Shown here: piece by piece, positions 1-64,000 of the stretch | Layout: every line of letters begins with the position of its first letter | Position numbering within the stretch: the stretch's first letter is position 1 | Assembly: GCA_002269645.1 (NCBI GenBank) | Contig: NIVC01002991.1 | Coordinates: forward strand, 62,922-126,921 | DNA: 64,000 nucleotides | Direction: 5' to 3' | Source of the DNA: Macrostomum lignano | Taxonomy: Eukaryota | The notes under the pieces: generated by a model | What the model was told of the DNA's origin: nothing | Seen by the model: the letters and a program-made list of their open reading frames with translations, nothing else | Databases searched by the model: none | Translations under genes and position numbers: made by a program

Positions 1-228
1 GTACCTGAGGGTGGTGTTTAGCATCGCACCTGAAGTACCTGAGGGTGGTGTTTAGCATCGCACCTGAAGTACCTGAGGGTGGTGTTTAGCATCGCACCTG
101 AAGCACCTGAGGGTAGTGTTTAGCATCGCACCTGAAGTACCTGAGAATGGTGTTTAGCATCGCACCTGGTGTTTAGCATCGCACCTGAAGTATCATGGGG
201 TGGTGTTTAGCATCGCACTTAAAGTACA
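1..228. repeat. 34-bp minisatellite, runs off the left edge
   Basis: Unit GTACCTGAGGGTGGTGTTTAGCATCGCACCTGAA repeated about 6 times, degenerating rightwards. Confidence 0.95.
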
Positions 229-1037
229 TGCTGATCTAAATATAGATTTTTGTCTTTAGAGTGGATAGTGAGTCAAAAGTCAGTGTGCACCGCATGCAAG
301 AAAACGTTTCAATATTGAAATTGCACAGCGTTCCACCCTAAGCCGCATGCGCGGCAGACCGACGGTCTTTTATGCTTAAAAATGAAGCGAGCCAAGATTT
401 GACTGGTTCGAGAGACTTGAAACTAGTTGCTAGGGCAGTATGGCGTCAGAAAATTTCCTTCACCTGTAAGACAATCCTAACGTTGCGTGCGCATTTGATC
501 CAGGGGCTTAAGAAGGAGCCTTGTTTGTAACTCGATTACATTAGTACGCTTTAATTGAGTGAGTCAGTGCGACAGAATGTCTATTTCATATAATGCACTA
601 TTAGTGTACAAATAGTATTAGAATTTTTCAAGGTGCGCACATTTTCTTTAGTCATTCTATTGGAAGCTCTGATGTGCAAGAATTTCCACTGTTGTAAACG
701 TATGTGCCTTTTAAAATTATCAAGAGTAGTACCGCTTTATAAATATCTGCCTGTCTGTCTATCAAAGCTATAGGTTGAAGCCTTCCATTCCCAAAATTGT
801 TGGTCAAATAATTACATAATCACGTTGCATGCATGCCTTGATTTGCTTTGTTTATTAAATTAGCAAACTTTAATATTCATTTATGTCAGTTTGCTATCGT
901 ATAATAATGCCCTTTTACTCAATTATGTTAACCGGAGTTTCTCTCTTTTTAAGGGAGACATCCTCCAGACGATATCACGATTGGAGAATAATTAGGCTTC
1001 TGTGTTCTGTTTAGGTATGTCATGTCTCCACCACCAT

Positions 1038-1975
1038 ACTCAGTTGCTGGGCCAGCCTCCCAGAGTGTCAGTTGCTGGGCGAGCCTCCCAGAGTGTCAGT
1101 TGCTGGGCGAGCCTCCCAGATCCTCAGTTGCTGGGCGAGCCTCCCAGATCCTCAGTTGCTGGGCGAGCCTCCCAGATCCTCAGTTGCTGGGCCAGCTTCC
1201 CAGAGTGTCAGTTGCTGGGCCAGTCTCCCAGATCCTCAGTTGCTGGGCCAGCCTCCCAGATCTTCAGTTGCTGGGCCAGCCTCCCAGAGTGTCAGTTGCT
1301 GGGCCAGTCTCCCAGATCCTCAGTTGCTGGGCCAGTCTCCCAGATCCTCAGTTGCTGGGCCAGCCTCCCAGATCCTCAGTTGCTGGGCCAGCCTCCCAGA
1401 GTGTCAGTTGCTGGGCCAGCCTCCCAGATCTTCAGTTGCTGGGCCAGCCTCCCAGATCCTCAATTGCTGGGCCGACCTCCCAGATCTTAGTTGCTGGGCC
1501 ATCTTCCCAGATCCTCAGTTGCTTGGCCAGCCTCCCAGATCCTCAGTTACTGGGCCAGCCTCCCAGATCCTCAGTTGCTGGGCCAGCCTCCCAGAGTGTC
1601 AGTTGCTGGGCCTGCTTCCCAGATCCTCAGTTGCTGGGGCAGCTTCCCAGATCCTCAGTTGCTAGGGCAGCTTCCCAGATCCTCAGTTGCTGGGCCAGCC
1701 TCCCAGAGTGTCAGTTGCTGGGCCAGCCTCCCAGAGTGTCAGTTGCTGGGCCAGCTTCCCAGATCCTCAGTTGCTGGGCCAGCTTCCCAGATCCTCAGTT
1801 GCTGGGCCAGCTTCCCAGATCCTCAGTTGCTGGGCCAGCCTCCCAGATCCTCAGTTGCTGGGCCAGCCTCCCAGAGTGTCAGTTGCTGGGCCAGCTTCCC
1901 AGAGTGTCAGTTGCTGGGCCAGCCTCCCAGAGTGTCAGTTGCTGGGCCAGCTTCCCAGATCCTCAATTGCTGGGC
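1038..1975. repeat. 28-bp minisatellite
   Basis: Unit CAGTTGCTGGGCCAGCCTCCCAGATCCT with an ...AGAGTGT variant, about 33 copies. It explains the ORFs at 1002-2027. Confidence 0.95.
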
Positions 1976-2649
1976 CACCACCGTCACCTTCCCAGAGCAT
2001 AAAAATGTAACACAATGTTCGACATAGCCTTTTAAACAGTTTTTAGCCTTACCAACAGTGAATCTTTCTCAAAGCTACCGTTTATGCCTGCCACTGTTTT
2101 TCTACGATCAATATTGTGAAAACTTGATTAATTTTTAATTATCACCGGTTATTCTGAAAAATACTTAAGCAGGTAATTTTTTTACTAAAGCTTTATTAAC
2201 GTGCTCCGCTGCTTTAAACCCTGTCTATTTTTTGTTTAAAATATCTAAGCCTAAACAAAAGTCCCCGTTTTTATTGCCGCCGATCCCATTTTCCCTTCGT
2301 GCCCCTGAGATGGCTTTCTTCCATCGCTCCGCTCTCTTACTGCACACCTGCTAATCCTGTTGCATTTCCTAAAATTATAACTGGCTATTGTTTGCCTGCG
2401 TATATATATTGCATCAGCTACTTATATTACTTACAATTATCAATCATGTCTGTTAATAGTTTCTATAAATTAATATTTTTCTCATTCGGTTTCCTTTCTC
2501 CCACCTTTTTGCAGTCGTGGAGTTCTAGATACGAAATCTGGATTAGGAAACTCGCTAGCCAGCTTCACTTTGCAGGTCAGCTGCCTTATAAAATCAAAAT
2601 TTTTGCATCAGCTCTGTCAATAGCTTTCATAATGACCCTGGGGCCGATT

Positions 2650-3290
2650 CTAGCGCCCTCTGACACCTATTCTAGCGCCCCTGACACCTATTCTAGCGCC
2701 CCTGACACCTATTCTGGCGCTCCCCTGACACCTATTCTTGCGCCCCCTGACAACCTATTCTGGCGCCCCCTGACACCTATTCTGGCGCCCCCGACAACCT
2801 ATTCTAGCGCCCCCTGACAACCGATTCTGGCGCTCCCCTGACACCTATTCTGATGTTCCCCTGACAACCTATTCTGGCGCCCCCTGACACCTATTCTGGC
2901 GCTTCCCTGACAACCGACTCTGGCGCTCCCCTGACACCTATTCTGGCGCCCCTGACAACCTATTCTGGCGCCCCCGACAACCTATTCTGGCGCCCCCTGA
3001 CAACCGACTCTGGCGCTCCCCTGACAACCGATTCTGGCGTCCCCTGACAACCGATTCTGGCGACCCCTGACACAACCTTGCACATGCGCCCCCTAGCGCC
3101 GATTCTAGCGCCCCCTAACGTCGATTCTAGAGCCCCCTAGCGCCAATTCTAGCGCCCCCTAGCGCCGATTCTAGTGCCCCCTAGCGCCGATTCTAGTGCC
3201 CCCTAGCGCCGATTCTAGCGCCCCCTTAGGTCGATTCTAGAGCCCCCTAGCGCCGATTCTAGCGCCCCCTGACAGTCCACTCTGGCATAC
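2650..3290. repeat. 22-bp minisatellite with two sub-arrays
   Basis: CTGACACCTATTCTGGCGCCCC units at 2650-3070, then CTAGCGCCGATTCTAGCGCCCC units at 3085-3290. Confidence 0.9.
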
Positions 3291-4419
3291 ATCGTTAATC
3301 TTTTAATTAATTCCTGGACATAAAAGAATTTATTGAGTTTTTAACTTTCCCTCTTAAGTTTTTTCGTCTAGAACTCCTTATTGGTACTTTAAGTAGAGCG
3401 GTTTTTTTGATGAATATAAATGTCCTTTCAAGCTACTATTCGTTAAGTAGTAGCTGTAATCGGCTTCTTGAAAGTATTGTATTACAAACAAAGTAAATAA
3501 ACGAAAATATTTTGTAATGTATTGCATTGTCTATTAAATAATGTTATAAAATTAATTGGGTAAAAGAAAACTATTTCCATTGTAGATACTATATGGCATT
3601 GTACATGTGCCCTCCACTGCTCCTTCCCTACTAATTAGTACAATATGGATTTATCAAAAAACGCCTTATTTCAAAATGATCGATTTGCTCACTTTTCTAA
3701 CCTAGCCAGCCTACTTATCAGTAAGCTGTTTCGCGCAGTAAAATTATCTGATTTATAATTGTCAACAAAATGATCGATTATGAAGCTACTTTTTGAAATT
3801 GGCCCTTTTTAGCGTATTAAACCAGATTATGATTTCCATTCCGCAATATATAATAAAGGGCTTGTTAATAAATTTTGCCTATCTGTTTTGCGGTAATTTT
3901 AACACCACAGACCCGAAAATAAATGTGTTGAGGTTATAAGAGCCGATCAATTTTCAGTACTGTATGCTTAATTAATATCGTTTATATAAAATTAAGTTAA
4001 GCTTGAATTTTTATCAGCTCGAAATGCCGGTTGTATATCAATATTGACTGTAATTATTACAATTTTTACTCTCACCCGCCAGTCTGTCTGCCTGTGGCTT
4101 GGATTTTTATAAATCTTCTTAAACCTTATTTATTTTGTACTGTTGGCCTGTGAATCTATTTTTATGCTATTTAATACCGATCGTTGCTATATATACTACT
4201 ATAAGCTTAATTAATCGTGCGTACTATTTCTCAATAACAAATAAATTAATGAATTTGTTTTTTATATCATTTCCGATTTTGGTTCCCAGCTAATCCAGGC
4301 GCCGAGGATCATTGGTCGTTGGTTAGAGAGCTGCGAGCTAAGCATATGTTTTGATTAGTTTAACTATAAAATATTAGCAGCGCAGTTTTTCATTGTGTTT
4401 GTTGCTTCTTTAACTAATT

Positions 4420-6330
4420 GCATCTGACATCAATTCTGCCATCTCCTGACACCCATTCTGGCAACTCCTGACACCCATTCTGCCATCTCCTGACACCCAT
4501 TCTGGCATCTCCTGACACCCATTCTGGCATCTCCTGACACCAATTCTGGCATCTCCTGACACCCATTCTGGCATCTCTTGACACCCATTCTGGCATCTCC
4601 TGACACCCATTCTGGCATCTCCTGACACCAATTCTGGCATCTCCTGACACCCATTCTGGCATCTCTTGACACCCATTCTGGCATCTCCTGACACCCATTC
4701 TAACGACTCCTGACACCCATTCTGGCATCTCCTGACACCCATTCTGGCATCTCCTGACACTCATTCTGGCATCTCCTGACACCCATTCTGGCGACTCCTG
4801 ACACTCATTCTGGCATCTCCTGACACCCATTCTGGCGACTCCTGACACCCATTCTGGCATCTCCTGACACCCATTCTGGCATCTCCTGACACCCATTCTG
4901 GCATCTCCTGACACCCATTCTGGCATCTCCTGACACCCATTCTGGCATCTCCTGACACCCATTCTGGCATCTCTTGACACCCATTCTGGCATCTCCTGAC
5001 ACCCATTCTGGCGACTCCTGACACCCATTCTGGCATCTCCTGACACTCATTCTGGCATCTCCTGACACCCATTCTGGCGACTCTTGACACCCATTCTGCC
5101 ATTTCCTGACACTTATTCTGGAATCTTCTGACACCTATTCTGGCGACTCCTGACACCTAGTCTGGCGACTCCTGACACTTATTCTGGCATCTTCTGACAC
5201 CCATTCTGGCATCTCCTGACACCCATTCTGGCGACTCCTGACACTTATTCTGGCATCTCCTGACACCCATTCTGCCATCTCCTGACGCTTATTTTGGCGA
5301 CTCCTGACACCCATTCTGGCATCTCCTGACACCCATTCTGGCGACTCCTGACACCCATTCTGGCGACTCCTGACACCCATTCTGGCATCTCCTGACACCC
5401 ATTCTGGCGACTCCTGACACCCATTCTGGCATCTCCTGACACCCATTCTGGCGACTCCTGACACCCATTCTGGCGACTCCTGACACCCATTCTGGCATCT
5501 CCTGACACCCATTCTGGCGACTCCTGACACCCATTCTGGCATTTCCTGACACCCATTCTGGCATCTCCTGACACCCATTCTGGCATCTCCTGACACCCAT
5601 TCTGGCATCTCTTGACACCCATTCTGGCATCTCCTGACACCCATTCTGGCGACTCCTGACACCCATTCTGGCATCTCCTGACACCCATTCTGGCATCTCC
5701 TGACACCTATTCTGGCGACTCCTGACACCCATTCTGGCATCTCCTGACACCCATTCTGGCATCTCTTGACACCCATTCTGGCATCTGACACCCATTCTGG
5801 CATCTCCTGACCCCCATTCTGGCGTCTCCTGACACCCATTCTGGCGACTCCTGACATCCATTCTGGCGACCCCTGAACTGACACCCATTCTGCCGACTCC
5901 TGACACCTATTCTGCCATCTCGTGACACTTATTCTGGCGACTCCTGACACCCATTCTGGCGACTCTTGACACCCATTCTGCCATTTCCTGACACTTATTC
6001 TGGCGACTCTCGACGCCTATTCTGGTGACTCCTGACACCCATTCTGGCCACTCCTGACGCCTATTCTGGTGACTCCTGACACCCATTCTGGCAACTCCTG
6101 ACACCCATTCTGGCCACTCCTGACACCCATTCTGGCGACTCCTGACACCCATTCTGGCGCCTCCGGACACCCATTCTGGCGTCTCTTGACGCCTATTCTG
6201 GTGACTCCTGACACCCATTCTGGCCACTCCTGACGCCTATTCTGGTGACTCCTGACAACCATTCTGGCGACTCCTGACGCCTATTCTGGTGACTCCTGAC
6301 ACCCATTCTGGCGACTCCTGACACCAATTT
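4420..6330. repeat. 22-bp minisatellite
   Basis: Unit CTGACACCCATTCTGGCATCTC or ...GGCGACTC, about 85 copies. It explains the minus-strand ORFs at 4410-6262. Confidence 0.95.
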
Positions 6331-6904
6331 TGCCAGATTTTCGAGCTACCTCAAATTCCATTGATTCAGGAAACAAATAGTTAATCTGATTATTATATGG
6401 AAATCGCGAGTTACTATTACTAGTGCTAGCATCTGTTAAGTTTTTTTGACCCTTACTCTCGATGTGATGTCACTCCCCGAATGGAAAGATTGTTCCAATA
6501 ATGGACCAGTAGGTCTTTTCTTACAATGAAGAATTTCTTTCTAAAGGCTAAAATAAATGAAGTGTGAATTGCGAATTGCTTTGTTGGCCAACACCGAAGG
6601 CCTGAGTTGCTATCCCTGCATGTCCTATAGGCTCATTCGGGCTTCGGTCAGTTCTATAGTTGCCAGGCGGGGTCTTAAGGATTCCGCAAAAAACTTCAGT
6701 GCGGATGATCAGCGATGCGCGATACAGAGGGTCAAGCATGACGACTGGAGCTCATTGTGTCCCAGTATTTGATCCTGATCTTAACTCTGTCTATATGCGC
6801 CTGGCCCTTGTTGATTGCGCAACTTGAGCTCGATTTTTCTTGTCCTATGTGTCAGACAGTGGCCGTGCCTTCTGTAGGCACTACCAACCTAGTTCTTGTC
6901 CCTT

Positions 6905-7265
6905 ACCTAGACACGGCCTATACGGCTGTACCTGTGCCTGTTTACAATTAGCTAGACACGGCCTATACGGCTGTACCTGTGCCTGTTTACAATTAGCTAG
7001 ACACGGCCTATACGGCTGTACCTGTGCCTGTTTACAATTAGCTAGACACGGCCTATACGGCTGTACCTGTGCTTGTTTACAATTAGCTAGACACGGCCTA
7101 TACGGCTGTACCTGTGCCTGTTTACAATTAGGTAGACACGGCCTATACGGCTGTACCTGTGCTTGTTTACAATTAGCTAGACACTGCCTATACGGCTGTA
7201 CCTGTGCCTGTTTACAATTAGCTAGACACGGCCTATACGGCTGTACCTGTGCCTGTTTACAGTTA
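6905..7265. repeat. 45-bp minisatellite
   Basis: CTAGACACGGCCTATACGGCTGTACCTGTGCCTGTTTACAATTAG x8. Confidence 0.95.
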
Positions 7266-8019
7266 CCTTATAAGGGTGCGTCTAAAATTGCCTTTATTTA
7301 AACAACATTTTTCTTTCCAGCTCATATTTTTAGATTGATTAAAATAAGCAGAATATGGAAACGAAAAATGCGCTAATACAAAAATTTTATTGTACAAAAT
7401 TGTTTATTTACATTTGAAGTGATAATTTTAGCGCGGGCTGTGCTATGAATGCCATGCCTATGAGTGAAAAAAATGTCATACAGATGATTGAAAAAAACAT
7501 ACTGATATCTTTCTGCAAAAAAATGGTGAAATAGAGCACTTTTGTAAATAAAAATTGGTTTAAATCAGCCAACGTACATGTATCGTATAAACTTCATACT
7601 TAAAAGCACAAAATAAATTTGACGAAACCTAAACACGTGTGAAGTTCAAAAGAATCAATTTTAACTGTCACATAAATTAGTTTCACTTCAGCTCCTGTAT
7701 CGAAACGAAGTACCTCTTTAGTTTACTAATATAATAATATTTAAAGAATTTTCCTTAATCCAGAGGAAAAAAGAAAACATGAGTCTTATTTTTTTTCTAA
7801 CTACGAGTACTGAGGGGAACCGTCTAAAAACTAATAAAATACAAGACATCATGTTCTTTTATTTTTACAGATACTAAGTGTATTTAGTCGCGACCGTTAC
7901 CTTTTGCCCCAGTGAACTGCAGCTCATGCCGGATGTGCAACACTCTTCGCTTCCAGCAGCTGCACCCAAAATACTTCTTCTAGCTTCTTCTTCAATGCTC
8001 GGAAATTGGAGCCCAGAGA

Positions 8020-8108
8020 GCTAACTGCTGCTGGTGTTGTTGTTGCTGCTGTTGGTGTTGCTGCTGCTGTTGTTGCTGCTGCTGTTGTTGCTGCTGCTGT
8101 TGTTGGTG
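8020..8108. repeat. Trinucleotide (GCT/GTT) microsatellite
   Basis: GTTGTTGCTGCTGCT-type run, read as CAG/CAA on the minus strand. Confidence 0.85.
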
Positions 8109-8820
8109 ATGAAGGTGTCAGTTTTAGTATAGGCAGTGGAAAGGACGGGCGAAGGTGGCATTGTGAGAAGACCGCGCGTGTGTGCTGCTGACCAATGTAA
8201 TCGACCGGACTCGCTGTAAGCTCCTCGATCTGTTTAGGCTCTCTTCGGCCTCGTAGTTGAAGAAATAACGCGCGAACGAATAGTTTTAATACCAAGTTAA
8301 AAGTGAAGTATCGCTTAAAACTCCCGGCTGAAGTCCGCTCGGGGCCGAGGCGAGCCTTCCGGGGTTTTATCCGCCTGTCAACCGCCTCACTCGTCTCGCC
8401 GACTCGCCATTGTCCGATCTGAAATGGGACTGGGGCTCACTGCTGTCTTTTAGCTGCAGCGCTTTGCTTTATCGCATCTATTGAGTTGCCTTCTTCTAGA
8501 CCTATTATTTTGTTGCCACAGCCTCTTTTTCCGCCCAGCGTTCCTATAGCTTTCGGTGAAGTGTCGTTGCGTCTAGCGTTTTCTTTAGCTTTGGCTTCGC
8601 CTCGCCCAGCTCATGCTTTGCAACAGCCTCTTCTACTGCCGAATTTCCGAACCCTATACTCCACACGGCCTTGTTCGCAGCACATCGACCTTGTGGAGCC
8701 CTTCTTTGCGAAGCTGCGTCCTGTCCGAGAAGGCGGTAAAACTCTGATCAAGGTCCCGTCGATGTATTGCAAAAGCTCATATTTGTCATGGGACGTCGAT
8801 AGAATCGGATTGCTGTGAAG

Positions 8821-9290
8821 CTAGACACTATACCTATACGGCTGTACCTGTTCCTCTTTACAGTTAACTGTCACCTAGACACAACAATTACGGCTGTACC
8901 TGTTCCTGTTTACAGTTAACAGTTACCTAGACACAACCATTACGGCTGTACCTGTTCCTGTTTACAGTTAACAGTTACCTAGACACAACCATTACGGCTG
9001 TACCTGTTCCTGTTTACAGTTAACAGTTACCTAGACACAACCATTACGGCTGTACCTGTTCCTCTTTACAGTTAACAGTTAACTAGACACAACCATTACG
9101 GCTGTACCTGTTCCTGTTTACAGTTAACAGTTACCTAGACACAACCCTTACGGCTGTACCTGTTCCTGTTTACAGTTAACAGTTAACTAGACACAACCAT
9201 TACGGCTGTACCTGTTCCTGTTTACAGTTAACAGTTAACTAGACACAACCATTACGGCTGTACCTGTTCCTGTTTACAGTGCCTAGACAC
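8821..9290. repeat. 52-bp minisatellite related to the 45-bp array
   Basis: CTAGACACAACCATTACGGCTGTACCTGTTCCTGTTTACAGTTAACAGTTAC, about 9 copies (CTAG at 8927 and 8979). Confidence 0.95.
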
Positions 9291-10279
9291 TTAAGACCCT
9301 ACCTTGTTCCAATCTATGTATATTACAGCTTCTCCTTCGACAGACACTGCCTGTTACTGTCTAAAGACATAGTCTATTTCTAATCTAAAACCACTGTTTT
9401 ATCAGCCACGCACTCGCATTCAAACTAGACTACTCAGAGTAGGCAGATGCAATCGCAATTTCAACCGCGGACCATACAGCTCAACTCACTGCCGACTCAG
9501 GGCTAATTTAGCGAACAGAAATATCCTGAATGGGAACTAATTGAGCAGCGGTCTCCAACGCCCTTCACGCTGAATTGAGCTCACGCTCTATGGCCCTAAT
9601 CCCCACAGTGATACGAGACCAATTGAACGGCCGCACAGGTGGCCAATGGCATCGGCCCACTCCTCTAAACTCCAAAGGGGATTTTAGTTGCTAGGCCTGG
9701 GCGCTCGAGGTTGATATCGAAAAAAATTGACCGACCTCTTGTGGAGCTGAAATCTACGATAGAATATTGGATGGATGACGCAGTTTTGACTGAATTTCAT
9801 ACCGCTCGTTCTTCCGTTCTTCCCGACCTTACCCAATATTTTTTCTCCTAATGCATGTATCTCCTCCCGGCCTCTGCCCGGTGACGCAAGAGGCTCCGGG
9901 GTAGCCGCAGGTGCCGCCAGTCAGTAGCGAAGTTTCTTCAAAGTTTCACAGAGAGCTAAGCCGATTAGGAGCTTAAGTCCACACGACCGAGGCTCGCGTG
10001 TCCGCCTGCGTCTTGCCCGCCTGCGTTACCCCCCGGATGACTGCTGGTTGGCCATTTCACTGCATTCGTATGGATGTGGGGGCTGCTCCGGGCTAGCTTT
10101 TGGTGTTCTAATCAAGGATATTGTCATGTTGTTCTGTTGGGATCTTGCACAACATCTTTCCGTGTAAATTTTTGCCGAAACAATTCGATTGAATCGCGAC
10201 TTAAGTCACCGCTAGAGCTAAATACTGTCTCAAATTCACTGAATCATATTCAACTGTCTCCCATGTTTGCCTATCTTAC

Positions 10280-10572
10280 ATGTCTCATGCTCACCCGTCT
10301 CATGTTCACCTGTCTCACCTGTCTCATGTTCACCTGTCTCACCTGTCTCATGTTCACCTGTCTCATGTTCACCTGTCTCATGTTCACCTGTCTCATGTTC
10401 ACCTTTCTCACCTGTCTCATGTTCACCTTTCTCACCTGTCTCATGTTCACCTGTCTCATGTTCACCTGTCTCATGTTCACCTTTCTCACCTGTCTCATGT
10501 TCACCTTTCTCACCTGTCTCATGTTCACCTTTCTCACCTGTCTCATGTTCACCTGTCTTATCTGTCTCATGT
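10280..10572. repeat. 15/9-bp compound minisatellite
   Basis: TCTCATGTTCACCTG units interspersed with TCTCACCTG. Confidence 0.9.
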
Positions 10573-11126
10573 CTCACACCCACATTTGAGTGTATTGAGT
10601 GGACTGTGTAATCTACTGCATATTCACCAAGAACGGCCTGTCGGCCTGTCAGTGAGTGTGACACCTTGGATGACACTGGGGATTATTTAACTCACGCTAC
10701 TATACACTTTTGCACCTCGCCTCGTGTCTTCTAAAAGAAGAGAGTAGAGAGAGAGAGAAAGAAACAAACTCTATAGACTACAGTTCTCCTGGAAGCAGAG
10801 CGTGTTGACAGCCTGCGCACTGTGTGCTCTGCGCCCTCTCAAGACAGACTCGCGCAATCACCTGGGATTTCTTCCTGTGAAAAAGCCGAAGGGGCGAATG
10901 GCAAACTTCGCCTCCGATGATCCGATTAGCAAACACTGCTGTCTGAGAAGAACAATTCTCTGAGCTGTATGCTCTAATTGGGTCCAGGAGAGCTGCTTAG
11001 ATACACTCGAATCGAACTTTCGTACGATGTGTTAATTAAGCGCTGGGCGAGAATTTTTATCTACATTTTTGTCCGGGAATTTTAGCTCCAAACTTCCACA
11101 AAACTTTGCTTAATTATCCCCCTCGC

Positions 11127-11140
11127 ATCAGCAGAAGCAG

Positions 11141-11175
<35 letters not shown>
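11127..11175. repeat. (CAG)n microsatellite
   Basis: CAGCAGAAGCAGAAG followed by a pure CAG run. A (CTG)n run lies nearby at about 11294-11313. Confidence 0.9.
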
Positions 11176-11176
<1 letters not shown>

Positions 11177-11514
11177 GATTCGACTTGCCTCTGAGTTTTT
11201 TGTTCCGCGCAGCTTCAAGTTTCACCTGATCTCGTGTCACAATTCGGGCAGTCAGGCAGACAGACGGACAGACGGACAGGGAGAGAACGCTTCTGCTGCT
11301 GCTGCTGCTGCTGTAAAAGAAGACGGCTCTCTGATGGGGCAGGGACGAGAAGAGAAAACGAAACGATGAGGCGCCCAGAGGAGACTGAGAGCTGCGAGCC
11401 ATGGAGTTCGAGATTGGGAAGTGTCTGGAGTGGAAATCGGCATTGCTACGCAATAATTCTGATTTCTTTTTAACCTAATGGCCTGATAGAATCTAGCGCA
11501 ACACTAAAAATCAG

Positions 11515-11780
11515 GGCCTGAGAGAGGAGAGGCAAGAGTAGAGAGGGGAGAGGCGAGATGAGAGGAGCGGGGAGATAAGGGGAGAGAAGAGAGAGGGCAG
11601 ATGAGAGAGGAGAGTGGAGAGGAGAGAGGAGATGGGAGAGGAGGGGAGAAAGGAGAGAAGAGAGAGATGATGGGAGAGAGAGAGACGGGGGAGAGGATAG
11701 AGAAGAGGGAAGAGGAGGGGAGATTAAAGGGAGATAGAAGAGAGAGGAGAAAAAAGAGAAGAGAGCTGAGAAGAGACACA
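11515..11780. repeat. AG-rich low-complexity tract
   Basis: Nearly pure purine on the + strand. Confidence 0.85.
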
Positions 11781-12349
11781 AACCTTGAGCGGGTTGGATT
11801 GCTATTATTGTGAAGTTTCAAAGGACCCGAGTGGCTTCGCCAGTTTCCTTTCCAGATGCTCTATTATTAGACGTCCATGGCAAGCCAGTCCGGAGCATTA
11901 ATTGCTCAATCTGCGTGAGTCGCCTCCCTTCCCCTGTCTTTGTCGCGTGAAAGTGACGGAGAGAGAGAGAGAGAAAAAAAAATCTTTTCCATTCACCTGA
12001 GAGAACCGACGGAATGCAGGGGGGGGGGTGGTGGCGGCTGCTGCTGAGAGTGTGGGGGAAGGCGGATCCTCTTTCATGACTAGGATGAGCAATAATAGTA
12101 GACGTTCTGTTGCTTGAATGGTTAGTTAAGGGCCAGAAAATATGAGACAGCGCGAAAGCCCCCGTGTTGCTCGTATCGGATGCGAAAATCTGCTGTCGGG
12201 GCCCAAGGTGCAGATTGGAAGATTTTGCTTACAGATTTGCGATTTGCCTCTGCTGCCATCTGCTGCTCAAATTAAATAGATTTTTCTGCTTTTATGACTG
12301 TTGTCTTTTGCCTGCCTGGCTCAGTGACGCCCAAGAAAGCTCAACTGAA

Positions 12350-13282
12350 AAATCAGGCGCCACCCTGAACAATCAGGCGCGACCCTGAACAATCAGGCAC
12401 ACAATGAACACTTAGGCGCCACCCTGAACAATCAGGAGCCACCCTGAACAATCAGGCGCCACCCTAAACAATCAGGCGCCACCCTGAACAATCAGGCGCC
12501 ACCCTGAACAATCAGGCGCCACCCTGAACAATCAGGCGCCACCCTGAACAATCAGGCGCCACCCTGAACAATCAGGCGCGACCCTGAACAATCAGGCGCC
12601 ACCTTGAACAATCAGGCGTGACCCTGAACAATCAGGCGCGACCCTGAACAATCAGGCGCCACCCTGAACAATCAGGCGCCACCCTGAACAATCAGGCGCG
12701 CCACCCTGAACAATCAGGCGCCACCCTGAACAATCAGGCGCCACCCTGAACAATCAGGCGCGACCCTGAACAATCAGGCGCGCCACCCTGAACAATCAGG
12801 CGCCACCCTGAACAATCAGGCGCGACCCTGAACAATCAGGCGCCACTCTGAACAATCAGGCGTGACCCTGAACAATCAGGCGCCACTCTGAACAATCAGG
12901 CGCGCCACACTGAACAATCAGGCGCCACTCTGAACAATCAGGCGCCACTCTGAACAATCAGGCGCCACCCTGAACAATCAGGCGCCACCCTGAACAATCA
13001 GGCGCGCCACCCTGAACAATCAGGCGTCACCCTGAACAATCAGGCGCCACCCTGAACAATCAGGCGCGACCCTGAACAATCAGGCGCCACTCTGAACAAT
13101 CAGGCGTGACCCTGAACAATCAGGCGCCACCCTGAACAATCAGGTGCCACTCTGAACAATCAGGCGCCACTCTGAACAATCAGGCGCGACCCTGAATAAT
13201 CAGGCGCCACCCTGAACAATCAGGCGCCACCCTGAACAATCAGGCGCCACCCTGAACAATCAGGCGCCACCCTGAACAATAG
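12350..13282. repeat. 20-bp minisatellite
   Basis: CACCCTGAACAATCAGGCGC with 22-bp GC-insertion variants, about 45 copies. Confidence 0.95.
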
Positions 13283-14199
13283 ACGCTGTTCTTGTACCCT
13301 GAAAGAAGGGCGCAATCATATCAAAAAGCCTAAAAATCGCCCTTTTATGCTATTATTTTGCCAGTCACTTTTAAAGCAACTTTGCTTGGTCTTGCTTGGT
13401 CTTGTGTTCCATACCTTCATGAAGAAATCAATGTACGCAACACCTTAGCCAACAATGGACAAAGTGTGCCAGCAGGGGGAGGGCACTGCGGACTTTCCAC
13501 AACGCCTCCAGGCTCTGTGAGCGGCCTGGTGTTAAGGGGATTTATTTACAGACTACTCCGCCCACCACCCCTCTCCTAAAAAAACCAGCACGAACCCCGC
13601 TTGCAATATTGGATTAGACTAAATAGCCATTCAACAATCAGTTCGTGTAGGTGACAAGTCTTCCCAGCACACCTGCATAATATGAAGCTTTTTTTCAACC
13701 GAACTTCTTTAGCAAACACGAATTTCTATTGCAGGCATTGGCAAGTATTGAATATAAGTCAAATTGCCTGTGGGATCAATATTTACCCTGCAGACACTTC
13801 CCTTCCCAACTCGATAAGGCCACCGCAGCGGGAGGGTGAAGGGAGCGAGTAGCTCGAATGTTGAGTAATTATAAACTGAGGGAACAAACCAAACTTTTGG
13901 TAAAAAGTTCTGCATTTTCAAGTGAAATATTTCAATGTGAAAATTAACTGTATTTCTAATAGCATGATTAGTCGGATAGATTTGCAGCCTTGGTAACCCG
14001 AATTGGTTTGACACTCTCTTATCGAGATATTAATCTCCTTGTGGGTTTGCAGTTTGTTGTCTTAATCTTGAAATCGAAGGGGTCTGTCGTCACTGTTGGG
14101 AACAGAAAAATGAAGATTTAATCCGGCATTGTGAAAATTGGTTCCAGTGTAATGAAACAGCGATTAGTTTCCATCCTTGAACTGCCGATCTGCTGTGCT

Positions 14200-14785
14200 G
14201 TGTCTCATCTCCCTCCTCCCATCTGATCTCTCTCCTCCCATCTGATCTCCCTCCTTCCATCTCATCTCCCTCCTCCCATCTAATCTCCCTCCTCCCATCT
14301 AATCTCTCTCCTCCCATTTAATCTCCCTCCTTCCATCTCATCTCCCTCCTCCCATCTAATCTCCCTCCTTCCATCTGATCTCCCTCCTTCCATCTGATCT
14401 CCCTCCTTCCATCTGATCTCCCTCCTCCCATCTCATCTCCCTCCTTTCATCTGATCTACCTCCTTCCGTTTGATCTCCCTCCTTTCATATAATCTCTCTT
14501 CTTCCATTTAATTCCTCTCCTTTCATCTGATCTTCCTCGTTCCATCTGATCTCTCTCCTTTCATTTGATTTCTCTCTCCATCTAATCTCTCTCTCCTTCC
14601 ATCTAATCTCTCTCTCCTTCCATCTAATCTCTCTCTCCTTCCATCTAATCTCTCTCTCCTTCCATCTAATCTCTCTCTCCTTCCATCTAATCTCTCTCTC
14701 CTTCCATCTAACCTCTCTCTCTCCTGCCATCTAATCTCTCTCTTCTGATCTCTCTGATCTCTCTCCTTCTATCTAATCTCTCACC
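14200..14785. repeat. Pyrimidine-rich minisatellite, unit about 19-23 bp
   Basis: CCATCTAATCTCCCTCCT-type units. Confidence 0.9.
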
Positions 14786-15479
14786 TTGATTTCCGAGGAT
14801 TATCAAGATCAGCTCCTATAGCTTCCATTCCCCCCCCCCCTGTAGTTGGCCTGCGACTTTTGGTGTGCAGAAACGATCGATAAAACTTTGATGAGGCAGC
14901 ACACACACACACTCAAGCAACACACTCTGCCATGCAACCCAAAGGCTTCAATAAGTTTTGTGAACTCGATAGCGCGTGTCAAGAGCCGGTGCGGATGTAA
15001 TTAGTGACTGCCCAGGCTGCTCCGCTGTCCACTTGATTGTCTCTCCGAGTACGAGTGCCCCACCGCCGGCCGAAATGCGATCCCGGTTCCGCTCAGAGAC
15101 AGGAACAGATGGCCACGACTGTCTTGGCAAACAGGAACAACAAGATGATGCTTTGAGTGAAGCTGACGGAGTTTGGGGCCTTAACAGTATTATACACTAC
15201 TGTAGGTGAAATTACCCGAGACAATGCTAACCTTTGCCATTCATAGCCTGCCTGTTCCGTCACTGGTTGAGGCTTAACTTTTTAGGTTGAATCGACGGAT
15301 GTCTTGAAATAATGCTTTTAATAACTTATAGAGTTACATAAATATTATTAGATTAGTCATGCATTTGTGTGTCTCAAGAGCTTGGATCTCTTATCTTATC
15401 TTTTTATGTTTTATTCCACTCCATTTTTGCCTTTTTCAATATTTTCTCGCTCAAATCTCTGTTTTCTCGCCTTTACTCA

Positions 15480-17882
15480 CTCCACCCCCCTCTCTACTCT
15501 CCCCTCTCCCTACTCTCCCCCTCTCTCTACTCTCCACTTCTCTACTCTCCACCTCTCTCTACTCTCCACCTCTCTCTACTCTCCACCTCTCTATTCTCCC
15601 CTCTCTCTACTCTCCACCTCTCTCTACTCTCCACCTCTTTCTACTCTCCACCTCTCTCTACTCTCCACCTCTCTCTACTCTCCACCTCTCTCTACTCTCC
15701 ACTTCTCTACTCTCCACCTCTTTCTACTCTCCACCTCTCTCTACTCTCCACCTCTCTATTCTCCCCTCTCTCTACTCTCCACCTCTCTCTACTCTCCACC
15801 TCTTTCTACTCTCCACCTCTCTCTACTCTCCACCTCTCTCTACTCTCCACCTCTCTCTGCTCTCCACCTCTTTCTACTCTCCACCTCTCTCTACTCTCCA
15901 CCTCTCTCTACTCTCCACCTCTCTCTACTCTCCACCTCTCTACTCTCCCCCTCTCTCTACTCTCCACCTCTCTACTCTCCCCCTCTCTCTACTCTCCACC
16001 TCTCTCTACTCTCCACCTCTTTCTAGTCTCCACCTCTCTCTACTCTCCACCTCTCTGCTCTCCACCTCTCTGCTCTCCACCTCTCTGCTCTCCACCTCTC
16101 TGCTCTCCACCTCTCTGCTCTCCACCTCTCTGCTCTCCACCTCTCTGCTCTCCACCTCTCTGCTCTCCACCTCTCTGCTCTCCACCTCTCTCTACTCTCC
16201 ACCTCTCTCTACTCTCCACCTCTCTCTACTCTCCCCCTCTCTCTACTCTCCACTTCTCTACTCTCCACCTCTCTACTCTCCCCCTCTCTCTACTCTCCAC
16301 TTCTCTACTCTCCCCCTCTCTCTACTCTCCACCTCTCTACTCTCCCCCTCTCTCTACTCTTCACCTCTCTCTACTCTTCACCTCTCTCTACTCTCCACCT
16401 CTCTCTACTCTTCACCTCTCTCTACTCTCCCCCTCTCTCTACTCTCCACTTCTCTACTCTCCACCTCTCTACTCTCCCCCTCTCTCTACTCTCCACTTCT
16501 CTACTCTCCCCCTCTCTCTACTCTCCACCTCTCTACTCTCCCCCTCTCTCTACTCCTCACCTCTCTCTACTCTCCACCTCTCTCTACTCTCCACCTCTCT
16601 ACTCTCCCCCTCTCTCCACTCTCCACTTCTCTACTCTCCCCCTCTCTCTACTCTCCACCTCTCTACTCTCCCCCTCTCTCTACTCTTCACCTCTCTCTAC
16701 TCTCCACCTCTCTCTACTCTCCACCTCTTTCTAGTCTCCACCTCTCTCTACTCTCCACCTCTCTGCTCTCCACCTCTCTGCTCTCCACCTCTCTGCTCTC
16801 CACCTCTCTGCTCTCCACCTCTCTGCTCTCCACCTCTCTGCTCTCCACCTCTCTCTACTCTTCACCTCTCTCTACTCTCCCCCTCTCTCTGCTCTCCACC
16901 TCTCTCTACTCTTCACCTCTCTACTCTCCACCTCTCTCTACTCTTCACCTCTCTCTACTCTCCCCCTCTCTCTACTCTCCACTTCTCTACTCTTCACCTC
17001 TCTACTCTCCCCCTCTCTCTACTCTCCACTTCTCTACTCTCCCCCTCTCTCTACTCTCCACCTCTCTACTCTCCCCCTCTCTCTACTCTTCACCTCTCTC
17101 TACTCTTCACCTCTCTCTACTCTCCCCCTCTCTCTACTCTTCACCTCTCTCTACTGTCCACCTCTTTCTACTCTCCACCTCTCTCTACTCTCCACCTCTC
17201 TCTACTCTCCACCTCTCTACTCTCCCCCTCTCTCTACTCTCCCCCTCTCTCTACTCTTCACCTCTCTCTACTCTCCCCCTCTCTCTACTCTCCACCTCTC
17301 TACTCTCCCCTCTCTCTACTCTCCACCTCTCTACTCTCCCCTCTCTCTACTCTCCACCTCTCTACTCTCCCCCTCTCTATACTCTCCACCTCTCTTTACT
17401 CTCCACCTCTCTTACTCTCCCCCTCTCTCTACTCTTCACCTCTCTCTACTCTCCCCCTCTCTCTACTCTCCACCTCTCTACTCTCCACCTCTCTCTACTC
17501 TCCACCTCTCTCTACTCTCCACCTCTCTACTCTCCCTCTCTCTCTACTCTTCACCTCTCTCTACTCTCCCCCTCTCTCTACTCTCCACCTCTTTACTCTC
17601 CCCCTCTCTCTACTCTCCACCTCTTTCTAGTCTCCACCTCTCTCTATTCTCCACCTTTCTGCTCTCCACCTCTCTGCTCTCCACCTCTCTACTCTCCACC
17701 TCTCTCTACTCTCCACCTCTCTCTACTCTCCACCTCTCTGCTCTCCACCTCTCTACTCTCCACCTCTCTCTACTCTCCACCTCTCTCTACTCTCCACCTC
17801 TCTCTACTCTCCACCTCTCTCTACTCTCCACCTCTCTCTACTCTCCACTTCTCTATTCTCCACCTCTTTACTCTTCACCTCT
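15480..17882. repeat. CT-rich 15-17 bp satellite with higher-order duplications
   Basis: CTCTCTCTACTCTCCAC units. The rare variant TTCTAGTCTCC recurs at 16021, 16729 and 17625. It explains the 858-aa and 753-aa ORFs. Confidence 0.95.
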
Positions 17883-18699
17883 CGCACAGAGCGCACACAT
17901 TAGTACATATAGCTCACTTTTTGAGCAGTTTCTGAGTAGATTTCGCTACTTTCTACACATTTACGTTTCAGTGCCCATTTGCCCCAGAGAATTTGGACAA
18001 TATGTTCCAGCTCCAGTTATGAGAGATCTATTTAACAGTCTGCTGAATGCTAAATTTCTTTTTAATATTTTCATTTTTTTAAAAAGGCCCTAAAGGCCCC
18101 TCTCTCTTGTGTTCTCTGATTGTTGTGGAGGCCCTGCGCCTTGCCTGTCTGTGTGCACAGCCGAAATCCCTGGCCTCGGGGCGAATAGGCAGACAGACAG
18201 ACAGAGAGACAGACAGACAAGCAGACAGAGTGTCCACTAGCTGGGTGTTTGCCGGAGCCACTTAGCACCTCGGGCGGCGGATGCTGAGGATGAGGAACCG
18301 CTAGCGAGTTTCTCTTTTCAGTCCCCAGAAAACCGGGCGCCCAGCTTGAGTTTGCTCAGCTCCGGCGTGGGAGAATTTCCCCCAGATTGCTGTTCGGCTT
18401 TTAGCTCGAGTATTACTATGATGAAGGAGAGAGAAGATTCTGGGAGTTGGTAGGGAGGAGAGAAAGTGGCCAGAGGCTACTCAAAGAAAATGTGCAACCT
18501 GCTACTTACTCACGGACAAACAGGGTGGTTGCGGTGGCTGCCAGCACTGAGCTGGGGGCTCCAATGGTTTGCTGTTTGCTCTGGCATCTGGCGCCGCAAT
18601 AAGGGCGAGTATTGAGGGTTGCTAAGGCTGTCTGCGATGGCGAGCTGTGGGTCTGAGTGCGCGGCTAGAGACGGCGAGACGGGGATGAAGGAGGGAGAT

Positions 18700-20645
18700 T
18701 TAGAGGTAAAATTGACTGAGATAGAGAAGTGAGATGGAGTGAGATACAGAGGTGGGATGGAGTGAGATACAGAGGTGACATGGAGTGAGATAGAGAGGTG
18801 GGATGGAGTGAGATAGAGAGGTGAGACTGAGTGAGATACAGAGGTGAGATGGAGTTAGATACAGAGGTGAGATGGAGTGAGATACAGAGGTGAGATGGAG
18901 TGAGATACAGAGGTGAGATGGAGTGAGATAGAGAGGTGGGATGGAGTGAGATAGAGAGGTGAATTGGAGTGAGATACAGAGGTGGGATGGAGTGAGATAG
19001 AGAGGTGGATTGGAGTGAGATAGAGAGGTGAGATGAAGTGAGATAGAGAGGTGAGATGGAGTGAGATACAGAGGTGAGATGCACAGAGGGGGAGTTGAGA
19101 ATGGAGTGAGATAGAGAGGTGAGCTGAAGTGAGATAGAGAGGTGAGATGGAGTGAGATAGAGAGGTGAGCTGCACAGGGGGGAGTTGAGAATGGAGTGAG
19201 ATAGAGAGGTGAGCTGAAGTGAGATAGAGAGGTGAGATCGAGTGAGATCGAGAGGTGAGCTGCACAGAGGGGGAGTTGAGAATGGAGTGAGATAGAGAGG
19301 TGAGCTGAAGTGAGATAGAGAGGTGAGATGGAGTGAGATAGAGAGGTGAGCTGCACAGAGGGGGAGTTAAGAATGGAGTGAGATAGAGAGGTGAGCTGAA
19401 GTGAGATAGAGAGGTGAGATGGAGTGAGATACAGAGGTGAGATGCACAGAGGGGGAGTTGAGAATGGTGTGAGATAGAGAGGTGAGCTGCACAGAGGGGG
19501 AGTTGAGAATAGAGTGAGATAGAGAGGTGAGATGCACAGAGGGGGAGTTGAGAATGGAGTGAGATAGAGAGGTGAGCTGCACAGAGGGGGAGTTGAGAAT
19601 GGTGTGAGATAGAGAGGTGAGATGCACAGAGGGGGAGTTAAGAATGGTGTGAGATAGAGAAGTGAGCTGCACAGAGGGGGAGTTGAGAATGGAGTGAGAT
19701 AGAGAGGTGAGATGCACAGAGGGGGAGTTGAGAATGGTGTGAGATAGAGAGGTGAGATGGAGTGAGATACAGAGGTGAGATGCACAGAGGGGGAGTTGAG
19801 AATGGAGTGAGATAGAGAGGTGAGCTGAAGTGAGATAGAGAGGTGAGATCGAGTGAGATCGAGAGGTGAGCTGCACAGAGGGGGAGTTGAGAATAGAGTG
19901 AGATAGAGAGGTGAGATGCACAGAGGGGGAGTTGAGAATGGTGTGAGATAGAGAGGTGAGATGGAGTGAGATCGAGAGGTGAGCTGCACAGAGGGGGAGT
20001 TGAGAATGGAGTGAGATAGAGAGGTGAGCTGAAGTGAGATAGAGAGGTGAGATCGAGTGAGATCGAGAGGTGAGCTGCACAGAGGGGGAGTTGAGAATAG
20101 AGTGAGATAGAGAGGTGAGATGCACAGAGGGGGAGTTGAGATGGTGTGAGATAGAGAGGTGAGCTGCACAGAGGGGGAGTTGAGAATGGTGTGAGATAGA
20201 GAGGTGAGATACACAGAGGGGGAGTTGAGAATAGAATGAGATAGAGAGGTGAGATGCACAGAGGGGGAGTTGAGAATGGTGTGAGATAGAGAGGTGAGAT
20301 ACACAGAGGAGGAGTTGAGAATAGAATGAGATAGAGAGGTGAGATGCACAGAGGGGGAGTTGAGAATGGAGTGAGATAGAGAGGTGAGATGCACAGAGGG
20401 GGAGTTGAGAATGGAGTGAGATAGAGAGGTGAGATGCACAGAGGAGGAGTTGAGATGGAGTGAGATAGAGAGGTGAGATGCACAGAGGGGGAGTTGAGAA
20501 TGGAGTGAGATAGAGAGGTGAGATGCACAGAGGGGGAGTTGAGAATGGAGTGAGATAGAGAAATGAGATACACAGAGGGGGAGTTGAGAATAGAGTGAGA
20601 TAGAGAGGTGAGATGCACAGAGGGGGAGTTGAGAATGGTGTGCAT
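18700..20645. repeat. GA-rich compound minisatellite
   Basis: GAGTGAGATAGAGAGGTGAGATG units alternating with CACAGAGGGGGAGTTGAGAATG. Confidence 0.95.
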
Positions 20646-21227
20646 ACAGAGACTGAGATTGTGAAAGCGAAGGCCATAGGTGCAATATTCAATATCTCGA
20701 TGCCGCTATGCCAAGGCTGTTGTGGCCCAGCGCAACTCAAGTTCAAACAGTAATTAGGCCGTTGGCTTATCAGTATATTTAGATTTTCAAATCTCAAACA
20801 CTGCAGAGAATCAGACAGACCTGTCATCAGTTCCCAGCAGTCCGCCGCATGTCCCATCAGGGGATTGTGGGAATTTTTAATCCTCTTTCCGCCCGTCCCC
20901 ATCCCCATTACAATCTTGGCCGTCATTATGTCCCAAACGGCATAAGGCTAATTGTCCCTTCTGTGCGTTGGCCGGAGTTTCATATCGCAATCAAGCATTT
21001 GGTCAGGCCGGCAGTCGTTATAAATCTCTGTGGGACAAGTGGAGGAGCATCTCGTCACGCCGCGGCTGAAGGTGGGTGGACAGCATGGGGAGAGCTCTCC
21101 CAAGGTTTAGGGAGCTCATGATTTGCAGATATGCATCAGATCTATTTCGCAAGGTATCCGCTGACAGACCTATAGAGCGTTCCCCTTTGCATGCATTGTC
21201 GATGATAAATTTAAGGTAGATTTCACT

Positions 21228-22820
21228 ACTCGAGTCTCTCCATGATCAATCTCCCCCTTCTCCCGAGTCTCTCCAGATCAATCTCCCCCTTCTCCTGAGT
21301 CTCTCCAGATCAATCTCCCCCTTCTCCTGAGTCTCTCCATGATCAATCTCCCCCTTCTCCTGAGTCTCTCCAGATCAATCTCACCCTTCTCCTGAGTCTC
21401 TCCATGATCAATCTCCCCCTTCTCCCGAGTCTCTCCAGATCAATCTCCCCCTTCTCCTGAGTCTCTCCAGATCAATCTCCCCCTTCTCCTGAGTCTCTCC
21501 ATGATCAATCTCCCCCTTCTCCTGAGTCTCTCCAGATCAATCTCCCCCTTCTCCTGAGTCTCTCCATGATCAATCTCCCCCTTCTCCCGAGTCTCTCCAG
21601 ATCAATCTCCCCCTTCTCCTGAGTCTCTCCAGATCAATCTCCCCCTTCTCCTGAGTCTCTCCATGATCAATCTCCCCCTTCTCCTGAGTCTCTCCAGATC
21701 AATCTCACCCTTCTCCTGAGTCTCTCCATGATCAATCTCCCCCTTCTCCTGAGTCTCTCCATGATCAATCTCCCCCTTCTCCTGAGTCTCTCTAGATCAA
21801 TCTCACCCTTCTCCCGAGTATCTCCATGATCAATCTCCCCCTTCTCCTGAGTCTCTCCAGATCAATCTCACCCTTCTCCTGAGTCTCTCCAGATCAATCT
21901 CCCCCTTCTCCCGAGTCTCTCCAGATCAATCTCCCCCTTCTCCTGAGTCTCTCCAGATCAATCTCACCTTCTCCTGAGTCTCTCTAGATCAATCTCACCC
22001 TTCTCCCGAGTATCTCCATGATCAATCTCGCCCTTCTCCCGAGTATCTCCATGATCAATCTCCCCCTTCTCCTGAGTCTCTCCAGATCAATCTCACCCTT
22101 CTCCTGAGTCTCTCCAGATCAATCTCCCCCTTCTCCTGAGTCTCTCCAGATCAATCTCCCCCTTCTCCTGAGTCTCTCCAGATCAATCTCACCTTTCTCC
22201 CGAGTATCTCCATGATCAATCTCGCCCTTCTCCTGAGTCTCTCCGTGATCAATCTCACCCTCAGACCTCCCCTAAATCTCTCCAGATCAATCTCACCCTC
22301 AGACCTCTCCTAAATCTCTCCAGATCAATCTCACCCTCAGCCCTCCTCCTGAGGTCCTCCAATCTCACCCTTAGGCCCTCAGCCCTAAATCTCTCCAGAT
22401 CATTCTCACCCTCAGACCTCCCCTAAATCTCTCCAGATCAATCTCACCCTCAGACCTCTCCTAAATCTCTCCAGATCAATCTCACCCTCAGCCCTCCTCC
22501 TGAGGTCCTCCAATCTCACCCTTAGGCCCTCAGCCCTAAATCTCTCCAGATCATTCTCACCCTCAGACCTCCCCTAAATCTCTCCAGATCATTCTCACCC
22601 TCAGACCTCCCCCTAAATCTCTCCAGATCAATCTCACCCTCAGACCTCCCCTAAATCTCTCCAGATCAATCTCACCCTCAGACCTCCCCTAAATCTCTCC
22701 AGATCAATCTCACCCTCAGACCTCCCCTAAATCTCTCCAGATCAATCTCACCCTCAGACCTCCCCTAAATCTCTCCAGATCAATCTCACCCTCAGACCTC
22801 CCCTAAATCTCTCCAGATCG
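21228..22820. repeat. Pyrimidine-rich minisatellite with two unit types
   Basis: GATCAATCTCCCCCTTCTCCTGAGTCTCTCCA units to about 22250, then GATCAATCTCACCCTCAGACCTCCCCTAAATCTCTCCA. Confidence 0.95.
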
Positions 22821-23544
22821 TAAACACTGAGTCGGTGGATCACGTGATCATTATTGTTGACTCAATATTGCAATTCACCTGAATCACCCCCCATGGTTAT
22901 GGGATCATTTTTTGCAAAACTCAAACAAAAGAAACTCGGCATGATTCCCAAATGTCGCCGCAGTCTTGGATACCGCGTGGGTCGCACAGCAGGACCGGAT
23001 GATGATAAAGTGCAAATTGCAGGCCAAGCTCTTGGAGGCTACCAACTATCTAATAGAGTCTGAGATATGGTGCTCTCTGGGCCGTGAAAATGGGAAATAT
23101 TCTTGTTGGCATGCGAAGCGCACAAAATGGGGAGTTGAAAGACCCGGATACTCCCCAGTGTCCTGTGACTTCTTCCTCAGATCTACAGGAGATAATTGCT
23201 CACAGATGTTGACCCCTTCAATCTGCAATTTAATACTCAAAGTTGATGAGGCGAGGGGTCATTATAAAGCAGAAGAAAGTGAGACTCCTTGATCCTGAGC
23301 ACCCAAACAAGTATTGAATATTGCCGGTCAGTATCCGAGTCTTTTTGAGTCCAATATAATCGACCTGTCCATCAAAGGTCGCAGCGGGATTTCGCAACCT
23401 AAACAGGACCGAGGAGCCAGGCGAGCTGGGAGTCTTTATTCGGTGCACCGGGGGTTTGTGCAGCCTGCAGCTTGCCGGCAACAGGCGAGGGGCTCGCTGA
23501 GACTCATCGACCGAAAGGGAGGCCTGGAGGAAGAGATGAGAAAG

Positions 23545-24065
23545 AGGGGTAGAGAGCGATAAGAGAGAGGGGGTAGAGAGCGATAAGAGAGAAGGGTAGA
23601 GAGCGATAAGAGAGAGGGGTAGAGAGCGATAAGAGAGAGGGGTAGAGAGCGATAAGAGAGAGGGGTAGAGAGCGATAAGAGAGAGGGGGTAGAGAGCGAT
23701 AAGAGAGAGGGGTAGAGAGCGATAAGAGAGAGGGGTAGAGAGCGATAAGAGAGAGGGGGTAGAGAGCGATAAGAGAGAGGGGTAGAGAGCGATAAGAGAG
23801 AGGGGTAGAGAGCGATAAGAGAGAGGGGGTAGAGAGCGATAAGAGAGAGGGGTAGAGAGCGATAAGAGAGAGGGGTAGAGAGCGATAAGAGAGAGGGGTA
23901 GAGAGCGATAAGAGAGAGGGGTAGAGAGCGATAAGAGAGAGGGGTAGAGAGCAATAAGAGAGAGAGGGGTATGAGAGCGATAAGCGAGAGGGATAGAGAG
24001 CGATAAGAGAGAGGGGTAGAGAGCGATAAGAGAGAGGGGTAGAGAGCGATAAGAGTCAAGAGAGA
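23545..24065. repeat. GA-rich minisatellite, unit about 23-25 bp
   Basis: GGGGTAGAGAGCGATAAGAGAGA units, about 21 copies. Confidence 0.95.
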
Positions 24066-24439
24066 GGGGTACAGACAGGGTACAGACAGGGTACAGCGCG
24101 TCTCATACTAAAGAACTATAGCCCGCAATATCATGCAGAAACAGGATAATGTCAAAGGAGACTTAAAAACCAGAGCAGCAAAAGGGAATTAATTTGCAGA
24201 GTAGATTTCTTGCTCAGTTTATATAATACTATTCAAAGTTGGACAATCAAATTCTAGGACATGGCATGAAAATCTTCCGTGAGCTCCTATGTATGAACAC
24301 AACGGTGTATAATATTATAGTTGTCACACCTGCTCTGCATGCAAGTATCAGCATTCATATTGGGCCAAACAAACAGTAGGCGACAATAGACTTCGCTTTC
24401 TGCACCAATTATACTAATTATAGAATTGAATATTAGCAA

Positions 24440-25500
24440 TCAGCGCCCCCCGTTGGGGAGCCAAAAAATACAGCACAAGTTTTTTTAATAAACTACATAT
24501 AAGCGTCTCTTTGCATTATACCTCAGCAACCCCTTGTAAGCCTTGACATGCCAGCAATTCCTCCCCCCCCCCCACAAGCCTTAGCATATCAACTCCCCCT
24601 TGACATCTTAGCAATTCCCCCCATAAGCCTTGAAATCTTAAAAAATCTGTTAACCTTCTAAACCTAACCCTAACCCTAACCCTAAAGCATTGACATTTCA
24701 GTAATTCTCTCCGAGAGTCATTATAGCACTACAGCATTATAGCGATTCCCTGCAAGCCTCGACATCGTAGGGATTCCCAAATGAATCTCTTAACTTCGAC
24801 ATGAAGCTTCTTTTATTTTTTACATTACACTTTATCTATCAGCGATCCTTCCCGTGAAGAGCCAATAAATAATGAAAACATTTTTCAATAAACTACATCA
24901 TCTACATGTAGCTTGTGAATTTAGCCTTGACATCTCGGTTATTCCCCCGTGAGCCTTGACATCTCAGCTATTCCCCCCGTAAGCCTTGTCATGTTAGCGA
25001 TGCCCCCCATAAACCTTGATATCTTAAAAATCCCCTGTTAATCTTGAAACCCGCTAAAATCTAACCATCAACCCAAACCTGACCTAAACCTAACTTTAAC
25101 CCAACCTAAAGCCTTAAATCTCAGCAATTCTTCTCCCCTAAGCCTTGACATTTTAGTGATTCCTTATTTAAGAATCACAGCACCATAGCGATTCCCTCCA
25201 AGCCTTGGCATCGAAGCAATTCCCAAATGAATCTTTTAACTTTGACATAATGACTCTTCTTTTATGTATACATAGTGCTTCTTTTCTTTTTTACATGACT
25301 CTTCTTCTATCAGCGCCCCCTCCCCCGTAGCGAGCCAACAAAGAATGTAATAAAAAATTAAGTAAACTACATGTACTTTGAAGTAGCTTCTGACGTTTGC
25401 TACTTTGCTTCTCTGGCATCTCAGAAACCGCCTCCCCAAAATCTCAGTTATTCTCCGTGAGCCTTGACATCTTAGTAATTCTCCCCAGCACAGCACAATA
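24440..25500. repeat. Diverged tandem triplication containing telomere-like (CCCTAA)3
   Basis: Motif order CAGCG(C/A)-CCC...GAGCCAA...TAAACTACAT...GCCTTGACAT recurs at about 24440, 24840 and 25310. CCCTAA x3 at 24668-24685. Confidence 0.7.
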
Positions 25501-25539
25501 GCTTCTTTTAATTTTTACATGACACTTCTTTCATGTCTG

Positions 25540-27532
25540 ACATGACGCTTCTTTTATTCTTCCATGACGCTTCTATGATTTCTCAAATGACACTTCCATT
25601 AGTTTTTATATGAGGCTTCTATGATCTTTTGATGACGCTTCTATGATTGTTTACATGACGCTTCTATGATTGTTTGCATGACGCTTTTATGATTTTTACA
25701 TGACGCTTCTATAATTGTTTGCATGACGCTTCTATGATTTTTACATGACGATTCTATGATTGTTTACATGACGCTTCTATGATTGTTTACATGACGCTTC
25801 TATGATTTTTTCATGACGCTTTTATGATTGTTTACATGACGCTTCTATGATTTTTACATGACGCTTCTATGATTGCTACAAGACGCTTCTATGATTTTTT
25901 GCATGACGCTTCTATGATTTTTTCATGTCGCTTCTATGATTTTACATGACGCTTCTATGATTGTTTACAAGACGCTTCTATAATTTTTTACATGACGCTT
26001 CTATGATTGTTTACATGACGCTTCTATGATTTTTTTACATGACGCTTCTATGATTGTTTACATGACGCTTCTATGATTTTTTACATGACGCTTCTATGAT
26101 TGTTTACATGACGCTTCTATGATTGTTTACATGACGCTTCTATGATTTTTACATGACGCTTCTATGATTTTTTTCATGACGCTTCTATGATTTTTACATG
26201 ACGCTTCTACGATTGTTTGCCTGACGCTTCTATGATTGTTTGCATGACGCTTCTATGATTGTTTACATGACGCTTCTATGATTTTTACATGACGCTTCTA
26301 TGATTGTTTACATGACGCTTCTATGATTGTTTATATGACGCTTCTTTGATTTTTACATGACGCTTCTATGATTGTTTACATGACGCTTCTATGATTTTTT
26401 ACATGACGCTTCTATGATTGTTTACATGACGCTTCTATGATTGTTTACATGACGCTTCTATGATTTTTTTAAAAGACGCTTCTATGATTTTTACATGACG
26501 CTTCTATGATTTTTACATGACGCTTCTATGATTTTTTACATGACGCTTTTATTATTTTTACATGACGCTTCTATGATTTTTTCATGACGCTCTTATGATT
26601 GTTTACATGACGCTTCTATGATTGTTTACATGACGCTTCCATGATTGTTTACATGACGCTTCAGTGATTGTTTACATGACGCTTCTATGATTTTTTACAT
26701 GACGCTTCTATGATTGTTTACATGACGCTTCAGTGATTGTTTACATGACGCTTCTATGATTTTTTACATGACGCTTTTATGATTGTTTACATGACGCTTC
26801 AGTGATTGTTTACATGACGCTTCTATGATTGTTTATATGACGCTTCGATGATTTTTTACATGACGCTTCTATGATTGTTTATATGACGCTTCTATGATTT
26901 TTTTAAATGACGCTTCAATGATTGTTTATATGACGCTTCTATGATTTTTTTAAATGACGCTTCTATGATTGTTTACATGACGCTTCTATGATTTTTTACA
27001 TGACGCTTTTATGATTGTTTACATGACGCTTCAGTGATTGTTTATATGACGCTTCGATGATTTTTTACATGACGCTTCTATGATTGTTTACATGACGCTT
27101 CTATGATTGTTTACATGACGCTTCTATGATTGTTTATATGACGCTTCTATGATTTTTTCATGACGCTTTTATGATTTTTACCTGACGCTTCTATGATTGT
27201 TTACATGACGCTTCAATGATTGTTTACATGACGCTTCTATGATTTTTTCATGACGCTTTTATGATTTTTACATGACGCTTTAATGATTGTTTACATGACG
27301 CTTCTATGATTGTTTATATGACGCTTCTTTGATTTTTACATGACGCTTCTATGATTGTTTGCATGACGCTTCTATGATTTTTTACATGACGCTCCTATGA
27401 TTGTTTACATGACGCTTCTATGATTGTTTACATGACGCTTCTATGATTTTTTTAAAAGACGCTTCTATGATTTTTACATGACGCTTTTATGATTTTTGAC
27501 ATGACGCTTCTATGATTTTTACATGACGCTTC
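25540..27532. repeat. 23-24 bp AT-rich minisatellite
   Basis: CATGACGCTTCTATGATTGTTTA or ...ATTTTTTA, about 85 copies. Confidence 0.95.
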
Positions 27533-28534
27533 TTTTTAAAAAGTCTTTTAGTTTTCCTGACGTTGAAAAGCTTTAATTAAAAAAATTATACTCTATGAAA
27601 ATTCGAACCATCGTCGCTGCATTTGGAAGTTCAGTTTGTTCACCTCTAGGCTAGCTCTCATCGTTTTGATAACATCAAATTTTGCACTTATATAATTCAA
27701 CACTTTAAAATCCAAGCATAGAGTAAATCACACGAAGCAGTTATGACATAATCAGTTTCTCAGTCAGTCAGTATCAGTTAACAATTATGGTTACGCAATT
27801 TAAATCAAGTCTGTGCTACGCTTCCACACTGCATTTTCAATTCAAGTCGGAGTTACAATTCAGTTATGATGCAATCTATTTCAGAATCAGAATTCAACCA
27901 GTCAGTTTTTTCTCTAGCATTCTTACAATGCATTTCAAGTCGAAAAGTTTGCTTGACCTTTGCAAAAAAGCATGTTTTTCGAATATTTAATGCCTTTAGC
28001 ATCGAGCAATTTCTTAGCCACGATGCATGTACCGTCACGGGAAAATTTCTGATCGAACAGTGCAAGTCTCATAAAAATCGGTTAAGCCATTTTTTCTCTA
28101 ATCGATTACAAGCAAGCAAGATTAAACATAACACCTATACATATACGCTCGTATTAGTTCCATTGTTAATTGTTTGATTGCATAATTCGTCCACGTCTAT
28201 GCTGAACATTCATAGAATACGAGCGTACTTGTATAGGAGATTCATTATGCATAAATTGTTGTGTTTAGATTACTGTAAAACTATAATTACTATTGTTCCT
28301 CTTTTAACAATTGATCTGATGCAGCACAGGTGTTGATTGGATGAAGGTTTTGGCTGGTATAAAATAATTCAGCATTTATATGTATACAACTGCAAGCTCA
28401 CCTCAAATTTTTCATGGCGTGAATTTGCTCAGCATGTTTCTGAACTAATTTAGAGCATTGTTTGTTTTTATATATTGTTAAACTTTACTATTATGTGTTT
28501 TGCTGTTTTGGGGGGTTGAGGTACGCTGTGTTCG

Positions 28535-28965
28535 AGGGCGCCGTTCTGAGGTTTTGGGGGCTTCGTTTTGGGGCGCCGTTTTGGGGGGTGCTGTTCTGGG
28601 GTGCCATTTCAGAGACGTGGTTTTTAGGGCGCCGTTTTGGAGGCGCCGTTTTGGAGGCGCCGTTTTAGAGGCGCCATTTTGGAGTCGCCGTCTTGGAGGC
28701 GCTGTTCTGGGGCGCCGATTTGGAGGCGCTGTTCTGGGGCGCCGTTTTGGAGTCGTCGTTTTGGGGGCTTTGTTTTGGGGCGCCGTTTTAGAGGCACCGT
28801 TTTGGGGGCGCCGTTCGGAGACGCCATTTTTAAGGCGCCGTTTTGGAGGCGTAGTTTTTTGGGCTCCGTTTTGGAGGCGCCGTTCTGGGACGCCGTTTTG
28901 GAGGCGCCATTTTTGGGGCGCCTTTTTTGAGGCGCCGTTTTGGAGGCGTCGTTTTGGTGGCGCTG
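28535..28965. repeat. 14-bp minisatellite
   Basis: GGCGCCGTTTTGGA-type degenerate units. Confidence 0.9.
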
Positions 28966-30274
28966 CTCTGCGGGCCCTGTTCTGTTTGGGGTTACTTTGT
29001 GGAATCGAACCTGGGACTTTAATCGGTGGCGCGAGAATTGTTCTATTAATCAGTTCCTCGCTCTTTCAGTTTGTATCCAAGCAGAACGCAGCATCTTTTT
29101 GAGCAAGTTAAGATGAAGCCCCAATAGGAAGGCGGGATATGTGTAACGTGCACTTTGAACTTTTGCTTTAACCGAAAGTTGAAACCTTTAAGGTTCTTTA
29201 CAAACTATATTTAGTACACATTATACTGATTGTAAGCACGCGCTAATAGTTCATCATCTTGAGCTTTTTTGATCATTCTGCCATATTTTTTAGTTCTTTT
29301 TTCTCAATCCTCCTCTGAGAATCGAGTACTCATTTCTCATGGGAATTTCTTAGAAAGTCTTCACAGACAGAGGGCTGCTTGGGTGGAGCAGAACCTGCTG
29401 AGGGGAGCAGACAGAGGCTGGCTGCCCTGCCAGCCAACCAGACTAGCCCTGCTCCCTCAGCCAAGGCTCCTCATTGGCTGAGCTCTGAGCGATGGAGCCT
29501 CACAGCCGCCCCTAACACCTTTCCTCACAGAAGGAACAGCGCCCACTGGTCCGCACCGCGACCCCCGCTCCTCCCCGCCTCTCGCCTCCTCTTGTGCCTA
29601 CACAAAATCCCCACTTAATCCTCTCCTCGCTTCTTCGACAGGAAGACAGGAAAACACAAATCATTTTTATCTGGCATTTCTCCTCGGCCAACTCTGCCGC
29701 GGTCTGTCAGTCCAGCCTTCAGCTCCCCATCAGTCTAATTCATTATCCTCCGATCCGCCTTACCTGAGCTGCTCGCATCCCCTGTTTATCAGCTCGGACT
29801 CCGCCTGCCGCACACGCCAAGGTAAGCCTGCTAATCCTCAGGGCTCGCCGCAGCCGCTGTTTAGAAATTTTCCCCTTCACAATGCGAGGATAATCCGGCC
29901 TGCAAGCTGGATTATAATCCCCCCGCTGGCACCCCCCCCCCCCCCCCTGAATCAGCTGAGCTGCAAATGAGGAAGCAGATTTCTTCCTCAGATATGCCCG
30001 TCCGTACCTCTCTGCTGTGCTCAGAGACAATAAGGATAAATTATTATCGCTAGGCTTGGTTAGGTGAAGATTTCTCAATCCGACTAGAGACTGGTCTTAG
30101 CTGCTCACGATTCATGAGCTGATGTAGTTGTGTGCTCAATAAGGGTCTGAGGGGGGACACGGGGATTTGTGACCGATTAGGGGCCAGAAGATTAGCACTG
30201 CTTGAGCCCCAGCTCAAAGGCCTTCAGGATTGGGGTGGGTGGGTGAGGAGTAAGCCAAGGCCCTGCATGGGTTT

Positions 30275-30416
30275 TATATAAATATCCGAAGAAGCTGGGG
30301 ATGCAGGGAGAGATGGAGCTATAGTTGCTCAGCATTCAGAACAGAGGCGAGTCTTGCTCCAAGTCTATGTTAAACGGCTCCGATAAAATGATAGCCAGAT
30401 TTAACAGTCGGTGAGT
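30275..30416 (+). promoter_or_regulatory. Putative TATA box and non-coding first exon of Otx copy A
   Basis: TATATAAA at 30275-30282, donor CG|GTGAGT at 30410/30411, and acceptor TTCTACAG|GAAATG at 31130/31131 just before the ATG. The pairing is inferred. Confidence 0.4.
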
Positions 30417-31014
30417 CCTCGTGAGCACAGCTGCATTAAGACATTGCAATCTCTTTTACAAGCGTAGGTATCAGAGTTTGGAAATTTCAGAAACTTTCGA
30501 AATTTCTCGTCTCCCCCAGAAAGTTTCCATGCCCAGCGCCTCTCGCCATGCAGGTTTTTCATCTTTAGCAACTCGACTGATACTCGATAGCCAGCAACTC
30601 CCAGTGGGAAGTCTCATTCCCCCCCCCCCCCAGCTCATGCCTCGGGTCTCGAGCTCGATGGGGAATTGTCGGCATATAACAGCAGCTAAAATGCATGGTG
30701 TATGGGCGAAAATGGCGATGGGCGAGGAGGCGGCGAGCTCTGGAACCGGGCAAGCAGGGGGGAAACGACTAGGGCGAGGGCGAGGCAAAGGCGAGGCTTG
30801 GGGAGACAGACAAGGCACGCATTTTTCATCAACTTGTATCGGGAGACGGGGTGAATTATTTGGGTAGGAGAAAGGGGATTAAGAGGAGCCGGGAGGGGAT
30901 TAGCAAGCATGCAGGATTGGGATCTTCTTTAGCAGAGGAGAAGGGCGAAGCTTCATTTTCTTTCTTCGAAGCAGTTTGCTCAAATGAATCGGAAGTTGCT
31001 ATACTGAGCATGAA

Positions 31015-31100
31015 CAACGGCTTAGCAACGGCTTAGCAACAGCATAGCAACAGCATAGTTACAGCATAGTAACAGCATAGCAACAGCATAGCGACAGCAA
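31015..31100. repeat. 11-bp short tandem repeat
   Basis: (A/T)TAGCAACAGC-type units, about 7 copies, just upstream of the Otx-A acceptor. Confidence 0.85.
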
Positions 31101-31133
31101 ATCATTCGTGCTCCCTAAACCTTTCTACAGGAA

Positions 31134-34100
31134 ATGGACTGGAACACAGCCTACCAGACTCAGACTCATCAGCAGCAGGCTCAGCTTCATCATCACCACC
31201 ACCAGCACCATCATAGTTTGGTTGGCCAGACTCAGTTTGGCTACCCGTTGCCCGACATGTCGAGCAGCGTCGGAGGCGGCATATTCGGATGCGGCAACGA
31301 CAGCGACTTGACTGTCGGTCTTGGCGGCGGCTCAGCTATCGGCGGATTTTCCACCGGAGCCACCTGCGGCTCTGGCGGCAGCGCCGGCGGCGGCGGTAGA
31401 GGCGACGGAATGCCTCTGCAGACAGCGGCGGCGGCGGCGGCGGCGGCCCAAGCGCATCACGAGATGCTGCAGCACCATCCGGCACTGTCTGCCTATGCAA
31501 GTGAGTTTGAAACAAGGGAAATAGGAGCCTAATATAGATTCGAGAGTTTTGGCGGTTGGTGCGGCCAGTTGAAGGAGCGGAGGTAGAGGCTTGAGCAGCT
31601 CACTGAAGGAGCGGGGGTAGAGGCTTGAGCAGCTCACTGAAGGAGCGGGGGTAGAGGCTTGAGCAGCTCACTGAAGGAGCGGGGGTAGAGGCTTGAGCAG
31701 CTCACTGAAGGAGCGGGGGTAGAGGCTTGAGCAGCTCACTGAAGAAGCGGGGGTAGCGGATTGAGCAGCTCACTGAAGGAGCGGGGGTAGCGGATTGAGC
31801 AGCTCACTGAAGGAGCGGAGGTAGCAGATTGAGCAGCTCACTGAAGAAGCGGGGGGTAGCGGATTGAGCAGCTCACTGAAGGAGCGGGGGTAGCGGATTG
31901 AGCAGCTCACTGAAGGAGCGGAGGTAGCGGATTGAGCAGCTCACTGAAGGAGCGGGGGTAGCGGATTGAGCAGCTCACTGAAGGAGCGGAGGTAGCAGAT
32001 TGAGCAGCTCACTGAAGAAGCGGGGGGTAGCGGATTGAGCAGCTCACTGAAGGAGCGGGGGTAGCGGATTGAGCAGCTCACTGAAGGAGCGGGGGTAGAG
32101 GCTTGAGCAGCTCACTGAAGGAGCGGGGGGTAGCGGATTGAGCAGCTCACTGAAGGAGCGGGTGTGGCGGATTGAGCAGCTCACTGAAGAAGCGGGGGTA
32201 GCGGATTGAGCAGCTCACTGAAGGAGCGGGTGTGGCGGATTGAGCAGCTCACTGAAGGAGCGGAGGTAGCGGATTGAGCAGCTCACTGAAGGAGCGGAGG
32301 TAGAGGATTGAGCAGCTCACTGAAGGAGCGGGGGGTAGCGGATTAAGCAGCTCACTGAAGAAGCGGAGGTAGAGGATTCAGAGGCCTGTGAATTAGAAAA
32401 CACTTCAAGAAGTCTCTAGTAAGTTTCCAGAACAGGTCAAGGTTGAGGCTGAATGTTGTCAACACACCTCGAAAGGAAAGCGATCACATCTTCTAACTGA
32501 AATAATTGCTTCGGGGCATTTATTTGCTGCTATTAACTTGATTACCTTACCGCCTCCGCCCTCAGCCATCTTTCTCGATACTCAGCTTGATTAAACCGAA
32601 AATCCAGTCCGTATCCCCTACTACCTGTAATCCCCCCACTCGATGCAACTATTACTTTTTACTCACAGAAAATCCGCCTCGAGGCGGCTATAGGAGAAAA
32701 TGAAAGATTTCGTCAACACAAAGAAATGCTCGCGGTCATTGAGCACAGGCGCTGGCTGCATCAGGCCGAATCCATCACTGACCACCTGAGTGCCGCGTTC
32801 AATGGAATGCTCAGATTCATGAGCATACTTGACTGCTCTATAGGGGGGGGGGGGGGGGAGGCCAATCCGACCTTTCAGAGCGCCCGACACGCGACCCCCC
32901 CAGCCTCTCGCGTGGATGCGAAAGAATTTTATTTGGCTACAAAGGGGCGCGCCTGTCTGTATAGAGAATAATCCCAGCGGATTGAAGGTCTGCTTTGAAT
33001 GCTGCAGATTAAAACAAAACGGCGCGGCCCCCCCACCCGCCGGGCTCGCCGAGCCGAGAGAATTCGAGAGGGGGCGGCTGCGGCTCCCCGCTGCTTGTTG
33101 GCCCACCTGGGGCAGCTGCTCAGACACGAAAGGCAGTGCGTGTAACACAACTGAACTCAACCCATTAGCGCCATTTTCTCAAGCCCGAACGCAACCCCAT
33201 CGGATTAACTTTGCAGCCCCTGTGCGCAAGCAGCGGCGCGAGAGGACCACCTTCACCAGGGCGCAGCTGCAGATCCTGGAGGAGCTGTTCGGCAAGACCA
33301 AGTACCCGGACATCTTCATGCGCGAGGAGGTGGCGCTGCGGATCAACCTGCCGGAGTCGCGGGTGCAGGTCTGGTTCAAGAACCGCCGGGCCAAGCAGCG
33401 CCAGCAGCAGAAGCAGAAAGAGGCCGGCGAGAAGGCCGCCCACTGCGGCGTGTCGGCCGCCTCCGCCGGACAGCCGGTCGGACACGCCGGACACGCCGGA
33501 CACGCTGGACACGCCGGACACGCCGGACACGCCGGACACGGAGCGAAGGCCGTCTCCGTCTCGGCTTCCGCCGCGCCGCTGGCCGGAGGCTCCGCACTCG
33601 CCGCCGCCACCGCTGCCGCTGCGGCCGCTGCCGCCAACATCGGCGGCGGAGGCGGCGGCGCCGGCATCGACATGGCCGGCTGCCTCCACGACGCCGGCGG
33701 TGGCGCTGTCAAGTGCGAGGACGTCGACTCGAGCAGCCCGTCGCCCGCCAAGACGCTCAGCCTGCCCGGCTCGGCCGAGGCCTCCAAGCGCAGCCCCGCC
33801 GTCTCCGCCAACGGCCACGCCGCCGCCGCGGCTGCCGCTGCCGCGCACTTCCTCACCGACTCTACCGGACACTCCGGCGCCGCCGGCTGGGGCGCCTCGG
33901 CCGCCGGACGCCTCGCCGGACCCAACAGCCCGACTGACGGCGGCTCCGCCTACGCCACCTGCGTTCAGCAGCAGCACCGCAGCGCTGCCGCAGCCGCAGC
34001 CGCCGCGGCCGCTGCCGCTGCCTACCACAACCAGACCTACGGACAGTACAGCGCTACAGGCTACCCTCCGTATGACTACCTGCGACCTGCTGCCTACCCG

Positions 34101-34160
34101 CAGCAGCCGCCAGACTATGACTATCAGGGCTGGTCATCGCGCAAGCTGCAGCTGCTGTAG
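31134..34160 (+). CDS. Otx: Otx/orthodenticle K50 homeobox protein, copy A (2 coding exons, about 436 aa)
   Basis: Exon 31134-31500 (donor GCAA|GTGAGT, phase 1) plus exon 33217-34160 (acceptor TTGCAG|CC). The junction reads [21 protein letters not shown]...WFKNRRAK, an Otx-type homeodomain with K50. The C-terminus [15 protein letters not shown] resembles the Otx tail. Confidence 0.93.
31560..32385. repeat. 34-bp minisatellite in the Otx-A intron
   Basis: GAGCAGCTCACTGAAGGAGCGGGGGTAGCGGATT, about 24 copies. Confidence 0.95.
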
Positions 34161-37131
34161 CTCACTGACTTTAGCAGGAATATTCCATATATAGTCCGGC
34201 CTAAACAGTCTCTGTGTATTAATTAATAAGCTTATCTGGATTTGTATGCTGCATGCCTCCGCCACCGTTTTCTTACCGATCATTGAAATTCTGGCCCCAA
34301 TGCAGAAGAAAAATGCTTGGCTGTTACATGTAAGCCTCTTCAGTCTCCCTATATATTTGTTTTTGTAATTTCCTTCTCTGAATTTTGCATAGTATTGCAA
34401 CTTTTCTCACTAAAATGTAGCGTATAAAAATTGAAGAATAGCTTACCGCCTGTGTTCGTGCTCTGATCCTTAGTCTGCCGCAAATATATTTGCTCGTCTG
34501 TTAACAATATTTAATGTGCTTTTTGTCGCTTCGTTTCAGTTTGCTGCGTTGCTTGGATTGATTGGCATACTGGCTGTTGGAGGTTGTTTGAGGCTGTTTG
34601 AGAGCTGTTTGAGGTTGTTTGGAGCTGTTTGAGAGCTTTTTGAGGTTGTTTGGGGCTGTTTGAGAGCTGTTTGTGGTTGTTTGAGGCTGTTTGAGAGCTG
34701 TTTGAGGTTGTTTGGGGCTGTTTGAGAGCTGTTTGAGGTTGTTTGGGGCTGTTTGAGAGCTGTTTGTGGCTGTTTGAGAGCTGTTTGAGGTTGTTTGGGG
34801 CTGTTTAAGAGCTGTTTGAGGTTGTTTGGGGCTGTTTGAGAGCTGTTTGAGGTTGTTTGGGGCTGTTTGAGAGCTGTTTGAGGTTGTTTGGGGCTGTTTG
34901 AGAGCTGTTTGAGGTTGTTTGGGGCTGTTTGAGAGCTGTTTGAGGTTGTTTGGGGCTGTTTGAGAGCTGTTTGAGGTTGTTTGGGGCTGTTTGAGAGCTG
35001 TTTGAGGTTTTTGAGAGCTGTTTGAGGTTGTTTGGGGTTGTTTGGGGCTGTTTTAGAGCTGTTTGAGGTTGTTTGGGGCTGTTTGAGAGCTGTTTGAGGT
35101 TGTTTGGGGCTGTTTGAGAGCTGTTTGAGGTTTTTGAGAGCTGTTTGAGGTTGTTTGGGGTTGTTTGGGGCTGTTTTAGAGCTGTTTGAGGTTGTTTGGG
35201 GCTGTTTGAGAGCTGTTTGGGGTTGTTTGGGGCTGTTTTAGAGCTGTTTGAGGTTGTTTGGGGGGGCTGTTTACAGGGGTTGTTTGGGGGGTTGTTGGAG
35301 GTCTGTTTGTGGGTTTGTTTGAGAGTCTTTTGGAGGCTGTTTGGGGGCCTGTTTGGGGCCTGTTTGGGGGCCGTTTGGGGGTCTTTCTGGGGGCTGTTTG
35401 GGGGCTGTTTGGGGGCTGTTGGGGGGCTGTTTGTGGGCTGTTTTAGGGCTGTTTGGGGTTCTGTTTAGGGGCTGTTTGTGGGCTGTTTGAGGGCTGTTTG
35501 GGGGCTGTTTGGGGCGCTGTTCTAAGACTAGAATTTTTCTGACGCTATACTTTTAACAAAAAAACGAACTACAACTGAAATGCATCCGTCTTATATAGTT
35601 ATTCTTAAACATACAGTATTAGTTTTCATTGCTCAATATATATTTCAAATAGATATATATGTATATATACTTGCATTTCGCACTTATAAAAATCAGTTTT
35701 ATTGTTAACCAGTTGCCTAGATTCTGTCTTTATGCAGAATGATTTAAATTTAGAGACGCCACAAAGCGGTGCATAGCTACAGGCCTTTACTAAACATTGA
35801 CAGTTCTGGACAATCTGCAGAGACAGATGCTTAAAAACATGTTTAAATTTCTAATTTTAACAAACAGAGAGACCAGAGTGACAGGTGTGAGTAAAGTAAG
35901 TAATATCGCAGAAATTCGTGCCAGAAGCTATAATAATTACTGTCTACAAGGAGAGCATTTAAACAAAATTTAAACAATAATAACTACACTTATTTAGAAC
36001 GCATTCCTATGGCTGTACATATTGCTCATCGCTAGGGGACTCGAACGCATAAGGAGAATATATAGAAAAGCTTAATAGTGAAATCCCGGATGAAAACCCG
36101 ACACAAAAACGGTTTGCACTTTGACGCAAAGTCCCAACAATGACCGAACAATAAATCATTAATCCGATATCGATCAAGTGTCAAAGAGTTCACAGCAGCT
36201 GCAGCTTGCGCGATGACCAGCCCTGATAGTCATAGTCTGGCGGCTGCTGCGGGTAGGCAGCAGGTCGCAGGTAGTCATACGGAGGGTAGCCTGTAGCGCT
36301 GTACTGTCCGTAGGTCTGGTTGTGGTAGGCAGCGGCAGCGGCCGCGGCGGCTGCGGCTGCGGCAGCGCTGCGGTGCTGCTGCTGAACGCAGGTGGCGTAG
36401 GCGGAGCCGCCGTCAGTCGGGCTGTTGGGTCCGGCGAGGCGTCCGGCGGCCGAGGCGCCCCAGCCGGCGGCGCCGGAGTGTCCGGTAGAGTCGGTGAGGA
36501 AGTGCGCGGCAGCGGCAGCCGCGGCGGCGGCGTGGCCGTTGGCGGAGACGGCGGGGCTGCGCTTGGAGGCCTCGGCCGAGCCGGGCAGGCTGAGCGTCTT
36601 GGCGGGCGACGGGCTGCTCGAGTCGACGTCCTCGCACTTGACAGCGCCACCGCCGGCGTCGTGGAGGCAGCCGGCCATGTCGATGCCGGCGCCGCCGCCT
36701 CCGCCGCCGATGTTGGCGGCAGCGGCCGCAGCGGCAGCGGTGGCGGCGGCGAGTGCGGAGCCTCCGGCCAGCGGCGCGGCGGAAGCCGAGACGGAGACGG
36801 CCTTCGCTCCGTGTCCGGCGTGTCCGGCATGTCCAGCGTGTCCAGCGTGTCCGGCGTGTCCGACCGGCTGTCCGGCGGAGGCGGCCGACACGCCGCAGTG
36901 GGCGGCCTTCTCGCCGGCCTCCTTCTGCTTCTGCTGCTGGCGCTGCTTGGCCCGGCGGTTCTTGAACCAGACCTGCACCCGCGACTCCGGCAGGTTGATC
37001 CGCAGCGCCACCTCCTCGCGCATGAAGATGTCCGGGTACTTGGTCTTGCCGAACAGCTCCTCCAGGATCTGCAGCTGCGCCCTGGTAAAGGTGGTCCTCT
37101 CGCGCCGCTGCTTGCGCACAGGGGCTGCAAA
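33210..37131. repeat. Inverted repeat with arms of about 940 bp and a 2.0-kb spacer (the two Otx second exons)
   Basis: 33210-34158 is the reverse complement of 37131-36192, apart from 2 synonymous substitutions and differences inside the GHA repeat (9-bp indel plus silent changes). Confidence 0.97.
34575..35520. repeat. 31-bp (10/11-mer compound) GT-rich minisatellite between the Otx genes
   Basis: GAGGTTGTTTGGGGCTGTTTGAGAGCTGTTT, degenerating to GGGGCTGTTT units. Confidence 0.95.
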
Positions 37132-37373
37132 TTGGAAAATGAAAACTTAGAGAAACTCGAGTTCGTCCTATGAATAGTGTGACAGAGTTCAGTCTTACTG
37201 GAGTAGGCGGTCAGGGCCGGATGATGGAGCATCTCGTGATGAGCCGGCGGTGTGGCGATCCCGACGCCCAGGTTGCCCATCATGGCGAAGCCCTGCTTGC
37301 CCAGTCCGCTGGCGCCTCCCGGATGCGGGTTATAATTGAACTGCGAGCCGTGGTGATAGCCGCTCCAGTCCAT
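36190..37373 (-). CDS. Otx: Otx/orthodenticle K50 homeobox protein, copy B (2 coding exons, about 369 aa)
   Basis: Exon 37373-37199 (MDWSGYHH...HPALTAYS, donor TCCA|GTAAGA), 74-bp intron 37198-37125, exon 37124-36190 with the same homeodomain and tail as copy A and a TGA stop. AATAAA on the minus strand at 35703-35698. Confidence 0.93.
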
Positions 37374-38740
37374 CGCTCTACAGCTGGAATGAAATCACCA
37401 AACCTATAGTTGGTATTCAGTTCCCGATTTGAAGAACGATGAAGAACACCGGCAGCTGCAGTTCTTGTGTCGATAAAATACTAAATAGAGAGCCAGAGAG
37501 GCCTGAGGCACGAGGAAACTTGAGCTCAGGACGATGGGTCCCACTGACACCGGGGCGAGTGGGGCGAGCGTGCGCCGAGTTAATGGGTCGGCCTCGGATT
37601 TCGGATAGACAGGTAGAGAGACGCAGACAGCGTATATGGGAGTTTTAGGGCGAGTGGCGTTGGGTGAAACTGTCGCTTGAACCCCACTCCCCCGTCACCT
37701 TCATCAGCACGGGCTGGGGGATCTCTAATCCCCAGCTGGAAAGAGGAGAGGCTGAGACTAAAAGCAGGCGGCCTGTCTGCAGGTGCACCACGCGGGGCCG
37801 CTGAACGGAGTTGCCGCATCGTAAGTCGAGTCGTCGCCATCGCGATGGATTTAGTAGGGGATTAGGGATATTCGGGTGGGGGCGGCGGGTCAGCGAGAGT
37901 TGGGGAACTTTCGGGACGGCCGATGGCTGTCAGAGGAGATGCTGAGGGGGGGGAAGTTTTAGCGAAATGGGAAGCCGAGTTTCGGAGCCCCATCGGAGCC
38001 ACCCCCCCCCCCTGTTGCCCCACCTGAGCTCGAGTTTGTCTTCTATTCATATTTTCCCTGCAATTGTCAGGGGAGAGACAAGCGGAGGATGGGCTCAAGC
38101 CATTTTTTTCATCAGCTGCCTCTCTCGCCCTGCTTTTGCCCCGTGTCTCCCGCCTCTTGCCCGGGGGCCCTGCCATTCGAATGGAAGGGATTAGCGAGAG
38201 GATTAAAGGACTGAAAACATGTCACTCTGATGGCCCGGGAGGGGTTGGGTGGGGTGGGTCGAGAGAGAGAAATAGAGGAAGGGAGCAGCGCCTGCAGCCC
38301 CCAGGGTGCAGAGACTGGAGACAAAAACTCGCTGGCGTAAGCAGCGACAGCTCGGCGCAGCTTCATCCCCAATGGCCTGCCCTCTCCCGTATAGCCGCAC
38401 AGGGTCTAAATAGGTTTTTCTTTTGCGCACGCAATTTCGGGATAAAAATGAACGGCGGTTTGCTAAAAATTTGTTAAAATCCGTTTTAAAACGGAATGAC
38501 GGAAAACAGAAGCTATGGAGATGAAGGCGGGACCCGGAGTCGAAGGGGGCGGAAATAGGGCGGATTTGTCGTAAAACTGGGCGGTAAGGGGCGGATTTAT
38601 TAATAAATAAGGAGGAAAACTTTATAATTAGAAATTTTACGAAACAAATGAGGCAAAAAATCTGTGGGAAGCAACAAAAATAGTAACCCAATTTGGTTGA
38701 GCAAAATGACCAGACAATGGGAGAATGCTGTTAAATCGAT

Positions 38741-38750
38741 ACTCACCTGA
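38741..38750 (-). promoter_or_regulatory. Candidate donor of a non-coding first exon of Otx-B
   Basis: Minus strand CAG|GTGAGT at 38747/38746, with tandem acceptors TTCCAG| (37383) and CTGTAG| (37377) before the ATG. The pairing is inferred. Confidence 0.4.
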
Positions 38751-39199
38751 ATCGTTTGACACTTGAGATTTTAATAATAGAAAAGGCGGCCTTCGAAGCC
38801 TCAAAGCTGGAGATCTTCTTCTAGAAGGAGCCGGGCAAGGATGGGAGTCCCGCTGGAGGGGATTAAGAAGGGATTTGGCGAGCGGGTTGGCGACTGCGGG
38901 ACGAAGCGAATCGGGCAGCTGTGTTTGGACTGGACACGATGGGGCAGGGAGGCTGGAATAAGGCGCTAGCAGAAGCAGGCGGAAGATAAGCTCAAGAAAT
39001 CTGCAGCGCCGGGTTGGAGCTTGGCGCAGAAACTGTTTCTGTCGCGGAGGCCGGCCAATCCGGCGAGTCCAAGCGAACCGATTGGCTGCTGGAGATGGCG
39101 AGGCCACCCCTGTGCAGCTGCTCAAAACCTGCCTGCCTGCTCAACTGCTGCAGCCAATTTCTTTTTGCCCTGGTTACTGAGTTAGACAAGTGAAAAAAC

Positions 39200-39968
39200 T
39201 GGGAGGAGCTGGGAGGAGCTGGAAGGATCTGGGAGGATCTGGGAGGATCTGGGAGAATCTGGGAGGATCTGGAAGGATCTGAGAGGATCTGGGAGGATCT
39301 GAGAGGATCTGGAAGGATCTGAGAGGATCTGGAAGGATCTGAGAGGATCTGGAAGGATCTGAGAGGATCTGAGAGGATCTGAGAGGATCTGGGAGGATCT
39401 GGGAGGATCTGGGAGGATCTGGGAGGATCTGGGAGGATCTGGGAGGATCTGGGAGGATCTGGGAGGATCTGGGAGGATCTGGGAGGATCTGGGAGGATCT
39501 GGGAGGATCTGGGAGGATCTGGGAGGATCTGGGAGGATCTGGGAGGATCTGGGAGGATCTGGGAGGATCTGGGAGGATCTGGGAGGATCTGAGGATCTGG
39601 GGGGATAAGAGAGGATCTGAGAGGATCTGGAAGGATTTAAGAGGATCTGAGAGGATCTGGGAGGATCTGGAAGGATCTGGGAGGATCTGGGAGGATATGG
39701 GAGGATCTGGGAGGATCTGGGAGGATCTGGGAGGATCTGGGAGGATCTGAGAGGATCTGGGAGGATCTGAGAGGATCTGGGAGGATCTGGGAGGATCTGG
39801 GAGGATCTGGGAGGATCTGGGAGGATCTGGGAGGATCTGAGGATCTGGGGGGATAAGAGAGGATCTGAGAGGATCTGGAAGGATTTAAGAGGATCTGGGA
39901 GGATCTGGGAGGATCTGGGAGGATCTGGGAGGATCTGGGAGGATCTGGGAGGATCTGAAGATCTGGGA
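39200..39968. repeat. 10-bp minisatellite
   Basis: GGGAGGATCT, about 75 copies, with an internal block duplicated at about 39590 and 39838. Confidence 0.95.
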
Positions 39969-40714
39969 GTTGAAGGAATTCAAATCTGAGGAAAATGCTT
40001 CAGCATCCTAGAACGAGTCCAGTCTGGAATAATCCCCATCACGGAATCGCTCAACACTAGTAGCTTCCATTTTTAGCGCAGATCAGCTCCATACTCCCTT
40101 CTCCATCATCCAGCTTCCCTTTTGCGCAGGTGTCCGACATATTCATTCGTTTTCTTCTTGCAAGAACTCGCGTGCCACGTGGCTAAGGCAATCTCCTCTG
40201 CACGCGGTCGGCCTTGCAAAAAAGGCTTCTGAGGAGCAGAGCTCAAGAGCTGGTGGGAGATGAGACTCGAAAATGAGGATGAGCAGAGGCAAAACCTATG
40301 TCACTTCTACCTGAAATGCATATCATATAAAGATGATCTATTTTTAATTAACTTAATAAGCTAAAATGTCTGTCTCTTCTAGAAGATCGGTGAGCTTCCT
40401 TTCACACGAAAGAAACCCCGCAGAAGCTCGTTAAGCTATCTGCGAACTTTTTCTGAAAATTTTGCCTGATCTATGCGTAACGGTTTAGTATGGCTGTTTG
40501 GAACTGATTTCATAAAATCTTGGAATGAGACTAGTTGAAGATGAAGATTACACTGACTCAGACTGATGGTTGTGTATTTGAAATAGGCAGCTGTTCGCCT
40601 TAATATAATTTTGCACTTATGTAAGATTTTCTTTTTACACTTTATTCTTTTACTCTGTACTATTTTACTATACATGACTTACTCTTTGACACAAAACCGC
40701 GAATTTCTGTCTGA

Positions 40715-41085
40715 CATGCGTCATTAGATGCATGTAGGTCTAATCAGATGCATGTAGATCTAATCCGATGTATGTAGATCTAATCAGATGTATGTAGATC
40801 TAATCAGATGTATTTAGATCTAATCAGATGCATGTAGATCTAATCAGATGCATGTAGATCTAATCAGATGTATTTAGATCTAATCAGATGCATGTAGATC
40901 TAATCAGATACATGTAGATCTAATCAGATGCATGTAGATCTAATCAGATGTATTTAGATCTAATCAGATGCATGTAGATCTAATCAGATGCATGTAGATC
41001 CAATCAAAAAGGATTAGATGCATGTAGATCCAATCACACATGATTAGATGCATGTAGATCCAATCAGATAGGATTAACATGCATA
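40715..41085. repeat. 20-bp minisatellite
   Basis: GATCTAATCAGATGCATGTA units. Confidence 0.9.
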
Positions 41086-41864
41086 TAAATTTTAGACAAA
41101 CAAATCATTGAAAATTTTTAACCATATTGCTAGGTGCTAATTGCTCAATTCAGCAGCGTCACCGGCCTTGACGACGGAGGCTGGGGGGTTGGCGTGCTCA
41201 GATTCGAAAGGATTTGGGAAGATCTGGAATGAGAGGATCAGCTAATCTGTTTGCTGACAAAGGAGCCGCCCCACCATATTTCTGTTCGCTTTGGACCACC
41301 GACGGAACGAGAAAAGAGAGCGGAGGCTGGCCGGGGGGGGAATTAATTCGAAAAACACAGAGAAATTCATTTCCCAATATCCCCGACGCCCTTTTCGCCA
41401 CTTTCATTTCCGCCCAGAAGCTGCTGATGAGGCTGGCAGGGCAGTTAATCTCCGTCTCCTTTGGCGCAAAAAGAAATTGTTGTCCGCCATGCCTAGCGGA
41501 GGACCCGAGACCCCCCGCTGGGCGGGTGGGGCCCAAAATTATCGACGAGAAACTTTCGGAAGCTGCGGCCCCACTAATCCCTCACACGGGCGCGGGAGAT
41601 GTTTTAGAAAATGGGGGGGGGAACAGCGCGCGAGGGAGCTTAGCCGGGGATTAAATCCCCGAAACTGTGATGAGGCAATTTCGCGCAAGCCGAAGCCGAG
41701 GAAGACACAGAGAGAGAGGAGGGGAGGGGAGCTCAGGCCTCAAGACTGGGATTTCGATTCGATTTATTTTCCTTCTTCTGTGCCTCGCCTCCGAGCCACA
41801 CCCCGAATGAGGCTGGTACACCTGACAGCTCTGCATTCTTGGCTTTGATATTTCTTTGAGGCGG

Positions 41865-42412
41865 CAGCGGCGCCAAAACTGAAGGACTGAAATGAAGAGA
41901 CGGAGGCGCTAAAACTGAAGGACTGAAATGAAAAGACAGAGGCGCCAAAACTGAAGGACTGAAATGAAAAGACAGAGGCGCCAAAACTGAAGGACTGAAA
42001 TGAAAAGACAGAGGCGCCAAAACTGAAGGACTGAAATGAAAAGACAGAGGCGCCAAAACTGAAGGACTGAAATGAAAAGACAGAGGCGCCAAAACTGAAG
42101 GACTGAAATGAAAAGACAGAGGCGCCAAAACTGAAGGACTGAAATGAAAAGACAGAGGCGCCAAAACTGAAGGACTGAAATGAAAAGACAGAGGCGCCAA
42201 AACTGAAGGACTGAAATGAAAAGACAGAGGCGCCAAAACTGAAGGACTGAAATGAAGAGACAGCGGCGCCATAACTGAATGACTGAAATGAACAGACAGA
42301 GTGAATGACTGAAATGAAGAGACAGCGGCGCCAAAACTGAAGGACTGAAATGAAAAGACAGCGGCGCCAAAACTGAAGGACTGAAATGAAGAGACAGCGG
42401 CGCCAAAACTGC
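41865..42412. repeat. 36-bp minisatellite
   Basis: GGCGCCAAAACTGAAGGACTGAAATGAAAAGACAGA, about 15 copies. Confidence 0.95.
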
Positions 42413-43124
42413 AGTATTAATGGAGATGGCTACAGATAAACCTTGGCTCATAAATCACAACAGGTAAAATAGAGAAATGAAATTCTCGATGAAAGTTTTC
42501 TTAAACAAAAGTTAGGGATCGAGAGGCAGACAGGACGTGACTCCCTGTTGTTCGAATAATTCGATTTCTGAGTTGGCGACTTTCTCACTCGCTCACTGAG
42601 TTTGACTGGCGGCCGGTTCTGACAGAAGGTCGTGCGGCGAGAGAGGCCAGCTCAAGATCGGTATCAAATTAAGCCTGGGCATATGGAACTGCTGATCGCA
42701 ACAGATCCCAGCAATTTTTTATTGCCTCCCATTGCGAGAGAATGGGGAAATTCGGATGAGGAGGTGGGTAAGGGAAAAGGGGGCCAGAAGCTTTTGATCA
42801 TGCACCCACAGTCGAAATCCCAGCGAAGATGGCCAGATGACAGGTGCCCTTATCTTCCCTTGGCCAGTCGCTTCTTTGACAGAATTTTCTCAGCCAAGAA
42901 GGAATTGAAATCTGCGTTGCATGCTTGAGAAATCGGATGCGTGAAATTTTCTGGCAAAGAAATAAATCTTATCGGACGCAGGGCTCCACTTGAGTGGATT
43001 GAAATTCCGCAAATATGGCGCCATTCGGCTTAGCAACTGCAGGTTGTGCTTAAAGACTTTTTCTGAGTCTTTGAAATTCAGAATAATTTCGAATAGTTTA
43101 AATTAAAGTTAGAGAGAGTCTTGG

Positions 43125-43745
43125 CGCCGAATAGGAGGATTAGCGCCGAATAGTGGGATTAGCGCCAAATAGAAGGATTAGCGCCAAATGGAAGGATTAG
43201 CGCCAAATAGGAGGATTAGCGCCAAATGGAAGGATTAGCGCCAAATAGGAGGATTAGCGCCAAAGGAGAATTTTAGCGCCAAATAGGAGGATTAGCGCCA
43301 AATGGGAGGATTAGCGCCAAATGGGAGGATTAGCGCCGAAAAGGGGAATTAGCACCAAATAGGAGGATTAGCGCCAAATAGAAGGATTAGCGCCAAATAG
43401 GAGGATTAGCGCCAAATAGGAGGATTAGCCCCAAATGGGAGGATTAGCGCCAAATGAGAATTTTAGCGCCAAATAGGAGGATTAGCGCCAAATAGGATGA
43501 TTAGCGCCAAATTAGAGGATTAGCGCCAAATAGAAGGATTAGCGCCTAATGAGAAGATTAGCGCCAAATAGGAGGGTTAGCGCCGAATAGGAGGATTAGC
43601 GCCAAATGAGAGGATTAGCGCCAAATGAGAGGATTAGCGCCAAATGAGAGGATTAGCGCCAAATGAGAGGATTAGCGCCAAATGAGAGGATTAGCGCCAA
43701 ATGAGAGGATTAGCACCGAATAGGGGGATTAGCGCCGAATATAAG
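43125..43745. repeat. 19-bp minisatellite carrying GGATTA
   Basis: GGATTAGCGCCAAATAGGA, 32 units, 26 with a perfect GGATTA. Confidence 0.95.
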
Positions 43746-44094
43746 AATTTTCACCCCACAATAGCCAATTATCCCGGTGATTTCAGGATGCCGCACAAAC
43801 TAATTACCTGCGTAGAAGCCATATAGAGATGGCCGGGCCCCAAATCAGTCAATATTATTAAGAAAGCCGAGCAACAGAGAAATATGCGGTGTCATAAATT
43901 AGACTCAGGCACAGGACCAGCTCCCCCCCCTGCCAGACAGGCCCCTCAACTCGCTTTGCAGTCACACCTCGCACTGGCCAGCGCACAATTGATGAGCTCA
44001 CTACGTGCTCAGTTGGCCAGCTAGCGGCGGCACCTTGGCATTTATCAACTTTCTGAACGCGAGAGCGCTTTTAATTAAGAAAAACTGCGACTTT

Positions 44095-44096
<2 letters not shown>

Positions 44097-44128
<32 letters not shown>
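44097..44128. repeat. (GA)n microsatellite
   Basis: Pure GA run. Confidence 0.95.
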
Positions 44129-44130
<2 letters not shown>

Positions 44131-44554
44131 CGTAGTTTTGTTGCTGGACGTGCCGTGCCGAAATGAGTAACAGAAAATGAAATTCTGACCAATTTTAATA
44201 GTATATAGATATAATAGAAAGAGTTTTAGCAGGCAAATACCTACCTGACTAGTCCGCTATCATGGGGCGCATTGTGCCGGTCTGTAACTCTACAGACACA
44301 ATGCCTCATTTGCATAATCAGGCTCTGTTTGCCTGAATGGGCCATTGTCAGAAAATTTACATTCCGTTTATTTACTGCCAGCATATTGACCCAAGCGATG
44401 AGAGTGCGATGTTCATTGCTGCAGTCTGGATGGCTTTTTATAGTCTTTTTCCAGACGCATAAACTTTTTTGAGAAAATCAAGAGTTCACAGAAAAGACTT
44501 GGGGTGCTGTGCTGTTCAAGTGAAGCTGAGTAAAACCGTGTTTTAATTCTATTC

Positions 44555-45430
44555 CGAGGATCTGGGAGAATTCTAGTCTGAGGATCTGGGAGAATTCTAG
44601 TTTGAGGATCTGGAAGAATTCTAGTCTGAGCATCTGGGAGAACTCTAGTCTGAGGATCTGGTAGAATTCTAGTCTGAGCATCTGGGAGAATTCTAGTCTG
44701 AGGATCTGGGAGAATTCTAGTCTGAGGATCTGGGAGAATTCTAGTTTGAGGATCTGGTAGAATTCTAGTCTGAGCATCTGGGAGAACTCTAGTCTGAGCA
44801 TCTGGGAGAACTCTAGTCTGAGCATCTGGGAGAACTCTAGTCTGAGCATCTGGGAGAACTCTAGTCTGAGGATCTGGGAGAATTCTAGTTTGAGGATCTG
44901 GGAGAACTCTAGTCTGAGGATCTGGGAGAACTCTAGTCTGGTCATATGGTAGAATTCTAGTCTGAGCATCTGGGAGAACTCTAGTCTGGTCATATGGGAG
45001 AATTCTAGTCTGAGCATCTGGGAGAATTCTAGTCTGAGCATCTGGGAGAATTCTAGTCTGAGGATCTGGGAGAACTCTAGTCTGGTCATATGGGAGAATT
45101 CTAGTCTGAGCATCTGGGAGAACTCTAGTCTGGTCATCTGGGAGAATTCTAGTCTGAGCATCTGGGAGAATTCTAGTCTGAGCATCTGGGAGAATTCTAG
45201 TCTGAGCATCTGGGAGAACTCTAGTCTGAGCATCTGGGAGAACTCTAGTCTGAGCATCTGGGAGAACTCTAGTCTGAGCATCTGGGAGAACTCTAGTCTG
45301 AGCATCTGGGAGAACTCTAGTCTGAGCATCTGGGAGAATTCTAGTCTGAGCATCTGGGAGAACTCTAGTCTGAGCATCTGGGAGAATTCTAGTCTGAGCA
45401 TCTGGGAGAATTCTAGTCTGAGGATCTGGA
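44555..45430. repeat. 24-bp minisatellite
   Basis: GAG(C/G)ATCTGGGAGAA(T/C)TCTAGTCT, about 36 copies. Confidence 0.95.
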
Positions 45431-46089
45431 AGGTCCAGGCCGACTTGCTAGCTTTAAGTATGACTGGCTTCGGAAAACTTTGGGAAAATTTACTGCAGCA
45501 TGGCCCTACAAATTCCGAGTCTATTTGAAGACACGCATCACCTCCAATTTTTGAAATTCCGAAGCAATTAGCTTGCATTAGTTAGTCGTAAGCGATGCGC
45601 CCTCAATTCCACACAACTGCGGCTGTGTGGCAATGTCCCAGACATGATCTGTCTAAAATTAACAAGAGAGGTTGCGAAACCAAGTTTTGGTTGATTGCGC
45701 ACACCCAGTGCAAATGAACCAAGACTCCTGTTAGCACAAAGACTCAACAATCTCTATGAGCTCATATAGCTTCGATTCGGAGTTCATGCGAGTGAAAATC
45801 CAAACAAATTACGACGGACCACCGACCCTGGCAGTTTCGATTGTCAAACCTGTTTGCTCTTCGGGTCCGATACAAACAGAACGATATTGGCTATTAGAGT
45901 TGGTTATTAAATACTGTCTCAGAACTGGCGGTAGCGAGCGATCAACCTGATCGTGTCACGTATGGATCGCAGATCCCCGCTGCATTGAGAGACGTTAGCG
46001 ATCTATATTGGATTGTCGCATTATTTGAAAACATATTTTACTCACTATGGCTTGCAAACTGCAATAGTTAGCAATATTAAACTTTGCTT

Positions 46090-46710
46090 TTGGATCAGGA
46101 GTGATTATCATGGGGCGGATCAGGAGTGATTCTCATGTGGTGGATCAGGAGTGATTCTCATGGGGCGGATCAGGAGTGATTCTCATGGGGCGGATCAGGA
46201 GTGATTCTTGTAGGGCGGATCAGGAGTGATTCTTGTGGGGCGGATCAGGAGTGATTCTCATGGGGCGGATCAGGAGTGATTCTTGTAGGGCGGATCAGGA
46301 GTGATTCTTGTGGGGCGGATCAGGAGTGATTCTCATGGGGCGGATCAGGAGTGATTCTTGTAGGGCGGATCAGGAGTGATTCTTGTGGGGCGGATCAGGA
46401 GTGATTCTTGTGGGGCGGATCAGGAGTGATTCTTGTGGGGCGGATCAGGAGTGACTCTCATGGGGCAGATCAGGAGTGATTCTTGTGGGGCGGATCAGGA
46501 GTGACTCTCATGGGGCAGATCAGGAGTGATTCTTGTGGGGCGGATCAGGAGTGACTCTCATGGGGCAGATCAGGAGTGATTCTTGTGGGGCGGATCAGGA
46601 GTGATTCTTGTGGGGCAGATCAGGAGTGATTCTCATGGGCGGATTAGGAGTGATTCTTGTAGGGCGGATCAGGAGTGATTCTTGTGGGGCGGATCAGGAG
46701 TGATTCTAAG
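46090..46710. repeat. 25-bp minisatellite
   Basis: GGATCAGGAGTGATTCTCATGGGGC or ...TTGTGGGGC, about 24 copies. Confidence 0.95.
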
Positions 46711-47599
46711 GGGGCGAATGTAAAAGCAACTGCCTCCTGCATTCACTTATTTTCGATTTAAATACATGTATGCAGGAGTATATCCATAGATTCAATTGCA
46801 ACAAGTCAGCTACTAAGATTTATAATTACAAAAGCACTTAACACTCGTAGACAGGGTGAAAGCCAAAGCTCAAGGCAAATTGAAACATGAAACTTTGCCC
46901 AGAGAGGAAATCCGGCTAGATCGAAGGTTTAAATTTGACTCCAACCTGAGCCAGGTGCGCAAGCCCAGTCCCCAGGACCAGCTACAGGCATTCTACACCG
47001 TGTATAGCTGTGTATAAGACAAGCAATATCTGAGCTATTAAAGTCTTGGCCACCTGCTCTCATCAGACAGTTGAATGTCTAAGAATCAGTGAGTATCGCG
47101 GGTTGCCACTCCGGCTCAGACAGCAGACAATACAAGCTATTAATGTGATCGCAATGAGTAGAGGAAGTCAAAGACCAAGTTAAAGCGCTTAACGTCGATC
47201 GGGCGGAAAATCCTCTTCTCCGAAATCAGATATCGGACAGACAGACAGGCGGAGGATGAAAACAATGGCATTGCCGGGCCGTTCAGAAATGTTTTTTTCG
47301 CGGCAAGAACAGAAACCGAAGGAATCCATTTGTAGTGGCCTTGGCACTTAGACAGCGAGACCAGATGTCGCTGTGGACTTCCGATAAAAAAGGAGGCATT
47401 GGCAGATACCGTCTCATGACCGACTGACTGCTTTAACGGGGCACCTTTTTTCGATTGAAGCATTGATAAAAACTTTATTTTCAATCTGGTAGTTAAAAGC
47501 CAGTAGCCAGTGGCCCGAATTCTCGCGAATCGACAGTGTAACGAGAGATGACATGAAGAGATGACCGCCTCAAAAACATGATCGAGCTGTGGTGACCGA

Positions 47600-47830
47600 C
47601 TCAAATCTAGTGATGATGAGCCGACTCAAATGAGCATCCAGTGAAGATGACTGACTCAAATGAGCATCCAGTGAAGATGACTGACTCAAATGCAAGCATC
47701 CAGTGAAGATGACTGACTCAAATGAGCATCCAGTGAAGATGACTGACTCAAATGAGCATCCAGTGAAGATGACTGACTCAAATGAGCATCCAGTGAAGAT
47801 GACCGACTTAAGTGACCATGACGGACTCAA
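47600..47830. repeat. 30-bp minisatellite
   Basis: GACTCAAATGAGCATCCAGTGAAGATGACT, about 6 copies. Confidence 0.9.
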
Positions 47831-48940
47831 AATGACCAGCGACCAGTGCTAGTGATGACAAAGTCAAATATTTTGGTGATATAAATAAATAAAAGCACAA
47901 GACAACAACCGTTATTTTGCTAGTATCTGATTACACTGATTTGCAAGACAATTAAATATCCTAAAGAATAAGCTTAATCTGGTCTTTAAGTTGTTATTTA
48001 GACACGGGGGCTGATGAGACAGGGGTACTCGAAGAACAGTCTTCAATAACAACATTTATAAATGGCAAGTCCTATTAAATAAATAGACAAGCAAATTATT
48101 GCAGCTACACATAAAATAAAGGTTGATTTTATCCAGACCCCGTCATCAATATTTCTAGCCCCCCCAGCATTGGGACAACATCAACAAATTTAACAAAACT
48201 AAAAACACGGTCAGGACACGTCTGTAGTTAATTTATTAAAAAAATACGCGCAAACTTTTTTATAATCATCAAAATTTACATTCATATTAGACTACTCAAA
48301 ACAAAACAGTTAGTAGCGAGGGAGGGACCTGCCAATTGAAAATATATGCGCTCGGAAAAAACTGTGGGCTTTTCAACTTTTTAAGCACGCTTTAGTGCGA
48401 AAATTTTAGCATAGATTAATATAAATTAGAAGAAAAAAATTAATAAGGACAAGCGAACAGACACCAATTAAAATTTTATTGTCAAAAAAGCGATTATGCA
48501 ATTTTTGAATGCATTAATCCAATCCAATACATTTCTGACGAGGAACAAAACGAATAAAAGGGCTAATCAACAAATAAAACTTAGAACAGTTATATCATAG
48601 CTTGCATGCGAAATACAACTGGATAGAGCTGTGAAGATCGAATCGAATACCGAACAGGCAGTTCTGATGTAGCATTTAAATTTGCCAGAATTTTAACACG
48701 GTCAAATTTTGCTATAATTTGTCTGAACAATCATATCAATGAATATTAATGAATTTTTGTAAATTACTAACTGGAATCAGTGCATACTGTTTTGCGTAAT
48801 TAATGAGCAAGCAATTATTAAGGTGTTATAAAATTATCCACTGCCGAGAAAATACCAAGTAGCGTATTACGAGGAACTATTCAATTTTCCTTTACCTTGA
48901 ATAGTTTAGCAATTCATTGTATCCACTTTATAGTTTAATA

Positions 48941-49393
48941 TAATTGACTACACCTGCTCTAACGGCCAGATGTGCAACCGACAGCTCAGCCGCATGCTGC
49001 GTACGGCTGTTCAGTCCAAGGACTGGGGGGGGGGTCACCACACACCCTCAATTACCCCAGCTAATGCTGGCACCCATTTTACAGCTGGGTGAACTGAAGC
49101 AATGCAGAGTTAAGTGTCTTTGCTCAAGGACACAAATCGTTCCGATTAGGATTGGGAGTCGAACCCCGACCTTCAAGTCGTGAGTCGTGGGAGTAACCAC
49201 TAGGCTAAAACCCTTTAATATTAAAATAGATTAGCAATTCGTTTTATTCCCTTTACTACGGGACTGTAGCCTAGTCCCCCCTGCCCCCAGTCCCCGGACC
49301 GAACAGCCGTACGCAGCCTTCAGATGCGCCGCGCAATAGCTGCGGCTGAGCTGTCGGTTGCACATCTGCCACTTGGGCAGGTGTAATCAATTA
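48941..49393. mobile_element. Foldback/MITE-like element with long terminal inverted repeats
   Basis: Left arm TAATTGACTACACCTGC...CAGATGTGCAACCGACAGCTCAGCCGCA...GCTGCGTACGGCTGTTCAGTCC...GACTGGGGG (48941-49034) matches the reverse complement of about 49277-49393, with a roughly 22-nt indel. The flanks are AT-rich. Confidence 0.75.
49035..49210 (-). mobile_element. tRNA-derived SINE with a CORE-like central domain
   Basis: Minus-strand A box TAGCCTAGTGG (49207-49197) and B box GGTTCGACTCC (49165-49155), followed by GTGTCCTTGAGCAAAGACACTTAAC...CAGCTGTAAAATGGG, which resembles the CORE domain. Confidence 0.7.
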
Positions 49394-49754
49394 TTGTTAT
49401 TATTAATATTATTATTACTACTATTATGTAATATTGAATATATTAGCAATCCATTCTAATAGCCAACAAAATTAAAACAAAAAAGAATCCGGATTTCAAG
49501 TTAAGCCTACCAAAGCACAGTACCGATAGCAGCAAAATTATTTTTAGTCCAGAAAAAACGGAAAAATTTTGCAAGATCGATATTTCAATCATTAGTTTAG
49601 TTTGGCGCCTATTGCAATACAGAGGAGTCAAGCCGATGGGGTGTTGGGTAGCCTAGGACAAGCTCTTAATAACCCGACTAGTGCAGCTGAGCCGCGCTTG
49701 CTAAAAAGTTACAAACGAGTGCTTATGGGCCTGTTGCCTGACTGTTTTGGCTAG

Positions 49755-52235
49755 CTAGTTCCAAAAGTCGCCAGCAGCAAAAGCAGACTGCTGTTGAGCA
49801 GCGTATTGCTGCGGCTGCTGCTGCTGCTGCTGCTGTTGCGGAAAGCCAGCAGAATTGGCGGCACCTTTGAAGTTTAATCCGGCCATCTGGCTCTGTATCT
49901 GTGGGAATTGCCGCAAACGGTTAATAGTACTAATACTATTATTATTATTATACATTATTAGCTAAAGTTACTGAATTATTGTGGACATGGCGGGCCGCTG
50001 ACAGAGCAAGTAAAAGGGCAAAGAAAGTTCAAATGGGCTTTGAAAATTTCATTGTTGAAAAAAGCAGTTGCAATGGCAGACACCCAAGCCGTGGAATGGG
50101 ACATTCGAAGTTGAAAATCCCAATTTGAAGTCTTTCATGGTTCGAAGCTACGAATTCAACGGAACGGGGAGAATCTCATCTGGTTTGTCTATGGCCTAAT
50201 CCCATCTTTTGAAAGGCAATTTAAACATTTGATTAATAATTGTATATTGTTACCCCTCCTTTGCGGGCAGAAGGGGCGGGAGTGGTAACAATATACAATT
50301 GCTTTTGTCAGCGAAGTCGACAATAAAAGGCGATTCAAGTTCAGCCTTGATCCTATGCTCTTTCTTTACCAGCGAAATGGCCGTTTATGGCCAAACCTCA
50401 CCAAAAATAAAGCCTGAGAACTCGAAACGAGGCCAATTACCCAGTTCACAGGCCTGAATCTGTAGATTAAGTCTACTCGATCATTGCCTGCTCTTTTGGT
50501 GTCTATGGCGAGAACCGCGATCTAGGCCTTTCTCCCATAGACAACAAAATAACAGACAAATAATATATGCAGAGAATTTCAAAGCAAGTATTCTGGCCAC
50601 AGAGAACTTCATTTATAGTATATACCATAGACATGGATCTTATACTTAAGTATTGCGATGAAATATATTTTTTTCGTCTATGTCCATAGACTACTGACGA
50701 TTAGTTTTCAGTAGTGCAAGCGAACATTGTTTGTCCCCGAGTCATTATTGGGTGTCATTTTCTATTCATTGTCTGAATGGGGAGTGGCCAGTGGCCTATC
50801 TAGTGTATATAAGATCTATAATCTATCCTACAATAAAGTGCTAAAAATTAGTATAGAGGAAACCAAATAAAAAATATTAAGCAACACTTACTTGTAGCAA
50901 ATAAGCAGACTGATTATTGACATAGCCTGGTGGCTGAAATCCATAGTGCTGCTGCTGCTGCTGCTGTTGCTGAGAAGACGGTGTCGGCACGCCGCCAAAT
51001 TGCGGCGGACCAAACTGCCCACCTGTTGAGTAGAGAGCGCCAGCAGTTTGACTGTACAGAGCCGAGAACTGCTGCTGCTGCTGCTGTTGAGGTTGATGTT
51101 GCTGCTGCAGAAATGGATATTGTTGCTGCTGCGAAAATGAATATTGCTGTTGCTGCTGCGGCATAGGCTGGTAGCCAGTTGAATTGGCTACAGAAGCTAG
51201 TTGAGGAGTACTCATCGAGTATTGCATCCCGCCAAAGTGTTGCTGCTGCTGATTGTGAGCTAGAAATCCGCCGCCTCCACTAGAAGCAGCAGCAGCAGCA
51301 GCGGTATTCTGCTGACCATACAAAGCCATGATAGAATCTTTCATAGATTTCTTTGGAGCAGCGGCGGTGTTGGCAGAATTAGAAGAATCGCTGGCAAACA
51401 GGTCGGCAGCAGTGGCGGTCGTGGCGCTGCCCTCGCTTAAGAATGCCAAATCGTTGGCGTGCGAGCTGACGACTCCGCCACCGCCACCGCCGCCGCTAGA
51501 GAAGTCGCCAAATCCGTCATCGGCCAGACCGCCAAGCAGATCTGGCGGCGGCTGCTGCGGCACTGCTGAAGGAGGTGCCGGCTGCTGTGGCTGCTGCGGG
51601 GGCGGTTTCTCAGGCTTTGATTGAGACGCAGCCTGCGGCGGAGGCTTCACTGCCGCGGTGGTGTTGCCAGCAGAGCGCCTGGCTGGCGCGGGCGCGGGCG
51701 CCGGCAGCTTCGGCGACACGCCGTCAGCGGCGGCAGAGTTAGCAGCGGCGGCAGCTCGTCGCTGAGCAGTGTTGGTCTTGAGCAGATCGTACACAGCAGC
51801 TGGATCGGGTTTAGGCAGCACCCAGTCCCTGGCTAAGTAGCGCTTCTCCTCATACTTAGCCTTGATGAACTGCTCAAGCGTGGCGTCCGTCTGCGGCCGA
51901 CGGAATCCATCCGGCACGTTGGCCTCGTAGGCGGCTCTGGCTAGCGAGTTACCAATAGCGGCCACCCCAGCCACCTGTTCGGCTGTCCAGGAGTCCAAGT
52001 TGACAGATTTCACTCGCGAGATGTGCACGCCCAGCTTCCTGTGGATGCCGGCGCATCTGATGCAGAGGAATACGCCAATGTTCCAGCTGGCCCAGCGGGG
52101 ACTTTTAGCATCGCAGTCGGCGCAGTACTTATTGTCCTCGTCTCTTAGCAGCATGCCCAGCACGTCCTGGAGTAGGTCCTTCTCGCTCTTTGCAGCTGCT
52201 AGCTTGCCAGAGCGGTGTCCAGTGCTGGATGACAT
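49755..52235 (-). CDS. SMAP: Stromal membrane-associated protein (SMAP1/2-like ArfGAP), 2 coding exons, about 495 aa
   Basis: Exon 52235-50892 holds the ArfGAP zinc finger CADC-x16-CIRC and [20 protein letters not shown]...KYEEKRY, with donor CAA|GTAAGT. Exon 49898-49755 (acceptor CCCACAG|) encodes [10 protein letters not shown]...GDFWN*, similar to the SMAP C-terminus. Confidence 0.9.
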
Positions 52236-52701
52236 AGCAAGGTCAGTAGGATTGTCTGCTTCAGCTATTAATGGGGTGACGCTACTCTAGGGGCTGGACT
52301 GCAGGTTCATAAATAGAAAATTGGTATAGTCCATTTAACAATAAACAACTATAATAAGATAAATATTCTCTATTTAATTCTAGAGAATATTTATTATATT
52401 AAATAGCTTTCTAGGCTATAAGCAAAGTTGTTCATAAAAAAGGGATAACATTGGCCATAGACAAAATGATAAATACCTTTTTCTACTTTGGTTAAAAGAA
52501 TTATAAAGGGAGCTAAGAAAATTTATTACTTCTATCAACCTTACTATCCTTCTTTGCGAAATATTATTTGTAACCTATCAAAACATTAGAATATACAAGT
52601 AAAAATTTATTATTTCTATATTAATTAATTTAAAAAAAATATTACTAGGCCTATATTATCTTACACTTGATGCATTTCAATCAACTCAGATTATTATCAA
52701 G

Positions 52702-52892
52702 CAGGTGCGGATCCAGGAATTTCTTGAGGGAGGGGCAACTTTTTTCATACTGCCCCGAGTAGGAACCTATCCCAAGGCCTAAGCCCTTTCTTTATTTAGA
52801 AGGGGGCCAAAGGCCAAAAGCAGAATTTTTTTCGAGGCAGCTGAGGGGGGGGGGCCATGGCCCCCTTGCCCCCCTCCCAGGATCTGCCACTG
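52702..52892. mobile_element. hAT-type MITE (191 bp)
   Basis: CAG...CTG termini with imperfect TIRs (CAGGTGCGGATCCAGG vs CAGTGGCAGATCCTGG, 12/16), and a perfect 8-bp TSD TTATCAAG at 52694-52701 and 52893-52900. Confidence 0.85.
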
Positions 52893-54913
52893 TTATCAAG
52901 CAATATAAACTTAAAGTCGCTTTTATTAGAAACACAGGTTATAAACAATGTGGATTATGTAAAAAGTGAATTAAAAAATTTGTAGGCCCCCTACTCAAAG
53001 TTTTTAAGTATATTAGATCAAGATAAATTGAGCAAACAAGTGTTAGCAAAGTAAACAAAGTAAACAAAACAGAGTGCAAAAAGTATATGTGCACTTCTTT
53101 TCTAAAAGACTCAGAGTAAATGACCTACACCACCATGCACCAGCTAAGTATTTTATATTCAAATCAATATAGGCCTATTCAATTCAAATATAAATAAGCC
53201 CCCTACCAATGACAAAGTTATCAAATCAAACTAAATATAGTAACTAACAATAGTATTAGGCCTAATGTATAATGTTGTATGTTGTATTTATTAATTTTTA
53301 AATATAACTAGGGCATGAGATATTTAGACAATCTATTTGTCTTGTCTTAGTCTGGGTTTTATGCCTACTAATTTGCTTTGTTAATGCTCATTGTGCTGGC
53401 ACAGTGATAGTAACAAAAGAAATAATTTTGTATTAATTAACAACTCTTCAAAAGAGCACAAATAAAGGCTCTCCTGATCCTAGAGCAAGCAAAAGTCAAC
53501 TAAAAATGTAAGAATAACTTAATAAGATATGTCGTCATAACTGACTAAAGTCCCTAGGCCGCCTAGCTCTAGGGCCTCGGCTTAAATAGTGATGACACTA
53601 AATCTGCAAAACAAAAATCATAAGATTTTTTATTTTTTTCACGTTTGAGTCACCAGTCACACAATCATTATTAATATTGGTAAATGAGAAATGTGATATA
53701 TTTTTGTGATGATTTCGTGATACTCTCATTTCTATAGATTTCAAGGACTACTTAAGTCATCCTTGATAAATAAATTTCTTTCGGGCTGCTTTACACTTTT
53801 TTAAACAAAACATGTTGAACGAATTGCAAAATTAGACTTAAAAGTAAATTCAGCTATTCCTTACGCTTATTTATCGCTTTTAAACTTAAAAAACTTCACT
53901 ACCTTTGATAAAACATTGTTTACAGAAAGTATCAATGTTGCTTTTAATTTATTATTGATTTTATATTAATTCCAGTGACTATTCAATATTCGAGATTTTG
54001 TTGTGATCTGTTTGATCAAAAACACATAGTACATGCATGAGTGTTAAGACAGCGAAAGGTGCTTTTTTGTAGTAAATCAGCTGCAATAATAGCAATGAAG
54101 CTTACGTTAGCTAAATCTTGTTTGCATGGATTCCTGCCTCCTGCGCAGCGCACTATACGGCACTAGCATATATTTCAATGTTATAAATAATTTTCACCAA
54201 ACAATTAGTTAATTATTTTTGAGCTTTAGAATAAATCATGTATCTTATTTCAAATTCTTATCTTAATGGATATTAGAGGTAGGTAGAAAGCTTAGAATTT
54301 TAGCAAAATTTTCTTTTTAGTCACACAGTTATGTAGTCAAGTTAAGCAGTGTGCTTATGTGCCGTTAGTTTGTTAATTTGTCAGTAGCTAGATGCACGTT
54401 TTAAGGACCGTTTCTTTCTATACAGTCACAGAAATAGAAAAATGAGTATTAAATGAATAAATCGCTTTACTTTTTGATTTATCATATTGGCCTACCTATC
54501 ATAAACCACTTGCTTTATGAATTTTAAATGATGCCTTTCTGGTATATCTAAATTGTTAAATGTTCTAAACACATAAAATATACTTCTCCACGAAATTAAT
54601 TTTTAACCTAATTTTAACTTCAATATCATGGCCCAGTTGTTCCATTTTTTCTCTAGACTTTCTCTACTTTTCTACAACTTATAAACAAAGTTTACTTAAG
54701 AGTAAAAATAAGTTGTGCTTGTTTAATAACTCTTGATAAATATTTCCCTATTTTCTATATCTTTTTGAAGTCGAAGACCTACTTTATCAATAATTGTTTT
54801 CAATAATAAATAAACATTCTAGTTTTTTACTGTAAGTAATCCAAACATTTTTTCTTTCCAGTCGCCATAGTTTCAAGGCTTCAACAACCAAAATTATCAT
54901 TCAAGGCTTGGCA

Positions 54914-56684
54914 ATGTCTGGTGAAAACAAAGACAATGGTGACCCCTACTACTGCTCGGAGCAGATTCAGATCCCGCCCCCATTGCCAGACATCCTGAAG
55001 CAATTCACCAAATCTGCAATCCGCACCCAGCCGCCAGATGTGCTGGCTTGGGCAGCCGCTTACTTCCGTGCCATGGCCGACGGTGAAACTCCGCCAGTGA
55101 AGGAGCGCCTCGAGATGGCAACCGCAACGCAGAAGACGGACACCGGTCTCACTCCCGGTCTGCTCCGAGTGCTCAACAAGCAGCTGGGCCCAAAGAAGCA
55201 AGTTGAAGTAAGCGACATCACAGAAAAATGGAAGGCGCTAAATCTGCCGGAAGAGCGTCTGCAGGAACTGTTCCAGGTGAATACTGAATGCCATTCAGGG
55301 TGCAATCAGCGTATTTTTGTGATATTCGTTTTAGATAGCGAATCCTTTATTAAAATACAGTATGCATACATTGTACCACCAGGAATGTGCTCTTAGCGGC
55401 TCGATAGTTCTAGCACAGTCCGCTCCGTTCAGCGGGTCAAAAATATTTTTATGACAGGCTGTTTTTTAGAGGAACTTGGCTCACCTAGCACCTGACTTGG
55501 TTACCCTAGCACCTGACAATTGGCTCACCTAGCACCTGACTTGGTTACCCTAGCACCTGACAATTGGCTCCCCTAGCACCTGACTTGGTTACCCTAGCAC
55601 CTGACTTGGCTCCCCTAGCACCTGACTTGGTTACCCCAGCACCTGACTTGGCTCCCCTAGCACCTGACTTGGTTACCCCAGCACCTGACTTGGCTCCCCT
55701 AGCACCTGACTTGGTTACCCTAGCACCTGACAATTGGCTCCCCTAGCACCTGACTTGGTTACCCCAGCACCTGACTTGGCTCCCCTAGCACCTGACTTGG
55801 TTACCCTAGCACCTGACAATTGGCTCCCCTAGCACCTGACTTGGTTACCCCAGCACCTGACTTGGCTCCCCTAGCACCTGACTTGGTTACCCCAGCACCT
55901 GACTTGGCTCCCCTAGCACCTGACTTGGTTACCCCAGCACCTGACTTGGTTACCCCAGCACCTGACTTGGCTCCCCTAGCACCTGACTTGGTTACCCTAG
56001 CACCTGACAATTGGCTCCCCTAGCACCTGACAATTGGCTTCCCTAGCACCTGACAATTGGCTCACCTAGCACCCGGCGCCCCTAACAACTAAATCAATTT
56101 GCACCTTTTTGCACTGAGTTTGCGCCTTTGCAACTGAATTGACTCCCTTACAACTAACTTGGCGGCCTCTAGCAATTGAATCATTTGTCGCCCTAGCAAC
56201 TGAAATTGCGCCCTAGAAACTGAATTGTCGTCCTTGCAACTGAATTGAAGCCCTTAAAACCTAACTTGGCGCCCCTGGAACCCAAAACGACCCTGCTGTA
56301 TACCCTGTAACCAGCAGCAACACAACACCAAAACAAAATAACGCAAAGACTGGCGAACTCCTAACTACCCAGATCGGCGACTTCACTGGCAAAGTGGAAT
56401 GGCTGAAATTCTTCGCCGTCGCTTGCGCCTCCCTGTGCAGCGACCTGACCGGCACCATGAAGCTCATCTGCGAGCAGCTCACCGCCGATCCTGAGGGCGG
56501 CCCGGCTCGAGTGAATTTCGACACTTGGAAGCGATTGTACACCTACCTGTACCAGCTGAACTCAGAGGCCGATCCGCAAGTGATGGAGGCGGCTCTCGGC
56601 TACCTGGCCTCGGATGTCGAGCGTCAGAAAGGCGTCATCCAGCCCAGGAACTTCCTGCACCAGGACTGCCCGCCGTTGCAGTGA
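54914..56684 (+). CDS. ROPN1L: Ropporin-1-like protein (RIIa-type docking domain, radial-spoke/AKAP-binding), 2 coding exons, about 224 aa
   Basis: Exon 54914-55276 (QIQIPPPLPDILKQFTKSAIRTQP...TQKTDTGLTPGLL, donor CAG|GTGAAT) plus exon 56373-56684 (CTAAC branch point, CCCAG|; EWLKFFAVAC...ICEQLTADPEGGPAR). Confidence 0.92.
55480..56075. repeat. Alternating 21-bp minisatellite in the ROPN1L intron
   Basis: CTAGCACCTGACTTGGTTACC alternating with CTAGCACCTGACTTGGCTCCC. A degenerate GCAACTGAATTG array follows to about 56280. Confidence 0.95.
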
Positions 56685-57924
56685 TATTCAACAAATACTA
56701 CTGATAGCATAACCTACTGTCTACGAGTGTTTTGTCTATTAATTTGAAATCATATTTTTTCTTGTCGTTTTTTCAAAGCTTACTACTAATAGTAAGTAGA
56801 TCACGTTGAGTTATTAAATCTATGAAGGCTATTTTTCGCCGCAAAATGCACCAGAAAGATGCGTACGAAGTAATTGGACAGACAGATTTTCAGAAGCACG
56901 AGAACTCACTAGTTTCATTTGAAGGTCAAGGTTTCGATTTTCTAGCAAAAAGGAAATTTAGCCTTAAAATAGCCACATCTGTAGTTTGTACCTTAAAAGA
57001 AGCCTAATTAGATTTCCGAGATTTATAACAAAAAACGGCAGTGATTTTTACTACTTGTAAATTATGATTATTTTTTAATCCATGATATATCTGATAAAGG
57101 TATTTTAAACCTTTAATATTCGATCTGTTTGTGCACTGTTTGAATTTTTATTGAAATTTTCAATATTTCCTTTGCTGTGATCAATATCTGGCCCAAGTTT
57201 CGTAGCAGTCTAACGTAAAAATGTGTTTTTTAAATTGTTGTTTTTCAATCAAATTCTAGATTAGTTCTCGATAACAAAGTGAAAGACAGTTTTTTCAGGT
57301 GTTAACACTTCCCTAAACCCTGGCTAGGTTTAGAGAAGCTTATATCCTCGCAAGACTTATAACATAATTTTTTTCAAAATAAAATATCTAATTATTAACT
57401 CAACGAGCCACACCGAGTTTAATAAACATGATATATGTACCCCGTTTGTTTAAATACACGATTTACACAGTTAAAAAACAGTGCAACAAGTCAGCAAATG
57501 ATGATAACATGATTAATAAGCCACAAAGTTATGCTGGCTGTTTTGCTTTTAGGAAATCATTTTTCCTCTAAAATAAAAAAGAGACCAAGGCCTTGATTAA
57601 AGGCCAGAGTAAAAACTTTCTTAGATTTTAACAGATTAATAAAACAAAGTTTTTGCATTTTTTGGAAAGCAAATATTTTTTATTATTAAGCTTAATTATC
57701 TGTTACAATTTGATTTAATTAATTAATAAGATACAAAATTCACAAGGAGCATGTAGTTTTGAGTAACACACTTACACTTTATCCGGATGCCTCAAACGAA
57801 ACTGATATCATAGAAAATGCTTTGTAACACGCGCGCAATATTTTAGCTTGAACTATTTTATTTAACCACGATCTGGATAAGGTTTTGAATGAGTTCAAGT
57901 GCTGAGTATGCAGTATAAGTTATC

Positions 57925-58405
57925 AGTGAGGGAGATGGGAGGGCAGGGAGATGGGAGGACAGGGAGATGGGAGGACAGGGAGATGGGGAGGACAGGGAGA
58001 TGGGAGGACAGGGAGATGGGAGGACAGGGAGATGGGAGGACAGGGAAAAGGGAGGACAGGGAGATGGGAGGGCAGGGAGATGGGAGGACAGGGAGATAGG
58101 AGGACAGGGAGATGGGAGGACAGGGATATGGGAGGACAGGGAGATGGGAGGACAGGGAGATGGGAGGACAGGGAGATGGGAGGACAGGGAGATGGGAGGA
58201 CAGGGAGATGGGAGGGCAGGGAGATGGGAGGACAGGGATATGGGAGGACAGGGAGATGGGAGGACAGGGAGATGGGAGGGCAGGGAGATGGGAGGACAGG
58301 GATATGGGAGGACAGGGAGATGGGAGGACAGGGAGATGGGAGGACAGGGAGATGGGAGGACAGGGAGATGGGAGGACAGGGAGATGGGAGGACAGGGAGA
58401 TGGGG
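57925..58405. repeat. 16-bp G-rich minisatellite
   Basis: GGGAGATGGGAGGACA, about 29 copies. Confidence 0.95.
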
Positions 58406-58493
58406 ATAGCAGAAAAGGATAAGTAATTTGGCCAATCAGGATAAGCGTGAAGCTAGCCAGATTATTCAATAAAGAAAAGAATGGAGTTGAAGA

Positions 58494-61400
58494 TCACTGC
58501 CGCATGGTGGCCCTATTCATAACATCGTCAAGGGACACTGGGTGCCATTGGCCCTCAGTCAGCCAGTAAATTACGCCGCGTTCAACGCAAATTTGTAGCC
58601 GACCAAAATTGAACACCTGCTTGCCGTGATGCCGGCGGCCGGTGGGGGCGAACACGATGCCGTGCTCCTGGGCCCGGCGTTCTAGAAGGTCCCTGGCGCC
58701 CAGCAGGCCGTGATTATAGTTCACTACAGTGGCTGGCTGAGCCTGCGGCGCTACGGAAGAGCTGGAAGCGGTGGCCGCGGCGGCGGCAGCGGCAGCGGCG
58801 CCGGCGGCTACAACGGCAGCCGGTTCCTGGCCGGAGAAGGCGGCGTCCATCAGGCGAAGGGCCTGCGGGATGGTGAATTAAATAATTAGAGTAGAAATAT
58901 ATTAAAATAGAGGAGAGGGAGGTGAGAAAGCAGGATGGAAGAGGAGAGATGAGAAAAGAGAGATGAGAGGAGAAGAGAGATGAGGGGAGAAGAGAGATGA
59001 GAGGAGAAGAGAGATGAGGGGAGAAGAGAGATGAGGGGAGAAGAGAGATGAGAGGAGAAGAGAGATGAGGGGAGAAGAGAGATGAGAAAGGTTAGGAAAG
59101 AGGAAGTGAGGGTAGAACAGGCAGAGAAAGTATAACGATGCAGAGCGGGTAGGCGAAAATCGGGTGCACAGACCTGACCCAGCTGGTGCTGCACCCCGGG
59201 CAGGTCCAGACACGCAGGTGGCAGCTGGTCCCGCCAGCCGGCGTACCAGGCGGCCACCTGGGCCATGTCGACACCGGGGCTGGCTAGCCAGGCCGACAGG
59301 GCCCGGTGAAATCCCGGGAAGAAGCCGCGCTCGAGCAGCGAAGCAATCTGCTGCGGACTGAGCAGATCCCACCAGGCCTTGCACCAGACCCACTGCTCCA
59401 GCGGCTGGCCAGACGGGTCAATTCGCATCCCGGACAGACAGTCGATCAGCTTGGGCAAAACGTGCCGCTGCAGGAAGGCCGCCAGCAGTTGGGGTCGCAC
59501 GGCGCCGCGCCATGGCGTTAGGACGCCTTTGGCACTCAGGTCGTCCGGGCGCCACTGGCCAAAGCACTGGCCGAGCTTCTGCAATACCTGCAGTATTCGT
59601 GTGTTAAGGTATTGGTTATACAGGCTTTGGCATCATTGCCAGATCCGCAATATTTAGCAGCAGAAAACTACGGATAAGCATCAGATAGCAATGGATAAGC
59701 ATCAGATCCCAATGGATAAGCATCAGATCCCAATGGATAAGCATCAGGTCACAATGGATAAGCACCAGATCCCAATGGATAAGCATCAGGTCACAATGGA
59801 TAAGCATCAGATCCCAATGGATAAGCATAAGAACCCAATGGATAAGCATCAGGTCACAATGGATAAGCATCAGGTCACAATGGATAAGCATCAGATCCCA
59901 ATGGATAAGCATCAGATCCCAATCGATAAGCATCAGATACCAATGGATAAATACCAGGTCACAATGGATAAACAGCAGTCTCTCACCTGCTCGTGCATGG
60001 CATCCAGCGCCAGCTCGGCAGACCAGGGCTGCAACCACTCGTGCACAGGCTGCGGATCCCTAGTCGGATCCCACAGTTGCAGCTCCCTCTGCAGCGCGGG
60101 CTTCACAACGGTATTAATCAGATCTTCAATGCCGGGCGCCTGGCCTCGCAGCGCCTGCACCAAAGCCAGAGCTTCGGCCGGTTGCCTCGGACTCCACTGG
60201 GCCAGCGCGCGTCGAACCTGCGGCAGCAGCGACTCGGACAGGATGGCGTCAATTGAATCGTTGGCAGGCGCCAGAGCTTCGCGCACCAGCCGAGCGCAAG
60301 CGGCGCCTCTGCCGGGCTCTAGCAGAGGTTGCCAGCCATCCAGAGAGCGCCTAGCAGCCGGTGTAACCATAGCAGCGGCTAGCGGCCGGTACGCGGCCGG
60401 CGCTGACTGCAGAAACTTCTTGGCCAGGTCGCACACGTCCGGCAGGCCGGCGCCCCGGTTAGCAACCGAGTCGTAGGCGTCCAGCAGCCGGATGAGGCTG
60501 TCCAACTCGGCTAGCTGAACAGCCCGACGGCCTCGCTGCAGTCGCTGGGTCTCGGCTCGCAGGCTGGCCAATTTGTCGCGATCCTCCCGCTGCTGCCGAT
60601 CGGTTCGAACGATTTCAGCCTCGGCTGCGTCGGCCAATCTGGCCAGGTTGTGCATCAGGGCGGGACAGTCGAACCGGCACTGGCCACCCTGCTGCTGCTG
60701 GCCCTCGGCTGCTGCCGAACCGAGCGCGTCATCGTCCGCGCCGGCCGCCGATCGGGATAGCGCCGAATAGCCGTCGTACACCCGCTGCTGAGGCCCGGTC
60801 ATGTCGATCACCTGGATAGAATATTGGGTAGATACGATAGCTGGGATTAAACGATAACTACGAACTGGTATAGGGTAAAATTAACAACAACCTGAAGGAC
60901 TAGGGGTACTACAGGCTGAAAAACTGAATAGAGACAGTAACAATGGCCTGAAGGACGAGATCGAGAGAGGGGTAACAATGACCTGAAAGACAGGAGAGAG
61001 GGGGTAAAATGATCTGAAGGACAGGAGAGGGAGGAAAATAAAACCTGAAGGACTGTAGGAGAGGGTAACTATAACCTGAAGGACTGTAGGAGAGGGTAAC
61101 TATAACCTGAAGGACTGTAGGAGAGGGTAACTATAACCTGAAGGACTGTAGGAGAGGGTAACTATAACCTGAAGGACTGTAGGAGAGGGTAACTATAACC
61201 TGAAGGACTGTAGGAGAGGGCAACTATAACCTGAAGGACTGTAGGAGAGGGCAACTATAACCTGAAGGACGGTAAGCTGAAGGATTGAATGATACACCTG
61301 AAGCCTGAAGAACCAGAGGTAGCGTCGCGTGATTGAAGAAGGTCCGAGAATTGCAGGGAAACGGAGTTATAATTCACTCCACAATTGCATTGCAATAGAC

Positions 61401-62263
61401 AGAACAAACCTTGACTTTGGCGCCATTGTCTAGCACTGGCACGCCGCCTGGCGCTTTTTTTAGCTCCGTCCCGTAGAATCTCTTCTCGTGTTTTTATGGC
61501 GTACCTTGGCTGCTGCTGCTGCTGACTTCGCTTGTAGCGGGCTGCAGCAGCAAGTGAGGCGGCTTTGGCGGTCGCGTCCGTCACCGTCTCTTCGTTGCCG
61601 CGCCTGGGCACCGGCGCCGATTGTTCGGGATAAAATCCCACAGCCTCTTTGCCTTTGCGCTTTGTAGCCTGAACGGGAGTGACAATACCAGCTAGGTCTT
61701 TGCCGAGGCCTTTGCCCTGCTTGTAGCCCATCTGCTCCAGCAGCTTCATGCCGATGCCGCGGGTGTGCCGCTCCCAGTGGCCGAAGCCCTGCTCCGCCTG
61801 GGCCTGCTGCTGCTGGCGCTGCCGATCATTGGCCGACTGTTTTGGCCGCTGCGGCTGCCTGCGCTCGCCTGGCGCTGCTCGATCAGCCGCACGCTCAGCA
61901 TCTCCTCGTCGCTCTCATCCGTGATGTCGCCGCCGCCAGCTTCATCAGCCGCTGCTCCTCTTCCTCCTTCATCGTCATCATCATCCATGGCCGACTGGCC
62001 GCCTTTGACGCCGCCGCTAACGAAACTGATGGGACCGCCGGCTCGGTCTCGGCCGGCTCCGCCGCCGCGGCGACGCCGGTTGCCGAAGCCGCGGCGATTG
62101 CCGAAGGCGTCATCGTCGTCCTCGTCTTCGGAGTCGCTGGCGAACACGCCCGCCCAAGCCTGCTTCTTGACATTCGGCGCCGCTGGGCCAGCGGGTCCAT
62201 GGAATATTTCCAATCGGCCCCCGTCATGTCGAAGCGCTCCATCTCTTCTTCATCGTCATCCAT
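58494..62263 (-). CDS. TFIP11: Tuftelin-interacting protein 11 (G-patch spliceosome disassembly factor, Ntr1/Spp382 orthologue), 4 coding exons; exon 1 has 3 frameshifts as assembled
   Basis: Exons 62263-61410, 60811-59987, 59587-59174 and 58862-58494, all GT-AG phase 0. Motifs include [28 protein letters not shown] (G-patch), KVK|[28 protein letters not shown] and [21 protein letters not shown]. Single-base indels at about 62169, 61866 and 61455-61461. Confidence 0.9.
58905..59110. repeat. AG-rich minisatellite in TFIP11 intron 3
   Basis: GAGATGAGGGGAGAAGA or GAGATGAGAGGAGAAGA units. Confidence 0.9.
59680..59972. repeat. 21-bp minisatellite in TFIP11 intron 2
   Basis: ATGGATAAGCATCAGATCCCA or ...GGTCACA, about 14 copies. 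Confidence 0.95.
60890..61270. repeat. 31-bp minisatellite in TFIP11 intron 1
   Basis: CCTGAAGGACTGTAGGAGAGGGTAACTATAA x7 at 61044-61270, with degenerate copies to the left. Confidence 0.9.
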
Positions 62264-62374
62264 TGTAGGTTGTGCGCTTGGGCGTTAGCGGCTGCTGGCT
62301 GCAATGTTCAGTGAGCGGGTAGGTGAGGGGTCAGCGAGTGCGCTCAAGTTCTCACCTGCGATATCTGAAACTCC

Positions 62375-62845
62375 AGTAATTCTCCAGCCTAGAACTGAAA
62401 TATAAATCTACGAAACCAGTAATCTCCAGACTAAAACTGTAATATGAATCTACAAAACCTGTAATATTGAATCTAAAACTGTAATATGAATCTAGAAAAC
62501 CTGTAATATCGAATATAAAATTAATATGAATCTACTAAAACTGTAATATCGATCTAAAACTGTAATATGATTGAATCTACAAAACCAGTAATCTTCAGCC
62601 TAAAACAGTAATATGAATCTACAAAACCTGTAATATCAAACTCAAAACTGTAATATGAATCTAAAAAACCGGTAATCTCCAGCCTAAAACTATAATATGA
62701 ATCTACAAAACCAGTAATCTTCAGCCTTAAACTGTAACATGAATCTACAAAACCGGTAATATCAAACTCAAAACTGTAATATAAATCTCAAACCAGTAAT
62801 CTCCAGCCCAAAAATGTAATTCTAGTCTAAAAAAACCAGTAGTAA
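62375..62845. repeat. Degenerate AT-rich tandem repeat in the DNAJC17-TFIP11 spacer
   Basis: AAAACTGTAATATGAATCTACAAAACCAGTAATCTCCAGCCT-like units of about 40 bp. Confidence 0.8.
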
Positions 62846-63092
62846 TAGCATCGAAGACTATTTCTTTACAGTCTTAAAGTCGTTACAGGGTGTAAAATCA
62901 CTAAGGACTCGGATACATCTATCTAACGTTACAATCGGCCATATTAAAAAACTAGAAAAATATTAAGTTTATTATTTACTTTCTAATCGTAGTAAGAAAC
63001 TGTATAAATGCAATGTATTTGACTTTAAAACAATATACATGCAGCATAAAATCAACTGATCAGAATGCCACAAGTTGAGTGCTATACACATA

Positions 63093-64000
63093 CTACTGAT
63101 CATCAGTAGGCGCAGCAGATGCAGCATTATCATCATCCGTACTATTCTTATCGTCGCCAGGATGAGCGCGTTTGCCACGCGAAAACATTTTAATTAGATC
63201 GTCGGCTGTCACTTTGCGCAGCCAATCGCCAGACGGTCGGCCCTGATTGGTTGGCAGCAGACAATCGCCTGTAGTGGCTGCCGATGCGGCAGGAGGCACG
63301 GGAGTCTGCTGGTGCTGCTGCTTCTGGCCTGCAAGCCACACAGCCGACAGTCCAACTTGACCCGCTGTCAAGGCCTTGACCAACCTGTCCGCGTCGTCGT
63401 GTCTACGAAACTCGACAATAGCGACACCACCGCTGCCACCGCGACTGGATTTCTTACTACTAGCCTTGCCCGGCCTGTACAACAGGGTGACCACCTCGCC
63501 GAAGCTGGAGCACAGCGACTTCAAAGAGGCCTCCGACTGACTAGAACAGTCATCCTGATCTCCACGCCAAGTCAATTTTATTGTCGGCAGATTGTCTTTA
63601 TCCTTGTCGGCAGCCGCCTGTCGGAGCTCCTGCCTGAGTAGCTCCTGCTCCCTAGCCAGAACGTCGTTCAGCTCCGCCTAAGCCGCTTGCTTCTCCCTCT
63701 CTAGGCTGGCTTCATCCTCCTGTCGGCTCCGGCCGCTTGCAGACGTCGCACTCAGCGGCAGCTGCAGCAGCTTCGGCTGCCTCAAGTTGCTCTTTGAATC
63801 GGCGCCGGCCTTCCCCGAGAGCCCGGGCCCGCTCGGCGGCAGCCTGACGGCCACGGCGCACTTTATCGTAGCAGCTCGGGCGGCTGCGTCAGTGAGCAGT
63901 TGGCAAGAGCCTCGGACAGTCGACGAAAACGTTGAGCAGCCAGCGGATCGTCTGGATTTTTGTCCGATGAACTTTGAGCGCTGCGGTGCGATAGGCTTTG
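63093..64000 (-). CDS. DNAJC17: DnaJ homolog subfamily C member 17 (Cwc23 orthologue; J-domain plus RRM-like domain), 5'-truncated by the window edge and multiply frameshifted as assembled
   Basis: Reading across indels gives KAYRTAALKVH[P]DKNPDDPLAAQRFRRLSEAL..LLTDAAARA[A]YDKVRRGRQAAAER, matching the DNAJC17 J-domain. The later segment WRGDQD...SSFGEVVTLLY...GGVAIVEF...AVWLAGQ matches its RRM. At least five lesions, including an in-frame TAG at 63680-63678. Confidence 0.8.

Follow-up and report, generated by a model that had tools for sequence, protein, structure and literature searches.

How can two neighboring genes share one exon almost to the base when nearly everything around that exon differs? 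The question is raised by a pair of inverted Otx-class homeobox genes of Macrostomum lignano, here called Otx-A and Otx-B, which were found in a 64-kb stretch of genomic DNA (the window). Otx is a head-patterning gene, and M. lignano is a model flatworm for regeneration and evo-devo. An initial annotation of the window attributed the near-identity of the second exons to ongoing gene conversion, acting on one shared module placed under two diverged promoters, and regarded the locus as its strongest candidate for an undescribed system. Here we determine the extent of the shared sequence, the divergence of the DNA around it, and its relationship to a third paralog, Otx-C, which serves as a control. 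The data point to non-allelic gene conversion between old paralogs, a well-known process of which this locus is a clean new example.

Results

Otx-A and Otx-B form a tail-to-tail pair whose stop codons are separated by about 2 kb, in support of the inverted orientation proposed in the initial annotation (Table 1). Both have the same layout of two coding exons, with a phase-1 intron five codons ahead of the homeodomain; both exon-1 reading frames are intact, the splice phases match, and the donors are good. His, Gln, Gly and Ala abound in the N-terminus of Otx-A, whose exon 1 has MDW..., QFxY-P and a 13-residue stretch in common with Otx-B and Otx-C; its exon 2 ends in an Otx-tail-like ...WSSRKLQLL. 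Across the exon 1-exon 2 junction of Otx-B, the splice (...TAYS-T-PVRKQ...) agrees at 100% with the UniRef model A0A1I8IW91 of M. lignano, and the match takes in 5' exons located in the window. Two further Otx-B exons, placed from the N-terminal extension of P0121, are probably 5'-untranslated. A and B are two complete, probably functional genes of the Lys50 paired-like class. In the databases searched, Otx-A had no annotated protein or transcript, and Otx-A and the exon-2 C-terminal region were absent from every protein set searched. An intact exon 2 would also be expected of an inactive Otx-A that was converted from B. Exact-protein look-up of three window ORFs returned no record, and scans of the window for Rfam families and tRNA were empty. 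The spacer between the genes carries a minisatellite with a period of about 31 nt (34573-35521) and a minus-strand AATAAA (35698-35703); minisatellite makes up 36% of the window.

Table 1. Features of the Otx-A/Otx-B locus, in window coordinates.
Feature	Position	Strand	Description
Otx-A coding exon 1	31134-31500	+	122 codons + 1 nt; phase-1 donor GTGAGT
Otx-A intron	31501-33216	+	1716 nt; 34-nt minisatellite at 31570-32378
Arm A of inverted repeat	33210-34158	+	TTTGCAG of acceptor to T of stop codon (repeat search and local alignment)
Otx-A exon 2	33217-34160	+	homeodomain 33231-33410 (Lys50); Ala-rich C-terminal region; TAG stop
Homeobox segment matching Otx-C	33264-33358 (B 37077-36983)	+	95 nt; one mismatch to L001 11635-11729
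Spacer between stop codons	34161-36189	.	2029 nt; both 3' flanks, mutually dissimilar
Otx-B exon 2	36190-37124	-	protein as in A minus one GHA unit; TGA stop
Arm B of inverted repeat	36192-37131	-	99.6% identical to arm A, 9-nt indel aside
Otx-B intron	37125-37198	-	74 nt
Otx-B coding exon 1	37199-37373	-	58 codons + 1 nt; phase-1 donor GTAAGA
Two upstream Otx-B exons	~39174-39034 and 38820-38749 (within 38749-39174)	-	from P0121 N-terminal extension; probably 5'-untranslated

The class assignment follows from the translation, in which both genes encode a paired-like homeodomain of 60 aa whose residue 50 is Lys (WFKNRRAK). The best PDB matches are OTX2 (2dms, E 2.6e-32) and CRX (9b8u), and the top protein matches among those listed are OTX1/2/5, CRX and ocelliless. 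At the motif level, A, B and C carry a C-terminal Otx tail (W-x-K-F-Q-V-L-like): all three proteins end in ...DYDY plus 11 residues, comparable to WKFQVL or WPKFQVL in the other Otx matches. The exon-2 translation of A and B contains no WSP (SIWSPA) motif, which is frequently lost from protostome Otx genes.

The arms of the inverted repeat measure 949 nt in A and 940 nt in B by repeat search and local alignment, and they differ by one in-frame indel of 9 nt and by four substitutions, none of which changes an amino acid. The substitutions (A/B) are C/T at 33254 (TTC/TTT), A/G at 33419 (AAA/AAG), and C/T at both 33515 and 33521, inside a Gly-His-Ala repeat; within the same repeat, Otx-A has 9 additional nt at 33479-33487, giving six GHA units as compared to five in Otx-B. 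Over 309 codons of exon 2 these differences amount to Sd 4 and Nd 0 (dS 0.017, dN 0), and the chance of four silent differences under neutrality is about 0.26^4 = 0.005. The identity is bounded on the outside by TTTGCAG, the 7 nt preceding exon 2, and on the inside by the T that opens the stop codon (TAG at 34158-34160 in A, TGA at 36192-36190 in B). Alignment thus confirmed to the base the limits given in the initial annotation, along with every substitution and the indel that it had listed. The seven common intron bases could be mere acceptor consensus. Self-BLAST of the whole window found no other high-identity dispersed repeats.

The differences are not spread evenly along the arms. All substitutions fall within the first 312 of 940 nt, the 5' third of exon 2 (P=0.012 for four events, about 0.04 if they are counted as three), and the last 637 nt (33522-34158) are 100% identical. 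An identical 3' stretch had been noted before, at about 620 nt; the stretch is real, and its length is 637 nt, or 671 nt if two mismatches in the repeat are ignored. This clustering suggests that the 3' 637 nt are a younger tract, and hence at least two conversion events of different age. Short-read cross-polishing could have inflated the perfect identity of the 3' part.

Outside exon 2 the similarity of the two genes falls to, or close to, the level of shuffled sequence. Comparison of A with B gave z=-0.2 over 300 nt upstream and z=-0.3 over 500 nt downstream; the kilobase preceding the start codons gave z=2.0, and the upstream DNA was not rated above shuffled controls. Similarity between the introns likewise did not exceed the shuffled controls, and a proposed homology of the B intron to the end of the A intron through a shared ACTGAACTC was rejected as not above chance. 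The first exons, which are short and of low complexity, align only in part (z=6.7) and are homologous but strongly diverged; their conserved 3' end (15 codons) has pS 0.67 and pN 0.058. The earlier description of introns, UTRs and exon 1 as unalignable or heavily diverged is therefore upheld. That of two diverged promoters stands as a statement about sequence divergence.

Otx-C (P0002/L001) lies on another M. lignano contig (NIVC01001954.1). We had considered it as an orthologue from another species, an assignment that was rejected given the 100% match of the M. lignano model A0A1I8IW91 to Otx-B, 5' exons included. Its homeodomain is identical to that of A and B in amino acids, yet the DNA differs at 27-29 of 207 nt (pS 0.47-0.51), so that about half of the silent sites differ. 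Between homeodomain and tail, some 200 Ala-rich codons are identical in A and B but share only about 63% DNA identity with C, whose counterpart is Gln-rich. With Otx-C as control, the homogenisation of A and B is seen to extend to silent and low-constraint sites of exon 2.

The three paralogs of this one genome pair differently by region: in exon 1 Otx-B and Otx-C are closest, whereas in exon 2 Otx-A and Otx-B are near-identical. Exon-1 BLOSUM scores are 108.5 for B-C, 88.5 for A-B and 56 for A-C, and by blastn the first exon of C matches only that of B. Within the homeobox, a 95-nt segment of A and B matches Otx-C with a single mismatch (permutation P about 1e-5) and is read, from its sequence, as a short, older conversion tract. 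This additional tract implies that the Otx paralogs of this genome exchange sequence. Where silent sites are informative, A and B carry G/C against A/T in C at 12 of 14 (p=0.013; unpolarised by an outgroup), and GC3 is 85% in A/B and 75% in C, an excess compatible with GC-biased conversion. The sole non-Otx sequence common to L001 and the window is a foldback/MITE-like repeat, which is uninformative about synteny. An exhaustive search of representative proteins with P0121 found P0002 as the sole Macrostomum-type relative; the protein collections searched contained no Otx from other Macrostomum species, and an exon-2 query stripped of low complexity had no match.

Discussion

The second exons of Otx-A and Otx-B are best explained by non-allelic gene conversion, likely repeated, between closely spaced, inverted, old paralogs, to which we assign a probability of roughly 0.85. 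The tract is sharply bounded, with dS 0.017 inside as compared to pS 0.67 at the end of exon 1 and flanks at shuffle level. Protein selection does not account for it, because Otx-C encodes the same homeodomain at pS of about 0.5, nor does recent duplication of the whole gene, because flanks and exon 1 either cannot be aligned or have diverged strongly, as the initial annotation had also argued. With both excluded, conversion is the best explanation, and the earlier appeal to gene conversion as a homogeniser of inverted paralogs holds.

On this explanation, A and B are old paralogs whose exon 1, intron, 3' flanks and upstream DNA have diverged beyond, or nearly beyond, alignment. Exon 2 would have been overwritten from copy to copy by conversion based on homologous recombination, probably more than once, and the tract may have the acceptor and stop codon as its limits since these are the edges of the only remaining homology. 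Indels and minisatellite insertions would have fragmented the unconstrained intron and UTR sequences, which would also have diverged. In exon 2, by comparison, the two ends, the homeodomain 5' and the Otx tail 3', appear to be the most constrained segments of the protein, which is why homology and heteroduplex formation could reach the ends of the exon. The outcome would be the same DNA-binding and C-terminal module behind different N-terminal exons and flanking DNA, presumably with functionally diverged regulation of A and B. Crossover between the arms is likely, and is predicted to produce a flip-flop inversion of the spacer.

Whether conversion recurs is less certain than that it occurred. 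It is possible, if on balance unlikely, that exon 2 was recently converted or replaced just once, with the sharing a historical accident and divergence to follow: dS of 0.017 and four differences in a single snapshot fit one past event, and a single slippage event perhaps produced both repeat-unit differences along with the indel, so that the clustering test loses weight. Against a single event stand the confinement of the differences to the 5' third at either count of events, the independent, older 95-nt tract with Otx-C, which indicates exchange more than once in the family, and the GC3 excess, which suggests long exposure to biased conversion. The word "ongoing" in the initial annotation is borne out only in part: the clustering (P=0.012), as recorded in one genome, suggests that two or more events differing in age took place. 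We consider an assembly or polishing artefact improbable, whether by collapse or cross-polishing of the arms or by the joining of alleles or homeologs. M. lignano is repeat-rich, as the minisatellite content of the window attests, and a perfect 637-nt identity is the product expected of cross-polishing; but such an artefact would have no reason to end just where a splice acceptor and a stop codon lie, or to retain four substitutions and an indel. Moreover, unique flanks surround each arm, which also has an intact exon 1 and splice signals to itself, and a single long read easily accommodates 0.94-kb arms with a 2-kb spacer. In a missed-adapter palindrome there would be no unique spacer, and mis-joined alleles would match in introns and UTRs too.

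The remaining alternatives carry little weight. A scenario in which the whole gene was recently duplicated in inverted orientation, after which all non-coding sequence and exon 1 turned over fast, could draw on the minisatellite insertions, which are frequent here and break into both the A intron and the spacer, but at dS 0.017 the leftover unique flanks should be about 98% identical, not at shuffle level, and the conserved exon-1 end should not have reached pS 0.67; it is very improbable. RNA- or cDNA-templated conversion, in which a transcript of one copy, or its reverse-transcribed product, served as template for repair of the other, has been suggested for yeast duplicates that contain introns and would naturally be exon-limited, as the tract is. 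An mRNA template would, however, bring the 3' UTR and exon 1, neither of which A and B have in common; the identity instead extends only one base into the stop codon and includes seven intron bases, and we give this route very little credence. Purifying selection and codon bias on an essential transcription factor could explain why the homeodomain is 100% conserved at the protein level in A, B and C. As the sole cause of the identity it is effectively refuted by the roughly 50% silent-site difference of Otx-C in that same homeodomain, and the unconstrained Ala-rich middle of exon 2 is also identical in A and B.

Conversion between linked or inverted paralogs has precedent, and the claim of an undescribed system is not supported, since both concerted evolution limited to the coding sequence and conversion of inverted homeobox genes have been published (PMC3924832, PMC3199776, PMC8208926). 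In the closely linked Amy paralogs of Drosophila, which likewise have distinct regulatory regions, ectopic conversion homogenises the coding sequence, and the 5' and 3' flanks follow independent courses (PMC3924832); there the whole coding region of an enzyme gene is affected, whereas in Otx exon 2 alone of the two coding exons is affected, and exon 1 escapes. Dlxa and Dlxb of Capitella teleta, also a tail-to-tail lophotrochozoan pair of developmental homeobox genes that are mostly divergent, have a near-identical homeobox (98.4%), including 12 nt of intron, for which the authors invoke conversion (PMC3199776). Their tract is about 150 nt plus 31 nt between genes 18 kb apart, as compared to about 940 nt, a whole terminal exon, and a 2-kb spacer here. 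Eutherian TPRX1 and TPRX2, PRD-class genes derived from CRX/Otx that flank CRX in inverse orientation, have undergone repeated conversion in many lineages, stronger over the homeobox and with a breakpoint between converted and less-converted regions (PMC8208926). Both cases thus involve conversion between Otx-family homeobox paralogs, but TPRX conversion is documented phylogenetically across 34 species and the M. lignano case in one genome, and the polarity runs the other way, with the 3' part the most recently homogenised in Otx. As in Otx, the "flip/flop" repeat of Saccharomyces chromosome XIV consists of inverted, gene-containing arms; it is continually homogenised, and crossover re-inverts the intervening segment (PMC9731477). 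The yeast repeat has 4-kb arms and a 24-kb spacer with 15 genes, whereas inversion of the 2-kb Otx spacer is a prediction.

The Otx pair is thus no new kind of system or mechanism, but a base-resolved case of conversion decoupling the histories of parts of one gene. A more far-reaching idea, that selection maintains recurrent conversion and that Otx-A and Otx-B, joined by Otx-C for the homeobox core, form a small network exchanging the DNA-binding module while the rest stays private, we regard as doubtful. Were it true, each paralog would keep its own N-terminal exons, UTRs and enhancers, crossovers between the arms would flip the 2-kb spacer and exchange the 3' UTRs of A and B, and duplicates would have produced, in place of alternative first exons, a gene with two promoters, two N-termini and one module.

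The identity of the second exons also has practical consequences. Phylogenies and orthology calls for flatworm Otx genes, for example to planarian otxA/otxB, are misled where exon 2 is used, and short-read mapping and annotation are unreliable at the locus. Exon-2 probes, RNAi and CRISPR guides will target both A and B, and exon 1 or the UTRs alone discriminate between them.

RESULTS

Self-comparison of the whole window yielded a single high-identity dispersed repeat, an inverted pair (arms A and B) formed by the second exons of the tail-to-tail homeobox genes Otx-A and Otx-B. Between the arms there are four substitutions (33254 C/T, 33419 A/G, 33515 C/T, 33521 C/T) and one 9-nt indel (33479-33487, extra in A), the latter being one Gly-His-Ala (GHA) unit, of which A has six and B five; over the final 637 nt (33522-34158) they are 100% alike. 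Translated in the correct frame, the exon-2 proteins differ solely by that unit. Identity extends from TTTGCAG, the intron's last 7 nt, to the T of the stop codon. Outside these limits, A and B did not align in the 300 nt upstream of the acceptors, the 500 nt downstream of the stops, or the 1 kb upstream of the start codons (z = -0.2, -0.3 and 2.0 against shuffles, respectively). Alignment, translation and flank shuffles thus reproduced, at base level and in every particular of weight, the description in the initial annotation of exon-2 identity with these limits, interrupted only by silent changes and the GHA indel (6 and 5 units). The shared TTTGCAG may be part of the tract or mere acceptor consensus; Otx-C, a third paralog, has TTCCGCAG at this position. 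The stop codons differ in all three paralogs (TAG, TGA and TAA), each directly following identical ...AAGCTGCAGCTGCTG.

Exon 2 codes for a paired-like homeodomain with Lys50, for which the top solved-structure matches are OTX2 and CRX, and its protein ends in an Otx-tail-like WSSRKLQLL; among the matches listed, Otx, Crx and ocelliless proteins rank highest in the database search. The two introns, each of phase 1, interrupt the same codon five codons ahead of the homeodomain and have good donor sites. The first exons are homologous end to end, with an MDW start, a QFxY-P motif and an AHHEML(Q)HHPAL(S/T)AY end, but are otherwise very unlike (122 codons in A vs 58 in B), that of Otx-A carrying His/Gln/Gly/Ala-rich insertions. 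The M. lignano protein model P0121 (UniRef A0A1I8IW91) is a 100% match to Otx-B, covering exon 1 and the beginning of exon 2 and crossing exactly the predicted splice junction, which places the window in M. lignano.

Features of the Otx locus and its surroundings (window coordinates unless L001, contig NIVC01001954.1, is named)
Feature	Position	Strand	Remarks
Arm A	33210-34158	+	repeat search and alignment
Arm B	37131-36192	-	repeat search and alignment
Otx-A coding exon 1	31134-31500	+	
Otx-A intron	31501-33216	+	1716 nt, with 34-nt minisatellite
Otx-A exon 2	33217-34160	+	
Otx-B upstream exons	~39174-39034, ~38820-38749	-	mapped from P0121 N-terminal extension
Otx-B coding exon 1	37373-37199	-	
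Otx-B intron	37198-37125	-	74 nt
Otx-B exon 2	37124-36190	-	
Stop codon, A	34158-34160		TAG
Stop codon, B	36190-36192		TGA
Stop codon, C	L001 12497-12499		TAA
TAATCC/GGATTA cluster	29616-29920		5 sites/305 nt, ~1.2-1.5 kb upstream of Otx-A ATG; includes palindromic GGATTATAATCC
TAATCC/GGATTA cluster	37726-38865		5 sites in Otx-B 5' introns
TAATCC/GGATTA cluster	43124-43741		19-nt minisatellite (GCGCCAAATAGGAGGATTA), site in 26 units
SMAP1-like ArfGAP	50877-52235	-	single exon; PDB 2crr, E 2.5e-53
Ropporin-1-like RIIa-domain protein	54908-55396	+	8j07, E 3e-42
TFIP11/STIP-like G-patch splicing factor	58886-62213	-	8ro2, E 9e-11

Both exon-1 ORFs are intact and correctly phased, pN is far under pS at the end of exon 1, and the exon-2 substitutions are all silent (chance ~0.005 under neutrality). 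Otx-B is backed by the independent gene model P0121, which is truncated and is the sole product of the pair in the protein collections searched; these contained no annotated Otx-A product and no protein with the exon-2 C-terminal region of A/B. Since conversion from B would preserve it, Otx-A exon 2 would be intact even if Otx-A were inactive.

Otx-C, the annotated protein BOX15_Mlig008535g2 (P0002), served as control. Because Otx-B itself is matched by M. lignano P0121, 100% across the splice junction, P0002 is a third M. lignano paralog, and its assignment as an other-species orthologue was ruled out. Its intron has the same position and phase as in A/B, and no partner gene lies within 10 kb either side on L001. 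The homeodomain amino acids of Otx-C are identical to those of A/B, but nucleotides differ at 27-29 of 207 (pS 0.47-0.51, dS 0.73-0.86), so even strong protein constraint in this genome does not yield nucleotide identity. The rest of Otx-C exon 2 is Gln-rich, not Ala-rich, with ~63% DNA identity to A/B. P0002 goes out of frame just past YHNQTY (L001 ~12355-12375), the conserved tail lying in the +1 frame, either by a 1-nt assembly indel or by a real frameshift in this copy.

DISCUSSION

Non-allelic gene conversion between the inverted paralogs, the reading of the initial annotation, is well supported by sequence comparison. Exon 2 has dS 0.017 and dN 0 between A and B (309 codons), vs pS 0.67 and pN 0.058 in the one stretch of exon 1 that aligns well. 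The ~200 codons between homeodomain and tail are identical in A and B yet diverged in Otx-C, and were therefore free to change. In exon 1, B and C are the best-scoring pair, blastn matching C to B only, in conflict with the near identity of A and B in exon 2. Recent whole-gene duplication is excluded: at dS 0.017 the remaining unique flanks should be ~98% identical, and they are at shuffle level. Non-homologous copy-and-paste of the exon would not be expected to place its limits a mere 7 nt and 0 nt from the ends of the exon, and conversion from an RNA template would have carried the 3' UTR and exon 1 along. Nothing would make an assembly or polishing artefact keep to the limits set by a splice acceptor and a stop codon; moreover, the arms retain private differences, each has its own exon 1 and lies between flanks that are unique, ordinary long reads exceed the length of the structure (0.94 + 2.0 + 0.94 kb), and a missed-adapter palindrome would be without a spacer that is both unique and asymmetric. 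At most, cross-polishing might have erased a small number of true differences towards the 3' end.

Homologous recombination requires homology. The intron and UTRs are unconstrained and broken up by indels and minisatellites, and the exon-2 ends are its most constrained parts: the homeodomain begins 15 nt past the acceptor, and the Otx tail, conserved in Otx-C too, reaches the stop codon. Because of this difference in constraint, homology would be kept exactly as far as the exon ends, and we infer that the tract limits are those of surviving homology.

Conversion is likely, but not proven, to have been recurrent. The four substitutions and the indel are all confined to the 5'-most 312 of the 940 nt (P = 0.012 when counted as four independent events). 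This clustering speaks for two or more events, with the inner 637 nt, at the 3' end, probably having coalesced later than the homeobox end. Exchange with Otx-C is also indicated by a 95-nt mid-homeobox stretch (A 33264-33358; B 37077-36983; L001 11635-11729) with one mismatch to Otx-C, flanked by homeobox in which 13/45 nt differ on one side and 13/67 on the other (~20-29%; permutation P ~1e-5); the stretch probably records a short ectopic conversion between separate loci. Of the 14 informative silent differences in the homeobox, 12 have G/C in A/B and A/T in C (p = 0.013), and exon-2 GC3 is 85% in A/B vs 75% in C, a pattern compatible with GC-biased conversion but not polarised by an outgroup. 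The collections searched contained no other Macrostomum Otx sequences. The "ongoing" conversion of the initial annotation is thus plausible, given the clustering, the Otx-C tract and the GC pattern taken together, but falls short of proof.

The claim of an undescribed system is unjustified, as the pattern is a textbook one. In Capitella teleta Dlxa/Dlxb, likewise a tail-to-tail homeobox pair, the homeobox and 12 intron bases are near-identical and the rest divergent, which was attributed to conversion (PMC3199776). The eutherian CRX/Otx-derived TPRX1/TPRX2, in inverse orientation, were repeatedly converted, with a breakpoint between homeobox and downstream sequence (PMC8208926). In Saccharomyces, homogenised inverted gene repeats drive recurrent spacer inversion (PMC9731477); by analogy, recurrent inversion of the Otx spacer is predicted, which would swap the two 3' UTRs. 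Otx-A/B are a new, unusually tidy case of a known conversion pattern, useful mainly in practice, for the phylogeny and annotation of flatworm Otx genes and for designing reagents.

Minisatellites occupy ~23.4 kb (36%) of the window in 31 arrays, with periods of 10-52 nt and as many as 147 copies; two of the arrays are 31570-32378 in the Otx-A intron and 34573-35521 in the spacer. The Otx pair lies at the edge of a ~50-kb minisatellite-filled stretch in which no other genes were recognised (ORFs ≥130 aa). Three clusters of TAATCC/GGATTA, the Lys50-homeodomain (Otx/bicoid-type) binding motif, may be auto- or cross-regulatory sites; the motif is not enriched window-wide once the 19-nt minisatellite is set aside. 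A foldback/MITE-like element (48940-49394), without match in Rfam or ARAGORN, has terminal inverted repeats of ~95-120 nt and an internal reversed tRNA-like 3' half. Otx-C has a related copy 7 kb upstream (L001 3096-3347); the element is a dispersed repeat and does not mark synteny between the window and L001.
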